From assembly GCA_963745035.1 (NCBI GenBank), contig CAVUVW010000013.1:640001-704000 (forward strand): a DNA stretch of 64,000 bases, read 5' to 3'. Of this stretch, positions 1 through 64,000 are shown one piece after another. The stretch's first letter is position 1; every line of letters begins with the position of its first letter. Made by a program: the position numbers and the translations under genes. Origin of the DNA: an uncultured delta proteobacterium (lineage in GTDB: Bacteria; Desulfobacterota; Binatia; UBA9968). Under the pieces are notes generated by a model. That model had not been told where the DNA came from. It searched no databases and worked only from the letters and a program-made list of their open reading frames with translations.

Positions 1-16
1 ATCCGCCCGCCGATTT

Positions 17-1958
17 TCAGGCGGCCTTGCGATCGAGCAGTTCGCTGATCTGCTGATCAAGGGCGTCCACCGCCGCGCCATCGATGTACATGCGCCACCA
101 TAGCTCGAGGTTGAGAAGAATCCACAATCGGTAGTTATGGTCCATTGCGCCGCTGCGGTGCTGATCGAGCAATTCGAGCATGTAAGCGCGCTCGAAATAG
201 CCTTCTTCGCACAAGCGCGATTTCATAAACAAAGATTCGAGGACATTGCCGAGCTCCGACTTCATCCAATGGGCGAGCGGGAAGGAAAAACCTTGCTTCG
301 ACCTCGACAGCAACTGGGGCGGCAGATAATCTTTGGCCGCCTCGCGAAAAACATGCTTCAACCGGCCGCCTTTCACTTTCAAGCGCGTCGGCGTCGCCGC
401 GGCAAATTCCACAACACGGTAGTCCAATAGCGGCGAACGATCTTCCAGGCTGTGCGCCATGGTCATATGGTCGACGAGCATCAGCAGATGTTCGGGCATG
501 CGGGTCATCATGTCCGTGTACAGCATCTTGTCGATCAACTCTTCCGCGCAGCTACTGTCGAAGTGCTCGAGAATGTTGGGGACGGAATCGAACGCGCCAT
601 TCAGCTCCCGGCGTAACGAGGAGGTGAATAAACGCTCCTTGGCTTCCTGGGTAAAGCGCAGGTAGGCCATACTGTGCGCGTACCTGTTGCCGCCCGAGGT
701 CAAGGACATGTCGTTCAGCCATCGCAGCTTTTGCGTCGTGCTGTTATAGCCGTAGGAGTCGGGCAGGAGGCGGAGCAACGCCGGGAACACGCGCTGGCGC
801 AGCGCTCGGGGAACAAAACAATAATAGTCGACAAGGCGGTTACCGACGTAGCGATCATAGCCGGCAAATAGTTCGTCTCCGCCGTCGCCGCCCAACACCA
901 CTTTGACGCGCGACTTGGCGAGCTCCGCCGCGAGGAAAACGCCGAAACCAAACGGGTCGGCGATTTCGTCCATGTGCCAGATGAGCTTCGGCAACAGCGA
1001 GACCAAACGATTATCGGCGATCTTCTCATAATGTTTGGTGCCGTACTTCTCGGCGACCAGACGGGCGTACGGCAGCTCGTTGAACGCCTGCCTCCTGAAC
1101 GCCGATCGAAAACGTTTGAATCGGCTGCGAAGCGGAGAGCGCCATCATCGAAGCCACCGTGCTCGAATCGATGCCGCCGCTTAGGAAAGCGCCGACCGGC
1201 ACGTCGCTCACCAAATGGGATTTGACCGCGTCCAGTAGGATCGCTTTGAGCTCCGCGACGATCTCGTCTTCGCTTCCGGCAAGCTTGTTATTGTAAACCG
1301 GCCGCCAATATCGCTGCATCTTGATCTGGCCGTTTTCAACGGTCATCCAGTGAGCCGCGGGCAGTTTGTGGATTCCTTTGAAAAGAGTTTGCGTGCCGGG
1401 CAGGTAGCGTAGTGAGATCAGGTGATTCATGGCGTCCGCGGCCATCTCGGGCTTCACCATGCCGCTTTTGAGCAGCGCCTTGATCTCGGAGGCAAAGCCG
1501 AATACGCCGTCGCGCTGAAAGAAGAAAAGCGGCTTCTGACCGATATGATCGCGCGCGAGAAACAAGCGCTGACGCGACCTGTCCCAGATCGCGAACGCAA
1601 ACATCCCGCGCAGGTGGCGCACGCAGTCGGCGCCGTGCTGCTCGTAGAGATGGACGATGACTTCGGTGTCCGTGGAAGTCTTGAACTTGTGGCCCTGGGC
1701 CTCGAGGTCGCGCCGGAGATCAAGAAAGTTGTAAATCTCGCCGTTAAAAACAATCCAAACCGTTCCGTCTTCGTTCGCGATCGGCTGCCGGCCGTGCTCG
1801 ATGTCAATAATGCTCAGCCGCCGATGCCCCAAGCCGATCGCGCCATCGAAATAATAACCCTCGTCGTCAGGACCGCGGTGCCTGAGCGTATTGCTCATCG
1901 ACCGGATCCGTTGTTCGTCAACCCTGAACGGTTGCCAAAGGCCGCTAATGCCGCACAT
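17..1958 (-). CDS. asnB: Asparagine synthase (glutamine-hydrolysing)-like amidotransferase, EPS-associated; split by a +1 frameshift near 1091
   Basis: N-terminal MCGI, HRGPD, GHRRLSIID, NGEIYN and LSGGIDSS in ORF 1026-1985; GDGGDELFAGY and RSPLLD in ORF 17-1006; removing one G near 1091 gives ...GVQEQAFNELPYARLVAEKYGTKH... joining both. Confidence 0.9.
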
Positions 1959-2132
1959 AACTCCGCCACCCTTGCGATTCAGCAAATCGCTGTGTTTCGA
2001 TAGCCATTGTTGAAAAACTGACTGTGCTTCGCTCGCTCGCCGCTTTTGAGCATTCTTCGGATCACTAACCCATCGCGGCGATCATCGTGCCGCGACGAAC
2101 ATCCAATAGGCGCAACTTAAGAGGCAACAGCG

Positions 2133-3116
2133 TTAGATATAGCCGTGGTTACGATACCACTCTCCCGTTCGGCCGAGTCCGGTCGGCAAGTCGACTTTGG
2201 GCCGGTAGCCAAGCTCTCGTATCGCTTTGTCGATATTGAAAGCGCGAACCTGGCGAAACCAATCCACCCGACGACGAAACAGCGGCGGCGTCATGCGAAA
2301 CGGCTTACAAACAGCTTCACAGAGGAAAGCAGCCGTCCACAACGGCCAGAAAGGCAAGTGACGGATGCGCACGGAAGCCCCCAAGGCTTTGCCGACCTCG
2401 AGCACCAAATCATTGATCGTATAATAATGCTCGTCGCCGATGATGTAGGTTTCCCCGGCTATACCTTCTTTGCTGCCGGCAAGCTCAAAGGCGTCGACCA
2501 GGTTATCAATGTAGACTGGGTGATAATATGTCCGGCCGTCGCCGAACATCAGAAACGATCCGCGTTTTGCCAATCGGAACAAGATCAAAAAGCGCTCCGG
2601 GTCGCCGGGTCCATAGATCGCCGTGGGGCGGATCGTCACCGCGTCGAGACCTTTGGCGACGTATTCCTGTACTACTTTTTCGCCTTCGTATTTGGTCAAC
2701 TGATAGTAGTCCTCGGGTACGATGGGCGATTGCTCACTCCCCGGCGGGGTCTTGATGTGGCCATGTACACCTTGGGTGCTGCAATACACGAACCGGCGTA
2801 CCTTGGCCCGGTGCGCCACGTCCAGCAGATGCCGCGTGCCCTCTACGTTCACGTCCCAGTAGTACCGCTCGGGAACGTTCAGCTGCCGAAACGCCGCGGC
2901 AATGTGGTATACAAGCTCGCAACCCGACATCAGCTTTTCGCTCAGGTGCTTGTCGGTAATGCTGCCCAGCTCGATCTTTGCGCCCAACTGCTTGAGCTCG
3001 TCGTAGAACAGTCCCTTCTGATTATCGACGACCAGAACGTCATGGCCCTTTGTCAGCAGTCGTCTAACCAGGTGGCTTCCGGTAAAACCGGTTCCTCCAG
3101 TAACGAATATTTTCAT
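2133..3116 (-). CDS. NAD-dependent epimerase/dehydratase (extended SDR)
   Basis: VTGGTGFTG Rossmann motif and YQLTK (YxxxK); ATGA overlap with the upstream stop supports the start at 3116. Confidence 0.9.
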   Translation of the reverse strand: MKIFVTGGTGFTGSHLVRRLLTKGHDVLVVDNQKGLFYDELKQLGAKIELGSITDKHLSEKLMSGCELVYHIAAAFRQLNVPERYYWDVNVEGTRHLLDVAHRAKVRRFVYCSTQGVHGHIKTPPGSEQSPIVPEDYYQLTKYEGEKVVQEYVAKGLDAVTIRPTAIYGPGDPERFLILFRLAKRGSFLMFGDGRTYYHPVYIDNLVDAFELAGSKEGIAGETYIIGDEHYYTINDLVLEVGKALGASVRIRHLPFWPLWTAAFLCEAVCKPFRMTPPLFRRRVDWFRQVRAFNIDKAIRELGYRPKVDLPTGLGRTGEWYRNHGYI

Positions 3117-4144
3117 GGTATGATCTTTCGACACTCCGGCAGAAATTCTTTCAGCCAGATCTTCGGCATATTTTTCGTAACTTCGATTTGTCCGAAACGT
3201 TTACTGTGCTTGGCTCCGACCGCGCGAGCCCAGTCCGCCATCTTTACCAAACCCTCTTCCAGCGGAACCTTCGCCGCGTAATCGAAGACGTCGTTGAGGC
3301 GCTCATGGCTCGAGAACGCATGCTTGACCTCGTCTCGCGCATCGAGATACACGACGTTGAGCGCTGTCCCCATGGCGGCCGCGACCTTCTCGGCGAGCTC
3401 GTTGACCGTGTAGGGAACGTCGGCGCCGACGTTGAAGATCTGATTTTGCGCTCTGGGATTGAACGGCGCATCGGCAATGACCGGAACCACGTCGCCCACG
3501 CAGGTAAACGCCCTGCGCTGTTCGCCGTCCCCGAAAATGGTCATCGGCCGCGACTGCATGATCTGGTTCATGAAAATGCCGACCACGTTGCGATACCGAT
3601 CGCCGATGTTCTGCCGCTCGCCGTAAACGTTGTGTGGGCGGAAGATCACATGATTCAACCCGAACATTTTGTGGCTGACTCGCAGCTCCTGTTCGACGGC
3701 CAGCTTCGCCACGCCATAGGGATCTTCCGGCACCGGGGTCATTTCTTCGGTCATGGGCACCTGATTTTGCCCGTACACCGCGATCGACGAGGTAAACACG
3801 AAGCATTTGACGTCGTGGTGAATGGAGGCGTTGATCAGGTTGACACTGCCGATCAGGTTATTCTCGTAATTGAACCTCTTGATGAAATGACTGAGACCTT
3901 CAGCCGCATAGGCGGCCAGGTGAAAAACGTATGCGAACCGGTTGCGCGAAAACAGCGCATTGATCAGGTGATGATCCGTGATGCTGCCGTTGACGAACTG
4001 GGCCCGCCGGTCGATGTTCTCGACAAATCCGCCGCTCAGGTCATCCAGGACCGTGACCGCGTGGCCCTGATCGAGTAGGTGACTTGCTAAATGGGAGCCT
4101 ATGAAACCGGCTCCGCCCGTAACCAAGACTTGCGCCTTCTCCAT
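3113..4144 (-). CDS. NAD-dependent nucleotide-sugar epimerase (GalE-like)
   Basis: VTGGAGFIG, FTSSIAVYG, YGVAK; AAGGAG RBS before ATG 4144. Confidence 0.9.
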   Translation of the reverse strand: MEKAQVLVTGGAGFIGSHLASHLLDQGHAVTVLDDLSGGFVENIDRRAQFVNGSITDHHLINALFSRNRFAYVFHLAAYAAEGLSHFIKRFNYENNLIGSVNLINASIHHDVKCFVFTSSIAVYGQNQVPMTEEMTPVPEDPYGVAKLAVEQELRVSHKMFGLNHVIFRPHNVYGERQNIGDRYRNVVGIFMNQIMQSRPMTIFGDGEQRRAFTCVGDVVPVIADAPFNPRAQNQIFNVGADVPYTVNELAEKVAAAMGTALNVVYLDARDEVKHAFSSHERLNDVFDYAAKVPLEEGLVKMADWARAVGAKHSKRFGQIEVTKNMPKIWLKEFLPECRKIIP

Positions 4145-5379
4145 TTTGTTGCTCCTTTGACAGATTGCGCGGTTGCTTTCGTATGGAATTGTAAATATCG
4201 GCCAGCCGGCGCGCCACTCCCGACCAGGAATGCTCATTGGCGGCTTTTTGCCGGCTCATCTTCGCAAGCTCCGCCGACCGTTCATGATTCGTCAAAACCC
4301 CGATCAGCGCTTCGGCGAGCGACGTGACGTCACCCATCTTTGCGTAGACGCCGACGTGGCCCAATATTTCGCGGTTGATCGGAGTGTCGAAGACGACCGT
4401 CGGCAAACCCATCGCCATGTAGCCGAACAGCTTCAGATTGGCTTCGGTTGTCGAGATTTTCGGTGACACCGCCACGTCGGCGATCGAGAGATATCGGGGC
4501 ACGTCCTCGTAAGAAATTTTTCCGGTAAAATGGGTCCACTTTTCGATTTGCAGGCAGCGCGCCTTCTCGCGATAGTGCTGCTCGTTCGGATATCCGACGA
4601 TGACGAACTTGACGTGCTCGACCTTTTGTACCACCAGAGGAACCGCCTCGAGCAGCAGGTCGATGCCTTGATACTCGGTCAACACGCCGACGAACATCAC
4701 CACTTTACTAGTCATTGTCGCCTCGCATCGTCGCAATGCCCAAAGATGTCCGGAGCTCGATATCCTTTTCGAGCGGGCGGAAAATATCCAGATCGACGCC
4801 GTCCATTACCGAAGTCACGCGTTCGGCGGCAATCCCATAGAGATTCACACAGGCCTGCGCCGTATGGGTCGAGCTAACGATCAGATGCGCGGGCATTTGG
4901 TTGACCATGCGTTCGATCCAGCTCACGAACCTGACGAGCGGCGCGTTATCGGGCAGGAACCGATGAGCAAGCAACTCATCGGTAAGGCTGCCCTGCAAAT
5001 CCGCGACCAAGGGAATGCGAAAGATCACGCTAGCGATTTTGCCGATCACGATTCCTTCATGGAGATGGGCATGGATTATGTCGGGCCGAAAGCTGCGGCA
5101 CGTCCGCAGCACCGTCCACAGCAGCAACAGATCGATATAGAACTTGTGCCACGAAGGACCGGCCGAGAGCTTGCCGTACCATGGAACTCTCATCGTCCGC
5201 GCCGTGGGAATGCCTTCCACATCGCGGCCCAAAAAATACGTGCAAAGGGTCACTTGATGTCCCATCTCGATCAGCGCCTTGGCTTCCCCCAGGATGCGGA
5301 CGTGGCATCCGCGATCCGCGAAAAACGGCGTCGGGGCGATCATCAAAATGCGTTGGCTTCGAACCTCAGATGTTTTCAT
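4041..5379 (-). CDS. GT4 family glycosyltransferase; frameshifted near 4710-4735
   Basis: N-half (APTPFFADRG, IHAHLHEG) in 4708-5379; C-half (VMFVG, QGIDLL, EANLKLFGYMAMGLPTV) in 4041-4736. Confidence 0.8.
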
Positions 5380-7171
5380 GCATCGGTCCCATAAAGTTCC
5401 GTTGAACTTCTTCCAGCTCCGCCGACATCCTTTGCCGGCTCCAACCTAACTCGGCTGCCATGATCTTGGCGCACGACGAAAGCGCGTGATCGCCGGGGTG
5501 CCCGGCGGTTCCCAGATTGGTGCGCCTGAAAACGATATCTGCGAGCTTTTGCGCCATCTCGACGCGCACGCCGTGGAGCACTTCGGCTTTGATGACCGGG
5601 GAGTCGGCCGCGACGCGCTCGAGACATTGTGGCTGGGCATCGCCATGGCGGAGCACTTCACCGTATGCCGCTCCATGGGTCTCGACCAAATGGCGCAAGA
5701 TTTCGGCATCCACCCGAGCGGGCCGCTCCCGCAAGGCTCGGGACAACAATGCCTCGACGTCTTCCCCGGCTCCGCAAAGTGGGATTTCCGAAGTGCTACA
5801 ACGAGGTGCGCGCCTGTCGAGCTTCTTAAAAATCAGATTGACCGTCTGCTCGGCGACTTGCCTGGCAGTCGTGTACTTCACCCCGACGATGGAGACCAAA
5901 CCGTCGATCCCATTATCGATGGCGTGATCACGGATTTCGTGATGTTTTTTGAGCTGGACGTCGCCACCTCGGGCGTCTCCTTCCGCGGGAACCAATCCAC
6001 GAAAGATTGCTACGACGTCTGCGCGCTCCAGCCGCGGCGTCGGAAAAGCTGTATTGATCTCCCGGATCGCCTCGCCGATTTCGGCTTCGCTGACCGTCAG
6101 AGCTTCGGGAGGGCCGTCGTGCGGCCTTTGAAAAGTGCCGACCAGGGACCACTTACGCCAAGGCGTTACGAAGAAATAACGAAATCCCTTCTTGACCATC
6201 GCGTCTGCATCGCTGTACGAGAACCGGCTCGGCACGCCAACCGCGATCTTCCCGGCGATAATCGGACGGGTAACGAGCACCATCGACTTGCACAAAGCCT
6301 GGTTCTGGGTGCTTGCGTACCTGAGCGGTTCGAGCAACTGCGCGGCCCAAGGCCCTGCGCAGTTGACGACCATGCGCGCGCGCACGGTCAAGGCATCGCC
6401 GGTCAACAAGTCCTTAAGATGGACGCCGGTCACGCGCGCACCTTCGCACACAAAGCCGCCGGCCTCGACGTAATTGGCAACCTCGGCGCCAGCGTCTACG
6501 GCCGAGCGCAGCAACGCAAGATTCAATCGGCCCGGATTTTCGACCTGCGCGTCGCAAAACAGCGCCCCTCCCGTTATGTCGGGCTGATCCAGCCCCGAAC
6601 AAATCTCCAGACACTCGGCCCTCGAGATCACCCGGCCGGCCGGGATTTGCTGGCGCGTCGGCAAATCACGGTTGCGGTCCGTGCCCACCCAATCGTTGAG
6701 CTTCAGCGCCGCGGACATCAGCAGTTTTCCCCGCAACAGCCGCTTATAGGTCGGGATGAGAAACGGTAACGGTCGGACCAGATGGGGAGCGATGCGCAAA
6801 AGAATACTGCGCTCGCGAATCGACTCGCGCATGCGCTTAAGATCGCCGTGCTGCAAATAGCGTAGCCCGCCATGAATGATCCGATGATGATTCGACGAGG
6901 TGGCATGGCCAAAATCGCCCCGGTCCACCAAAGCCACCCGAAGTCCTCTGAGAGCCGCGTCCCGCGCCACGCTGATGCCATATATCCCGGCACCGATGAT
7001 CGCGATATCAAAGATCGTATCGGCTAGCGCGGCTGGATTTCTTTTCAAGGCTGCGCTTTGTAAGACCGCATCAGGACGGAGGGTGTCAGGGAAAGCGCTG
7101 GCTACCGGCAGACTCGATGAAGCTCCGCCCATAACGTCCAATAAGGCGTGAGCCGATAAACCGAAGGGCAT
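5366..7171 (-). CDS. glpD: FAD-dependent glycerol-3-phosphate dehydrogenase/oxidase family protein (true start may be TTG 7048)
   Basis: IIGAGIYG, GHATSSNHHRIIHGGLRYLQ, NCAGPW, GVKYTTAR, EMAQKLADIVFRRT. Confidence 0.85.
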   Translation of the reverse strand: MPFGLSAHALLDVMGGASSSLPVASAFPDTLRPDAVLQSAALKRNPAALADTIFDIAIIGAGIYGISVARDAALRGLRVALVDRGDFGHATSSNHHRIIHGGLRYLQHGDLKRMRESIRERSILLRIAPHLVRPLPFLIPTYKRLLRGKLLMSAALKLNDWVGTDRNRDLPTRQQIPAGRVISRAECLEICSGLDQPDITGGALFCDAQVENPGRLNLALLRSAVDAGAEVANYVEAGGFVCEGARVTGVHLKDLLTGDALTVRARMVVNCAGPWAAQLLEPLRYASTQNQALCKSMVLVTRPIIAGKIAVGVPSRFSYSDADAMVKKGFRYFFVTPWRKWSLVGTFQRPHDGPPEALTVSEAEIGEAIREINTAFPTPRLERADVVAIFRGLVPAEGDARGGDVQLKKHHEIRDHAIDNGIDGLVSIVGVKYTTARQVAEQTVNLIFKKLDRRAPRCSTSEIPLCGAGEDVEALLSRALRERPARVDAEILRHLVETHGAAYGEVLRHGDAQPQCLERVAADSPVIKAEVLHGVRVEMAQKLADIVFRRTNLGTAGHPGDHALSSCAKIMAAELGWSRQRMSAELEEVQRNFMGPMHENI

Positions 7172-7261
7172 GTGACTCTGTGCTGCTGTCAGGTCCCCGC
7201 GGACCTGTAAGTCGAACGCGCGGCCAAATCCACGCGAACGACTTCATCAAACAATTTACTG

Positions 7262-7378
7262 TACTGTCGCTTTCGGCGGCCCGGCTGTCGGCAAGCCTTC
7301 GGTTACCTACCGAAGTCCATTTGACCCGTGGCTTTCCGCCCTTCCTTCTCGGGAAGTTCGGCTTTTTCAGGCGAGTAG
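7262..7378 (-). ncRNA. GEMM-I (cyclic di-GMP-I) riboswitch, G20 type
   Basis: Minus strand reads TACTCGC..AAAAGCCGAAC-TTCC-CGAGAA-GGAAG-GGCGGAAAGCCACGGGTC..(CTTCGGT/ACCGAAG hairpin)..GACAGCCGGGCCGCCGAAAGCGACAGTA; P1/P2/P3 pairings and conserved junctions match GEMM-I; position-20 equivalent (7362) is G. Confidence 0.85.
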
Positions 7379-7388
7379 CAAGCCTGAG

Positions 7389-7405
7389 CGCAAGCTCGGT
7401 GCCAA
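7389..7405 (-). promoter_or_regulatory. Sigma-54 -24/-12 promoter for the riboswitch-glpD-GT4-epimerases-asnB operon
   Basis: TTGGCACCGAGCTTGCG (GG-N10-GC), ~12 nt upstream of the riboswitch 5' end. Confidence 0.85.
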
Positions 7406-7639
7406 AGCCAATTGGCTGGAATTAAAGGAATTTTTGACCAGACTTTTGTGGTATTTGCCAGCCTTGGCAGATGCCATCATGACAGTGGCAGCCAGCAGCG
7501 TCAGTCATTTAGTTGTAAGATGGCGAAAATATTGTTGTTTGCGGCCTTGGGATGAAGAACTCAAGGGGAGCGGCGAAACGGGTCGCGGCGCCAAACTTTA
7601 CTTTCAGTTCGCGCTTCTATGGCTAATTTGCCCGGTGCT

Positions 7640-9106
7640 CTACCTGCCCTCCAAACGCAAGATCGTGCTGGCCGTCTTGAGCAGGATGCTCAGCTCGAGC
7701 GCGATGGAGCGATTCTTGATGTAGTACAAGTCGTATTGAAGTTTTTCGAGCGCGTCGCTTTCCGAAGACCCGTAGCCGAAATTGATCTGCGCCCAGCCGG
7801 TGAGTCCCGGCCTGACAATGCTCCGAGCGCCGAAGAACGGCACACGCTCGCTTAACTCCTCGACAAACTCCGGGCGTTCCGGCCGAGGGCCCACGAGCGA
7901 CATTTCACCGGTGAGCACATTCCATAGTTGCGGTAGTTCATCGATTCTGGTTTTGCGCAGCACGCCGCCGACGCGCGTAATCCTGTCGTCGCCCGGCGTC
8001 GCCCAACGAGCGCCGTTGCGCTCCGCATCGGCCACCATCGTGCGAAACTTCACGACGTGAAAGACGCGCCCATCTCTTCCGACCCGCCGTTGCCGAAACA
8101 TCACGGGCCCGGGAGACTCGAGCTTGATCGCGGCCGCGACCAAAGGAAAGCAAAGGAGAGCGGGCATTCCCAGCACCAGCGCCGCGAAAATATCGAGCGT
8201 GCGTTTGGCGATTTCAAAGCCGCGTTTGTTGAATGCTCTGACACTGCCGACGAACCATCCCTCGTTGATCAGCGAGCTCGGTATTTTTCCCGTCACCTCC
8301 TCGTACAAGTGGGTGAAATCGATCACGTGCGCGCCCGAGCACAGCAGCTTGTAGAAAAACACCCGCATCGCTTCATTGTCGCCGACCTGCCGTGTCACCG
8401 CGACAACGTCGATCTCGCGCGCAAGAACGCGCGTTTGAATGAATTCCTGTAGGACCGGCAATTCATCCTCGGCCGGATGTTCCAAAGTAAGTACATGGCA
8501 CACGTTGTAACCAAGATAGCTTTTTTGCTCCAGCAAGCTTTTCAACTCCGCCATTTCACTGCCGCTGCCGCACAGCATGACCCTCATCTTCGGGCCGATT
8601 CTGCCCCATTGCATGAACAACTGGCGGCTGGCAAACAGGAAAAAAGTGAGAAACGTCAGATCGAGAGCCAGCACGATGCGCGGCGGCATTCTGAAGACCT
8701 TGGGGGTGATCCGGAAGTAATTGACCGTATAGAAAATGGTGATTCCTATGACGCCGCAAATCGCGAGCGCCAGTGCGATTCGTTTGATTAGCTCGCGCCG
8801 CGACGTGAACCGCTCGATATCGTATAAGCCAACGCTGTAGAGGACGAAAAGCCAGACCGCATGGAGAATGTTAAAGCCGGTGAAAGTCCGGCTCATGGTA
8901 AAGTATTTCGCCACCGCGTACTCCTCCGGAAGCCATAAATCCCGCAGGAGTAAGGCGAGAAACAGGGCGCAGTTAACCAGGACGAGGTCGCATAGGCACA
9001 AAAGCACCTTCTGCAGCGGAAACGATATGAATACTCGCTGTTTGATCGCCGGCGGTGAAATACCGGATAAATCAAATTTATCCGCGACGGAACTACTCGC
9101 GTCCAT
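7640..9106 (-). CDS. Priming sugar transferase (polyprenyl glycosylphosphotransferase, WcaJ/WbaP family)
   Basis: N-terminal TM helices; KFRTM, RIDELPQLWNVLTGEMSLVGPRPERP, PGLTGWAQ, YDLYYIKN. Confidence 0.95.
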   Translation of the reverse strand: MDASSSVADKFDLSGISPPAIKQRVFISFPLQKVLLCLCDLVLVNCALFLALLLRDLWLPEEYAVAKYFTMSRTFTGFNILHAVWLFVLYSVGLYDIERFTSRRELIKRIALALAICGVIGITIFYTVNYFRITPKVFRMPPRIVLALDLTFLTFFLFASRQLFMQWGRIGPKMRVMLCGSGSEMAELKSLLEQKSYLGYNVCHVLTLEHPAEDELPVLQEFIQTRVLAREIDVVAVTRQVGDNEAMRVFFYKLLCSGAHVIDFTHLYEEVTGKIPSSLINEGWFVGSVRAFNKRGFEIAKRTLDIFAALVLGMPALLCFPLVAAAIKLESPGPVMFRQRRVGRDGRVFHVVKFRTMVADAERNGARWATPGDDRITRVGGVLRKTRIDELPQLWNVLTGEMSLVGPRPERPEFVEELSERVPFFGARSIVRPGLTGWAQINFGYGSSESDALEKLQYDLYYIKNRSIALELSILLKTASTILRLEGR

Positions 9107-9163
9107 GGATGCCTCCTGAAAATCTGCTCGAGCGAATTGCCGTCATACAATGCGCGGCGTCGG

Positions 9164-10315
9164 TCAACTTCCCCGCGCCACCGACCAGGTCGCGCCCTGA
9201 CGCCCGGTAAGCCAGGCGACGAAACCCCAGGCGACGGCGGCATTGCCGACAAGAAAATGCAGGGCGAAGGAAAACAATGGTCGCGGTTTGCCCAACCAGT
9301 AAAGCGCCGCACCCGTGCCCGCCGCTAACAAGAAGAGCCCGATGGCAAAACGCAGAAATGCAAACACGCCGCCATCCAAGAGAAACGGAACTGCCAGGAG
9401 ATTCAGCACCAGAAACGGGCTCACCCAGCGCAATACTTTCTTGGACGCAAACTGAAAAAGAACAAAGGGTCGCACGGGATCGAGCAAGCAACCGAGCCAG
9501 CGGGCCATGCCGTGGAACGTCCGCGCGCTGATCCTCGAGTGGCGCGCAAACTCGATGCCTACCTTCGCCGATGCCGGTTCAAGACATATCGCCGCCGGCT
9601 CGTAGAGGACTTCGTGACCTTTGCGCAGCACCTGGAGCGGGATCTCGAGATCGACCGGGGTCATCGGGTCCATGGGCTCAAAAAATTCCTTGCGAAAAGC
9701 AAAATTCCCGCCATAGGCGCCAATAACCGACCCGAGCGCGCTTTCCGCTTTTTTTACCCAGGAGTCATAGCGCATGTACAAACCTTCGCCCTGGTGCGCG
9801 GCGCCGTCCTTTGCATCGAAGTAGCGGACGACTCCAGAAACACACCCGACACGCGGGCGGGCGAAGTGACGCACGAGTTTTTTGATCGCGCTTGCGTCCA
9901 GGATTCCGTTGGCGTCGGTGAACAGCAAAATATCTCCTCGCGCTTGGGGACAGGCGGCGTTGAGCGCGGCGGTCTTTCCCGCTCTGTTCCGCCGCGCCAT
10001 GAAAGTCACGCCGCGGTTGCGGTATTCGCCGACGATGCTATCGGTCCGGTCGGTGGAGGCGTCCGAGACGACAAAAATCTCCAACCGGTCTTTGGGGTAG
10101 TCAAGCCCAAGCAGGTTCTCAATTCTTCCTCTAATGACTGCATCTTCATTGTGCGCAGCCAATACGACGGAGACCGTGGGCCACACATCCGGCGCCTCCG
10201 AATGCGGCGCAGTCTTGCGCCACCGAGCAAGCAAGACGAGCACGAGTGGATACCCGACGTAGGTGTAAAACAGCAAAGACAAGGAGCCCCAGAAAAAAAT
10301 CTCAGCCATGATCAA
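9164..10315 (-). CDS. GT2 family glycosyltransferase, membrane anchored
   Basis: VSVVLAAHNE, VSDASTD, GKTAALN, FTDAN; TM segments at both ends. Confidence 0.9.
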   Translation of the reverse strand: MIMAEIFFWGSLSLLFYTYVGYPLVLVLLARWRKTAPHSEAPDVWPTVSVVLAAHNEDAVIRGRIENLLGLDYPKDRLEIFVVSDASTDRTDSIVGEYRNRGVTFMARRNRAGKTAALNAACPQARGDILLFTDANGILDASAIKKLVRHFARPRVGCVSGVVRYFDAKDGAAHQGEGLYMRYDSWVKKAESALGSVIGAYGGNFAFRKEFFEPMDPMTPVDLEIPLQVLRKGHEVLYEPAAICLEPASAKVGIEFARHSRISARTFHGMARWLGCLLDPVRPFVLFQFASKKVLRWVSPFLVLNLLAVPFLLDGGVFAFLRFAIGLFLLAAGTGAALYWLGKPRPLFSFALHFLVGNAAVAWGFVAWLTGRQGATWSVARGS

Positions 10316-10623
10316 GCAACCTCGTCGATCGTTGCGCGATTGTTTTTGCTTCTGAGTAAAGTGCAGTTACAAATTCGCGCATGACAGAACTTTCACTGCC
10401 GCCAATGGAAAAAATGGTCTTTAATCGCCTTTACGAGACAATTTGTTTTGAAGAGTGTCAGAAAAGCATACAGATTTCGTGCAGTGAAGAGCGGGACTGA
10501 ACACATTTTCATTCGCTCTTCAAAATCATTGCGCGCTCCTGCACAAATCACTTGTCATAAAAGCCGTGCATTTTTTAAACGTTAGCTGCGCGATGGCGAA
10601 AACAACCAACAAGCTTGCGAAAA

Positions 10624-10639
10624 TGGCATATGCCTTGCT
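10624..10639 (+). promoter_or_regulatory. Sigma-54 -24/-12 promoter for the secreted-protein cassette
   Basis: TGGCATATGCCTTGCT (GG-N10-GC); nearly identical to the site at 39044. Confidence 0.85.
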
Positions 10640-10676
10640 GCATGAGCAGCGCAAATCACAATTAGAAGACAGCTCA

Positions 10677-10781
10677 CTGTGAGCCTGTTAAGAGCAAACC
10701 GCGCGAAAGCGCGGGACGCAAAGCCACTGGCCTGACTCTCCGTACGTTGAGAAAGGTCGCAGGGCTACCTGGCGAGCACAG
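10677..10781 (+). ncRNA. GEMM-I riboswitch, A20 variant (predicted 3',3'-cGAMP-capable)
   Basis: AAGAGCAAA-CCGCGC-GAAA-GCGCGG-GACGCAAAGCCACTGGCCTGAC-TCTC..GAGA-AAGGTCGCAGGGCTACC; GAAA tetraloop P2, P3 pairings, P1 CTGTG/CACAG; the base before GCAAACC (10693, Vc2 position 20) is A. Confidence 0.9.
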
Positions 10782-10836
10782 CACCTTCCGGGGGTCTGTG
10801 ATTCGCTTTTAGACGGAATCGCACACACTTGGGAGG

Positions 10837-12390
10837 GTGCCGATGACTTTGTTGAGCTACGCATTCAAGCGTCTGGTATTTTTCACATCATCGATTGTTT
10901 TCATAGGTTTCCTGCACGCGACGGCCGACGCCGCCTCGATTAGGCTGCTGTGGGCGGATCTATCGAGCAACGAAGACGGGTTCAGGATCGAACGCAAGCC
11001 GTCCGGCGGCAACTATGCGACGCTCGCCACCGTGGGCGCGAACGTGCAATCGTACACGGACGCCAACGCGACCGCGGGCGTGAGTTACTGTTACGTCGTA
11101 CGCTCATTTAATACCGGCGGGGTATCCGCTCCTTCAAATAGCGCGTGCGGCACGGCGCCGGCTTCCACGTCCGGCGACCCAGTCGCCAGCGGCTCGGGCT
11201 CCACGGACGGAACCGGCAGCACGGACGGTTCCAGTACCGGCGGTTCCAGCGCGCCGACAATTGCAGTTGGATCGTATAGCGGCAGCAAATGGAAAGATTA
11301 CAGCGTCAGTCTGACGATGAAATCCGCGGACAACGATTCGATCGGAGTCATGTTCCGTTACCTCGACAACGACAATTACTACCGGTTCTCGTGGCATAAC
11401 GAAACAAAAACGCAGCAGCTCGTAAAGCGCGAGAACGGCGCCTTCAAGGTTCTGGCGAAACGCACGGCGACTTACACCTCAGGAAGAAGCTATTCCCTGG
11501 CGATCAGCGCAAACGGTTCGCAGCTCAAGGTCGCGGTCGACGGCGCGACGATCTTCACCGTTACGGACACGAGCTTCGCCGACGGTACGATCGGCTTATA
11601 CTCCTCTTCCAATCAAGGCAGCTCTTTTGATAACGTCAAGGTCATCGATTTGAGCACGGAGAAAACTTTGCTCACCGAAGATTTCAGCGACGGAAACTTC
11701 GTCGGCTGGAGTATCATCGACGACCCGGCAGCAAAGAACGGCCCATCCCTTTGGTCCGTCTCCAGCGGAGTCTTGCTTCAGAAGAGCAATATCGGTTCCG
11801 GAACCAGCGACGCCCTCGGCACCTACGCCTTATTTACCCGAGGCAGTTGGACGGACTATCGCTTCAGCGTAAAGATAAAATCGACCGACAATGATTCTAT
11901 TGGCGTCATGTTTCGCTACCAGGACGATCGCAACTACTATCGATTCGTTTGGGATCCCCAGGAAAAATCCCGGCGCCTGGAAAAGCGCGTAAACGGCGTT
12001 TTCACTTCCATTGCTCACGACACAGTCCCTTACGTCACCGGCCAGACGTATCAGATCGAGATCGGCGCGAACAAAGCCGCATTACAGGTTCTGGTCAACG
12101 GCGCTTCGGTCTTCGCGGTCAACGATTCCACTTTCAGCGGAGGCACGGTCGCCCTGTACTCCAGGTTCAACAGCACAAGCATCTTCGATGACGTCATGGT
12201 TCAGGATCTATTAACGAAGACGGTCTTGCTATGGGATGATTTCAATGACGGAAATCTTCACGCCTGGACGATCATTGATGACGATGGCACCCGATCCGGC
12301 CCTTCCGAATGGTCGGTGTCCAACGGCGCGCTGGTGGAAACCAGCAACATCGGCTCCGATAGTCAACTAGGCACTTTCGCAGTATACTAG
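10837..12390 (+). CDS. Secreted protein: signal peptide, fibronectin type III domain, Gly/Ser/Thr linker, two repeated beta-sandwich (ConA/DUF1080-like) domains
   Basis: GGGAGG RBS plus GTG; ADA-A cleavage site; Fn3 pattern LLWADLSSNEDGFRIER..YCYVVRSFN; duplicated WxDY..DNDSIGVMFRYxDxxNYYRF. Confidence 0.8.
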   Translation: MPMTLLSYAFKRLVFFTSSIVFIGFLHATADAASIRLLWADLSSNEDGFRIERKPSGGNYATLATVGANVQSYTDANATAGVSYCYVVRSFNTGGVSAPSNSACGTAPASTSGDPVASGSGSTDGTGSTDGSSTGGSSAPTIAVGSYSGSKWKDYSVSLTMKSADNDSIGVMFRYLDNDNYYRFSWHNETKTQQLVKRENGAFKVLAKRTATYTSGRSYSLAISANGSQLKVAVDGATIFTVTDTSFADGTIGLYSSSNQGSSFDNVKVIDLSTEKTLLTEDFSDGNFVGWSIIDDPAAKNGPSLWSVSSGVLLQKSNIGSGTSDALGTYALFTRGSWTDYRFSVKIKSTDNDSIGVMFRYQDDRNYYRFVWDPQEKSRRLEKRVNGVFTSIAHDTVPYVTGQTYQIEIGANKAALQVLVNGASVFAVNDSTFSGGTVALYSRFNSTSIFDDVMVQDLLTKTVLLWDDFNDGNLHAWTIIDDDGTRSGPSEWSVSNGALVETSNIGSDSQLGTFAVY

Positions 12391-12435
12391 AAATCAGGCG
12401 TAAGGAACTGACATCGCGAACAATCAGGAGTAGAA

Positions 12436-13740
12436 ATGAACCCTCAGTTAAAAATGGCCGTCATGTCCGGCGCGCTTTTCCTTGGCTTCCTTATTGCCGA
12501 CTCAAGCATCGCGGCAACCTACCATGTGAAAAAGTCCGGCAACGATTCCTATAGTTGCACCCAGGCGCAAAGCGCCTCGACACCCAAGCTGACAATTAGT
12601 TCCGCTCTTAACTGCATCGGTACAGGAGCAGGTGCAGGCGCAAACCATACTGTTCGGGTCTACGCCGGCACCTACGCCGAAACCATCAACAACAACTTGC
12701 CCGGCGGCACTTCATGGAACGATCCATTCACACTTGAGAGTAATCCCGGTGATGTTGTCAGCATACGACCGTCCGGATCTTGTATCATAACTATCGACCT
12801 TCGCCGATCAACGACTCAGTATGCAATTATTCAAGGCCATGGTGACGCTAAAATGGTAGTAGACGCCACGAACTGCAGTAATAACGCTATAAAGATCACT
12901 AAGTCTACTTCACACGGAACAGCGCATCACGTTCGGCTTAAAGAGTTGGAGGTTAGGAATGCGCCTAATCACGGTATTCAAATAACATCTGATTCTGCTT
13001 TTAATGAACAGATCAACTTGTGGGTGCACCATAACGGCTCTTCGGCAAACGTTGACGATACCCACGGAACTTACGTTGGCGGGCCGGACAATCTGATCGA
13101 AGGCGGACTTTACGAGTACAACTACCATAGAGGTATTCAGATCCGAGCGGGTACTAAAACTGCGCACCGCAATATCATCCGCCGAACAATTATTAGAAAT
13201 AATGGCAGAGCTCCCGGAGGGGGAGGAAACGTCGTACTCGCCGCGGGCGATGACATCCAGTTTTATAACAATATCGTTTATGGAGCTACCATTCACGGAG
13301 TGTCTGTTACCTGTTCAGGTGGTTGTCCTTCCCGAACAAAAATCTACAACAATACAATCTTTAAGAATGGGCAATATGCGATCAACTTACACGGTGTGAG
13401 CCAAACTGAGATCAAAAATAATATCTTTTGGCAAAATGGATCAGATACGGTCGCCCTCGGGCCCAGTATTGGCACAACGCAATCGAATAATTTAACCTCA
13501 GACCCAAAATTTGCCGATGTGACCAAGTATAATTTTCGCTTGGTGTCAGGCAGCCCAGCTATCGACAAAGGAGCGACCATTTCGGCAGTTAAAAACGACT
13601 TTGATGGCCGGCCGCGGCCACAAGGAGCAAGTTTTGATATTGGAGCTTTCGAATTTAATGCGACCTCGGGTGGTAGCCAGCCAATTCCGTCAGCGACTCC
13701 GCCGGCGGCTCCCGGTCAGTTAACGACAGTGACTCAGTGA
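12436..13740 (+). CDS. Secreted right-handed parallel beta-helix (pectin lyase-fold) protein with choice-of-anchor-Q-like C-terminus
   Basis: Signal peptide; ATYHV..GND; Asn-ladder repeats (FYNNIVY, IYNNTIF, IKNNIFW); SPAIDKG..DFDGRPRPQGASFDIGAFE. Confidence 0.85.
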   Translation: MNPQLKMAVMSGALFLGFLIADSSIAATYHVKKSGNDSYSCTQAQSASTPKLTISSALNCIGTGAGAGANHTVRVYAGTYAETINNNLPGGTSWNDPFTLESNPGDVVSIRPSGSCIITIDLRRSTTQYAIIQGHGDAKMVVDATNCSNNAIKITKSTSHGTAHHVRLKELEVRNAPNHGIQITSDSAFNEQINLWVHHNGSSANVDDTHGTYVGGPDNLIEGGLYEYNYHRGIQIRAGTKTAHRNIIRRTIIRNNGRAPGGGGNVVLAAGDDIQFYNNIVYGATIHGVSVTCSGGCPSRTKIYNNTIFKNGQYAINLHGVSQTEIKNNIFWQNGSDTVALGPSIGTTQSNNLTSDPKFADVTKYNFRLVSGSPAIDKGATISAVKNDFDGRPRPQGASFDIGAFEFNATSGGSQPIPSATPPAAPGQLTTVTQ

Positions 13741-14965
13741 GCTTGCAGTGTGATTTGAAAACTTCAGCAAGGCGCTGTCCGTTTTTCCACATATCGAAAC
13801 TCTGTTCGGCGTAGTTGCGAGCCTGCCGGGCATAAGAAATTCTGCGGCCTTCATCGGTCAACAACGATTCTATAGCATCAGCTAACGCAGTTACATTTTT
13901 CGGCGGTACCAGGACTCCGCGTTTGCCGTTGCCCAGCAGTTCGGGAATCCCAGCAACGGTCGAACCGAGCACCGTCGTGCCCACTGCCATCGATTCTTTG
14001 ATCACGTTCGGGACGCCGTCCCCCAGATCCGGAGAGGGATGAACCAAAAGCATCGCTTGACTGATCGCCGCCGGAACCTGGTCAGCCGGAAGCCAACCGC
14101 GAAATCTAATTTGGTCGACGATATCGAGATCGTGTGCTAAAGACCGGAGCAACTCTGCTTGCTCGCCGTCGCCGACCAGATCAACGGTGACGTTAACACC
14201 GCGAGTCTTAAGCAAACCAACCGCTCGTAACAGATAGTCGAAACCTTTTTGCTCGACGAAGCGGCCCACGGCGATAATTGTTCCCGGCGTTCGATCATCG
14301 AGCCCCATTGGCACCGTCCCGAAATCCAGCCCGTGATGGTGTACGAATATCTTCTCCTTAATTACTTCCTGAACATCAGAAAACCTCTCCGCAATAAAAT
14401 TGCGGTTGAACTCGCTACAGGTGATGATCTGGTCGGCGTACAGCATTTTGCACTTCATGAAAATCGGCCTTCGGTACAAATCGACGTTTGCATGCAGAAA
14501 AAGTGAGAAGGGATTCGAGACTCCGGACAATCGATGATACAGGTACGCGCACGTGGCGGGATAATTACCCCAATATGCCAGGACACGATCGTAATTGTTC
14601 GGGTACATTTGCGCCCACGCCCACGCCTTTAGGAACACGTAACTACTCTTCGCTAACGGTTGCAGTCCGTATTGGAGCGCGGATGCGCTGATCGAAAACG
14701 TGTCCGCCAAAAATTGCGTCAGCTTTTTGGGTGGCCAGGAATAGAAACCCCTGATGCAATCGCGCATCGAGAGATGGTGCACCTTACTGGGGGGCAATAC
14801 CTTCTCGTTGAGGAGCTCGGGAACATACTTCCACAGGCTCGAGTCCAGGGGATAGATCGGAAATACCTCGACGTCGATCCCGGCGTCGATCAATCCGCGG
14901 ATATCCCGGGCGAAAAACGTGGCTGTGCGGCCGGGGAACTGATTGGTAAAAACAGCGAGTCGCAT
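13655..14965 (-). CDS. GT4 family glycosyltransferase (WcaL-like)
   Basis: VGRFVEQKGF, DGVPNVIKESMAVG. Confidence 0.9.
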   Translation of the reverse strand: MRLAVFTNQFPGRTATFFARDIRGLIDAGIDVEVFPIYPLDSSLWKYVPELLNEKVLPPSKVHHLSMRDCIRGFYSWPPKKLTQFLADTFSISASALQYGLQPLAKSSYVFLKAWAWAQMYPNNYDRVLAYWGNYPATCAYLYHRLSGVSNPFSLFLHANVDLYRRPIFMKCKMLYADQIITCSEFNRNFIAERFSDVQEVIKEKIFVHHHGLDFGTVPMGLDDRTPGTIIAVGRFVEQKGFDYLLRAVGLLKTRGVNVTVDLVGDGEQAELLRSLAHDLDIVDQIRFRGWLPADQVPAAISQAMLLVHPSPDLGDGVPNVIKESMAVGTTVLGSTVAGIPELLGNGKRGVLVPPKNVTALADAIESLLTDEGRRISYARQARNYAEQSFDMWKNGQRLAEVFKSHCKLTESLSLTDREPPAESLTELAGYHPRSH

Positions 14966-14971
14966 ATGAAG

Positions 14972-15952
14972 TTACAACATCTCCTGCGATGAGTTGGGTT
15001 TCCGCAGAACGAGCGTGCAGCCGCGCGTGCGAAGGTCCTCGGAATCAAGCGCTCGATATCGGCTGGACAACTGCATGGAGGGAAGCCCCGATTGGCCGTA
15101 GTCGCTTTTGATTTCGAGTATCTCAAAGGGCGCCTTTTTGGCCAGCCTGAGATGAGTGCTTACCGGTTCTCGATTGAGCAGAAACTCCCGGCGCCCGCGA
15201 ACAAGGCGCCATTGCCAATCCGTGTATGCGCGGTGGCCGTTCCAATAGGGAGACAGGTTGTGGGCGGCGAAATCGATCACGTGCGAAGCATATCCGCCCG
15301 GCTTCAACCATACTGCGGTGGCTGCGTAGGTATCGTCCAGATCGTCAACGTGCTCGAGCACAGCCTGGGAAAAGATCAGATCGAGAGAGCCGGCCGCTAT
15401 GACGCTTGGAGAGTTCCATGGGGCGCGGTAGGTGATTAAGGCGCTGGCGCCCAAGCCTTCGCTGAGCTGGCGCCTGATAGCGTCGGCGCGCCCGGCAAGA
15501 TCCGAAAAGCTTACCAAGTGTTGCGGAAACGCATACGAGGTCAATCTCGGCCGCACGCGGGGAAATTCGTCATGATCCGGTATTGCCTCGCGCCTGGCAT
15601 AAAGCTCGACCAGCTCTTCGAAGATGGCCCGGAGGTTGGCTTTCGCCGAAAACGGCACGATATCGAGGCCGACGTAGCTGCTTGCTCCCGAGAGCAGGGC
15701 CGCCAACCCGATTCCTATGCTGTCGCCCGGCCCTAATTCGCCGACTGTCGCGTGATGAACACTGAATCCGTGGGAGCTCAACACGGTCAAATGACGCAAC
15801 CAAACCGAGTAGCAGTATCGAGCGGAGTCGGTTCCCGACGTCGCCGCGCGCTTTTGGCGCAGCCGATTGAGCGCCGGGACCTGGGTCAAGATCCCTTTCA
15901 TGATATGCGCCGTTTTCCAGGTATGAAGCATGGGACCGTACGTTGAAGTCAC
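14972..15952 (-). CDS. Class I SAM-dependent methyltransferase
   Basis: ELGPG motif I, DLIFSQAVLEH, LKPGG. Confidence 0.8.
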   Translation of the reverse strand: MTSTYGPMLHTWKTAHIMKGILTQVPALNRLRQKRAATSGTDSARYCYSVWLRHLTVLSSHGFSVHHATVGELGPGDSIGIGLAALLSGASSYVGLDIVPFSAKANLRAIFEELVELYARREAIPDHDEFPRVRPRLTSYAFPQHLVSFSDLAGRADAIRRQLSEGLGASALITYRAPWNSPSVIAAGSLDLIFSQAVLEHVDDLDDTYAATAVWLKPGGYASHVIDFAAHNLSPYWNGHRAYTDWQWRLVRGRREFLLNREPVSTHLRLAKKAPFEILEIKSDYGQSGLPSMQLSSRYRALDSEDLRTRGCTLVLRKPNSSQEML

Positions 15953-15962
15953 GGAAGGCTTA

Positions 15963-17076
15963 TTAATTGAAGCGTTGCCAGCCCGCGGCGCGATAGGCTT
16001 CGAACGTATAATCGAGCAAACGAGTCAAACCAAACTCTTTTTCTGCCTTCGCGCGTGCCGCCTCTCCCATGCGCCGGCACAGCGCATGGTCGCCGGCCAG
16101 CCTTGCGATACGCTCGGCAAAGGACTCGGCGTCGTTGCCGTCAACGATGAATCCGGTTTTGCCTTCGTCAACGAGCGCGGGAATGTCGCCGGCCTGCATC
16201 GCCACGACGGGACGGCCGCACGCCATGGCTTCCATCACGACGTTGGGACAGCCTTCATTTTCAGAGGTGTGCGCCAGGATCGCAGCCTGAGACAGCAGAG
16301 CTGGGATTTCTTCCCTGCGGCCGGCGAACTCTACACGATCGGTCACGCCGAGATCCCTTGCCTGCGTCTCCAGCCGCTCTCGGAGCGGGCCGTCGCCGAC
16401 GAGTTGCACAAGAAATTCGATGTTTCTTTGCTTCAGCAAAGAAGCCGCCCGCAGCAAGCGATCCCAGCGTTTCACGGGCGACAGCGATCCGATACCGATA
16501 ATTTTCAGAAGTCTTTGATCCACCGGCGGCAGTGTACTTGAACTGTTCGGTATCGATGCCGTTGCGCACCACAAAGACATGCCTCGGGACAAAATAATTA
16601 TCCGTCTGGCGAGCGCTTTCAGCGGCGGCGAAACTGTTGAAGATCTGATGGCGCGGCCACCGCGCGCACACTCTGCCCAAAGAGCCGTACTCCGATCGTG
16701 AGCGGTGAAAATCACTTCTCACCGAGCCCACCGGAATAGACTTGGTGCCGATGGCGGCATACCAGGCCGCCAGATTGGTATAAAAGCTGTAAGAATGAAC
16801 CACCTCGGGATTGAGCCTGCGAAGGAGCTTGCGCAGTACCGCCATTTTTTTGATTCTTGAGCTCCCTCCGCTGAGGCCGTGAAGAGGCACGCCCAGGGCG
16901 CGAATGCGCGAGACATACTTTTCATCTTCACGAAAGTGCCAAACCAACACCTGCGGTTTGTGGCGTTCTCGATCCATAGTCTCGAGGAGATAGCAGAGTT
17001 GCCGCTCCAAACCGCCGTCGCGTAGTTGACCCACGACGTAAAGAAGGCGGCAGTCCGCCGGGCTCGTGGATTGCAA
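15963..17076 (-). CDS. GT4 family glycosyltransferase; +1 frameshift near 16532
   Basis: N-half GGLERQL..VRNGID (16261-17076); C-half IGSLSPVKRW..EGCPNVVMEAMACG (15963-16530). Confidence 0.85.
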
Positions 17077-17172
17077 GCTACTCAGCCCTTAAGCAACGGT
17101 GTCACGGGAGGATTGATTGACCACGGGATAAATGTATTGCGGCTCAAATAGCCGAGATCTCGCCTTTTTTAC

Positions 17173-18234
17173 TTATACTTTCGCGAAACTTGTTGATCTA
17201 TTGCTTAGCCAACTTGTCATTCCACGCAGTCCAATCACGGGCAAACGAAATTGCAATCGATAGCCCCAGCGATTGAAACGGCCGAGCGACTGCCGGTACC
17301 ACTCATCGTAGCCATCGAGGCTCAGCGGACGGCTCACTTTGATGAAGCGCCGCAACGCTCGCTCCTTCCAGTCCGGCCGCGTTTCATGCGCGCCGCGCCA
17401 GTAGGAATAAATATCCCAAGCCAGCCGTTTGCCGCGCGTAAATTTAAACTCCACCACGAGGGCTTCCCGGTTGCGGCGTACCTGCTTCCGAATCCAACCG
17501 CCGGCAGGGGATCGCACGTTGCTGAAAAAAAAGTTTCCCAGGCTGTAGAAGACCGGCCGGTCGCTGATGATTTCCGCGCCGCGGATGACGTGCGGGTGAT
17601 TGCCAATGACGGCGTCGGCGCCTCCATCCAGCAGCTTACCCGCCAGCAATCGATCTTGTGGCCTTGGGAACGAAAAACACTCATCGCTCCAGTGCATATA
17701 AACGATCACCCAATCGACCGACCGACGCAATGCGGTAATAGCACGCAGCGCGAGTGACTCACCGGGCCAAACGTTAGGTCCGATACCCGACGGATCCGGT
17801 CCTTCGGGATGTGTTTCCGGAGTAACCCAGTTAAGGACTCCCACTCGCCCTTCGGGTCCCTCCCAAATCCATGGCCGGCTGATTTCATTGTTGGTAAGGC
17901 CGCCGCCAACGATATCGATTCCGACACCCTTCAGGCTTTCGACGGTCTCTACGACGCCGTCGACACCGCCGTCCATCAGGTGATTGTTGGCCAATCCCGC
18001 GACCGCGGGAACCCAGTTCTTAATCACCTGCACCGCGCCGACCGGAGCAACGTAGCGTCGCATGCTGCCGCTCATACGCGGTTTTTTTACCGACGCGTTG
18101 GCGCACGGAAATTGCCAATTAAAGAGAATGCAGGTTCGCTGCGCCACATGCAGATGGGCAAGCGGGCGTTGCCATTTTTCCAAGACATCGCGTTGTTCGT
18201 CGAGAGCGACGTCGCCAATACAGATGAGCCGCAT
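17173..18234 (-). CDS. CapA/PGA_cap family metallophosphoesterase-fold protein
   Basis: IGDV, LANNHLMDGG, MHW, GNHPHV, YSLGNF. Confidence 0.85.
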   Translation of the reverse strand: MRLICIGDVALDEQRDVLEKWQRPLAHLHVAQRTCILFNWQFPCANASVKKPRMSGSMRRYVAPVGAVQVIKNWVPAVAGLANNHLMDGGVDGVVETVESLKGVGIDIVGGGLTNNEISRPWIWEGPEGRVGVLNWVTPETHPEGPDPSGIGPNVWPGESLALRAITALRRSVDWVIVYMHWSDECFSFPRPQDRLLAGKLLDGGADAVIGNHPHVIRGAEIISDRPVFYSLGNFFFSNVRSPAGGWIRKQVRRNREALVVEFKFTRGKRLAWDIYSYWRGAHETRPDWKERALRRFIKVSRPLSLDGYDEWYRQSLGRFNRWGYRLQFRLPVIGLRGMTSWLSNRSTSFAKV

Positions 18235-18288
18235 CGAATAACCTGGAGCGATTCTTCGAAACCAAAAGAACCGAAGTGGGGGGAGAGA

Positions 18289-19596
18289 TTAAACAGCCCG
18301 CACGCCCGCCTCGCGGGCGCCCAAGTTCTTCGGACGAGCGCGGAGATACGCGTAATGCCGAGCGGGTGAGACTACAAAGGTTGCACTTGCCAGCGAGTAG
18401 GCCAACACAAACCAGAAAAACTTCTTGTGCAAGTACGTGCCCTTCAAATTGACCGCCAGAAAGAGCAACAGCAATGCCAGCGGCAGCGCTCCTTGAAAGG
18501 ATCTGCGCGCTCGCCACGCCGCTTTCAAGCACATCCAGAGTCCGAATAGAAACGGGATCGTGCCCAGAACACCTACTTCGGTTAAGAGATAAAGGTATAG
18601 ATTGTGAATATCTCTCTCCGGGAGGCCAAGCCGGGAACCCAACTCGACGCGATTACGCATGGGGCCCCATCCCAGAGGCTGTTCCTTGAACATCTCAAAA
18701 GCATAATAATAAATCTCCTGGCGTCCCGACAGATCGCCCTGGGTGAGGGTCTTTTCCCAACGGAGCCTCACCGCGTCAATCTGGTACGAAGCAATGACGA
18801 GAACTACGATCCCGACGACGATCGCGAAGCTCATCTTGATCTTCATGGCGAGATTGGCCTTGATAAGGGGAAAAATCAGTAAAGCCCCCACCAGAGCGAG
18901 AAGCGCGCCTCGCGACCCGGTGCGAACCAAGCCAATGGTCATGAGCCCGAAACAAGGCCAGAACAGAAGCTGCAGTTTCGCACTGCCTTTAAAAAAGCCT
19001 TGTTTGAGACCCACCAACGCGAGTGTTCCAAGCGCGAGTGTGACTCCCACCAAGTTCGCGTTGGCTTCCCCCACAGTGGCCCGTGCCGCTTCCTCCGCAC
19101 TAAGTCCCGCAACGATCAACCCGCCAACGATCGTGCAGGAAGCGACAAGCGTCAGCAACGACCCCTTAACGACCCGCTTGTACTGAAGGATATTGTAAGA
19201 GACCCAGAAGAGAACGAGAAGCTGAAACAGTGTCAAAAAGCGAAGAATAATATCTTTCGAAAGCTCGGAGCCGGAGAGAACGAAAAAGATTCCCCATACC
19301 GAATGCAAGTAAAGATAGGTAGCAAACAACCAAAATACCTTGGGAGGCATCCTCCAGCATAACCGGGGTTGCAGCACCGTCACAATAATGAACAGGACAC
19401 CGATCAATTTGGGTATGGTACCAACAACGCGGATCCCCACATCCACAGACTCGAAGGGTATGGAAAAAATAAAGCCGTAGTAAAAGTAACGGATGATCGG
19501 CTTGGGCTCTCCGTTGCCAATCCGCGCCGATCGTTTTCGGCGGATTCCGCCCTCCAACGCAGCCGGCGTTTCAAAATTATTTGTCGGCATCTTCAT
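18289..19596 (-). CDS. O-antigen ligase/Wzy-type polysaccharide polymerase
   Basis: About 10 TM helices; NAN, TGSRG, SGR, PLGWG, HNLYL..EVG. Confidence 0.85.
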   Translation of the reverse strand: MKMPTNNFETPAALEGGIRRKRSARIGNGEPKPIIRYFYYGFIFSIPFESVDVGIRVVGTIPKLIGVLFIIVTVLQPRLCWRMPPKVFWLFATYLYLHSVWGIFFVLSGSELSKDIILRFLTLFQLLVLFWVSYNILQYKRVVKGSLLTLVASCTIVGGLIVAGLSAEEAARATVGEANANLVGVTLALGTLALVGLKQGFFKGSAKLQLLFWPCFGLMTIGLVRTGSRGALLALVGALLIFPLIKANLAMKIKMSFAIVVGIVVLVIASYQIDAVRLRWEKTLTQGDLSGRQEIYYYAFEMFKEQPLGWGPMRNRVELGSRLGLPERDIHNLYLYLLTEVGVLGTIPFLFGLWMCLKAAWRARRSFQGALPLALLLLFLAVNLKGTYLHKKFFWFVLAYSLASATFVVSPARHYAYLRARPKNLGAREAGVRAV

Positions 19597-19832
19597 TGTT
19601 AGTCACGAACCTAGGCGAGCTTTCAAAGGTCGACCCGAAAGCTGCTCCCGATGGAAAATCCAGTTTCTTTATGATAGCCGGCCATGCAAACGCGGCATCC
19701 GGAGCCGCTATCGGAACCGAGCAGACGTCAGGGCCGCAATAAAAATCAGATGTTTCATGGATGCTGCTGCCAGGGGGCATTTGACGAGTGATCTGCCGCC
19801 TAGCAAGCGCATTGCGATCGCTGCCGTGGTGT

Positions 19833-21212
19833 TTATATTGAAGGATGGGCAGGTTCATACTCAGAGACTACTAACCGTATTTTGCCGGCGGCGGTTCTGT
19901 CGATACGGGATACACAAGAGAGCGAGACAGAAACACCAGAAAGGTTGTCGCGCAGTATCCGTTCGATGCTAGCCATCTGATCGGCCGTGAACTGCGGACC
20001 CGGAACTAATGAAATCTGGACATCACTGCTTGCGGCTTGTCTCACCTGGAACTCACGCACGTCAAAATTTCCGAATATACTTGGAAATTTGACGCCATGA
20101 ATCGTCCCGCCATCGGGTAGTGAGACGAAGTCAACCGTACGCCCGACGATTTGCTCCAAAAACTCCGCTGGCGCATCAGCCCCGGACTGCGGAAATTTTG
20201 CTCGATCACCCAAGCGGTAGCGTAGGAATGGCATTCCAAGCCGGTGAAGATCGGTGACTATGACTTCGCTTCCTGTTTCCGGGTCGGACTCACCGTAGGG
20301 CTCGACCATGATGTTTGCTCCCGCGACATGGAGACGTCGATTCGATGAGTCTAGCTGCATGGCGATCAATCCACAGTCACGGCTCCCATACGACTCGTGC
20401 ACGGGCACGCAAAAAACTTCTTCAATGATTCGTCGTTGGATCGGGTCGAGCTTTTCGGCTCCGGTAATTATTCCGCGCTTTGGATAGCAGGGCCGCTTAC
20501 CGCGCTCCCGCAAACGGTGCGCGAGAAGTGCCAGCGGCGAGGTATAACACCATAAAAATTCAGGCTTGTAAGCTGACATCCGCGCATCGACTTCATCCAA
20601 AATTTGGTCGCTCAAATGATAACAGTCGTGCGACTGTCGATGCGCGAGCCAGTTTGATAATTGCGTTCTTATCTTGTTTTTGGCCAACGGGCCGCTTGGC
20701 GCACCCCATAGCATCCCTGTACGATCGCCGGCACTGTAACCGATTTTGGAAAATCCCCACTCCGACTGCACGCTTCGCCACGCGGAGGCGCGTTCGTCAA
20801 GCCAAAATCGAACACGCACGCCGGTGCTTCCCGCGGTGGAATTAGCTCGCATTTTGTCGCGGCTGAATCCTTCTGCGACAAAGTCTTCGACACGATCGAT
20901 AACTGTTTTTTTATCTAGAGCCGGCAGTTGCCGATAATCCGCGAAAGTAAAATTCGCCTTTGGATCGAACCCAACGTTACGGAACAACTCCTGATAATAG
21001 GGCACTTTTTCACCCGCCCATCGAACAAGCGTTCGTAACTCCTTCAGAATCAGATATGATCGCTCCTCAGCATGCCCGTTGGACCAAGCGCCGAAACCGG
21101 CACGAGCTTCGCGGACGAAAGCGCGACATTTGCGCCTACTCTCGGTCCAAGGACCAAGAATAATCCAAGGAATGAAAAAGTTGCGACTAAGCCATGTACG
21201 GGTTGTGACCAT
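19833..21212 (-). CDS. CapK/phenylacetate-CoA ligase family adenylate-forming enzyme
   Basis: VPYY, STAGSTG, ESYGSRD, MPFLRYRLGD, GK. Confidence 0.85.
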   Translation of the reverse strand: MVTTRTWLSRNFFIPWIILGPWTESRRKCRAFVREARAGFGAWSNGHAEERSYLILKELRTLVRWAGEKVPYYQELFRNVGFDPKANFTFADYRQLPALDKKTVIDRVEDFVAEGFSRDKMRANSTAGSTGVRVRFWLDERASAWRSVQSEWGFSKIGYSAGDRTGMLWGAPSGPLAKNKIRTQLSNWLAHRQSHDCYHLSDQILDEVDARMSAYKPEFLWCYTSPLALLAHRLRERGKRPCYPKRGIITGAEKLDPIQRRIIEEVFCVPVHESYGSRDCGLIAMQLDSSNRRLHVAGANIMVEPYGESDPETGSEVIVTDLHRLGMPFLRYRLGDRAKFPQSGADAPAEFLEQIVGRTVDFVSLPDGGTIHGVKFPSIFGNFDVREFQVRQAASSDVQISLVPGPQFTADQMASIERILRDNLSGVSVSLSCVSRIDRTAAGKIRLVVSEYEPAHPSI

Positions 21213-21353
21213 TTCTACCTACTCTAAAGTTTCCTTAGCGTACTATTCTGGACTTTATCGACACAGATCGCATGCTGCTGCCTATTAGCTGGTTAGGCCC
21301 CAACCTGAGATTCACCTGACCGGGCAAACCTCTCGATGGACGAACTAAGATTG

Positions 21354-22688
21354 TTAGTAACTGTTCGCCGAATGGCTTTTCGCAACACTCGTATCAAGGT
21401 CTTTTGCAATATGTGGCCATGAGAAACTCTCCGCCGCTTCACAGTTTGGCATGGATCCAAGCATTAGCTTTTTGATATATTCAGAGATTCCTTCGACGTT
21501 ACCACCAGAAAAACACACAATTCCAGGTATTCCTCTTACGATCGCGTCAAGATCGCTCCCTTTAGGGGTAATGAGTAGAACGGGTGTTTTGAGACCCAAA
21601 GCTTCGTACACCTTACCGGTCATAATGCCCATGTCTTCCATGGGAGCATCATCACTGACGGAGGTGATCACTATGGCAAGACTGGCCCCTCGAACCGCGG
21701 CTAACGCAGCGGCGTGAGGTACCCATCCATGTGAAATAACCTTCGACGTAACGCCGAACCGGGCCGCCTCATTCAATACGTGTGCTTGCTGCCGACCATA
21801 ATAGTGAAAAAACCATTCCGCCTCGTTTTCCTGGTTTTCCATGAGCCTCTTTAGGGCTGCCATGATTGGTGAAATTACTCTCTTAGGAGGATAAAACGTT
21901 CCTGCATATACAATCGCAAAATGACCAAAGTCATAGGGCTCGACACCAGCCAGGTCCTCAGGATCGTAGCCATTTGAGACCACATGCAGTTTTGACGCAA
22001 TATCGTAGCGGTGATCCAAAGCCTTTGCCCACGAGGGAGATACAATCGTAACGGCAGCACTGCCGGCGATTAGTCGGCTTTCTCCCTCTAGCTCTTTTCG
22101 ACGCAGAGAACGACGCCGGTGAGGATTCTGCGTCCACGGGTCGCGATAATCCATTACGTAGGGGCAGTCGAGTCGATCGGACAACCGCTTCGCTAAAGTA
22201 AAGGACGCGAAGGGGGAACCCGTTGCCAAAATAACGTCTACGTCACCTTTCGAAAACCGCCTGCATTCCTTCTCTGCTTCTTGAATCCATCCAATGTTGC
22301 TGTCAATCCCAAGTGTTGCTGCAAATCTGCGACACAACGCTCCAAGAAACCATCCGATCCCTCTGTTCCAGCAGTTTAGCGAACGCGGTAGCAAAAATCG
22401 CCATCGATGCCGCGTCAAAATACGCCTGATTCCTTCTTGGCGTAGCTTGGAGCTCACCAAATCGGGATCATCGCTCTGTCGCCAAACGGACGGGTGAGGA
22501 GTGACAACCGTGACTTCCCACCCGAGGCGTGTAAGATATTTCGCAATATTCCAAGTCCTCGTACAGGCGGGCGCGCGTGACGGGGGGAACGGCTTGGCTA
22601 GAAACAGCAGCTTAGGTGATTTAGGTGTCCGCCTTTCGTGCGGGCATTCATCTTTCTGTATGGATCTGTGAGCAGTCATATAAACCAA
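21354..22688 (-). CDS. GT4-like glycosyltransferase
   Basis: PFPP, ATGSP, DYRDPW, SNGYD, YAGTFY, GKVYEAL. Confidence 0.85.
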   Translation of the reverse strand: MVYMTAHRSIQKDECPHERRTPKSPKLLFLAKPFPPSRAPACTRTWNIAKYLTRLGWEVTVVTPHPSVWRQSDDPDLVSSKLRQEGIRRILTRHRWRFLLPRSLNCWNRGIGWFLGALCRRFAATLGIDSNIGWIQEAEKECRRFSKGDVDVILATGSPFASFTLAKRLSDRLDCPYVMDYRDPWTQNPHRRRSLRRKELEGESRLIAGSAAVTIVSPSWAKALDHRYDIASKLHVVSNGYDPEDLAGVEPYDFGHFAIVYAGTFYPPKRVISPIMAALKRLMENQENEAEWFFHYYGRQQAHVLNEAARFGVTSKVISHGWVPHAAALAAVRGASLAIVITSVSDDAPMEDMGIMTGKVYEALGLKTPVLLITPKGSDLDAIVRGIPGIVCFSGGNVEGISEYIKKLMLGSMPNCEAAESFSWPHIAKDLDTSVAKSHSANSY

Positions 22689-22784
22689 TACGTCTTTAGA
22701 ATCGTCAAACTTCTCCCATGGTCCTGATCGATAGACTGCTCAGCCGCTCTCTAGTTGGTGTGTAAGCAGATTTGAAAACTTAGC

Positions 22785-23912
22785 TTATGAAGTCGCACGA
22801 ACCGTCGCAGATGAAAAATCCTGACGCGCCAGCACTTCGACGATTCTTTCCGCCGCGTGGCCGTCCCACAATTCGGGAGTTTGGATGTCGCGGCCATTGC
22901 GGCTCAGCGCCGACGAGATCGTGGAGCGAATTTTCGCCGGATCGTTGCCCGCCAGTTGATTGCAGCCGGATTCGATGGTGACCGGACGCTCGGTGTTGTC
23001 GCGCAGGGTGACGCACGGCACCCGCAACACGGTCGCTTCCTCTTGTACTCCGCCGGAGTCGGTAAGGATAATGCGCGCCTTGCGATTGAGGGCGAGCATG
23101 TCGAGATAGCCGAGCGGCGGGCTCACAATGATACCTGAGACTTTGTCCAGCCGCTGCAAGATGCCCCATTGCTCCAGGTTTTTTCGCGACCTAGGATGCA
23201 GCGGCCATAGGATCGGCAGCTCGCAGCCGATTTCGCTGAGCGCATCGATTATGCCGCCCAACGTAGCCGGATCATCGACGTTGCTCGGCCGATGCAGGGT
23301 CAAGGTCGCGTAGCGACCCTCCTCCACTCCGAACCGGCGCAGAGTATCGCGATCCTGGGTCCGGGCAAGGAGCGCCAGCAGCGAATCGATCATGACATTG
23401 CCGACGAAATGAATGCGCTCCGGCGCGACGCCTTCTCCCCGCAGGTTGCGATCGGCGTCGCGGGATGGCGTGAACAGCAAGTCGGAAACGCTGTCGGTGA
23501 CAAGACGGTTGATTTCCTCCGGCATCATCCAATCTCTGCTGCGCAGGCCGGCCTCCACGTGGGCGACCGGGAGACAGAGCTTCTTGGCGGTGATTGCACA
23601 GGCCATGGTAGAGTTGACATCGCCGACGACGACCACCACGTCGGGCCGGTCCTGCACGCAGACCTGCTCGAACGCCATCATGATTTTGCCGGTTTGCTCC
23701 GCGTGCGTTCCCGACCCGATGCCCAAAAAGAGATCCGGCGCGCCGAGGCCGAGCTCTTCCAGAAACACGTCAGACATGTCGAAATCGTAATGCTGGCCTG
23801 TGTGCAATAGCTTGGCGCTGAACTGCCCGGGGCGCTCACGGAGCTCTTTCATGAGCGGCGCCACCTTCATAAAGTTAGGCCGCGCGCCCGCGACGAGTAA
23901 GACGTTGATCAT
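22785..23912 (-). CDS. wecB: UDP-N-acetylglucosamine 2-epimerase (non-hydrolysing)
   Basis: GARPNFMK, HTGQH, VGDVNS, HVEAGLRS, PEEINR, TLHRP, TDSGGVQEE. Confidence 0.95.
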   Translation of the reverse strand: MINVLLVAGARPNFMKVAPLMKELRERPGQFSAKLLHTGQHYDFDMSDVFLEELGLGAPDLFLGIGSGTHAEQTGKIMMAFEQVCVQDRPDVVVVVGDVNSTMACAITAKKLCLPVAHVEAGLRSRDWMMPEEINRLVTDSVSDLLFTPSRDADRNLRGEGVAPERIHFVGNVMIDSLLALLARTQDRDTLRRFGVEEGRYATLTLHRPSNVDDPATLGGIIDALSEIGCELPILWPLHPRSRKNLEQWGILQRLDKVSGIIVSPPLGYLDMLALNRKARIILTDSGGVQEEATVLRVPCVTLRDNTERPVTIESGCNQLAGNDPAKIRSTISSALSRNGRDIQTPELWDGHAAERIVEVLARQDFSSATVRATS

Positions 23913-23998
23913 GGGTGTAATGAGAGATTACCGAGTCCCACCGCTCCCGCTGCGTCTGGCAAGACTATCCGCGAGCGAGCTGAACTGGGAACGGCCTC

Positions 23999-26833
23999 TT
24001 ATAGCAAGGGAGAGCTTCCGAGTTTGCGCTCCTGAAAAAGCTTCTTTAGCTCGGGATTGACAATCTGCGACTCGAGGGATCTCAAAAGATCGCCGACACG
24101 GCTCTTGGGAAACGCGTCTACATTCGCGCCCAGCCGAGCGACTTGCTCGCGCAGGACGAGCGGAGCCACCGGCCCCAAGGCCTCGGTAAGCGACTGCGAC
24201 AGCCGCTCCATGAATTCTTGAGATGCAACCGCGGCCGTTTCATCTGCCGGCGACTTGCCGCCGCGCCCGGTAAACACTTCAAATCCGCTGGAGCCGTTCC
24301 GTTTATCATGGCCGTTCGTGCCGGCGGGAGTGCTGTCCTGTTCGCTCTTGCCGTTCTTTGCGGCTTTGGTCTCATCGGACGGTCTGGGCGAGACTTCAAC
24401 CGCTGCATCGAACCCGTCGCCTTCTTCGTCGGCCGGTTTTCCGTTTCGCTGGCGCGCGAAGTTATCCGCCGTCGCCGAATCGGTGCTGAAATAGGACGAA
24501 TACGACTGGAAGTACGAGTAGCTCGGATTATCGAGGCTGACACTGTTCAGAACGACGCCGAGCAGCCGCGCGCGCACCATATCGAGTTGCTCGACGGCTT
24601 TCTTCGCGAACGTTTCGCTGGTTGACTGACCGTTGAGGACAAGCAGGACCCCATCGCTCATGGACGACAACACTGAGGCGTCGCTGATGGTGATCGCGGG
24701 CGGAGAGTCGATCAAGACAAAATCGTAGGTTGCGCGCAGCGCTTCCAGCGTCTGCTTCATTTTTCGCGAGCCCAGAAGCTCGCTGGGGTTGGGCGGCACG
24801 CGCCCGCGCGAGAGAAGAGAGAGCCTCGCGACCGAGGTTCGCTGTACGCACTCCTCTATAGGCGCGCCGCCGCTCAACACCTCGGAAAGCCCCTTGCCGT
24901 TGCGTAGGGCGAGGCGGGTATGGCAACACCCCTTGCGCATGTCGCCGTCGATCAGCAAAACGGAATACTCGTCTTGCGCCAAGGCAATGGAGAGATTCAG
25001 GCTGGTAACCGTCTTTCCTTCGCCGGGCGAGGGGCTGGTCACCAGGATGATCTGCGGCGGCTTCTCCGCCTGGGACAGCAACAACGCCGTCCGGATGCTG
25101 CGATACGACTCGCTGATCACCGAAAGCGGGCTATAAGCGACGGTTAACTCCTTGGCCGGCTCGCGCCCATGTTGCTGAGGCGCGTCGTGGCCGGGGCGAG
25201 CCAGAGCGGTTGTTTGCCGGTCGATAAACTTCCGTTGGCTCAAAAGCTTGAGATCGGGAACGATGCCGAGGGTTCCGAGTCTGACGCAGCGCCACACATC
25301 TTCCGGCGTGCTGAGCGTCGAGCTCATGTATTCCTGGGCGAAGGCGGTCCCGCAGCCGGCAAACAGCCCGAGCATGATGATCGCGAGCAAGTACAGCGGG
25401 ATGTTCGGCGAAGATGGCTGCAAGGGCCGCACCGCGCGTTCGGCGATTTGCATATTCGAAACCGCGATGTCGTTGGACACGTTGGTCTCGCTCAACCGCT
25501 TGAGCACGTTCTGGTATAGGGTGCGATTGGCGTTCACCTCTTCCTGCAAGACTGTGTAATTCACGCCCAAGGCTTTCAATTTGAGAGCGTCGCGCTGCTG
25601 ATTGTCGGCCTCGACTTGCAGCGCCCGCTCTTTGGCGAGAGCCGCGGCGTAACCCGACTTTACGCCCCGGACCACGTTGGCGATTTCGCTGCTCAGTGCT
25701 TGCCGGGCGGCGTTGATCTGCTGTCCCAGCTCCTGAATGCGCGGGTGGTCGGGTTTAAAGATCGTCGAAAGCCGGCTCCGCTCCGCTTCCAGAGTAGCCA
25801 TATTGCTCTTCAGTTGCTGAACGATGCCTTGTCTCATTATCTCGGAGAGGTCCTGATAATTCCTGTTCTCCACGGTCTTATACAGAGACTCCGCCTCGAG
25901 GCGCTGTGCCCGCGCCGCGGTCAGTTGCCGATTGACGTCAACCATCCGATCGACGACGATGTTTTCGCCTTTCTCCACCGATACGACGCCGTGCGTTTGG
26001 CGAAAATTGTTCAATTCGGCTTCGGACTTTTCCAGCTTCTCTCTCAGCTCGACCTTTTTCTGGTCGAGAAACGCGCGCGCCTCCTTGGTCAGGCTGAAGC
26101 GGTTCTGCAAGTTCATCCACATGAAGCTTTGCACGTGAGCGTTGGCAAGAACCTGCGACAGAGTCGGATCCGGAGTGGTAAACTCCACCTTCACCAAGCG
26201 CGTTTTGGGCACCGGATTGACGAAAAGCAACTGGTTGTAGCGGTTGATGAGATGCGGCGACACGGCGATCTCGACTTCGCCCGTCTCGGCCTTGGCCATC
26301 GCTTTGACCGCCTCGGAATTCTCCGTTTCAGGCTGCGACCTGAAGAGCGGCGCGACATAGGAGAATAAACCCAACAGGCGAAAGACCCACGACCTTATGT
26401 GATCCAGCGGGTTGGGGCTGACAATGCGGGATTTGGTGAAGATCGTGTTCGATTTGAGATCGAGATCAGTGATTACCTTGGCCACCAGCGGACGGCTTTT
26501 CAAGAGCGCGAACTGGGTTTGATAGTAATCATACTGCGCGCCGCCGCCTTCAGTGGGCGATTGCATCTCGCCGACGCCCGTGACCTGTGGATTCTGCGGC
26601 TCGATTTTGACTGTGGCGGCCGCCGTGTAGAGCGTGGTTGCGGCAAAAACAAAGTATGACCCGATCGCGAAAACGGTCAAAAAAACGATGAGAACAATGC
26701 GCCGGCGCTTGACCAGCATGTTCCAATAATCGAGCAGATGCACTTCGTCCGACTGAGAATCACGAGCATACTCGGGCTCGAGCTCATCGCTCTCGGCCAA
26801 ACGGCGAATGCGCCAAGGAGATAGTTCCTTCAT
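23999..26833 (-). CDS. wzc: Polysaccharide co-polymerase/tyrosine autokinase with C-terminal extension
   Basis: Two TMs flanking coiled coils; Walker A SPSPGEGKT, IDGDMR, IDSPP; Tyr cluster YSYFQSYSSY. Confidence 0.93.
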   Translation of the reverse strand: MKELSPWRIRRLAESDELEPEYARDSQSDEVHLLDYWNMLVKRRRIVLIVFLTVFAIGSYFVFAATTLYTAAATVKIEPQNPQVTGVGEMQSPTEGGGAQYDYYQTQFALLKSRPLVAKVITDLDLKSNTIFTKSRIVSPNPLDHIRSWVFRLLGLFSYVAPLFRSQPETENSEAVKAMAKAETGEVEIAVSPHLINRYNQLLFVNPVPKTRLVKVEFTTPDPTLSQVLANAHVQSFMWMNLQNRFSLTKEARAFLDQKKVELREKLEKSEAELNNFRQTHGVVSVEKGENIVVDRMVDVNRQLTAARAQRLEAESLYKTVENRNYQDLSEIMRQGIVQQLKSNMATLEAERSRLSTIFKPDHPRIQELGQQINAARQALSSEIANVVRGVKSGYAAALAKERALQVEADNQQRDALKLKALGVNYTVLQEEVNANRTLYQNVLKRLSETNVSNDIAVSNMQIAERAVRPLQPSSPNIPLYLLAIIMLGLFAGCGTAFAQEYMSSTLSTPEDVWRCVRLGTLGIVPDLKLLSQRKFIDRQTTALARPGHDAPQQHGREPAKELTVAYSPLSVISESYRSIRTALLLSQAEKPPQIILVTSPSPGEGKTVTSLNLSIALAQDEYSVLLIDGDMRKGCCHTRLALRNGKGLSEVLSGGAPIEECVQRTSVARLSLLSRGRVPPNPSELLGSRKMKQTLEALRATYDFVLIDSPPAITISDASVLSSMSDGVLLVLNGQSTSETFAKKAVEQLDMVRARLLGVVLNSVSLDNPSYSYFQSYSSYFSTDSATADNFARQRNGKPADEEGDGFDAAVEVSPRPSDETKAAKNGKSEQDSTPAGTNGHDKRNGSSGFEVFTGRGGKSPADETAAVASQEFMERLSQSLTEALGPVAPLVLREQVARLGANVDAFPKSRVGDLLRSLESQIVNPELKKLFQERKLGSSPLL

Positions 26834-26913
26834 TTAAACCTCAAGGGGCTAAGTATTTGTTCGGACTGATTGCTCGGTCGGCCGTTGCAACCCGGAGCTG
26901 CCGGCCGCTCGAA

Positions 26914-27969
26914 TCATCTGGCCATCTGACCAATGGACATCCCGCCCAGTAAAGTTCCCACGAATCGTTTGACGATATACTTGGCCGTGCTGGTCGGAAC
27001 GACGATGACGTCGTCGGCTTGTATCTGCGGATCGGGAGCGTTTCCTTCCATCACGCGGGCCAGGTCTAGAGAGATTGTCTGCATGTTGCCCGGACCCTTG
27101 CGGCGAAATATCGATATCTCGCTGGAATACAACTCATAGTTGACGCCTCCCGCGGTTGCCAACGCTTGGGTGAGGGAATATCGCCGGCCCAGAGCATAAG
27201 AACCCGGCTTATGGACCGCCCCATCGACAAAAAACATTCCGGCTTCCGGCACGTTGATCATGTCGCCCGGCTGAACGGGCATATTGATCATCCCGGCGTT
27301 GTCGGCGTTAATTAACCCGACGCTGTTGGCGAGGACCGCGAGGTCGATGACGTGGGTTTCCCGTCCGCTGGCTCCGATACGGTAGATGTGGACCTGAGTG
27401 CCGGCCTTTTCGGAAATGCCGCCAGCGACGGCTAAGCTTTCGATCACGGTTTTCGGCCCCGTGAGCTCATAAGTGCCGGGTTTTAGCACGGCGCCGATCA
27501 CCGACACCTTTTGGCGAAATTCTTTGATCAAAACGCCCACCTGAGGATGGTAGATGTATTTGTCGTATTGCTGCCGGAGTTTTTGCTCGAGATCAGAGAT
27601 CGTAAGTCCCTTGATCTCTATTTCGCCTACCACGGGCAGCGAAATCTGGCCCTGATGACTGACCCTTACCGTGACTGTCCTGGGCGTAACCTTTCCGTCC
27701 GCCTCCGGGATGTTAAACAGCGTGATCTCCAATAAATCCTCCGGACCGATCCGATAGTCCGGGGACGAGTTGGAAGCCTGGAGTACCGAGGCGGCCGCGA
27801 TCGTGCGATTGATATCAGCCACCGCGCTCGCGGAGCCTGAAGTCACGGTGAGCTCGTTCGAGCGCCTTTCTACCATCTCCGGACTCGGGCTCTGGACGGC
27901 CGGGCTGCACGCGCTGGCCAATAACGCGCCAGCGATCAAAGCAATTAGTACCTGTTTGCGGCGATTCAT
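26914..27969 (-). CDS. wza: Polysaccharide export lipoprotein with SLBB domains
   Basis: Lipobox LASAC; YRIGPEDLL, GQISLP, two SLBB repeats (VIGAVLKPG, VDGAVHKPG); AAGGAG RBS. Confidence 0.9.
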   Translation of the reverse strand: MNRRKQVLIALIAGALLASACSPAVQSPSPEMVERRSNELTVTSGSASAVADINRTIAAASVLQASNSSPDYRIGPEDLLEITLFNIPEADGKVTPRTVTVRVSHQGQISLPVVGEIEIKGLTISDLEQKLRQQYDKYIYHPQVGVLIKEFRQKVSVIGAVLKPGTYELTGPKTVIESLAVAGGISEKAGTQVHIYRIGASGRETHVIDLAVLANSVGLINADNAGMINMPVQPGDMINVPEAGMFFVDGAVHKPGSYALGRRYSLTQALATAGGVNYELYSSEISIFRRKGPGNMQTISLDLARVMEGNAPDPQIQADDVIVVPTSTAKYIVKRFVGTLLGGMSIGQMAR

Positions 27970-28324
27970 AAGAGACTCCTTACACCGGAGCTGTGACAAT
28001 AGTTGACTCTGGACCGCTCACGCCACCCCTGTGCGCGACCGGCGACTTCTACCAATCTCACTTTGCCTGCGCAACCAGGAAAAGGATTCCGTTTGGAGAT
28101 AGCTCCGCCCATGGGCATTGATCCCCTTTCTGACGCATTTGACATGCAGCACCAACTTCTAATGAGCCCCACCAGCAATCCGCTAAAGCTCTCTACGGAC
28201 ATGCTAAGGCTCGCCAACCAGCCACTTAACGGCTACTCCGCTGTTTCCGTGAAGTCAGGCGGACCGTCTGGAAGCTCACCGGGAATCCCCGATTTGCTTA
28301 ATTCCCGGCGCTAAAATCCAATCT

Positions 28325-28900
28325 TCACGCGTTCAGGCAAGACGCCACCCACCCGGCGTTGATGTAAGCGGCCGGCACTTCCACTGGCACGTGCCGGCTC
28401 AACATTGCCATCAGAACCTTAACGCGACTTTTGGTATCAGGAGGTTCTTGAATAATGCCAACAAGGCCCCGCAGGGGTCCTTTCGCGATTTGAACCTCGT
28501 CTCCAACCTTCAGATTAGACCGCGCGACGATAACGCCTCGGGAGTCGGCTTGGTCCTTCACGAAATCAATAACGCTGTCTTCAACGGCCGCTGCGGCGCC
28601 GCCGAAACTTACGAGCTTTCTTGTGCCGCGGCACCATACAACTTGCGAGTATTCCGAAGAGGACGCATCGATTCGAACAAACAGGTAGTTGGGAAACAAG
28701 GAAACGATCTGTTGGCCAGGCTTCCTTGCGCTGGGCAAAAATAACTTCGGATAGAAAACCTCTATACCTTTGGAAACAAGATGGAATCGAGCCGTTTCTT
28801 CATTCCGCGGCTTGGTCAAGACGACGTACCATTTCTTTCCGACGTGCTGCTTAGTTTGCTCCACTGGCGCCACACCTTCTAGGGTCTTAGTACTGAACAT
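28325..28900 (-). CDS. NusG-paralog transcription antiterminator (RfaH/UpxY-like)
   Basis: WYVVLTKPRNE, LFPNYLFV, KOW motif GDEVQIAKGPLRG; first gene of the wza-wzc operon. Confidence 0.9.
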   Translation of the reverse strand: MFSTKTLEGVAPVEQTKQHVGKKWYVVLTKPRNEETARFHLVSKGIEVFYPKLFLPSARKPGQQIVSLFPNYLFVRIDASSSEYSQVVWCRGTRKLVSFGGAAAAVEDSVIDFVKDQADSRGVIVARSNLKVGDEVQIAKGPLRGLVGIIQEPPDTKSRVKVLMAMLSRHVPVEVPAAYINAGWVASCLNA

Positions 28901-28937
28901 TGTCAAAAGCCGAGCTAGTTAACTTCGTCCCGTTAAA

Positions 28938-28953
28938 AGCAAATGCCACACCA
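28938..28953 (-). promoter_or_regulatory. Sigma-54 promoter for the nusG-paralog/wza/wzc operon
   Basis: TGGTGTGGCATTTGCT (GG-N10-GC), ~40 nt before the start codon. Confidence 0.7.
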
Positions 28954-29303
28954 TGAATAAAACCCTAGAAAGTAATGACTTATCACAGCAGGAATGGCGG
29001 GCTTAGACGCTTTTGACAACGGCGATGACACAGCGGTTACCCGATTGGGCACAAATCCGCCTCTACTTTCTTCAAAAGCCCCCAAGCCGCAACCTTGGCG
29101 GCAGGGCATTTGCGACCGAATGGTAGTTGCTACGTAGAGGATCGGGTAATGTGGGCCCCCACCGTAAGCACCCGTTAAGCTGGATGAAAAAGCTGCGCGT
29201 TCGATGCAAAAGTTCGACGGCTTGCGTGCCCGGTGGTGGCAGAGCTACAAGGAAATCGGTGGAGTTGCGAGCGGATAGGAAAGGCTCAGGGCATCACGCA
29301 GCG

Positions 29304-30056
29304 TTAGCCGCTTCGGAGATAGCGGTTCCAGATGCGAAATAAGTCCTGCATTGCTCGGATAAAATCACGGTAAGTCAGCTTGGACCCGGGCACGTCTCGC
29401 CACTCCCGCAAAGGGAATTCATAGATGATTTGCTCCGGCTGGAAAAGGCACGTGCCCCGCCTGGACTGGATGAGCCTTGCGAGTATTTCGACGTCGAATA
29501 TCCATTTCGACACGAACGGCTGATGAAAGAGCGCGCCGAGAGAGGATGTTCGAAAAAGCTTCGCGCCGCACTGAGTATCGTACACCGCCAAGCCCAGGAT
29601 CAGGGACGCTGCGGTGGCGAAAACGCGTCCAAGATAGTGCCGGCTTGGCCGTCGCTCGATCTTTCTCCCCAGCAGCTTGACTCGGGAACCCATGATGAGC
29701 TCGAGATCGCGCCGGCTCTCCGCCAGATCGATGAATTCGAGTATGGCTCCAAGGGGCGTCGCCAGATCGGCGTCCCAGAAGCCGACGTAGTCTGGGTTGG
29801 AGTGGACGGCGGCCAGAATTCCTCGTCGAACGGCTTCGCCCTTGCCGCAGTTTTTTTCCAGGTTCAATATGGAATACGTCGGCAGCTCGGATGATTGGAG
29901 AGAGCTGAGGAGTGTCAGGGTCGCATCGGTGCTGCCGTCGTTGACAAACAGGAAAGCGACCCTGTGGGACGAAGAGGCAAAGTTGTGAAACGCCAGGATG
30001 TCTAGCCTGTTCTCTTCGTTGTAACAGGGAACAACGATTGCCGCGCTCGCCATCAA
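29304..30056 (-). CDS. GT2 glycosyltransferase (polyprenol-phosphate GT-like)
   Basis: VVPCYNE, VNDGSTD, GKGEAVR, DADLA, DTQCGAKLF, FDVE. Confidence 0.9.
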   Translation of the reverse strand: MMASAAIVVPCYNEENRLDILAFHNFASSSHRVAFLFVNDGSTDATLTLLSSLQSSELPTYSILNLEKNCGKGEAVRRGILAAVHSNPDYVGFWDADLATPLGAILEFIDLAESRRDLELIMGSRVKLLGRKIERRPSRHYLGRVFATAASLILGLAVYDTQCGAKLFRTSSLGALFHQPFVSKWIFDVEILARLIQSRRGTCLFQPEQIIYEFPLREWRDVPGSKLTYRDFIRAMQDLFRIWNRYLRSG

Positions 30057-30979
30057 GATCCGTGTTCAGTGCGGACGCCACATGAGCGATCGGCTGGGTT
30101 CTTCAAACGCGCGCTCCGATATCCTTTCTCAATCAAATACGCCTCCAAGGCATCGCGCCAGGAACGAAGCTTAACAAGACCCCGCTCGCTCCGGAGCACC
30201 GAATTCTGCGGTCGGCGCGCTCGCGTCGGATACTGATTTCCCGAAACGGGAACAATGGAGGCGGCGTCGGCGGCGAGCTCCAGCGCTTTGTGCGCAAACT
30301 CGTACCACGTGCAGGCGCCGTCATTGGTGACATGGACGATACCATCGGCCTCGGCGTCGATTAGAGCCGCCAAAGCCTGGGCGGCGTCACGGCTGTAGGT
30401 TGGAGACATGCGGATATCATTCACGACTCTTAGCGCTTGCCCGGCTTTTGCCTTGGCGAGAATGGTTTCGACGAAATTGCCGCTTTTTGCCCGCGCGCCG
30501 GTCCTGCCGAAAAGACTCGCCGACCTGATAATCAACCATCGTCGGGCGGCTTGACGGACCAGAAGCTCGCCGCTGAGCTTGGAAGCGCCGTACACGTTGA
30601 CCGGCAGAGCCGGATCAGATTCCGTGTAAGGCGACGGCTTGGATCCGTCAAACACGTAGTCGGTGCTGACATAAACGCACGCCGCATCGCGCTCGGCGCA
30701 CGCGCGCGCAACGTGGAGAGCGCCCAACGCATTGACTCCAAAGGCTTGCTCGGCCTGATCTTCGCAGTCGTCGACCCGCACGAATGCGGCGCAGTTTACG
30801 ACGATGTCCGGGCGCGTTTGGCTAAGCGCAGCCCGCACGGACTGGTAAATCGTGCAGTCGGTCTGAGCGCGCGTCAACCCGATGACCTCGAAATTGGCCG
30901 ATCCCTGGAGCGTTTCCACCAGATCGCTGCCGAGTTGCCCGGCGCTCCCCAGAACGGTTATGCGACGTTTACTTTTCAC
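30053..30979 (-). CDS. rmlD: dTDP-4-dehydrorhamnose reductase
   Basis: LGSAGQLG, STDYVFDG, YGASK, SPTY. Confidence 0.93.
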   Translation of the reverse strand: MKSKRRITVLGSAGQLGSDLVETLQGSANFEVIGLTRAQTDCTIYQSVRAALSQTRPDIVVNCAAFVRVDDCEDQAEQAFGVNALGALHVARACAERDAACVYVSTDYVFDGSKPSPYTESDPALPVNVYGASKLSGELLVRQAARRWLIIRSASLFGRTGARAKSGNFVETILAKAKAGQALRVVNDIRMSPTYSRDAAQALAALIDAEADGIVHVTNDGACTWYEFAHKALELAADAASIVPVSGNQYPTRARRPQNSVLRSERGLVKLRSWRDALEAYLIEKGYRSARLKNPADRSCGVRTEHGS

Positions 30980-32042
30980 GATCGTGACTCTGTACCTTGT
31001 CCGCTGCGCCCCAGACCCGATCATAAACGGCATTGTAATAAACCCGATACTCGCCGGAGGTAACGCGCCGAATCCACTCGCCGTGGTCAAGATACCACCT
31101 AATCGTGCTCTGCAGACCGGCTTCGAAAGGCGTGCTTGGATGCCAACCGACCGCCGCGCGAACTTTCTTCGACTCGATCGCATACCGGCGGTCGTGTCCC
31201 GGACGATCGGCGACGAAACGAACGCGGCCTTTGAGCTGACCGACGTCGGCGCCGGTCTCAGCGGCGATGGCGCTGCACACCGCTTCGACAACCTCGAGAT
31301 TGGTGCGTTCCTTGCCGGTGCCGATGTTGTAGATCCCGGGTGGGCATTCTTGGTTCAGCATAGCCAAAATCGCCCGGCAATTGTCTTCCACATACATCCA
31401 ATCGCGGATCTGCTCTCCATCTCCGTAGACCGGAAGGTCAAGACCTTGCAGGGCGTTGCGAATAAGCAACGGAATGAACTTCTCGGGAAACTGACATGGC
31501 CCGTAGTTGTTCGAGCTCCGGGTAATCATAATCGGCACGCCATAGGTGCGTTGATAAGAGCCGCATAGTAGGTCGGCTGCCGCTTTACTGGCGGCATAGG
31601 GGCTGCTGGGTAGCAGTGGCGCCTCTTCGGTCGAAGCTTCTTTTGCTTCCTTGTCCCCATAAACTTCGTCGGTCGAGACTTGCAGGAAACGACCGACGGG
31701 GAAGCTGCGCGCCGTTTCAAGCAGCGCGTGAACGCCGTCGATGTTTGTATGCAGAAAGGGCGACGCATCGAGGATGCTCCGGTCGACGTGGGATTCGGCG
31801 GCGAAATTGACCAAGCCCCACGGGCTCTCCTCTTGAAGGATCCGCGCCATCAATGCGCGATCGCAGATATCGCCACGCACGAAACGATAGCGTTCGCCCG
31901 GGATTTCGCTCACGTTGTCCGGATTTCCCGCATACGTGAGCTTATCGACGTTGACGATACGCCAATCGGTCTCGGCGCCGAGCAACCTGATAAAGTTGGC
32001 GCCGATAAACCCGCATCCGCCCGTGACCAGGATGGTTTTCAT
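30969..32042 (-). CDS. rmlB: dTDP-glucose 4,6-dehydratase
   Basis: VTGGCGFIG, DKLTYAGN, AAESHVDRS, STDEVYG, DRPGHDRRY. Confidence 0.96.
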   Translation of the reverse strand: MKTILVTGGCGFIGANFIRLLGAETDWRIVNVDKLTYAGNPDNVSEIPGERYRFVRGDICDRALMARILQEESPWGLVNFAAESHVDRSILDASPFLHTNIDGVHALLETARSFPVGRFLQVSTDEVYGDKEAKEASTEEAPLLPSSPYAASKAAADLLCGSYQRTYGVPIMITRSSNNYGPCQFPEKFIPLLIRNALQGLDLPVYGDGEQIRDWMYVEDNCRAILAMLNQECPPGIYNIGTGKERTNLEVVEAVCSAIAAETGADVGQLKGRVRFVADRPGHDRRYAIESKKVRAAVGWHPSTPFEAGLQSTIRWYLDHGEWIRRVTSGEYRVYYNAVYDRVWGAADKVQSHDREK

Positions 32043-32227
32043 ATTACTTGGCAAGAGAGGCGCCAGAGCGCCGCAATCGCCGAATTATTCTTTTCGACCT
32101 GGAATGGAATTTTTCGCAGCGAAATCATGGGCAACTATCTTGCGGATCTGTTCATATTGCAAGCATGTCACGATCGGACCGGATCGCAGATAGATCGTCG
32201 TTCCCGCGTCACTCGCGTGTCCTTGCG

Positions 32228-32803
32228 CTATTCCCTGCGTCCCGCGCCTGCATAACTAAAGGTATGATCCGCACTGTTGAAGCCGGGCCAGCGCCGGTCC
32301 CGGTCCGAAAGTCGCGGGTTACTTACGGGCCAGTCGATCCGGAGATCGGGATCATTCCAAAGAATGCCGGCTTCCAGATCCGGGGCGTATTCCTCACTGG
32401 TCATGTAGACAATCTCGGCCTCGGCGCTGAGCACGCAGAACCCGTGCGCAAACCCGGCCGGGACATAGAGCATTTTTTTGTTTTCCGCGGATAAAATTTC
32501 TGCAATCCATCTCCCATAGCTGGGTCCGTGGCGGCGTAGATCGACGATCACGTCGTAGACGACCCCGGACGACGCCCACACGAGCTTCGCCTGCGCCATG
32601 GGATTTTTCTGATAATGCAATCCGCGCAGGATTCCCTGCGCGGATCTCGAGCGATTGGTCTGGACGAAAGTTTCCGTGATACCCGCGGCCGTGAACTCCG
32701 AGCGCTTATACGCTTCCAAGAAAAATCCGCGCTCGTCGGCAAACACCCGCGGATCGATGACCACCGCTTCCGGAATCGCGGTTCTGGTGAAGCGAAAGGG
32801 CAT
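32228..32803 (-). CDS. rmlC: dTDP-4-dehydrorhamnose 3,5-epimerase
   Basis: DERGFF, LRGLHYQ, QAKLV, FAHGF, WNDP. Confidence 0.96.
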   Translation of the reverse strand: MPFRFTRTAIPEAVVIDPRVFADERGFFLEAYKRSEFTAAGITETFVQTNRSRSAQGILRGLHYQKNPMAQAKLVWASSGVVYDVIVDLRRHGPSYGRWIAEILSAENKKMLYVPAGFAHGFCVLSAEAEIVYMTSEEYAPDLEAGILWNDPDLRIDWPVSNPRLSDRDRRWPGFNSADHTFSYAGAGRRE

Positions 32804-33882
32804 TAGAGCAGGACTTCGGAATCATCGCCGATCGTCAGTCGATAGGCTTGATGGCTTTTGTGATATTTGAGGACGACCGAATTCTTGCCGATCAGGCTGT
32901 CTTCGAGCCGATCGACCTGTTCAATGCGCGCGTTCTCCAGCAGCACACAGTGCTCCAGGACGGAGGAAACGATTTGGCAATCGTTGCCGATCGAGGTAAA
33001 CGGACCGACAAACGAATTGCTGATCAGAACGTTTGCGCCGATCACCGCCGGACCGCGCACGGTGCTGTTTACAATGCGGCTCCCGGGCGCGAGCTGAACT
33101 CGACCTGTCACGTGGCTTTGTCCGTCGACTTCGCCTTCGATGCGCCGCTGGACCCATTCGTCGAGCACCACCGTATTAGCCGTGAGAAGATCGTCTTTCT
33201 TGCCGGTATCGAGCCACCAAGTATCGATACGCTCGCTTAAAACCTGGCCGCCGTTCTCCAAAAGAGCCTGGATCGCATCGGTGATTTCATACTCGCCGCG
33301 CGGCGACGGAGCGAGTTTTTCGATCGCCTTGTGGATCATCGGCGTGAAAAAATAGATACCGACCAGAGCAAGATTGGAAGGCGGGGCCTTCGGTTTTTCA
33401 ATCAAACGGACAACGCGCCCAGACGCATCGATGTCGGCGATCCCGAAGTCGGCGGGGTTGTCAACTTCTCTCAGCAGAATCGACGCATGGGCAGCCGATT
33501 TTTCGAATCGATCTCGATAGTCTTTGATCCCCGCACCGATCAAATTATCGCCCAAATACATCACGAAGGAGCTCGATCCGATGAAGGATTGAGCCACTTT
33601 GACCGCATGGGCGAGTCCCAGCGGATCGGGCTGCAGAATATATTCGATTCTCATTTGCCATTCTTGGCCATTGCCGACGGCTTCGCGCACAGCGCTGCCG
33701 GTCTGCGGCGATATGACGATGCCGACCTCCTCCACTCCGGCGTTCTTGAGATTGTCCAAAACATGAAAGAGGATCGGCCGGTTCGCCACAGGCACAAGTT
33801 GCTTGGCAGCCGTGTGCGTGAGCGGCCGCAATCGCGTGCCGCGGCCGCCGCTCAACACCAGTCCCTTCAAAGTCCCAGCCAT
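32803..33882 (-). CDS. rmlA: Glucose-1-phosphate thymidylyltransferase (long form)
   Basis: GGRGTRLRPLT, KQLVPVAN, YLGDN, RGEYEITDA, WLDTG, C-terminal left-handed beta-helix. Confidence 0.95.
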   Translation of the reverse strand: MAGTLKGLVLSGGRGTRLRPLTHTAAKQLVPVANRPILFHVLDNLKNAGVEEVGIVISPQTGSAVREAVGNGQEWQMRIEYILQPDPLGLAHAVKVAQSFIGSSSFVMYLGDNLIGAGIKDYRDRFEKSAAHASILLREVDNPADFGIADIDASGRVVRLIEKPKAPPSNLALVGIYFFTPMIHKAIEKLAPSPRGEYEITDAIQALLENGGQVLSERIDTWWLDTGKKDDLLTANTVVLDEWVQRRIEGEVDGQSHVTGRVQLAPGSRIVNSTVRGPAVIGANVLISNSFVGPFTSIGNDCQIVSSVLEHCVLLENARIEQVDRLEDSLIGKNSVVLKYHKSHQAYRLTIGDDSEVLL

Positions 33883-34107
33883 TGCCGCTCTTATAGCAGT
33901 TTGACGCCTGATTGATAAGGTCGAAGAGCTTACGCTCGCCGCGTCTACACGGATTCGCGGGAATCGATCCGTAAAATGGTTATCAACGCGTGGGGCTCAG
34001 CCCCGTGTCGAGGAGCGATGACACGCAGGTCTTTGACGCCCGCAGGCTGTACGAGCTGGCAGCGTCTCGCTATCCCACCGCGAAGAAAGCAATTGCACGC
34101 TTAAGCG

Positions 34108-35382
34108 CTAGCCCGCCACATCGCTCTCGCTTTCGGCGTCGGCCGTGGCCTCATTGCCGCGGGACGCGGCGTGTTGGATGGACGCCGGATCGTCTGCGAG
34201 GATCTGGACGATCCGCTTGGCCGCGTTACCGTCCCATAACTCCGGCACGTCCGCCGGCCCTCGAGGCCTCTGAATTATACGAGTAAATTCCCGAACGATC
34301 TTTCCTGGGTCGGTTCCAGCCAAAACGTTAGTGCCGACTTTCAGCGTCACCGGTCGCTCTGTGCTCTCCCGCAGGGTGATACACGGAATCCCGAGGATGG
34401 TAGTTTCCTCTTGGATCGCGGCGGAATCCGTCAGCACGACTCGGGCGTGAGACATCAACTGAAGAAAGTCCAGATAACCGAGCGGCGGCACCAGGCGAAT
34501 GCGCACGCGGGAGTCCCACGGCTCGGGACCTTCCATGAAATGATCGATCAAATAATCGCCCAGATCCGTCTCCTGAATGTGCCGCAAGACGTGCGGATGG
34601 GCGGGAAAAATAACCGGCATGTGACGCGAGACTTCCAAACACGCTTCCAGCAACTCGGCGAGAGTCTGCGCATCGTCGATGTTGCCAGGCCGGCGTAATG
34701 TCAAAATCGCGTAGGGCCGCACGTCGGCGCCTGCGCTCAACTGCAAATCGTTGAGAATTACGGATTCCCGAGCTCTGCCGAGATGACGCAGCAGGGTATC
34801 GACGGTAACGTTGCCGACGAAATAAATTCTTTCGACTGAAATGCCTTCATGCAGCAAATGACGATTGGCGCTTTCCTCGGTCGTGAAAAGATAGTCTGAG
34901 AGCGAGTCAGTCACGATTCGGTTGAGTTCTTCCGGCATGGTTCGATCAAAACTTCGCAGGCCCGCTTCCACGTGGGCCAGCTTGGGAAGGAAGTCGTTTC
35001 CTGCAGCGCCGCGCGTGCAGCGGGTTTTTTTTGTAGCGACAGCGCAGGCGACAACCGCATCCGCATCGCCGGCGACGAGTACGACGTTTGGTTTCTCGGC
35101 CAGGATTACTTTCTCAAATCTCTCCATGACATTGGCGATCTGCGCGGTGTCGGAGCCGAGCCCGACGCCGAGAAAGATATCCGGCTTAGGCAGCTCAATA
35201 TCGTTAAAACAAACATCCGAGGTGTTGACCTCGCAATGCTCCCCCGTGTGTACCAGAAGGTGTCGGATTTCGCGCGCGCCAGGCTGCCGGTTGTGGGAGT
35301 TAATCGCGTCGCAGATCGTCGCGATCTTTATGTGATTGGGCCTGGCTCCGACCACTGAGAGGACCTTGCAGGTCATCAGCAC
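34108..35382 (-). CDS. Divergent UDP-GlcNAc 2-epimerase paralog
   Basis: HVEAGLRS and PEELNR retained; GARPNHIK, HTGEH, AGDADA, TLRRP and TDSAAIQEE deviate from consensus. Confidence 0.85.
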   Translation of the reverse strand: MLMTCKVLSVVGARPNHIKIATICDAINSHNRQPGAREIRHLLVHTGEHCEVNTSDVCFNDIELPKPDIFLGVGLGSDTAQIANVMERFEKVILAEKPNVVLVAGDADAVVACAVATKKTRCTRGAAGNDFLPKLAHVEAGLRSFDRTMPEELNRIVTDSLSDYLFTTEESANRHLLHEGISVERIYFVGNVTVDTLLRHLGRARESVILNDLQLSAGADVRPYAILTLRRPGNIDDAQTLAELLEACLEVSRHMPVIFPAHPHVLRHIQETDLGDYLIDHFMEGPEPWDSRVRIRLVPPLGYLDFLQLMSHARVVLTDSAAIQEETTILGIPCITLRESTERPVTLKVGTNVLAGTDPGKIVREFTRIIQRPRGPADVPELWDGNAAKRIVQILADDPASIQHAASRGNEATADAESESDVAG

Positions 35383-35472
35383 ACCTCGTTCTAAATACTG
35401 TCCAGCGCTTTCTGAAACATGCGTTTTGAAACTAATCGATTGGGAAAAAAATTGTCATCGAGCGCGAAATGC

Positions 35473-35487
35473 GCAAATTCGGAGCCA
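35473..35487 (-). promoter_or_regulatory. Sigma-54 promoter for the wecB-like/rml operon
   Basis: TGGCTCCGAATTTGC (GG-N10-GC), ~90 nt upstream of the ORF. Confidence 0.7.
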
Positions 35488-35833
35488 TAATCGCGCGGCG
35501 GCATTTTGACGGCGCGGCGATGCTTTTTTGGGCAGTTTTCCGTCGAGAATAATAAAGAACGCCGCTAGATTATGCCCTACGGCCAGAGACCCTGCTTGAA
35601 ATGGGCAATTTTACCCTGTGAACAAGATGGCCTGAAATCCCCCCGATGCGGGACCACGAGTCATCGGCAGCCGGGCCAACTCAAACGGCTTGAGCATCTC
35701 ATCCAATTTGTGACTGGAACAGTGTAGCGGGAAACTCAAGATACCGCGGCAAAGAAGCACCGCCGATCTTGTAAGCGGCGTTCGCCGGCGCGCCACTCAG
35801 AGCGAATTCAACGACGCGGCGCAGCAGCCTTTG

Positions 35834-37216
35834 CTAGCCGAGCTCCTTGAACGATTCTTTATGCAGTCCGTGTCGTCTCATCTTCCTGTAGAGCGTCTTA
35901 TTGTCGACTTTCGCCTCGACTGCGGTTAAGGAGATCGCGCCCTTGTGTTTGATTAACAAGTTGCGCAAATAGTCTTTTTCGCTGCGCAGTAACCAGTGCT
36001 TCAGCGACAAGTCTTGGCCGCCGTCATTTTCGAAATGACGGTCGATAATTCGTTGGGGAGGCGCGGGCAAATCAACGTCTTCGATCAGCTCGCCCTGGCA
36101 CTTAACGATGGCTCGCTCGATGATATTCTCCAACTCTCGAATATTACCCGGCCAGTGGTATGCCAACATCTGGTCGAGAACTCTGGGCCCGACCTGCTTG
36201 ATCCGTTTTTCTTGAGCGACCGGGTGTTTGCTGAGAAGGTGATTGATCAAGATCGGCAGGTCTTCCAGCCGTTCACGCAACGGCGGAAGTTGCAGCGGGA
36301 TCACATTGATTCGATAGTAAAAATCTTCCCGCAAGGTGCCGCGAGTGAGACAGAGCTGCAGATCGACGTTGGTCGCGGCTACCACTCGCATATCGACCTT
36401 CACCCGGCGATTGCCCCCGAGCCGCTCGACTTCCCGCTCCTGCAAGACGCGCAAAAGCTTGACCTGCATGGGGGGCGCCATGGTCTCGATCTCATCGAGA
36501 AATAGCGTGCCGCCGTCCGCCAACTCGATTTTTCCGGAGCGGCTCTGCACGGCTCCGGTGAATGCCCCTTTTTCGTACCCAAACAATTCGCTTTCCAGCA
36601 GTGTCTCGGGAAACGCGCCGCAATTGATCGCCACGAACGACTTTGCTTTGCGACGGCTCAAATTGTGGATCGCTCGAGCCACCAGCTCTTTACCGGTGCC
36701 GGTCTCGCCGGTGATCATCACCCCGGAATCGGTCTCCGCCAGGGATCTGATGAGATCGAAAACTTTCGACATCTTCGGGCTCTTGCTGAGGATGTTCTCG
36801 AGGCCCTGCTCATTTTGAACTTTTTGCCTGAGCTCGCGAACTTCGTCCAACAAGCGCCGGCGCTCGACCAGCTTCTCGCTCACCAAACGGATTGCCTCGG
36901 GTTGAAACGGCTTGGTGATGTAATCACTGGCGCCGAGCTTCATCGCCTCGACGGCCTGCTTGATGTTGCCAAAGGCGGTGATCAGGATCACGTCCGTATC
37001 CGCATATCTTTCGCGCACGTGGCGGGCCAATTGGAAACCGTCGATTCCCGGCATTTTCACGTCGGAGACGACGATGGCGAACTTATCTTCGCCCAGCCTT
37101 TTTATCCCCTCTTCGCCGGAAGACGCGGTGGAGACGCGGAAACCTTCTTGTTCGTAAAACTGCCCTAATTGTTCTCGCAGGCGGTCATGATCCTCAACGA
37201 TTAAGACACTGTACAT
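35834..37216 (-). CDS. Sigma-54-dependent response regulator (NtrC/AtoC family)
   Basis: REC domain (DVKMP), GETGTGKE, ESELFG..GAFTGA, WPGNIREL, Fis-type HTH. Confidence 0.95.
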   Translation of the reverse strand: MYSVLIVEDHDRLREQLGQFYEQEGFRVSTASSGEEGIKRLGEDKFAIVVSDVKMPGIDGFQLARHVRERYADTDVILITAFGNIKQAVEAMKLGASDYITKPFQPEAIRLVSEKLVERRRLLDEVRELRQKVQNEQGLENILSKSPKMSKVFDLIRSLAETDSGVMITGETGTGKELVARAIHNLSRRKAKSFVAINCGAFPETLLESELFGYEKGAFTGAVQSRSGKIELADGGTLFLDEIETMAPPMQVKLLRVLQEREVERLGGNRRVKVDMRVVAATNVDLQLCLTRGTLREDFYYRINVIPLQLPPLRERLEDLPILINHLLSKHPVAQEKRIKQVGPRVLDQMLAYHWPGNIRELENIIERAIVKCQGELIEDVDLPAPPQRIIDRHFENDGGQDLSLKHWLLRSEKDYLRNLLIKHKGAISLTAVEAKVDNKTLYRKMRRHGLHKESFKELG

Positions 37217-37243
37217 AGATTAACGAAGCCTCACGTGCGCGTA

Positions 37244-38380
37244 TTACCGCTCGGCATAGCCTGTAATCCCGCGAACCGGAAGCGCCACTTCTACTTCCGT
37301 CCCGCGATCTTGCCTGCTCGAAATGCTCAACCGACCGCCGTGTAATTCAACAAGTCGCGCCGCTATGCTCAAGCCCAGCCCGTCTCGCTCGGGTTTTAAG
37401 GTAAAAAAGGGCACGGCGGCCTTTTGCAAATGCGCATGCTCAATCCCGCACCCGGTGTCGGCGATCGAGACCTGCGCGATGGATTGCTCGGCCAAGCATG
37501 TCGCCTGGACGGCGCCGGTTATGATCACCTGGTCCCCCGCTGTCGTAGCATCAAGCGCATTCTCCAGAATCGCGCGCAAGCCGAGCTCGAGAAGCACTGG
37601 GTCACAAATCACCAGGGCGCCGTTGAGCGCATCGCCCACGTGATCTTTGAGCACCACCTTTTTTTCTAGAAAGACCGGAGCATGCGCATCGATCACCGAG
37701 CGCAGGATCTGCCCCAAATCGATCGCGGACGAATGGGCCGAAATCTGGCTATAGCTGGCAAATCTCTGTATAAATTCGACGGCCCGGTCGACTGTTTCCT
37801 GGAGCGCTTCGATGCGATCGGCAGGCACGCCCCGCTTGAGCGAACTGATCACCAAATTAATAAGCTGAAAGTGATTGCCGATTTTGTGGATGAACTCCGC
37901 AATGACCCTGCTATCAAGCCAATTGGACCGGCGCGCGGTTGCAAGCGGAATCATGCGACCGCGAATCACCGCTCCGCCCGCTGTAACGACCTTGCACAAA
38001 CTATGGGCCACCCAAACTGGCAAACCACGATCATCGATGATTTGATGCATCTCGGACGCAAGCTCGCCGGGCTCGAGCTGCGTCGCTCTGGCGAACAGGG
38101 AATACCGGTCATCGCCCACTAACCGCTTATCCCAAAGCGTGCGGTTTCCGAGTAGATTCTCTTGCCTGATACCGAGCAATTCCGTGACATTGGGGGAAAC
38201 CGAGATAACCGTTAGATCGCCATCGCACTCGTAGGCGACTGCTGGAGCCGCGGCAGCCTTGTAGTCCTCCCACTTCTTCTTATTGGAGTCCACGCTTGTC
38301 GACCGCAAAGCATCTTGCGCATGGAATAGCGGGCCGCCGATGGGAGGATCACCCGCAACCGGTTTCGGTGGATTAGGCAA
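37244..38380 (-). CDS. Cytoplasmic PAS-domain histidine kinase
   Basis: PAS-like N-terminus, H-box IHKIGNH, ENALDA, DTGCGI, PFFT, GLGL; no TM. Confidence 0.85.
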   Translation of the reverse strand: MPNPPKPVAGDPPIGGPLFHAQDALRSTSVDSNKKKWEDYKAAAAPAVAYECDGDLTVISVSPNVTELLGIRQENLLGNRTLWDKRLVGDDRYSLFARATQLEPGELASEMHQIIDDRGLPVWVAHSLCKVVTAGGAVIRGRMIPLATARRSNWLDSRVIAEFIHKIGNHFQLINLVISSLKRGVPADRIEALQETVDRAVEFIQRFASYSQISAHSSAIDLGQILRSVIDAHAPVFLEKKVVLKDHVGDALNGALVICDPVLLELGLRAILENALDATTAGDQVIITGAVQATCLAEQSIAQVSIADTGCGIEHAHLQKAAVPFFTLKPERDGLGLSIAARLVELHGGRLSISSRQDRGTEVEVALPVRGITGYAER

Positions 38381-38540
38381 CCGTTACCCCTCCCTTTGAT
38401 TGAATCCGTTTAAGCATTGGCTCCGGAGCGAACTAGCTGGCATTTTTGCCATATCGGCACTTAGAATTCAAGAAAATTTGGCACCCATAACAACTTTCGG
38501 CACCGTAAATGACCATGAAGAAAATCGCGCAAGTTACTAG

Positions 38541-38553
38541 AAATACATTGATA
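38541..38553 (+). promoter_or_regulatory. Possible IHF-binding site in the divergent intergenic region
   Basis: AAATACATTGATA vs consensus YAANNNNTTGATW (1 mismatch); IHF commonly assists sigma-54 activation. Confidence 0.35.
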
Positions 38554-39043
38554 TTCTGTAAAGCCTCAAGAGTTTTCAGGTAACCCGCGCTGAGTTCTGT
38601 AAACTCCTCTTACAGCCTTTGAGATCATCGGCCAACAAGACCCGGCAGAGGTGTTTGATAGCAGCGCGCTGCGAATGCTTCCGAAAGATCCGCTCGCCGC
38701 CTGGAGACGGAAGTTCGCGATTGCCAAGCTTACGCAGTCATCGAAACGCTCCTTTTTTCTTCCGCTCAATCAGAGGCTATTGATAGCTTGCCGCCATCCT
38801 GAACTCTCCGGAGGTTGGACGAGTCCTGCTTGGAGGTCGGGCACTCTTGACCTTCCATCAGGACGGCGCAGGGAACTCGGTAGTTGTGACCGGCGCCGCA
38901 TTAGGCTGATTTTTTGAAAAGCCCGGCAACCATAGCAACAAATCGTCGGGACCGTGAATTCCCGCCCCTCAAGTCTCTTAAAAATAAACCCGAGAGTCTC
39001 TCCCACCCGAGTTCAAGTCAGCAAGATTCCCGTGACCGGACAA

Positions 39044-39059
39044 TGGCATATAGCTTGCT
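39044..39059 (+). promoter_or_regulatory. Sigma-54 promoter for the prsK-like/prsR-like/dehydrogenase operon
   Basis: TGGCATATAGCTTGCT (GG-N10-GC), 33 nt before ATG 39093. Confidence 0.85.
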
Positions 39060-39092
39060 CTGTCAGGAAGAATTTCTTTTCATGAACGGGGA

Positions 39093-40382
39093 ATGGATTC
39101 AGTTTCTAATTTGAACAAGCTGCTCATGGCAAACCCAAGCGCGCCCAGATGGCTACCTTTGCGTGAGGCGACACGCATCATGCGACGATTCGTCAAGCAG
39201 CGTTTTGTCCACCGTAAAAAATACGACTACAACGACTTGTGGATGAAATTCTCCGACCAGTCGAGCGGCTCGCTCCACATCCAGGACTTGCTGCCTCGAG
39301 TCGCCGAGTTCATCGCCGCAGCCATGTCAGTGCGTCAGGTCGCTTTTTGGCTTCACTCAACGCCAGAGAGCTATCGCCTGGTTTATTCCCGCAGCCCTGC
39401 ATCCAGCGCCGCAACCGCCACGCTTCGCTTGGCTCATTCTCGCACCAACGATTCGACTCTCTTTCACGTATCGCGGGACGGCTTTCGGCCCGACGCGAAA
39501 GATTGGTCCGCTGAAAGCTTGCAAACCGTGCGCGCTTTGAACATACAACGCTTGGTTCTCGTCGAGAACCGCGGCGAGGTGTTGGCGCTGATGGGCATCG
39601 GCGCGCCCGGACAAGCAGTTTTATTGCCCGAAGACGATCAGTTCTTATTGAGGGTCAGCGATCAGCTCGGCCACCTCATTCTGACTCACAAGCTTTCCGA
39701 AGAGCTGCTCCTCTCGCGCGAATGGGAGTCGTTCAACCGTTTTGCTTCTTTCATACTTCACGATCTCAAGAACCTTGCCACGCTGCAAAGCATGACATTG
39801 GAAAACGCCAAGTATCTCAGTCATGACGCCGCATTTATCAAGGATGCCTTCGCCACTTTCAGCGAGACCACTGAGAAGATGATCAATCTGATCGCCAGCC
39901 TTTCTGTTCAACGGGGCCATTTTTCGCTCAAGCAACAGCCGCTCAATATCCTCGAAGTTCTCACCCATACGTTCGACGATCTCAAAGTGGACCAGAGAAA
40001 CGGCGTGAAAGTTTTGACGGCCTTCCCTCCAAAGGACCGACTACCCATCGTTTCAGGCGACCCCGAGCTGCTGCAAAAGGCTTTTACCAATTTGCTCCTG
40101 AACGCGATCCAAAGCCTGCCCAAAGGCAAGGGCGCCGTGGAGATCACGGTCGCGCAAGAGGCCGCCGGAAAAATCACCACGTCGATTCGCGACAGCGGAT
40201 GCGGCATCGCTCCCGAGCGGCTGGAAACTCTCTTTCGGCCATTTCAAACGACCAAGGAAAACGGCCTCGGAATCGGTCTTTGCCATACCCGTTCGATTAT
40301 TGAAGTTCACGGCGGCCGGATCCGCATTGAAAGTCAGTTAAATGCCGGCACTAAAGTCGAGGTTGAGCTACCGGCGTTGTAG
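39093..40382 (+). CDS. PrsK-like (PEP-CTERM system) GAF histidine kinase lacking the N-terminal membrane domain
   Basis: KYDYNDLWMKF and ESFNRFASFILHDLKN resemble PrsK signatures; NAIQS, DSGCGI, PFQTTK, GLGIGL. Confidence 0.8.
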   Translation: MDSVSNLNKLLMANPSAPRWLPLREATRIMRRFVKQRFVHRKKYDYNDLWMKFSDQSSGSLHIQDLLPRVAEFIAAAMSVRQVAFWLHSTPESYRLVYSRSPASSAATATLRLAHSRTNDSTLFHVSRDGFRPDAKDWSAESLQTVRALNIQRLVLVENRGEVLALMGIGAPGQAVLLPEDDQFLLRVSDQLGHLILTHKLSEELLLSREWESFNRFASFILHDLKNLATLQSMTLENAKYLSHDAAFIKDAFATFSETTEKMINLIASLSVQRGHFSLKQQPLNILEVLTHTFDDLKVDQRNGVKVLTAFPPKDRLPIVSGDPELLQKAFTNLLLNAIQSLPKGKGAVEITVAQEAAGKITTSIRDSGCGIAPERLETLFRPFQTTKENGLGIGLCHTRSIIEVHGGRIRIESQLNAGTKVEVELPAL

Positions 40383-40401
40383 ATCGGGGAGGAAGGCAAC
40401 T

Positions 40402-41805
<1,404 letters not shown>

Positions 41806-41806
41806 A

Positions 41807-43180
41807 TTGAACACTTTGAGAACCAAGCTCGAACAGCGCCACGCGACGGCGGCCGTCATCGGCCTCGGCTACGTCGGTTTGCCGCTGGCGATGGAGATTG
41901 CCGCCGCCGGATTTGACGTGATCGGCGTTGATCTCGACGCCGCCAAGATCGCGACCCTCAAGCGCGGCAAGTCGTATATTCTCGACGTGCCGGAAAAAAC
42001 CGTCGCCGGCGCCGTTCACTCGGGAAAATTTACACCGACCTCGGATTTCAGTGCGCTCGCCAAAGCCGACACCGTCAGCATTTGCGTGCCGACCCCCCTC
42101 AGCAAGAGCCGGGACCCCGATATTTCCTTTATTCTTTCGGCGACCGAAGAGATTCGCAAATACCTCCACAGCGGCCAACTGATCGTGCTCGAGAGCACGA
42201 CTTACCCGGGTACCACCGACGAGCTGATCGTGCCGGAGCTCGAAAGCACCGGCCTCAAAGTCGGGAGTGATTTCTGCGTCGCCTTTTCGCCCGAGAGGAT
42301 CGATCCCGGCAACGCGTCCTTCACGACCCGCAACACCCCCAAGATCGTCGGTGGGATCACGGCTGAGTGCACCGAAGTCGCCCGGCTTTTCTATTCGCAG
42401 TTTATCGAACGCGTCATTCCAGTGAGCAGCACCAAATGCGCCGAAATGGTAAAGCTCCTGGAAAATACCTTTCGCAGCGTCAATATCGGCATGGTCAATG
42501 AGCTTGCCTTGATGTGCGATCTCTTGGGCGTGGACGTCTACGAAGTCATCGACGCCGCGGCCACCAAACCGTTCGGCTTCAGCCCATTTTATCCGGGCCC
42601 GGGACTAGGCGGCCACTGCATACCGATCGACCCGCACTACCTAGCGTGGAAACTGAAAGCACTCAATTTTCAGGCGCGCTTTATTGGGCTGGCCGCCGAG
42701 ATCAACGGCATGATGCCCGCCGTCGTCAGCGCGATGACCGCCGACGGCCTCAACCGCTTCTCCAAGAGCATTCGCGGCTCGAAGATCCTCATTCTCGGCG
42801 TCGCCTACAAGAAAGACGTCAGCGACTGCCGCGAATCGCCGGCCCTCGACGTCATGCGCCTGCTCAGCGAGAAAGGCGCGATTCTTTCCTACAATGATCC
42901 GCTCGTGCCCACGGTGCGACTGGGCGGGAGCACGCTCAAGTCGGTGGCGGCGAGCCCGCAGACGGTCGCGGAACATGACTGCGTGATCATCCTTACCGAT
43001 CACAGCGTCTACGACGTGCGCAGCATCGTGGAAGCGTCCAAGCTGGTGATCGACACCCGGAACGCAACCAAAGACCTGCGTGCATTCAAGGATCGAATCA
43101 TTAAATTAGGCGCGGGCAAGAATCCGCCGCGGACCGCGCATGACGATCATGAAGCCCCGATAGAGATAACAACGCACTGA
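41807..43180 (+). CDS. UDP-N-acetyl-hexosamine 6-dehydrogenase (WecC/WbpA/TviB family)
   Basis: IGLGYVGLP, CVPTP, ESTTYPGTT, SPERIDPG, KLLENTFR, GGHCIPIDP. Confidence 0.93.
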   Translation: MNTLRTKLEQRHATAAVIGLGYVGLPLAMEIAAAGFDVIGVDLDAAKIATLKRGKSYILDVPEKTVAGAVHSGKFTPTSDFSALAKADTVSICVPTPLSKSRDPDISFILSATEEIRKYLHSGQLIVLESTTYPGTTDELIVPELESTGLKVGSDFCVAFSPERIDPGNASFTTRNTPKIVGGITAECTEVARLFYSQFIERVIPVSSTKCAEMVKLLENTFRSVNIGMVNELALMCDLLGVDVYEVIDAAATKPFGFSPFYPGPGLGGHCIPIDPHYLAWKLKALNFQARFIGLAAEINGMMPAVVSAMTADGLNRFSKSIRGSKILILGVAYKKDVSDCRESPALDVMRLLSEKGAILSYNDPLVPTVRLGGSTLKSVAASPQTVAEHDCVIILTDHSVYDVRSIVEASKLVIDTRNATKDLRAFKDRIIKLGAGKNPPRTAHDDHEAPIEITTH

Positions 43181-43348
43181 CGGGATACTTAGGCAAACGA
43201 AACGATCTTTGAAGAGCCGAGCGCGCAAGACAATCAGAAAACTCCATGCGGTCAGCCTTCGAGCAAATTCGCTGCCTTCAAGGGCGAATACGGCGAGCTT
43301 TACTGCTCCAAAAAAGAAACTGTGGTGCGCTCGCCGGTGGCGTGAAAT

Positions 43349-46949
<3,601 letters not shown>

Positions 46950-47071
46950 GCGCTGCTGGCGCTCCTTGCTGGGCCGCGAAAAGAAGAGTTTAAAAATCAG
47001 TAGATAGCGTCAAAATACATGATTCGGGAAGCAACTGAAAGGGTTTTGCAGCAGGCGCAAAGCAGCGCTGC

Positions 47072-47872
47072 TCAACGCTCGATGCGCACCGCCGACTCGA
47101 CCTTTTCGCCGAGAAAGCGGCGGCCAACTTTAATGAAGCGATCCGGCGCGTCGGTGACAAAAAAACTATGCGCCCCCTTGCCTGCCTTGCGCGCGAGCGC
47201 GGATTTCTTGAGCAACGCCGCGACCTCTCCGGCCGTCTCCTCGGCGGAATCGACGAGCCTGACGCCGCCGCCCAGGAATTTTCGAATAGCTTTCTTGAGC
47301 AAGGGATAATGCGTGCAGCCAAGGATCAATGTGTCGATGCCGCTCTGTTTGAGGCTTTCGAGATACGCCTTGACGGTCATTTCGACCACGGCATTGTCGG
47401 TCCAGCCCTCCTCGACCAGCGGCACGAACAGCGGGCAGGCGCGGCTGTACACTTCGACCGCCGCATCCGCGGTCTTTAGCGCCCGCGTGTAGGCGCCGCT
47501 TTGAATCGTCGCTTCGGTGCCGATCACGCCAACTTTTTTATTCCTCGTGCTCGCGAGCGCCCGCCGCACTCCCGGATGAATGACGCCGATCACCGGAAGA
47601 TCCAGCTCGGATTGCAAGCGCTCGAGCGCGACGGCGGTTGAGGTATTGCACGCGACGACGAGAATTTTGACGCCCTTCTCCACCAGAAACTCGCTGTTCT
47701 CGAACGAATAGCGCAGGACCGTATCCACCGACTTGGTGCCATAGGGCGACCGCGCGGTGTCGCCGAGATACACGGTATTTTCCCGCGGCAGCGCCTCGAT
47801 GATCTCGTGTAATACGGTCAGGCCGCCGATCCCGGAATCGAATACGCCGATGGCGCTCTCGTGATTACCCAT
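47072..47872 (-). CDS. murI: Glutamate racemase
   Basis: GVFDSGIGGLTV, PYG, ACNT, LGCTHYP. Confidence 0.97.
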   Translation of the reverse strand: MGNHESAIGVFDSGIGGLTVLHEIIEALPRENTVYLGDTARSPYGTKSVDTVLRYSFENSEFLVEKGVKILVVACNTSTAVALERLQSELDLPVIGVIHPGVRRALASTRNKKVGVIGTEATIQSGAYTRALKTADAAVEVYSRACPLFVPLVEEGWTDNAVVEMTVKAYLESLKQSGIDTLILGCTHYPLLKKAIRKFLGGGVRLVDSAEETAGEVAALLKKSALARKAGKGAHSFFVTDAPDRFIKVGRRFLGEKVESAVRIER

Positions 47873-48971
47873 GAATCGTTGGTTGAGCTTCCGGGGCCAT
47901 CTGGTTGCCGAGGTCTTTCTCGCAAGCCGGCGCAAAGCCGAAAACCTGTTTCCACACCTGACGTGATTCCATGCAGAGATAGATTTTCACGGTGGGCGCC
48001 GACCGGCGAATCCAGCGCACCATCTTGCGGTACATGGCAACCCGTAGCGGTTGAAAGTAGCGAAACTTGCCGTCCGGACAAAGCACCTGCTCGCCGGTCA
48101 AAAGCCCGGTCCGGGGGAAGCGCTGGCGCATCGCGCGCTTGAGCCCGGGCGTCTGGCGCAGCACGCCGAGGCTCAGCCAGGAGAGCCCGCGCCAATCGAC
48201 GGCGGCAAAAATCTGCTCGAGCATGTTTTCGTAATCGGTCTCCCAGCCGGGGTATTCGATCATGGGATCGAAGTGAAATCCCAGCCGGTAGCCGGCCTCC
48301 TGACAAAGCCGCGCCGCGCGCAGTCTTTGGTCGAGCGATGCCGTGCCATGCTCGTCGAGATCGATGACGCGCTGGGGATTCATCGACCAGCCGACGACGA
48401 TCCGGCCCTTTGGATCGAAGCGCAGCAAGCTCTCGACGCAATCGCTCTTGGTCTTGAGCTCGAGCAGAACGTTGGGCTGCTCGGCGAAATAGGGAATCAG
48501 CTCGCCGACCATGCCGGTGTAAGGCTCGAGGGCGAGACTGTCGGTGATCTCGCCCGTGCCGATGCGAAAGAAAACGCCGCGATGACGCGCCAAGGTGCGA
48601 TCGGTTTCGTCGATCATATCGCCGACGTTGCTGAAGACTTTGAGCGACGAGTTATCCGCCAGGTATTCCTGCAGGTAACAATAGCTGCAATCCATCGGGC
48701 AATTGCTCGCGAAGTTGATGACGAAATAATTGCAGCACACCTGCCCTTCGCTGCCCGGACATTTCTTTAAAAAATCTCCCTTGTGCCGGGTAAGATAAAG
48801 CGTTTTCTTCGCCGCCCCGAAACCGTCGCCGCCCGCCGGAGCCCGAGAAGACGCGATATCCTCGATCGTTCGAAAAGGCATGTCGGGCAACTTTTGCCGC
48901 AGGTTGCGATAGATCGGACTCGCCTCCGAGCCGCGCTCGACGATCACTTCGTCGAATTGGAAAGATTTCAT
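47865..48971 (-). CDS. Spore photoproduct lyase-like radical SAM protein
   Basis: CPMDCSYCYLQ (CxxxCxxC), GEITDS, ELKTK, EHGTASLDQRL, YLCME. Confidence 0.8.
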   Translation of the reverse strand: MKSFQFDEVIVERGSEASPIYRNLRQKLPDMPFRTIEDIASSRAPAGGDGFGAAKKTLYLTRHKGDFLKKCPGSEGQVCCNYFVINFASNCPMDCSYCYLQEYLADNSSLKVFSNVGDMIDETDRTLARHRGVFFRIGTGEITDSLALEPYTGMVGELIPYFAEQPNVLLELKTKSDCVESLLRFDPKGRIVVGWSMNPQRVIDLDEHGTASLDQRLRAARLCQEAGYRLGFHFDPMIEYPGWETDYENMLEQIFAAVDWRGLSWLSLGVLRQTPGLKRAMRQRFPRTGLLTGEQVLCPDGKFRYFQPLRVAMYRKMVRWIRRSAPTVKIYLCMESRQVWKQVFGFAPACEKDLGNQMAPEAQPTIHG

Positions 48972-48974
48972 GAA

Positions 48975-49595
48975 TTACTCAGCGTTCTTCAGGACGGATT
49001 GTGCCACGGGCTGCAAATCATTCTCGACGCGGATTTCAGCTTCCTTCCGACCGCTCTCGCCGCGTCGTCCGGCCAGCAGCGCGAAAATTTCCGCCATCTC
49101 ATCGGTCGCCGCCGCCGCGCTCAAACGCTCGCTCAGCTCTCGCAGCTCGGTCGTGCTCCCGGCGTCAAACTCGACCCTGAGCCGGCCGCCTTCCAAACCC
49201 GGCGACGCGCTCAAGCGCAATCCCAGCGGGAAGCTTCAACGCCTTGATGGTTGCGGCCAGCGAATCTTCGAGCGCGGCCAGACGAGGGAATCGCCGACGC
49301 CGCAATTGCTCTTTGATGCGCTTGAGCTTGTCGGCGCGGCCGAGGCGCGGGTCGGTGCGGATCGCGCATCGATCGCCGGGCTTGCGAGAACTTCATGGAT
49401 CTTGGCATCATCGCGCAGCGCGATTTCTTCCAGCCAATCCATCATGTCGCGCAGGTGATTCTCGCTGGCTTTGAGGCCGGCGGCGATCGCTGCGAGGACA
49501 TCGCGGTCCGCTTCCTCCCATCCGAGCCAGCGCTCAAGCGTCTGCCGGTGAAAGCCCCTGCCCCGCGCGTAATCGCGAATCGCGCTCTCGCTCAT
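48975..49595 (-). CDS. Hypothetical helical protein resembling the C-terminal part of ParB-like proteins; two compensating frameshifts (~49365, ~49220)
   Basis: Reconstructed MSESAIRDY..SENHLRDMMDWLEEIALRD..RTDPRLGRADKLKRIKEQLRRRRFPRL..LKLPAGIRLSASPGLEGG; fills the operon gap exactly. Confidence 0.55.
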
Positions 49596-50430
49596 CGGTT
49601 TTCTCCAACTCGAACTCGCCCAGCATCGCCTCGAAGCCCTCCGCCTCGGCAATTTTGCCGCGCTTGCGCGCGCCGGCGGCGAGGATGGCGGCCTTCTTCC
49701 GCAAAACCTCGAGCGCCGCCTTTCGCCGCGCTGCCGCCGATGCCCGGCCGCAGAAGCTTCTGCAGCGCCCGCACGCGATATCGATCCATGCCCCACGTGG
49801 AGCGCGACAATTGGTCGGCGTGGCCGCCGCGCTTGACGACCAGGGCCTCGGGAATCAATGGAATCGGCCGCTCTGCGGCGATGCGCAGCCATAGATCGTA
49901 ATCCTCGCACACCGGAAAGCTCTCATCGAACCCGCCTGCCCGCTCGAACAGCTCTCGGGTCATCATCACCGCCGACGGGCTTACCAAGCAAAGATCGAGA
50001 CTGCGCAAAAAGACATCGCCCGAAGGCTTTCGGTGCGCCGCCTTGGGGTTTACCCGGACGCCGTTGCGGATCCAGATCTCTTCGGTTTGGCAGATCTCCA
50101 CGTCGGGACGGCCGATCATGAAGGCGGTCTGGCGCGCCAGCTTGCCGGGCAGCCAGAGATCGTCGGAATCGAGCAGCGCGAGATAACGACCGCTCGACCG
50201 GCTGACTCCCGTGTTGCGCGCCGCCGACGACGCCTTTTCTCGCCGTGCAAACGATTCGTCAATCGCGCGCCGAATCGAGCCAATGCGCGCGCCGTTCCGT
50301 CCGTCGAACCGTCGTCGACAACGACGAGCTCGAAGTCCGCAAAGCTTTGCGCCAGCACCGACTCGACGGCTGCGCCGACCATGGGCCATCGATTGAAGGT
50401 GGGAAGGATGACGCTTACGAGCGGCGGCAC
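49592..50430 (-). CDS. GT2 family glycosyltransferase; frameshifted
   Basis: VSVILPTFNR, VVDDGSTD in one frame; ARNTG, LLDSDDLW, EDYDLWLR in another. Confidence 0.8.
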
Positions 50431-50502
50431 GATCTCAACCGGCTGCCGGCACGAAGCCAAAGTCGCCGGGCAGCGTCAGGGAGTTTCTCATCATCGCAGC
50501 GA

Positions 50503-50934
50503 TCAGATAAAAGTCTCGATTTTTTTGAAGAACTGATCTACCATCATCTTGGTCACGCCGTTCATCATGCGCTGGCCGATGCTGGCGATCAATCCGCCTA
50601 TTTTGGCGTCGGTGCTGTACTTCAGGATGGTTTGGCCATTGTGTTCTTCCAGGTCGATGGACACGTCTCCTTGCATAAATCCCGGCCCGCCCGACCCTTG
50701 TCCGCTCAAGACGTAATGCGACGGCGGCTGCTTGTCCTTGATCGCGACCTTGCCCTTGTAGGTCCCTTTCACCGCGGCGATGCCGACTTTCATCACCGCT
50801 TCGTACTGGTCCGGGCCCGCCTCGGTCATGCTCTCGCAGCCCGGCATGCACTGCGCCATGATTTTCGGATCCTGCAGCACCTGCCAAACCCGCTCGCGCG
50901 GCGCCTGGAACGTGTAGCTACCTTCGATCTTCAA
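50503..50934 (-). CDS. CoxG/SRPBCC family protein
   Basis: APRERVWQVLQDP..CMPGCE, GGLIASIGQRM..QFF; GAGG RBS before TTG. Confidence 0.85.
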   Translation of the reverse strand: MKIEGSYTFQAPRERVWQVLQDPKIMAQCMPGCESMTEAGPDQYEAVMKVGIAAVKGTYKGKVAIKDKQPPSHYVLSGQGSGGPGFMQGDVSIDLEEHNGQTILKYSTDAKIGGLIASIGQRMMNGVTKMMVDQFFKKIETFI

Positions 50935-51123
50935 AAAACTTTTCCTCAGCTTTGCTTTCTTCGCCGCTTGGAATGCCGCGGCGATGCGCAAAAACCATAA
51001 CGTTCCGGGCACCAAAAGACAACCGGCGCGCCGGCGGCGCGGCAGTTCGTCCCTCTTCTTCGCGGCGGTCCTTGGGACAATTTGCAATTGAATCGCCGCG
51101 CGACCTTCGCTAAGATTTTCGCG

Positions 51124-53163
51124 ATGAGTCCGCGATGTGCCTTGATCCTGACGTTTCTCCTAGCTTTGCCGGCGGCGGCTTTCTGCCAAAGCCGCGATCC
51201 GCGCGAAGCGTTCGCCGGCGCCTACGCCCACTACACTTCCGGCAGGCCGGCGGAAGCGAAGGAGCTTTTCCGCAATACGTTGAACGGCGATTTTCGTCTC
51301 GCCGACTACAGCTTGTATTATCTCGCGGTCATCGCCTTTAACGAAGGCAATTGGGATCAGTCGCGGCAGCGCCTGAATCAGCTCAAACAGCGATTTCCGC
51401 AGAGTCTCTGGTTCCAATCCGCCACCCTGCTTCAAGCCAAAAACGAGCTCGCCGAAAAAAAATATGACCGGGCGGGCGAGATCCTGCGCCAGCTTCGCGC
51501 CGAGAAAACGATCCGGCGCGATATCGCCGACGAGGCGCTCTATCTCCAGGCGCAAGCGCGCGACGGCCAAGGCGAGCCGCGGCGCGCCTATGCGCTCTAC
51601 GATGAGTTGCGCGACAACTCGCCAAACTCGCGCTGGACGCCGGCCGCAAGAAAAGCCCAGGCACGCTTACGCGAAAAGCATCCCGAGCTGTTTCCCTTCG
51701 GGACTTTGCAGTCGCTGGCGGAAGAGGCCGACCGGCTCGCCCGCGAGCGCCAAACCGGTGAAGCCGAAATTCTTTATAAAAAACTTCTCAACAACGCCGC
51801 TGACGCGGAGACGCGGCTACGCTTCCTAAGCAAACTCTCCACGCTCTATCTTTCGGCGCGCAACCGTAATGAGGCGATGCCGCTGCTCGAGCAGATCGCC
51901 CGCGACTACCCGCAAAACGCCGAAGCGTCCCGAGCGCTTTACCAGATCGGGCAGATTCTCTGGAATCGCCACGATAATGCCCAGGCGCTCGACTATTTTA
52001 AATCTGTGATCGAAAAATATCCCGCCAGCGCTTTCGTCGACCGCAGCCAATATGCGGCCGCGGATATTCACGAGTACTTCGGTCGCAAAGACGAAGCGGC
52101 GCAGGCATACGCCAACGTGGTCAAGCAGTTCCCCAAGAGCACGGTGCGCGACGAGGCGCAGTGGCGCCTCGCCTGGCTGTATTACCGCGCCGGTGAGATG
52201 CCGGCGGCAACGGCGACATTCAAGGCGCTGGCCCAGCAATCGAAGAACGGCCAGTTCGGCACCGCGGCGCTCTACTGGCAGGCGCGCAGCGCCGAAAAGG
52301 CGGGCGAAACCGAGACCGTCAAGCCGGTTTACCGGCAGATTCTAAACGGCGGCGCGGAATCCTATTATGAGGCGCTCGCGCTGCGAGCTCTCGAGAGGCT
52401 GGGCGAATCGATCGACGAGCCGCTGCAGTCCAGGCCGGCGGCGGCTACAGAGGGCGATCCGGCAGTGACGGCAGAAATCGAGTTTCACCTGACGCGCGCG
52501 CGCGAGCTCGCCGTCCTGTCGCTGCATCCGCTGGCGGTGGCGGAGCTGGACGAGATCAACGCCAAGACCAAGCCTGCGGGCCGGCTGCGCGCGCTGCTCA
52601 TGCGCGAATATTTTCGCAACCACGCCTATGGCCGCAGTCTCAGCGTCGCCAACCAGACGCCGCTCTCGCAACCCGAGCGCGATCTCTACCGCTATCCGCT
52701 GGCGTTCTGGGAATTGATTCAGCAGAAGTCCCTGGAGCGCGATCTTGATCCGTATCTGATCTTGGCGCTGATCCGCCAGGAAAGTTTGTTCGATCAGCGC
52801 GCGCGCTCGCCGGCGGCCGCGCTCGGCTTGATGCAGTTGATCCCGCCGACGGCAGCTCGGGTCGCCAGGCAGCTCGGCCTCGCTCCGCCCTCGCAGGACA
52901 AGCTCTTCGAGGCCGACGTCAATTTGACCCTCGGCACCGAGTATCTGAAAGACCTGCTGCTTCGCTACGGGAACAACTGGCAAAAGGCGCTGGCCGCCTA
53001 CAACGCCGGAGAGGCCGCGGTCGATCGTTGGGAGCGCGAGATCGTTACCGACGACATTGAGGAATTCGTCGAGCGCATACCCTATGTCGAAACCCGCGGC
53101 TATGTTAAACTCGTTCTCCGTAATCATCGAATCTACAAAAGGCTCTACAATCAGAAAAAATGA
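51124..53163 (+). CDS. TPR-repeat soluble lytic murein transglycosylase (Slt family)
   Basis: Signal peptide, TPR repeats, IRQESLF, GLMQL, AAYNAG, ETRGYV. Confidence 0.92.
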   Translation: MSPRCALILTFLLALPAAAFCQSRDPREAFAGAYAHYTSGRPAEAKELFRNTLNGDFRLADYSLYYLAVIAFNEGNWDQSRQRLNQLKQRFPQSLWFQSATLLQAKNELAEKKYDRAGEILRQLRAEKTIRRDIADEALYLQAQARDGQGEPRRAYALYDELRDNSPNSRWTPAARKAQARLREKHPELFPFGTLQSLAEEADRLARERQTGEAEILYKKLLNNAADAETRLRFLSKLSTLYLSARNRNEAMPLLEQIARDYPQNAEASRALYQIGQILWNRHDNAQALDYFKSVIEKYPASAFVDRSQYAAADIHEYFGRKDEAAQAYANVVKQFPKSTVRDEAQWRLAWLYYRAGEMPAATATFKALAQQSKNGQFGTAALYWQARSAEKAGETETVKPVYRQILNGGAESYYEALALRALERLGESIDEPLQSRPAAATEGDPAVTAEIEFHLTRARELAVLSLHPLAVAELDEINAKTKPAGRLRALLMREYFRNHAYGRSLSVANQTPLSQPERDLYRYPLAFWELIQQKSLERDLDPYLILALIRQESLFDQRARSPAAALGLMQLIPPTAARVARQLGLAPPSQDKLFEADVNLTLGTEYLKDLLLRYGNNWQKALAAYNAGEAAVDRWEREIVTDDIEEFVERIPYVETRGYVKLVLRNHRIYKRLYNQKK

Positions 53164-53921
53164 CCAGCGGCGCTTTGCCTTTGATCGGCATTACGGCAGA
53201 CTTCTCGCGCGCTTCCACTGCATTTACCGAGACAGCCAAAGACTCCACCTTATTCCTGCCGGGGCGGTATCTCGCGGCGATTGAACGCGCCGGTGCCGTC
53301 CCGCTTGTCTTGCCCGCTTGCCCCACCAAAGCGGCGGTCCGCCGCTTGCTCGGCGTATTGAACGGTCTGGTACTGAGCGGCGGGAACTTCGACATTCACC
53401 CGCGTTACTACGGCGAAAGAGCAATGAAGCAGCTCGGCGCCATCAAGACGACGCGCACGGAATTCGAGTTGGAGATTGCCGCCGCAGCCATGGATCGTGA
53501 TTTGCCGGTTTTGGGCATTTGCGGCGGCGCTCAGGCGATCAACGTGGCCCTGGGCGGCTCGCTCTATCAAGACATCGCGGCCCAACTCGGCAAGCGCGGC
53601 GCCAACGAGCACACTTCCAAAAACGCCGACGGCGGTCATGCGATTCGGATCGAGCCCGGCACCCGACTGTTCGATATCGTCCAACGTTCGCGCGTGGCGG
53701 TGAATACCAGCCACCATCAGGCGATCAAGCGCCTCGGGCACGGGCTCATCGTCAACGCCGTCGCCGACGATGGCGTGATTGAAGGCATCGAAAGCGCGCG
53801 CCACGGTTTGGTCCTGGGCGTGCAGTGGCATCCGGAGGCGCTGGCGCCGCATCAAACGCTGCAGCGCCGTCTGTTCTCCGCTTTTGTGTCCTTCTGCAAA
53901 CGACGTTCGCGGAGGCGCTGA
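53160..53921 (+). CDS. Gamma-glutamyl-gamma-aminobutyrate hydrolase family (peptidase C26, PuuD-like)
   Basis: LSGG, LGICGGAQ, HHQAI, GVQWHPE. Confidence 0.9.
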   Translation: MTSGALPLIGITADFSRASTAFTETAKDSTLFLPGRYLAAIERAGAVPLVLPACPTKAAVRRLLGVLNGLVLSGGNFDIHPRYYGERAMKQLGAIKTTRTEFELEIAAAAMDRDLPVLGICGGAQAINVALGGSLYQDIAAQLGKRGANEHTSKNADGGHAIRIEPGTRLFDIVQRSRVAVNTSHHQAIKRLGHGLIVNAVADDGVIEGIESARHGLVLGVQWHPEALAPHQTLQRRLFSAFVSFCKRRSRRR

Positions 53922-53938
53922 TCGCGCGTCCCTTGATC

Positions 53939-56266
53939 ATGGCCACGCACATTTTCACTCCCGACTCCTACGGCCTCAGCTTGTTCGCGCTGCCACCTAT
54001 GCTCACCGCGAGCACCATGCTCGCTCTCGGCGTGGCCGTGTTGCGTCGCGAGCGCGACTCGCGCGTGAGCATTTCGTTTTTTCTCGTGACTCTCACCGGA
54101 GCGGTCTGGCTGTCGAGCTATGCGCTCATGTACTGCGCGCGCAGCGCGGGCGTCGCGGCGACATGGGGCCAGCTCGGCCACGTCGGCATCACATTCATTC
54201 CTGCCGCGGTGTACCACTTTGCCGCCAGCGCGCTGCAGGTCTACAAGCGCCACCGGCTGCGAGTGTGGCTGACCTGGATCATCTCCGCGGCGTTTCTCGT
54301 GAGCGTCTTTGCGGGCGATACCCTCATCGCGGGAGTTCAGCTTCACTGGTGGGGCTATTATCCGCTCTACGGCTGGATGGGCGCGCTGTTCGTCGGCTTC
54401 TTTTTTGCGCTGATGGCTTTGAGCCTGCGCGCGTACTGGAGTGCCTGCCGCTCCGCTCTGCCGGGGCCGAGTAAGTTTCGCAGCCGCGCTCTGCTCGCCG
54501 CGTTCTGCGTCGCTTATCTGGGATCGTTCGATTACCTCGCAGCGTTCGGTGTGCCGGTCTATCCCTTCGGCTACGTTCCAGTCTTGGGCTTCATCGTGAT
54601 CGTCGGCCGCACCATCCGCCGCTATCGCCTGGTGAGCATCACTCCGGAGTTCGCCGCCCGCGAGATCCTGCATGCGATGGACGACGCCTTGTTGATCATG
54701 GACAACGAGGGCATCGTGCGGGTCTGCAATCACGCCGCGTGCCGGATATTTTCCCGCGCCGAAACCGATCTCGAAGGCTCCTCGGCGGCAGACCTCGCGC
54801 GGGCTTTGATCTCGCCCGTCGATCGGTTGGCGCAGCGCATGGTCGGAGGCTCGCTGCGCAATCATGAATGCGCCGCTCACGGCGGCCGCACCGCTCTCAA
54901 CCTGTCGTCCTTTGTCATGCGCGACCGGGAAAACAATCACATTGCCACCCTCTGCATGATTCGCGACGTTACCCAGGCCAAAGCGGTACAGCGCCAGATC
55001 GAAGGACACACCCGTCGACAAGCGGCGCTTTACGAATTCAACCTCGCGGCCACGTCGACGTTGGAGCTGAGCGCGGTGCTGCAGGTGCTGCTGGAGCGGC
55101 TGGAGGCTTTGGTGCCGTCCGCCGCTACCACCGTCATGTTGCTCGGCGGGCCCGGCGAGGTGCTGCGCAAGCTTGCCTGCCGCGGTATCGACGAAACCGC
55201 CTGGAAAGCGACGCCGTCCAGAGAAACCTCGCTCCATCCGGTTCTGCGCCTCAAAGAACCGGTTGAGATCACCGATATTCGGGACTATCCCGCCGGCGGC
55301 CTCGATTATGTTTTTTTCAGCAGTCGCGGATTCCGCTCCTATCTCGGTTTCCCTCTGATCGCGCAAAATCGAGTGATTGGCGTTCTGTCGTTCTACTCCC
55401 GCGAAGAGCGCCGCTATGGCGAGGAGGAAAAGAGTTTTTTGCGCAGCCTCGCCGGACAAGCCGCGGTGGCGATCCACAACTCCGAGCTCTACGAGCAAAT
55501 CCATCGGCAGGCCGCGGCGCTGGAAAAAGCCAACCGCGTGCGCGACGATTTCCTGAGCGTCATGTCGCATGAGCTGCGCACCCCGCTGAACGTGATCTCT
55601 GGCTACACCAGGCTCGTGCAGGAGGGCCTCATGGGGCGAGTGAGCGCGGAGCAATACAACGCGCTCGACAAGGTGAGCCGCCACGCCGATGAGCTTTTGT
55701 TCATGGTGAGCAGCATTATGAACGCGGCCAAGATCGAGGGCGGCGCGCTGGCCTTGGACCGCCAGGAGTTTCCTCTCACCGAACTGCTCGAGGAGCTCCA
55801 ATCGCTTTACGATTACCCGCGCGGTAAAGCAGTCGCCCTGGAATGGGACTATCCCGGCGACTTGCCCTCGTTGCAAAGCGACCGCGACAAATTGAAGCAT
55901 GCGCTGCAGAACCTGATCAATAACGCGCTCAAATTTACCGACGCCGGCAGTGTGACGGTCACGGCGCGTCACAACCAAGAACAAGACACCGTGGAGCTTA
56001 CGGTCGCGGACACCGGAATCGGCATTCCCGCGGAGGACTTACCGCTCGTCTTCGACCGTTTTCGCCAAGTCGACAGCTCGAGGACGCGCGCCCACGGCGG
56101 CGTCGGCCTAGGCCTCCATATTGTCCGGACGTTCACGGACATCCTGGGTGGACGGATCGAAGTCGCAAGCGCGCCGGGCCGAGGCTCGACTTTTACGATC
56201 ACGCTTCCCTGTACCTGCCGCAAACCCTCCGGGATGAATCCCGGCGGCGCACTTATTTCCAGCTAA
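53939..56266 (+). CDS. Membrane sensor histidine kinase (7TM-PAS-GAF-HisKA-HATPase)
   Basis: About 7 TM helices; SHELRTPLN, NALKFT, DTGIGI, GVGLGL. Confidence 0.92.
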   Translation: MATHIFTPDSYGLSLFALPPMLTASTMLALGVAVLRRERDSRVSISFFLVTLTGAVWLSSYALMYCARSAGVAATWGQLGHVGITFIPAAVYHFAASALQVYKRHRLRVWLTWIISAAFLVSVFAGDTLIAGVQLHWWGYYPLYGWMGALFVGFFFALMALSLRAYWSACRSALPGPSKFRSRALLAAFCVAYLGSFDYLAAFGVPVYPFGYVPVLGFIVIVGRTIRRYRLVSITPEFAAREILHAMDDALLIMDNEGIVRVCNHAACRIFSRAETDLEGSSAADLARALISPVDRLAQRMVGGSLRNHECAAHGGRTALNLSSFVMRDRENNHIATLCMIRDVTQAKAVQRQIEGHTRRQAALYEFNLAATSTLELSAVLQVLLERLEALVPSAATTVMLLGGPGEVLRKLACRGIDETAWKATPSRETSLHPVLRLKEPVEITDIRDYPAGGLDYVFFSSRGFRSYLGFPLIAQNRVIGVLSFYSREERRYGEEEKSFLRSLAGQAAVAIHNSELYEQIHRQAAALEKANRVRDDFLSVMSHELRTPLNVISGYTRLVQEGLMGRVSAEQYNALDKVSRHADELLFMVSSIMNAAKIEGGALALDRQEFPLTELLEELQSLYDYPRGKAVALEWDYPGDLPSLQSDRDKLKHALQNLINNALKFTDAGSVTVTARHNQEQDTVELTVADTGIGIPAEDLPLVFDRFRQVDSSRTRAHGGVGLGLHIVRTFTDILGGRIEVASAPGRGSTFTITLPCTCRKPSGMNPGGALISS

Positions 56267-56394
56267 CATTCACGCCAGAATTTCTCTATGCGCGGGCGCT
56301 AACCCGCGCGGTCTACTCCAGCCGCGGTTGCAATCCTCACTGGCCTGGGGCAAAGAGAAAGCGAATTGACCGGCTCGCGCTGAAAGGAGCAATC

Positions 56395-57532
56395 ATGCCC
56401 AATAACATCGGCGGCGATGTGTTCGACAAAGAGCAGGCGGAAAGACTGCTCTATCCGGCGCAAGGTTTATCCGGCGGCGGCCAATTGGAAGTCCGCATGG
56501 AGATTTCGCCGGACCATCCCGATCCGGACATTCGCGGCGTCGCTCGCCGGGTAAAGTTTTTCAATCTCGAAAGCTGGCACAAGGAATGGGTCGAAGTCGC
56601 GAAGAAAAACGAAGAGTTGGCGGCCGGGTTCGAGCAGGAAAAGCGCCACCAAACCGCCCACGAGTTTTATCTTGCGCGCCGCCGACTTTTACCGGCGCGC
56701 CGTCGTCTACTTGCCCGACACCGACGGCCGCATGCTGCCGACTTTCCAAAAGCTCGAAGAAAATTTCGAGAACGCTTGGCGCCTGGTCAAACCGCCTTTC
56801 GAGCGGGTGGAGATCACGTATGAGGGCCATAACTTACCGGCGCTTTTCTGGCCCGGCCGCGGCAAGGCGGGCGCGAAGCTCCCGGTGGTCTACAACTACG
56901 GCGGCGCCGACGGCATTTTGCTGCGCGGCGAAGACGGCGGGGCCGGTCAGTACGTGCGTCGCGGCATGTCGTTCATCGACGTCGACGGCCCGGGCCACGG
57001 CGGCACCCTGCGCCATCACAAGCTCTATGCGCCGCCCGACTCGGAGCGGGTCGCCAAGGCGGTGCTCGACTATCTCGTCACGCGCCCGGATGTGGATGCC
57101 GAGCGCATCGGTCTGCACGGCTCAAGCATGGGCGGCTACTCCGGCCCGCGCTGCGCGACCGTAGAAAAGCGCATCAAAGCGGTGGCGGTATGGAGTGGCG
57201 CGTATAATTTGGTCGAGGACATTTTCGATTATTACCCGCCAATTCAGGATCGCTTGCGCTGGCTCATGGGCGCCAAAGACCTGAAGGAAGCGCGCGAGCG
57301 AATGAAGGAATTTTCGTTGGTCGGACGCGCCGACAAGATCGAATGTTCTCTGTTGGTCGGTTACAGCATCGACGATCGCGTCATGGACCCGCGCGGCGCG
57401 CTCCGGCTTTACGAAAACGCCGTCAATTCGCCGGACCGCGCGATGCTCGACGGTGTCGGTCACGGCCAGAAGCGCTTCGACCGGCGCACCTACATCGCCG
57501 ACTGGTTCATGAAACAGCTTCGAGCCGGCTAG
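56395..57532 (+). CDS. Alpha/beta hydrolase (dihydroxy-pseudooxynicotine hydrolase/FrsA-like); +1 frameshift near 56673
   Basis: AAGGAG RBS; YL-RAADFY across the junction; GGADG, DGPGHG, nucleophile GSSMGG, D..H. Confidence 0.8.
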
Positions 57533-57577
57533 AGCGCTCCAGGCATTAAGCGGCGAGCGCGCCGCGCGGAGGAACAG

Positions 57578-58411
57578 ATGTCAGCGCTAAATCTAGCGGA
57601 ATCCCTCGATCACTTCGTCGTGCCGGTGGACGACCTGATTGCCGCCGAAGAGTTTTATGTGCGCGTCTTCGACGGCGTGATCACCAAGCGCAACGGCTTG
57701 AACGTGCGCCAGCGCAAGCGCGGCGCCGTGCCGCATACTTTCATTCAGATCGGCGGCAAGCGCATGGGCGTCTACCTCCAGAGCGACGAGCGGCCACGAC
57801 CGGCGAGCCCGCGCGGGCTGCCAACCTATTCGTTTACGACCACGTCCGCGGGGCTCGAACAAACCATTTCGGATCTGCGCGCCTTGCATGTCGATTTTGA
57901 AGGACCGGTGGCGCATGCGCAGAGCTTTGCCGATCGGACGATCTTTCTGACCGATCCCGCCGGCAACCATTACGCCGTCTATGCGCCGAAGACTTCGAGC
58001 GCGACTGCCGCCAAAACCGAAAGGCGCATCACCGGCGTCGGCTACATTGAGCTCGAAGCGCCCGACGTCGGCGCCTCGATCAATTTTTACGCCAAAGTGC
58101 TCGGCTTCGAAGTGCAGGCAGAAAACAATTCTCAGGCAACGCTCAAGATGGCGAGCGGTCAGACGCTGATCCTGACGCGCTCGCCGTTCTCCTCCAAGGG
58201 ACTGGTGATGAGCCGCAAGGTGCCCGGCCCGCACATCGCATTTTATGTTCCGGCGGCTAAATGGAGCGCGGCACTCGCCCATCTCGCACGGCTCGGAATT
58301 GCCAATGGCGATCGCGGCGCCGCCAAAGAACGCCACGACGGGCAAGGCGGAACCTACATGGACGATCCCGCCGGCTACGTTATTCAATTCATCACCGATG
58401 GAATGGAGTGA
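57578..58411 (+). CDS. Two-domain VOC (glyoxalase/dioxygenase) family protein
   Basis: LDHFVVPVDDL..FY, DPAGN; second domain FYAKVLG, HIAF, DPAGYVIQ. Confidence 0.85.
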   Translation: MSALNLAESLDHFVVPVDDLIAAEEFYVRVFDGVITKRNGLNVRQRKRGAVPHTFIQIGGKRMGVYLQSDERPRPASPRGLPTYSFTTTSAGLEQTISDLRALHVDFEGPVAHAQSFADRTIFLTDPAGNHYAVYAPKTSSATAAKTERRITGVGYIELEAPDVGASINFYAKVLGFEVQAENNSQATLKMASGQTLILTRSPFSSKGLVMSRKVPGPHIAFYVPAAKWSAALAHLARLGIANGDRGAAKERHDGQGGTYMDDPAGYVIQFITDGME

Positions 58412-58421
58412 GCGACCGCCC

Positions 58422-59258
58422 GTGACCGACCGGCAAAAACGCGCGCGCTTGCGCGAAATCCTCGCCGATCCCAAAGGTGCACTTGCGCCCGGCGTGACCG
58501 ACGCTTTGTTTGCGCGCCTGGCGCAGGACTGCGGCTATGCCGCCGTGCATCTTTCCGGCAACGCCGTTCATAAGAATTTTTGCCTCCCCGACCGCAACCT
58601 GTTGGGCGCCCATCAGATCGCTCAACGCGCCGCCGAGATTGCCGAAGCTACGGCGATACCGCTGATCGTCGATGGCGGACCGGCATGCATCGAGCCGCTC
58701 GCGCTCGCCCGCGCGGTGAGATTTTACGAGCGCGCCGGCGCCGCCGCGATCCGCTTCGAGGACGGCCTGCTCAACGAATACGGCGCGCCGGCGGAGGACT
58801 TGGCGGTTGCGCCGCAGTCTCTGATGACCGACCGGATCAAAGCCGCGGCGGATGCGCGCCGCGATCCATCTCTGGCGCTGATCGCTCGCTGCGACTCGCG
58901 GCCGAAGGAATCCTTGGCGCAGGTCGAGGACCGCCTGGCGGCGTACGCCGAAGCCGGCGCCGACGCTCTCGGCGTGCAGCTCGACGCCGCCGAAGAATTC
59001 CGGCGCATCGGTGCGGCGCCGCCGGCGCCGCTGGTCAGCATGTGGCCGCGGCCGCTCATGAGCGCGTTCGAGTTTTTCGACATCGGCTTCCGCGTCGCGC
59101 TCATGCCGTCGAGCGTGCCGCTGGCGGCGCTGACCGCGGCGCGCGAAATGCTTCTCCAATTGCGCCAAACCGGCATCGACCGGGGCTATTTCGCCGAACA
59201 AAAGGAATTTTCCCCGACCGAGCGCTGGTATAAAAATTTAGGCAAGGCCGGCAACTGA
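58422..59258 (+). CDS. Isocitrate lyase/PEP mutase superfamily protein
   Basis: PGVTDA, HLSG, PLIVD, FED, IARCD, AYAEAGAD. Confidence 0.85.
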   Translation: MTDRQKRARLREILADPKGALAPGVTDALFARLAQDCGYAAVHLSGNAVHKNFCLPDRNLLGAHQIAQRAAEIAEATAIPLIVDGGPACIEPLALARAVRFYERAGAAAIRFEDGLLNEYGAPAEDLAVAPQSLMTDRIKAAADARRDPSLALIARCDSRPKESLAQVEDRLAAYAEAGADALGVQLDAAEEFRRIGAAPPAPLVSMWPRPLMSAFEFFDIGFRVALMPSSVPLAALTAAREMLLQLRQTGIDRGYFAEQKEFSPTERWYKNLGKAGN

Positions 59259-59287
59259 CGGCGCCGAAAGATTCACGAGGAAACCGC

Positions 59288-59788
59288 ATGCTCAATGAAG
59301 TCGCGCTGCCACTCGCCTACCGGGTGACGCCCACCGGCCTCTATCTGATTTCCACCGCCCATGACGGCAAGCGCAACGTACAGTTCGCCTTTCGCGCGTT
59401 GGGCATCTCGGATGATCCGCCGCTCTTGTTGATCGGCATTCAGGAAAATAATTTCAGCCGCGAGATGATTCAGAAAAGCCGCGAATTCGTCGTCAACGTC
59501 TGCTCGGAAAACCAACTCCATGCCGTCAACCGCAGCCGCGATCTCTCCGGACGCAACGTGGAAGACAAATTTTTGGCCCTGGGCTTGGAAACGCTTGCGG
59601 CAAAGCATGTGCAAGCGCCGCTCGTCGCCGGCTGCCATGCCAATGTGGAATGCCGGTTGGTTCAGGAATTTTCCGTCGACGGCTTGTTTCTTTTCATCGG
59701 CGAAGCGCTCGCCGCCCACGTGGATGAGCAGGTGCCGCCTGTGGGCCGACTGGCGGGAAAAACTTTTCGGCTCGGCGAGCAGTTCTAG
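59288..59788 (+). CDS. Flavin reductase-like FMN-binding protein
   Basis: GLYLIST, PPLL, EFVVN, SGR..DKF, ECRL, FIGE. Confidence 0.85.
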   Translation: MLNEVALPLAYRVTPTGLYLISTAHDGKRNVQFAFRALGISDDPPLLLIGIQENNFSREMIQKSREFVVNVCSENQLHAVNRSRDLSGRNVEDKFLALGLETLAAKHVQAPLVAGCHANVECRLVQEFSVDGLFLFIGEALAAHVDEQVPPVGRLAGKTFRLGEQF

Positions 59789-59814
59789 TCCGCTCGAGCG
59801 TCAAAGGAGCACCC

Positions 59815-60882
59815 ATGGCGAAACAATCTAGATGGATCGTTCTGGCTTTGCTGAGCTGCGCGATGCTCGAGCCCAGGCCGGCCGGCGCCACGCCGTCGGA
59901 AGACGCTCTGGCCAGGATCAATCGGTTGCCGCCGGCAGAGCGGCAAGCGGCGCTGGTCAAAGAAGCAAAAAACGAAAAGAGCGTTGTCTGGTATGCGCCG
60001 ATGAACCGTGAAGATCTGCGCCAGTTCACCGGCGCCTTCGAGGCCGAATACCCGTTTCTGAAAGTCGAGATTCTGACCGGCGGTCCCCAGAGCCTGCTCA
60101 ACCGTATCTTGACCGAGCATCGCGCCGGGCGCCACAATTACGACACTCTCAATATCCGCAGCTCCGCGCTCTTTACACTCAAAAAAGCCAACGCCGTTGG
60201 GCGCTTCGATTCGCCCCACCGGCGCGGCCTGCGTCCCGGGTTTTACGATAAAGACGGCTACTTCAACGGCATATGGGCGTCGCTCATGGTCTTCCTGTTC
60301 AATGCCAAGCAGGTCAACAAAGCGGAGGCGCCGAAATCGATCAACGATCTATTGCAGCCGCGCTGGAAAGGGAAAATGGGCATCGATCAGGACGCCGACG
60401 ACTGGCTCGCCGCTTTGCTGGAATACTATGGCGATGACAAAGGCAGGCAAATCGCGCGCAGCCTCGGCGCGCAGGCCCTTCATATAAGAAAGGGCCGCAC
60501 CTTGGTTTCTCAACTCGTGGCGGCGGGCGAGTTCCCGTTGCAGATCGATGCCCATCATCACGAGGCCACTGCCCTGCGCCGAGCCGGCGCGCCCGTCGAC
60601 TACGTTTTTCCCGAGCCGTTCGTTCCGGTGAAATCGGTTTCTTCGCTCGTCATGTCCTCGCAGCCGCCCCATCCGCACGCGGCCGCGCTCCTGGTCGATT
60701 TCATGATTTCGCGCAAGGGCCAGGAGATCGCGTTCAAGCAGCGCCGCTGGCCGGCTCTCAAAGATCTCGCCGCCGGCGGTCCCGACGACGTCGGCAACCG
60801 CAACACTTTGGTCCCGGACGCGGAGAAGTGGGGTAGCCGGTACGAAGAGTTGGTCCAGTTAACGAAGGTGCTAGGCAGCTAG
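59815..60882 (+). CDS. Extracellular solute-binding protein (Fe/thiamine/polyamine cluster)
   Basis: Signal peptide; FEAEYP, PKSINDLL..WKGK, PHPHAAALLVDFMIS..GQ. Confidence 0.85.
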   Translation: MAKQSRWIVLALLSCAMLEPRPAGATPSEDALARINRLPPAERQAALVKEAKNEKSVVWYAPMNREDLRQFTGAFEAEYPFLKVEILTGGPQSLLNRILTEHRAGRHNYDTLNIRSSALFTLKKANAVGRFDSPHRRGLRPGFYDKDGYFNGIWASLMVFLFNAKQVNKAEAPKSINDLLQPRWKGKMGIDQDADDWLAALLEYYGDDKGRQIARSLGAQALHIRKGRTLVSQLVAAGEFPLQIDAHHHEATALRRAGAPVDYVFPEPFVPVKSVSSLVMSSQPPHPHAAALLVDFMISRKGQEIAFKQRRWPALKDLAAGGPDDVGNRNTLVPDAEKWGSRYEELVQLTKVLGS

Positions 60883-60940
60883 AGAGCGCTACATCAAGGC
60901 GTAAAACACGGGCTGCTATCACGCCCGGGTGAAGACTCAC

Positions 60941-62068
60941 TCACGATTCGTTCGACCGGCGCGCGCGGTGTCTTTCTTCTAAGCGCTCCGCCGCCACGAT
61001 CTGGCTCGATCGCATGCGTTCGAAGGAACGCGCGATCTCGCCGATTTCATCGGTTTGTTGAAGCGCCAGAGACGCGGAAAAATCTCCCTGGCTGATCCGC
61101 TCGGCGCGCTCGACGAGCTCGGTCCACCGTCGCTCCAGCGAGCGGGCGACCCGCAGTAACGCCGCGACCACGCCGAGTAACGAGAGAAGCGTCGCCGCCG
61201 CGACCAATACGACGACCCGCCGGGCTTCCGCCTCGATATCCTGCCGGCCAACTGCGACATGGACAAACCCTGATTCGCCTTCACCGGTGCGCCGCGCCGT
61301 TTCGTAAACGGTTACGCCGCGATACTCGTCGTCCATGCCTTGCAGTGCCCGCTCTGCCGAATCTGGAAAATCCCGGCGCAGATAACGCGGCAAATCCTTG
61401 GGCCAATGGCCGACGATTTGCCCGCTCGGGTCTTCAACGTAGGCATACGTCAGCTTGTTCTTCGAAGCGTACTTTTCAACCGCGCCGGCCACCTCGTTCA
61501 CGCGCCCGGCCGCCAATGCCGGCGCGATGATCTCGCGCAGCCCGAACACCATGACGTCGACGCGTTCTTTGGCTTGTCTCTCGATCGCTTGGCTGAGAAA
61601 GCCGTAGACGATCACGCAGATCACGATTCCGAATAGACTTGCGAGAGCGCCGATGAAAAATACCAGCTTGCGGACCAAGCCGAAGTGCTGCCGAGCGCCC
61701 GGCGCAGGCGCGGCATGACGCGGACGCCCCATGGACGAAATCGCCGGCGCTTTAGTACGCCTCCAGACGGGATCGTTCACGGTAACTTCGGGCGTGGCCT
61801 GGCTCATCGCCCGCTTCGCCCGGCCGACCATGAACCACAAAAGTCCGAGCGCAAGCGCCGCTCCCAAAACCGGCAATAAAAGAGCGCTGATCCGACTGTT
61901 GAGAACCGGATCGGACGGCGGCGCAAAAATCGCGGCGAGGGTGGCAAGAGCCCTGCCGAGAAAACGGCTCGCGCTCCAGCTCCACTGGCTGGAAAACGAG
62001 TAGTCCGCCAGAAGAGCGCAGAGGGCAAGCGAGATTATCGTCGGACCGGCTAATCTTCGATGTCGCAT
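60941..62068 (-). CDS. Membrane protein ending in a HAMP domain, no output domain
   Basis: TM segments; AERISQGDF..DEIGEIARSFERMR then stop; start uncertain. Confidence 0.7.
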   Translation of the reverse strand: MRHRRLAGPTIISLALCALLADYSFSSQWSWSASRFLGRALATLAAIFAPPSDPVLNSRISALLLPVLGAALALGLLWFMVGRAKRAMSQATPEVTVNDPVWRRTKAPAISSMGRPRHAAPAPGARQHFGLVRKLVFFIGALASLFGIVICVIVYGFLSQAIERQAKERVDVMVFGLREIIAPALAAGRVNEVAGAVEKYASKNKLTYAYVEDPSGQIVGHWPKDLPRYLRRDFPDSAERALQGMDDEYRGVTVYETARRTGEGESGFVHVAVGRQDIEAEARRVVVLVAAATLLSLLGVVAALLRVARSLERRWTELVERAERISQGDFSASLALQQTDEIGEIARSFERMRSSQIVAAERLEERHRARRSNES

Positions 62069-62233
62069 CAACTCAGATCGTCCTAGTTTTACCGAGGGCG
62101 CCGTGAGAACCACCCGGCGGAGCGCGCCAAGCCGCTCTCCCGGGCGCCAAGCGAATTTAAGAAACCGAGCGCTTCGCCCGACGTCACAAGCCGCGCGCTC
62201 CGCGGCGCGACTCCCAGGCAGAGATCTTACTTC

Positions 62234-63523
62234 TTATTCGCTCTGCCTGCCATCGCTTTGCAGCGCCTCCAGGGCTTTCTCAATCAATTGCCGTCTCAAC
62301 TTTTTTTCGTCCTCCGGCAGGAGACTCGCGTCGCCCACCACGTGCACGATGCCGTTGCCGAGCACCAGGCGATTGGCCCCGATCATTTTTGCGACCGGTA
62401 AAGCCGAGGTGATTTGCACCGTCGGGATACCGGCCTTTTCCAATTCAGTGGTGATCGCAGCGCCGCTGCGCGTGCTCGTCCCTCACGTGGAAGTGAGAAT
62501 CACCGCATCGACGCCGAGCTTTCTCGCCTTCTCCGCCATCTCGCGCCCCATGCGGCGGGTGTTGGACAGCGGATTGGCGAGACCCGACGTCGAGATGAAT
62601 TCACCGCACAACGCACCGATGGCGCCGTCGCTTTCGAGCTCGCGCATCACATCCAGCGGCACCAGCCGGTGGGGATCTTGCCGGACGAATTGCGGATCGT
62701 AGCCGCCGTGCGAGATCTCATAATCTTCGCCGCGCAGATCGTCGCGGCCCTCGATGTTGTAGGCGCCCCACCGTGTCGCCGCCGAGCCCTGGATCTTGTC
62801 CGGATTGCCCTTCGGCACCAGACCGCCGTCGGTGATCAGCATCACTTTCGCTTTTGCGAGGTCGCCGACCGGCGGCGGCATCGGTATGGGCGCGAACGCC
62901 GCCGGCGCCATTTCCGATTCGAACGGCCGGCCGGTGAATTTGGCCAATGCCATTTCGACCAACCGCTCTCCAGCGGTCTTCTCCACGAACTGATCGCGAA
63001 TCAAGCCGCGCGGGATGTAGCCCTCCTCTTTTGGCGAACCGATCCGTTGTTGCTGCATCAGCTTAGGGGCAAATTGCCCCATCTTCGCCAAGACCTCGCG
63101 CATCTTCCCGGCGTTGTCTCCCGAGTCGATGATGTACAAGGATTCACGGTAGAGATCGACGCCGGGATTCTCCGGCGCCATGGCCGTGATCGCCGGAATG
63201 CCGAGCTGCGCCTGCGCCGCGGCACAAAGCGCGCCGGCCGCCATGCCATATCGTCCGGCGAGAAAGCACGGACCTGCGACGAGCAGATCTGCGCGGCTCT
63301 CACGAATTTTCTCCAGCGCCGCGCCGACAAACGCCTCCTGCCGCTCTACCGCGTAGTTATCGCCGCACACCAGCGTGAGCACCACCTGCGAATCGGCGCC
63401 GAACGCCTGCGCGAGCAGCTGCCCGGGCCCGACCGCCTGCGCGCGCGCTTCAAGCGCCGCTCCCGCTTGCTCCTCGCCGCCGAGCCCGCCGAAAAACTGA
63501 TTCAGATAATGGGCGATGCGCAT
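62234..63523 (-). CDS. grdB: Glycine/sarcosine/betaine reductase selenoprotein B family; in-frame UGA (62483-62485) read as Sec
   Basis: HYLNQFFGGLGGEE, CGDNY, AGPCFLAGRYG, HGGYD, VDAVILTST-UGA-GTSTRSG..ELEKAGIP; downstream ORF 62234-62443 is in frame. Confidence 0.9.
62456..62482 (-). promoter_or_regulatory. Bacterial SECIS hairpin
   Basis: After UGA: GGGACGAGCACG-CGCAGC-GGC-GCTGCG; G-led apical loop 19 nt downstream of UGA. Confidence 0.7.
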
Positions 63524-63578
63524 ATTCAACACACTCTCAGGCACGGCATTCCCGTGTCCTGTTGTTGCCTGTTGCCTT

Positions 63579-64000
63579 TCAATACATTACCGACCGGAGC
63601 CGCGACGCGCCCTGCTGGTTGGCGACACCGACGACGTTGAGGGAATCGATCTCGAACGGACCGGCGAGCAGCTCCGCCAATCCGCTGTTGGCCGCAATCA
63701 CGCGCTCCACCCGCGGCAGCGTCCAGCTCGTGCTATTGCCGCCGATGCAGACGATCGCATCGACTTCGGGGAAGTTGAACAGCAGCGCCGATTCAACTCG
63801 CCGGTCGCGCGCTAGGTCGGTGACCTGCACCGAGGTCTTGACGCCGTCGCATTCCAACAACCGGGCGGTCTCGGACAAATCCGTATGCGGCACGCCGCCG
63901 CCGAACTTAGTCAGCACCGCGGCGTCGGCCTTGAGCGCCCATTTGACCAAATGGGCGGCAAAACGCGTGTTGCGCTCGCGGTCGAAATTGTCGGCCGACG
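63579..64000 (-). CDS. Reductase component B proprotein (GrdE family), 3' part; truncated by window edge
   Basis: ADAAVLTKFGGGVPHTDL, DAIVCIG, LPRVERVI, GVANQQG; directly upstream of grdB. Confidence 0.75.
   Translation of the reverse strand, partial: SADNFDRERNTRFAAHLVKWALKADAAVLTKFGGGVPHTDLSETARLLECDGVKTSVQVTDLARDRRVESALLFNFPEVDAIVCIGGNSTSWTLPRVERVIAANSGLAELLAGPFEIDSLNVVGVANQQGASRLRSVMY

What the first reader, a model, noticed from the sequence alone, without database searches (positions are those of the whole stretch)
7262..10781. Two GEMM-I riboswitches with different predicted ligands (G20 vs A20) in one EPS locus
Seen: two GEMM-I aptamers 3.3 kb apart on opposite strands, each just downstream of a sigma-54 promoter. 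The one at 7262-7378 (-) has G at the Vc2 position-20 equivalent and leads glpD-GT4-epimerases-asnB. The one at 10677-10781 (+) has A there and leads two secreted carbohydrate-interacting proteins. Known: G20 specifies c-di-GMP; A20 variants in Geobacter bind 3',3'-cGAMP. Inference: polymer synthesis/tailoring and extracellular matrix proteins of the same locus may respond to two different second messengers, a dual cyclic-dinucleotide matrix switch.
Basis: partly seen in the sequence, partly recalled or inferred. Interest (0 to 1): 0.88.

Follow-up and report, generated by a model that had tools for sequence, protein, structure and literature searches.

The report
Two GEMM-I riboswitches, one A20 variant
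Two genuine cyclic-dinucleotide riboswitches face away from each other in a sugar-polymer gene cluster of an uncultured soil bacterium; one carries a real base change known to loosen ligand choice, but no enzyme for a second messenger was found, so a two-signal switch is unproven.

Summary
Rfam models hit both aptamers above threshold: 10683-10772(+) and 7271-7371(-). Position 10693 is A and its counterpart 7362 is G. Each aptamer lies downstream of a sigma-54-type -24/-12 element.

The A is not an assembly error. Contigs from four runs of four different studies carry it.

The two-messenger reading is weakly supported:
- This is the only A20 among the 33 GEMM-I aptamers I read in the genus sample (31 G, 1 unalignable).
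- Both orthologous operons found in other species have G20.
- Its nearest relatives are G20 aptamers, not the A20 aptamers of Hypr-GGDEF genomes.
- All five intact GGDEF domains of the genome have the canonical Asp, and no SMODS or DncV-like cyclase was found. The same test did find a Ser-type GGDEF in 3 of 3 other A20-bearing genomes.
- Published work shows that A20 alone gives bispecific binding.

Most likely both switches sense c-di-GMP, the A20 one more weakly. One caveat: some near-complete relatives have GEMM-I but no good GGDEF, so absence of a synthase is a fallible argument.

The parts
7390..7404 (-). sigma-54-type -24/-12 element, TGGCAC-N5-TTGC, about 18 nt upstream of the - aptamer
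   Evidence: Read. The same element (TTGGCACCGAGCTTGCG) sits at the orthologous place in L015. The genome has one rpoN and about 27 enhancer-binding proteins.
7271..7371 (-). GEMM-I aptamer with G20 (7362), A47 and C92 equivalents. The first P1a pair is flipped (C-G instead of G-C) and P1b carries a long insertion.
   Evidence: RF03167 60.8 bits and RF01051 52.9 bits. The ortholog in L015 scores 72.2 bits. The one contig whose differences I could fully account for across 7271-7358 (X8, one run) shows none there.
7049..7270 (-). long leader (about 220 nt) between the - aptamer and the probable start of the GlpD-like gene; several hairpins, no intrinsic terminator found
   Evidence: In L015 the upstream ATG is out of frame with the gene, so the start is more likely TTG 7048 than ATG 7171.
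5366..7171 (-). GlpD-like FAD-dependent oxidoreductase (DAO + DAO_C), the longest ORF; the real start is probably TTG at 7048
   Evidence: Pfam. NCBIfam hits to glycerol-3-phosphate dehydrogenase lie below the equivalog cut-off (239.7 against 360).
4041..5379 (-). GT4 glycosyltransferase, split into two overlapping ORFs (4708-5379 N domain, 4041-4736 C domain)
   Evidence: The split is probably an assembly indel, because secA is split in the same way in this window.
2133..4237 (-). two NAD-dependent sugar epimerase/dehydratase genes (3113-4237, 2133-3134)
17..1985 (-). asparagine-synthase-type amidotransferase, best match to the XrtA/PEP-CTERM system amidotransferase model, split into two ORFs (1026-1985, 17-1006)
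   Evidence: TIGR03108: 349.8 and 188.1 bits for the two halves; cut-off 816.9 for a whole protein.
7640..10315 (-). two genes between the divergent leaders: a priming polyprenyl glycosylphosphotransferase (7640-9106) and a GT2 (9164-10315)
   Evidence: TIGR03025 357.1 bits, over its cut-off of 295.55. The same two genes (488 and 381 aa) lie between the aptamers in L015.
10624..10639 (+). sigma-54-type -24/-12 element, TGGCAT-N5-TTGCT, 44 nt upstream of the + aptamer
   Evidence: Conserved in L015 (TGGCATATGGCTTGCT).
10683..10772 (+). GEMM-I aptamer with A at the G20 equivalent (10693). A47 and C92 equivalents, the GAAA tetraloop and the C44/G83 equivalents are kept. The tetraloop-receptor motif is altered (CCUGAC / AAGG instead of CCUAAG / UACGG).
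   Evidence: RF01051 67.8 bits. Alignment with its clade. A at 10693 in spanning contigs of four runs from four studies.
10781..10840 (+). hairpin that pairs the anti-SD (10785-10789, CCUUC) with the Shine-Dalgarno GGAGG (10832-10836); the start codon is ATG at 10843
   Evidence: Pair probabilities 0.99. An equivalent hairpin with a different anti-SD sequence occurs in L015 and G014, so 3 of 3 orthologous leaders have one.
10837..12390 (+). P0001: N-terminal hydrophobic leader, Fn3-like module, two DUF1080/3-keto-disaccharide-hydrolase (LamG-like) domains and the start of a third
   Evidence: 54% identical to the homolog in L015.
12436..13740 (+). P0002: N-terminal hydrophobic leader, right-handed beta-helix, choice-of-anchor Q domain
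   Evidence: A similar gene follows the P0001-like gene in G014.
39044..41805 (+). candidate activator of the locus's sigma-54 promoters: sigma-54 motif (39044-39059), PrsK-like histidine kinase (39093-40382) and a PrsR-type enhancer-binding response regulator (40342-41805)
   Evidence: TIGR02915 539.7 bits, over its cut-off of 502.6. The link to the two riboswitch promoters is an inference.

Best explanation
Both elements are working GEMM-I (c-di-GMP-I class) riboswitches. They lie in the 5' leaders of two divergent sigma-54-dependent transcription units of an exopolysaccharide locus. Transcription needs sigma-54 plus an enhancer-binding protein, probably the PrsR-type regulator 30 kb away (inferred). 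The leader RNA then adds a second-messenger check. The - aptamer has the canonical c-di-GMP pocket (G20, A47, C92). The + aptamer is a species-specific G-to-A derivative of a c-di-GMP aptamer, and it has also lost the canonical tetraloop receptor. By analogy with Vc2 G20A, it should still bind c-di-GMP, but orders of magnitude more weakly, and would also accept 3',3'-cGAMP if any were present. The genome and its genus show only canonical diguanylate cyclases. The ligand in the cell is therefore most likely c-di-GMP for both, and the practical difference is sensitivity: one messenger, two thresholds. The + switch most likely acts on translation through a conserved hairpin that masks the Shine-Dalgarno sequence. 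Shown here: the aptamers, the A, the promoter motifs, the hairpin, their conservation and the synthase content. Inferred: the ligand, the affinity shift, the activator, and whether control is on or off.
For: - Covariance-model hits for both aptamers.
- A at 10693 in four independent assemblies.
- The divergent pair, both sigma-54 motifs and both flanking gene sets recur in the public record L015, where the + aptamer has G20 and a canonical receptor.
- A second ortholog (G014) also has G20.
- Of 33 aptamers read out of 37 match rows in 41 genomes, 31 have G, 1 is unalignable and 1 has A.
- The + aptamer is 72-80% identical to the genus's G20 aptamers, and 59-68% to the A20 aptamers of Hypr-bearing genomes.
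- 0 of 5 intact GGDEF domains carry Ser at the Hypr position, and there is no SMODS or DncV-like domain.
- 16 GGDEF domains from four 98-99%-complete genomes of the genus: 15 Asp, 1 Asn, 0 Ser/Thr.
- Positive control: a Ser-type GGDEF in 3 of 3 A20-bearing genomes elsewhere in the phylum.
- Literature: Vc2 G20A binds c-di-GMP at 53 nM against picomolar for wild type, and cGAMP at 120 nM (PMC6140456, passages).
- An SD-masking hairpin in 3 of 3 orthologous leaders, with different anti-SD sequences.
Against: - No ligand was tested.
- The synthase argument is fallible. The genome is 92.6% complete. In the same genus, G014 (99% complete, 4 GEMM-I), G007 (98%), G021 (95%) and G002 (84%) have GEMM-I aptamers but no GGDEF domain at E<=1e-30. 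G014's only hit is degenerate, and these four have no SMODS either.
- In Geobacter a single A/G change at this position does switch selectivity (Gm0970 A20G; PMC6456294), so A20 can mean cGAMP.
- The A is fixed in four sampled populations, which also fits a selected new specificity.
- In the minimum-energy folds the aptamer and the SD-masking hairpin coexist. I found no conserved alternative pairing that would couple ligand binding to SD release.
Confidence: 0.55

Rival explanations
1. The + aptamer is a cGAMP-selective (GEMM-Ib-like) riboswitch and the - aptamer a c-di-GMP riboswitch, so polymer synthesis and the secreted proteins answer to two different messengers.
For: A at the G20 equivalent with C92 kept. 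The A is real and fixed in four populations. A20/G20 flips selectivity in Gm0970 (PMC6456294). Many Geobacter A20 aptamers are highly cGAMP-selective (PMC8835794 and PMC6456294, passages). Genomes of this genus can lack any detectable synthase and still keep riboswitches, so an unrecognised synthase is conceivable.
Against: No Hypr-type GGDEF, SMODS or DncV-like domain in the genome, nor a Ser/Thr GGDEF among the 16 domains of four near-complete genomes of the genus. The orthologs have G20. It is the only A20 of 33 aptamers read. It descends from the local G20 clade, not from the A20 aptamers that co-occur with Ser-type GGDEFs. A20 alone gives bispecific binding.
Confidence: 0.2
2. The + aptamer is decaying. 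Loss of G20 and of the tetraloop receptor has crippled ligand sensing, and the leader now acts constitutively, with regulation left to sigma-54 and the SD hairpin.
For: It is the most divergent member of its clade: 74-80% identity to the others, against 76-94% among them. The changes cluster in the ligand contact (position 20) and a tertiary contact (receptor CCUAAG/UACGG changed to CCUGAC/AAGG). It has the lowest Rfam score of the three orthologs: 67.8 against 72.6 and 77.9 bits.
Against: All helices, the GAAA loop, and the A47, C92 and C44/G83 equivalents are intact, and it still scores 33 bits over the family threshold. There is no further difference in the aptamer among four populations, which do differ nearby at 10341-10556. 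GEMM-I aptamers without a receptor exist, for example the three.
Confidence: 0.15
3. The A at 10693 is a sequencing or assembly error in an error-prone MAG.
For: The assembly has many split genes, including secA, GT4, the amidotransferase and a GGDEF gene in three frames.
Against: Spanning contigs of four runs from four studies have no difference at 10693. Every difference those contigs carry is accounted for at 10341-10556, and no indel is listed inside either aptamer.
Confidence: 0.01

Closest known systems
c-di-GMP-I (GEMM-I) riboswitch, e.g. Vibrio cholerae Vc2 (Rfam RF01051)
   Same: Both aptamers match the covariance model over its full length, with the P1a/P1b architecture, a GNRA loop, and A47, C92 and C44/G83 equivalents. 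The - aptamer also has G20.
   Different: The + aptamer has A20 and an altered tetraloop receptor. The - aptamer has its first P1a pair flipped to C-G, GGC instead of GAC in the bulge, and a roughly 30-nt insertion in P1b. Both are driven by sigma-54-type promoters. No intrinsic terminator was found after either aptamer.
GEMM-Ib 3',3'-cGAMP riboswitches of Geobacter (Gs1761, Gm0970)
   Same: A at the position-20 equivalent and C at the position-92 equivalent in the + aptamer.
   Different: No Hypr GGDEF in the genome. A20 is not conserved in the orthologs. The aptamer belongs to a G20 clade and differs in P1b from the A20 aptamers that co-occur with Ser-type GGDEFs (short P1b, GCAA/GUAA loops). 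It controls secreted carbohydrate-binding-type proteins rather than cytochromes or pili. Selectivity was not measured.
Vc2 G20A mutant and the natural bispecific A20 aptamer Cbe 1-2
   Same: A c-di-GMP-type scaffold with a single G-to-A change at position 20. This is the best analogue for a recent G20A derivative of a c-di-GMP aptamer.
   Different: Those were characterised in vitro: Kd 53 nM for c-di-GMP and 120 nM for cGAMP with Vc2 G20A (PMC6140456). This one is uncharacterised and has also lost the canonical receptor.
Rfam RF03167 c-di-GMP-I-GGC variant
   Same: The - aptamer (60.8 bits) and its paralog on contig C1 (59.9 bits) score just above this family's cut-off of 59.
   Different: The model's consensus has G at the first junction base after P1a (GACGC-GA-AgCc), whereas the window has A (GGCGG-AA-AGCC). 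By recollection of Weinberg et al. 2017, which I could not read, that G is what the name refers to. The match is therefore by overall shape, not by the diagnostic base.

Membership tests
c-di-GMP-I riboswitch aptamer (RF01051) | Covariance-model score above the curated gathering score (35 bits) over the full model | tested here: met
   + aptamer 67.8 bits, model positions 1-87 of 87. - aptamer 52.9 bits, positions 1-87 of 87.
c-di-GMP-I riboswitch aptamer (RF01051) | Ligand-contact bases G20, A47 and C92 (Vc2 numbering) | tested here: inconclusive
   The - aptamer has all three (G 7362). The + aptamer has the A47 and C92 equivalents but A at position 20 (10693). The mapping of Vc2 numbers onto the model columns rests on the consensus lines and on passages of PMC5888326.
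c-di-GMP-I riboswitch aptamer (RF01051) | Selective binding of c-di-GMP | not testable with these tools
   Needs in-line probing or ITC.
GEMM-Ib cGAMP riboswitch | A at the position-20 equivalent with C at position 92 | tested here: met
   + aptamer. The A is confirmed in four independent assemblies.
GEMM-Ib cGAMP riboswitch | Co-occurrence with a cGAMP synthase (Hypr GGDEF with Ser at the Asp position 24 residues before GG(D/E)EF, or a DncV/CD-NTase) | tested here: not met
   0 of 5 intact and 0 of 8 total GGDEF domains have Ser/Thr. No PF18144 match. No PF21654 match, but that search had no positive control. The residue test found a Ser-type GGDEF in 3 of 3 A20-bearing control genomes. Genome completeness is 92.6%.
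GEMM-Ib cGAMP riboswitch | A20 conserved among orthologous leaders | tested here: not met
   G in L015 and in G014: 2 of 2 orthologous operons found.
GEMM-Ib cGAMP riboswitch | Selectivity for 3',3'-cGAMP over c-di-GMP | not testable with these tools
   The literature shows that A20 alone does not predict it.
c-di-GMP-I-GGC variant (RF03167) | Score above the gathering score (59 bits) | tested here: met
   - aptamer 60.8 bits, a margin of 1.8 bits. + aptamer 56.2 bits, below the cut-off.
c-di-GMP-I-GGC variant (RF03167) | G in place of the junction A (A47 equivalent), as in the model consensus | tested here: not met
   The window has AA at the junction where the consensus has GA. The meaning of the family name is recalled, not read.
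sigma-54-dependent promoter | -24 GG and -12 GC elements (TGGCAC-N5-TTGC) at the correct spacing, upstream of the transcript | tested here: met
   Conserved in L015. rpoN and about 27 enhancer-binding proteins are in the genome, two of them in the window.
sigma-54-dependent promoter | RpoN- and EBP-dependent transcription start | not testable with these tools
   The single read-laying run was used on DNA contigs. Contigs cannot show transcript starts.

The most novel reading that the evidence does not exclude
The A20 aptamer really senses 3',3'-cGAMP (or another mixed cyclic dinucleotide) made by a synthase of an unrecognised kind. The lineage has few or no GGDEF cyclases yet keeps up to seven GEMM-I riboswitches, all wired to sigma-54 promoters. 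That would place a new cyclic-dinucleotide source, and a true two-messenger matrix switch, in an uncultured Binatia-like soil lineage.
Probability: 0.12. Interest if true: 0.8.

Novelty: new member of a known kind. Interest (0 to 1): 0.35.

Why it matters

What the evidence supports is more modest. A natural, population-fixed G20A derivative of a c-di-GMP riboswitch sits in a genome with only canonical cyclases. It is a handy natural test of whether such variants serve to lower sensitivity rather than to change messenger.

The side observations may be of more general interest:
- GEMM-I riboswitches are coupled to sigma-54 promoters across the genus, which amounts to two-layer control.
- Some near-complete genomes keep GEMM-I riboswitches with no detectable dinucleotide cyclase.

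Tried and rejected
**Sequencing error at 10693.** Rejected.

**Filing the - aptamer as a true c-di-GMP-I-GGC variant.** Rejected, because the consensus G after P1a is A here.

**Intrinsic terminators.** The scan found none on the right strand between either aptamer and its gene. The only hit inside an aptamer is the antisense of the P1a hairpin.

**An anti-sequestor pairing.** I looked by eye and by partition-function folding for a conserved pairing that would link ligand binding to release of the Shine-Dalgarno sequence in the + leader. I found none shared by the window, L015 and G014, so the sign of regulation is left open.

**XrtA/PEP-CTERM labelling.** Several genes hit XrtA-associated NCBIfam models, and the PrsR model is passed. 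However, no exosortase domain (PF09721) was found in the genome, and the priming transferase is below the XrtA-specific cut-off. I therefore call it an EPS locus with a PrsR-type regulator, not an exosortase system.

**DncV-like search (PF21654).** It found nothing, but nothing rang in the control genomes either, so it carries little weight.

**Phylum pattern scan.** The A20 pattern occurred in 4 of 401 genomes. I did not run the matching G20 pattern, so no A:G ratio is claimed.

**Literature on sigma-54 plus GEMM.** One full-text search gave two papers holding both words. Both were false matches (Gemmatimonas; an author's first name). From this single search I know of no paper on the coupling.

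**Papers not held.** Kellenberger 2015, Nelson 2015 and Weinberg 2017. What I say of them is recalled or taken from passages in later papers. Their supplements, and those of Hallberg 2016, list A20 aptamers and predicted Hypr GGDEFs and could bear on whether this lineage was already catalogued. I saw none of them.

**Unknown protein family.** The Pfam and Atlas look-ups for the roughly 225-aa protein behind the flipped-type aptamers gave nothing.

**RNA evidence.** None was obtained. The one read-laying run was used on DNA contigs.

Full report
**1. What is there**

At Rfam's curated thresholds the 64 kb window holds exactly two RNA-family matches, both GEMM-I aptamers.
- One lies at 10683-10772(+): RF01051, 67.8 bits against a cut-off of 35.
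- The other lies at 7271-7371(-). It scores best with the sister model RF03167 (c-di-GMP-I-GGC, 60.8 against 59) and also passes RF01051 at 52.9 bits.

In the model alignments, the unpaired base just before the first P1a pair (the Vc2 G20 equivalent) is A at 10693 in the + aptamer and G at 7362 in the - aptamer. Both keep the junction A (A47) and the 3' C (C92).

The GGC label should not be taken at face value. The GGC consensus has G at the first junction base after P1a, and the window has A there.

**2. Is the A real?**

This assembly is a 7.43 Mb MAG of 28 contigs, 92.6% complete with 5.8% contamination. It has many split genes: secA, GT4, the amidotransferase and a GGDEF gene in three frames. 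An error was therefore a serious possibility.

The stretch is held by public runs of several studies. I laid Logan contigs of four runs from four studies on 7000-11200. The contigs that span 10693 were:

| Run | Span | Differences from the window |
|---|---|---|
| X2 | 9525-11200 | 6 |
| X5 | 10113-11012 | 1 |
| X8 | 9948-10733 | 0 |
| X12 | 9951-10748 | 5 |

Every one of these differences is listed at 10341-10556. No indel is listed inside either aptamer. So A20 and the altered receptor are real, and they are fixed in four sampled populations.

**3. Anatomy**

*Promoters.* Each aptamer follows a sigma-54-type -24/-12 element: TGGCAC-N5-TTGC at 7404-7390(-) and TGGCAT-N5-TTGC at 10624-10638(+). 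The stricter pattern occurs 3 times in the window against 0.17 expected. Both elements are conserved at the orthologous places of L015. The genome has one rpoN and about 27 enhancer-binding proteins. Two of these are in the window, one passing the PrsR equivalog model.

*Genes.*
- Between the divergent leaders lie a priming glycosylphosphotransferase and a GT2.
- The - leader is followed by a GlpD-like oxidoreductase, GT4, two epimerases and an amidotransferase.
- The + leader is followed by an Fn3 + DUF1080 protein and a beta-helix protein.
- Further on are Wzy, Wzc-like, Wza-like, wecB and rml genes. This is an EPS locus.

*Expression platforms.* No intrinsic terminator was found after either aptamer. 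After the + aptamer, a hairpin pairs an anti-SD with the Shine-Dalgarno sequence at probability 0.99. Equivalent hairpins with different anti-SD sequences occur in L015 and G014, which points to translational control. I could not find the alternative pairing that would set its sign.

The - leader is about 220 nt long. In L015 the upstream ATG is out of frame, so the gene probably starts at TTG 7048.

**4. Comparison**

*Own genome and genus.* The genome has 7 GEMM-I aptamers: 6 with G20 and this one with A20. In 41 genomes (40 relatives plus the window's own) there were 37 match rows. I could read 33 of them; the other four had no locus. Of those 33, 31 have G, one (L114) cannot be aligned at that place, and one, the window's, has A.

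*Orthologs.* The closest named public record, L015 (a MAG labelled Candidatus Binatia bacterium; P0001 homolog 54% identical), has the same layout: - aptamer, 488-aa transferase, 381-aa GT2, + aptamer, P0001 homolog. There the + aptamer has G20 and a canonical CCUAAG/UACGG receptor. A second ortholog, in G014, is 80% identical in the aptamer and precedes P0001-like and beta-helix genes. It also has G20.

*Divergence.* The window's aptamer is the most divergent of its clade: 74-80% identity to the others, against 76-94% among them. The changes fall at position 20, in the receptor, and in the base before C92.

*Other A20 aptamers.* A pattern scan of 401 genomes of the phylum found three other genomes with an A20-type aptamer. 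These aptamers have short P1b stems and GCAA/GUAA loops, and are only 59-68% identical to the window's. A20 here therefore arose independently, within a G20 lineage.

**5. Is there a second messenger to sense?**

The signature of Hypr GGDEF cGAMP synthases is Ser in place of the Asp that reads the base. This residue lies 9 residues after the conserved Asn and 24 before GG(D/E)EF in GacA numbering (PMC6456294, passages).
- *This genome.* The 10 GGDEF matches make 8 domains. All 5 intact ones have Asp at that place and 3 are degenerate. No SMODS domain was found. No DncV-like domain was found either, but that search had no positive control.
- *Positive control.* I read 53 of the 60 GGDEF matches in the three other A20-bearing genomes, dropping 7 partial rows. 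Each genome has one Ser-type domain: two with GGDEF and one with GGDEY.
- *Genus.* Four genomes that are 98-99% complete gave 16 domains: 15 Asp, 1 Asn, no Ser or Thr.

**6. What the literature allows**

- Vc2 G20A binds c-di-GMP at 53 nM (wild type is picomolar) and cGAMP at 120 nM.
- Natural A20 aptamers range from selective (Gs1761, Gm0970) to bispecific (Cbe 1-2), and the measured selectivity depends on the P1 context (PMC6140456, passages).
- Gm0970 is about 1600-fold selective, and A20G flips it (PMC8835794; PMC6456294).

A20 is therefore necessary but not sufficient for calling a cGAMP riboswitch.

**7. Verdict**

| Reading | Confidence |
|---|---|
| Both switches report c-di-GMP; the + switch is a recently derived, weaker and potentially bispecific sensor (one messenger, two thresholds) | 0.55 |
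| The + aptamer is decaying | about 0.15 |
| Sequencing error | excluded |

**8. Weakness of my own argument**

At E<=1e-30 the GGDEF counts in the genus range from 0 to 9. Four genomes with GEMM-I aptamers have none: G014 (99% complete), G007 (98%), G021 (95%) and G002 (84%). G014's only hit is degenerate, and none of the four has SMODS. Either these MAGs miss genes, or riboswitches persist without a known synthase. In both cases "no synthase found" is not proof.

**9. Side observations**

- All 7 aptamers of the genome, and 16 of 26 in relatives, have a strict sigma-54 motif within 150 nt upstream. The background is 17 of 994 windows, a count that includes the upstream windows themselves.
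- 13 of 20 standard-type aptamers precede proteins that share P0001's N-terminal Fn3-like module.
- 13 of 33 aptamers belong to a subclass with a flipped P1a pair. About ten of these precede a roughly 225-aa protein with no Pfam or Atlas match.

Noticed in passing
G000, all 7 GEMM-I loci (L001-L007); relatives L094-L119: GEMM-I aptamers are systematically preceded by a sigma-54 -24/-12 element (TGGYAY-N5-TTGC) 30-75 nt upstream. It is present at 7 of 7 in this genome and 16 of 26 in relatives, against 17 of 994 background 150-nt windows. One literature search found no description of such coupling.
   Followed up: partly
G014, G007, G021, G002 (whole genomes): These four genomes of the genus have GEMM-I aptamers (4, 1, 1 and 1) but no GGDEF domain at E<=1e-30, and no SMODS. 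G014 is 99% complete and its only GGDEF-like hit is degenerate. These are riboswitches without a detectable cyclic-dinucleotide synthase.
   Followed up: partly
L007:1625-2314 (G000:C1) and L102, L103, L105-L108, L113, L117, L119: The flipped-P1a subclass of GEMM-I (13 of 33 aptamers) mostly precedes a conserved protein of about 215-233 aa (motif LRxLGQxLEKxxFSxFDLEL). It has no Pfam family and no Atlas hit. The window's - aptamer and its L015/G005 ortholog instead precede the GlpD-like gene.
   Followed up: partly
L001, L002, L094, L095, L098, L100, L109, L110, L115, L116, L118: 13 of 20 standard-type aptamers in the sample (including the window's and its ortholog) precede proteins whose first roughly 100 residues resemble P0001's leader plus Fn3-like module, at 39-59% identity for the non-orthologous ones. 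This suggests a GEMM-I regulon of secreted Fn3-headed proteins. The same module is widespread in other phyla.
   Followed up: no
window 43349-46949(-); 4041-5379(-); 17-1985(-); G000:C23:8257-8724: secA, GT4, the amidotransferase and a GGDEF gene are each broken into overlapping or adjacent ORFs in different frames. A split essential gene points to indel errors in the assembly rather than pseudogenes. Read laying lists one such place at 7552, where two runs lack a base.
   Followed up: partly
window 39044-41805(+) and 35834-38380(-): There are two histidine-kinase / sigma-54 enhancer-binding response-regulator pairs in the EPS locus. One regulator passes the PrsR (PEP-CTERM-box) equivalog model, yet no exosortase domain was found in the genome. 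Further sigma-54 motifs lie at 18464-18479(-) and 39044-39059(+).
   Followed up: partly
G000:C12:11681-11773 and C12:74681-74774: Two near-identical GEMM-I copies with near-identical upstream regions lie 63 kb apart on one contig. The second differs by small indels (AA-CC, an extra A in GGGaACGC) that may be assembly errors or a diverging duplicate.
   Followed up: no
L143 (G187), L183 (G329), L201 (G006): These GGDEF domains have Asn, neither Asp nor Ser, at the base-reading position, with an intact GGDEF/GGEEF motif. Their product specificity is unknown to me.
   Followed up: no
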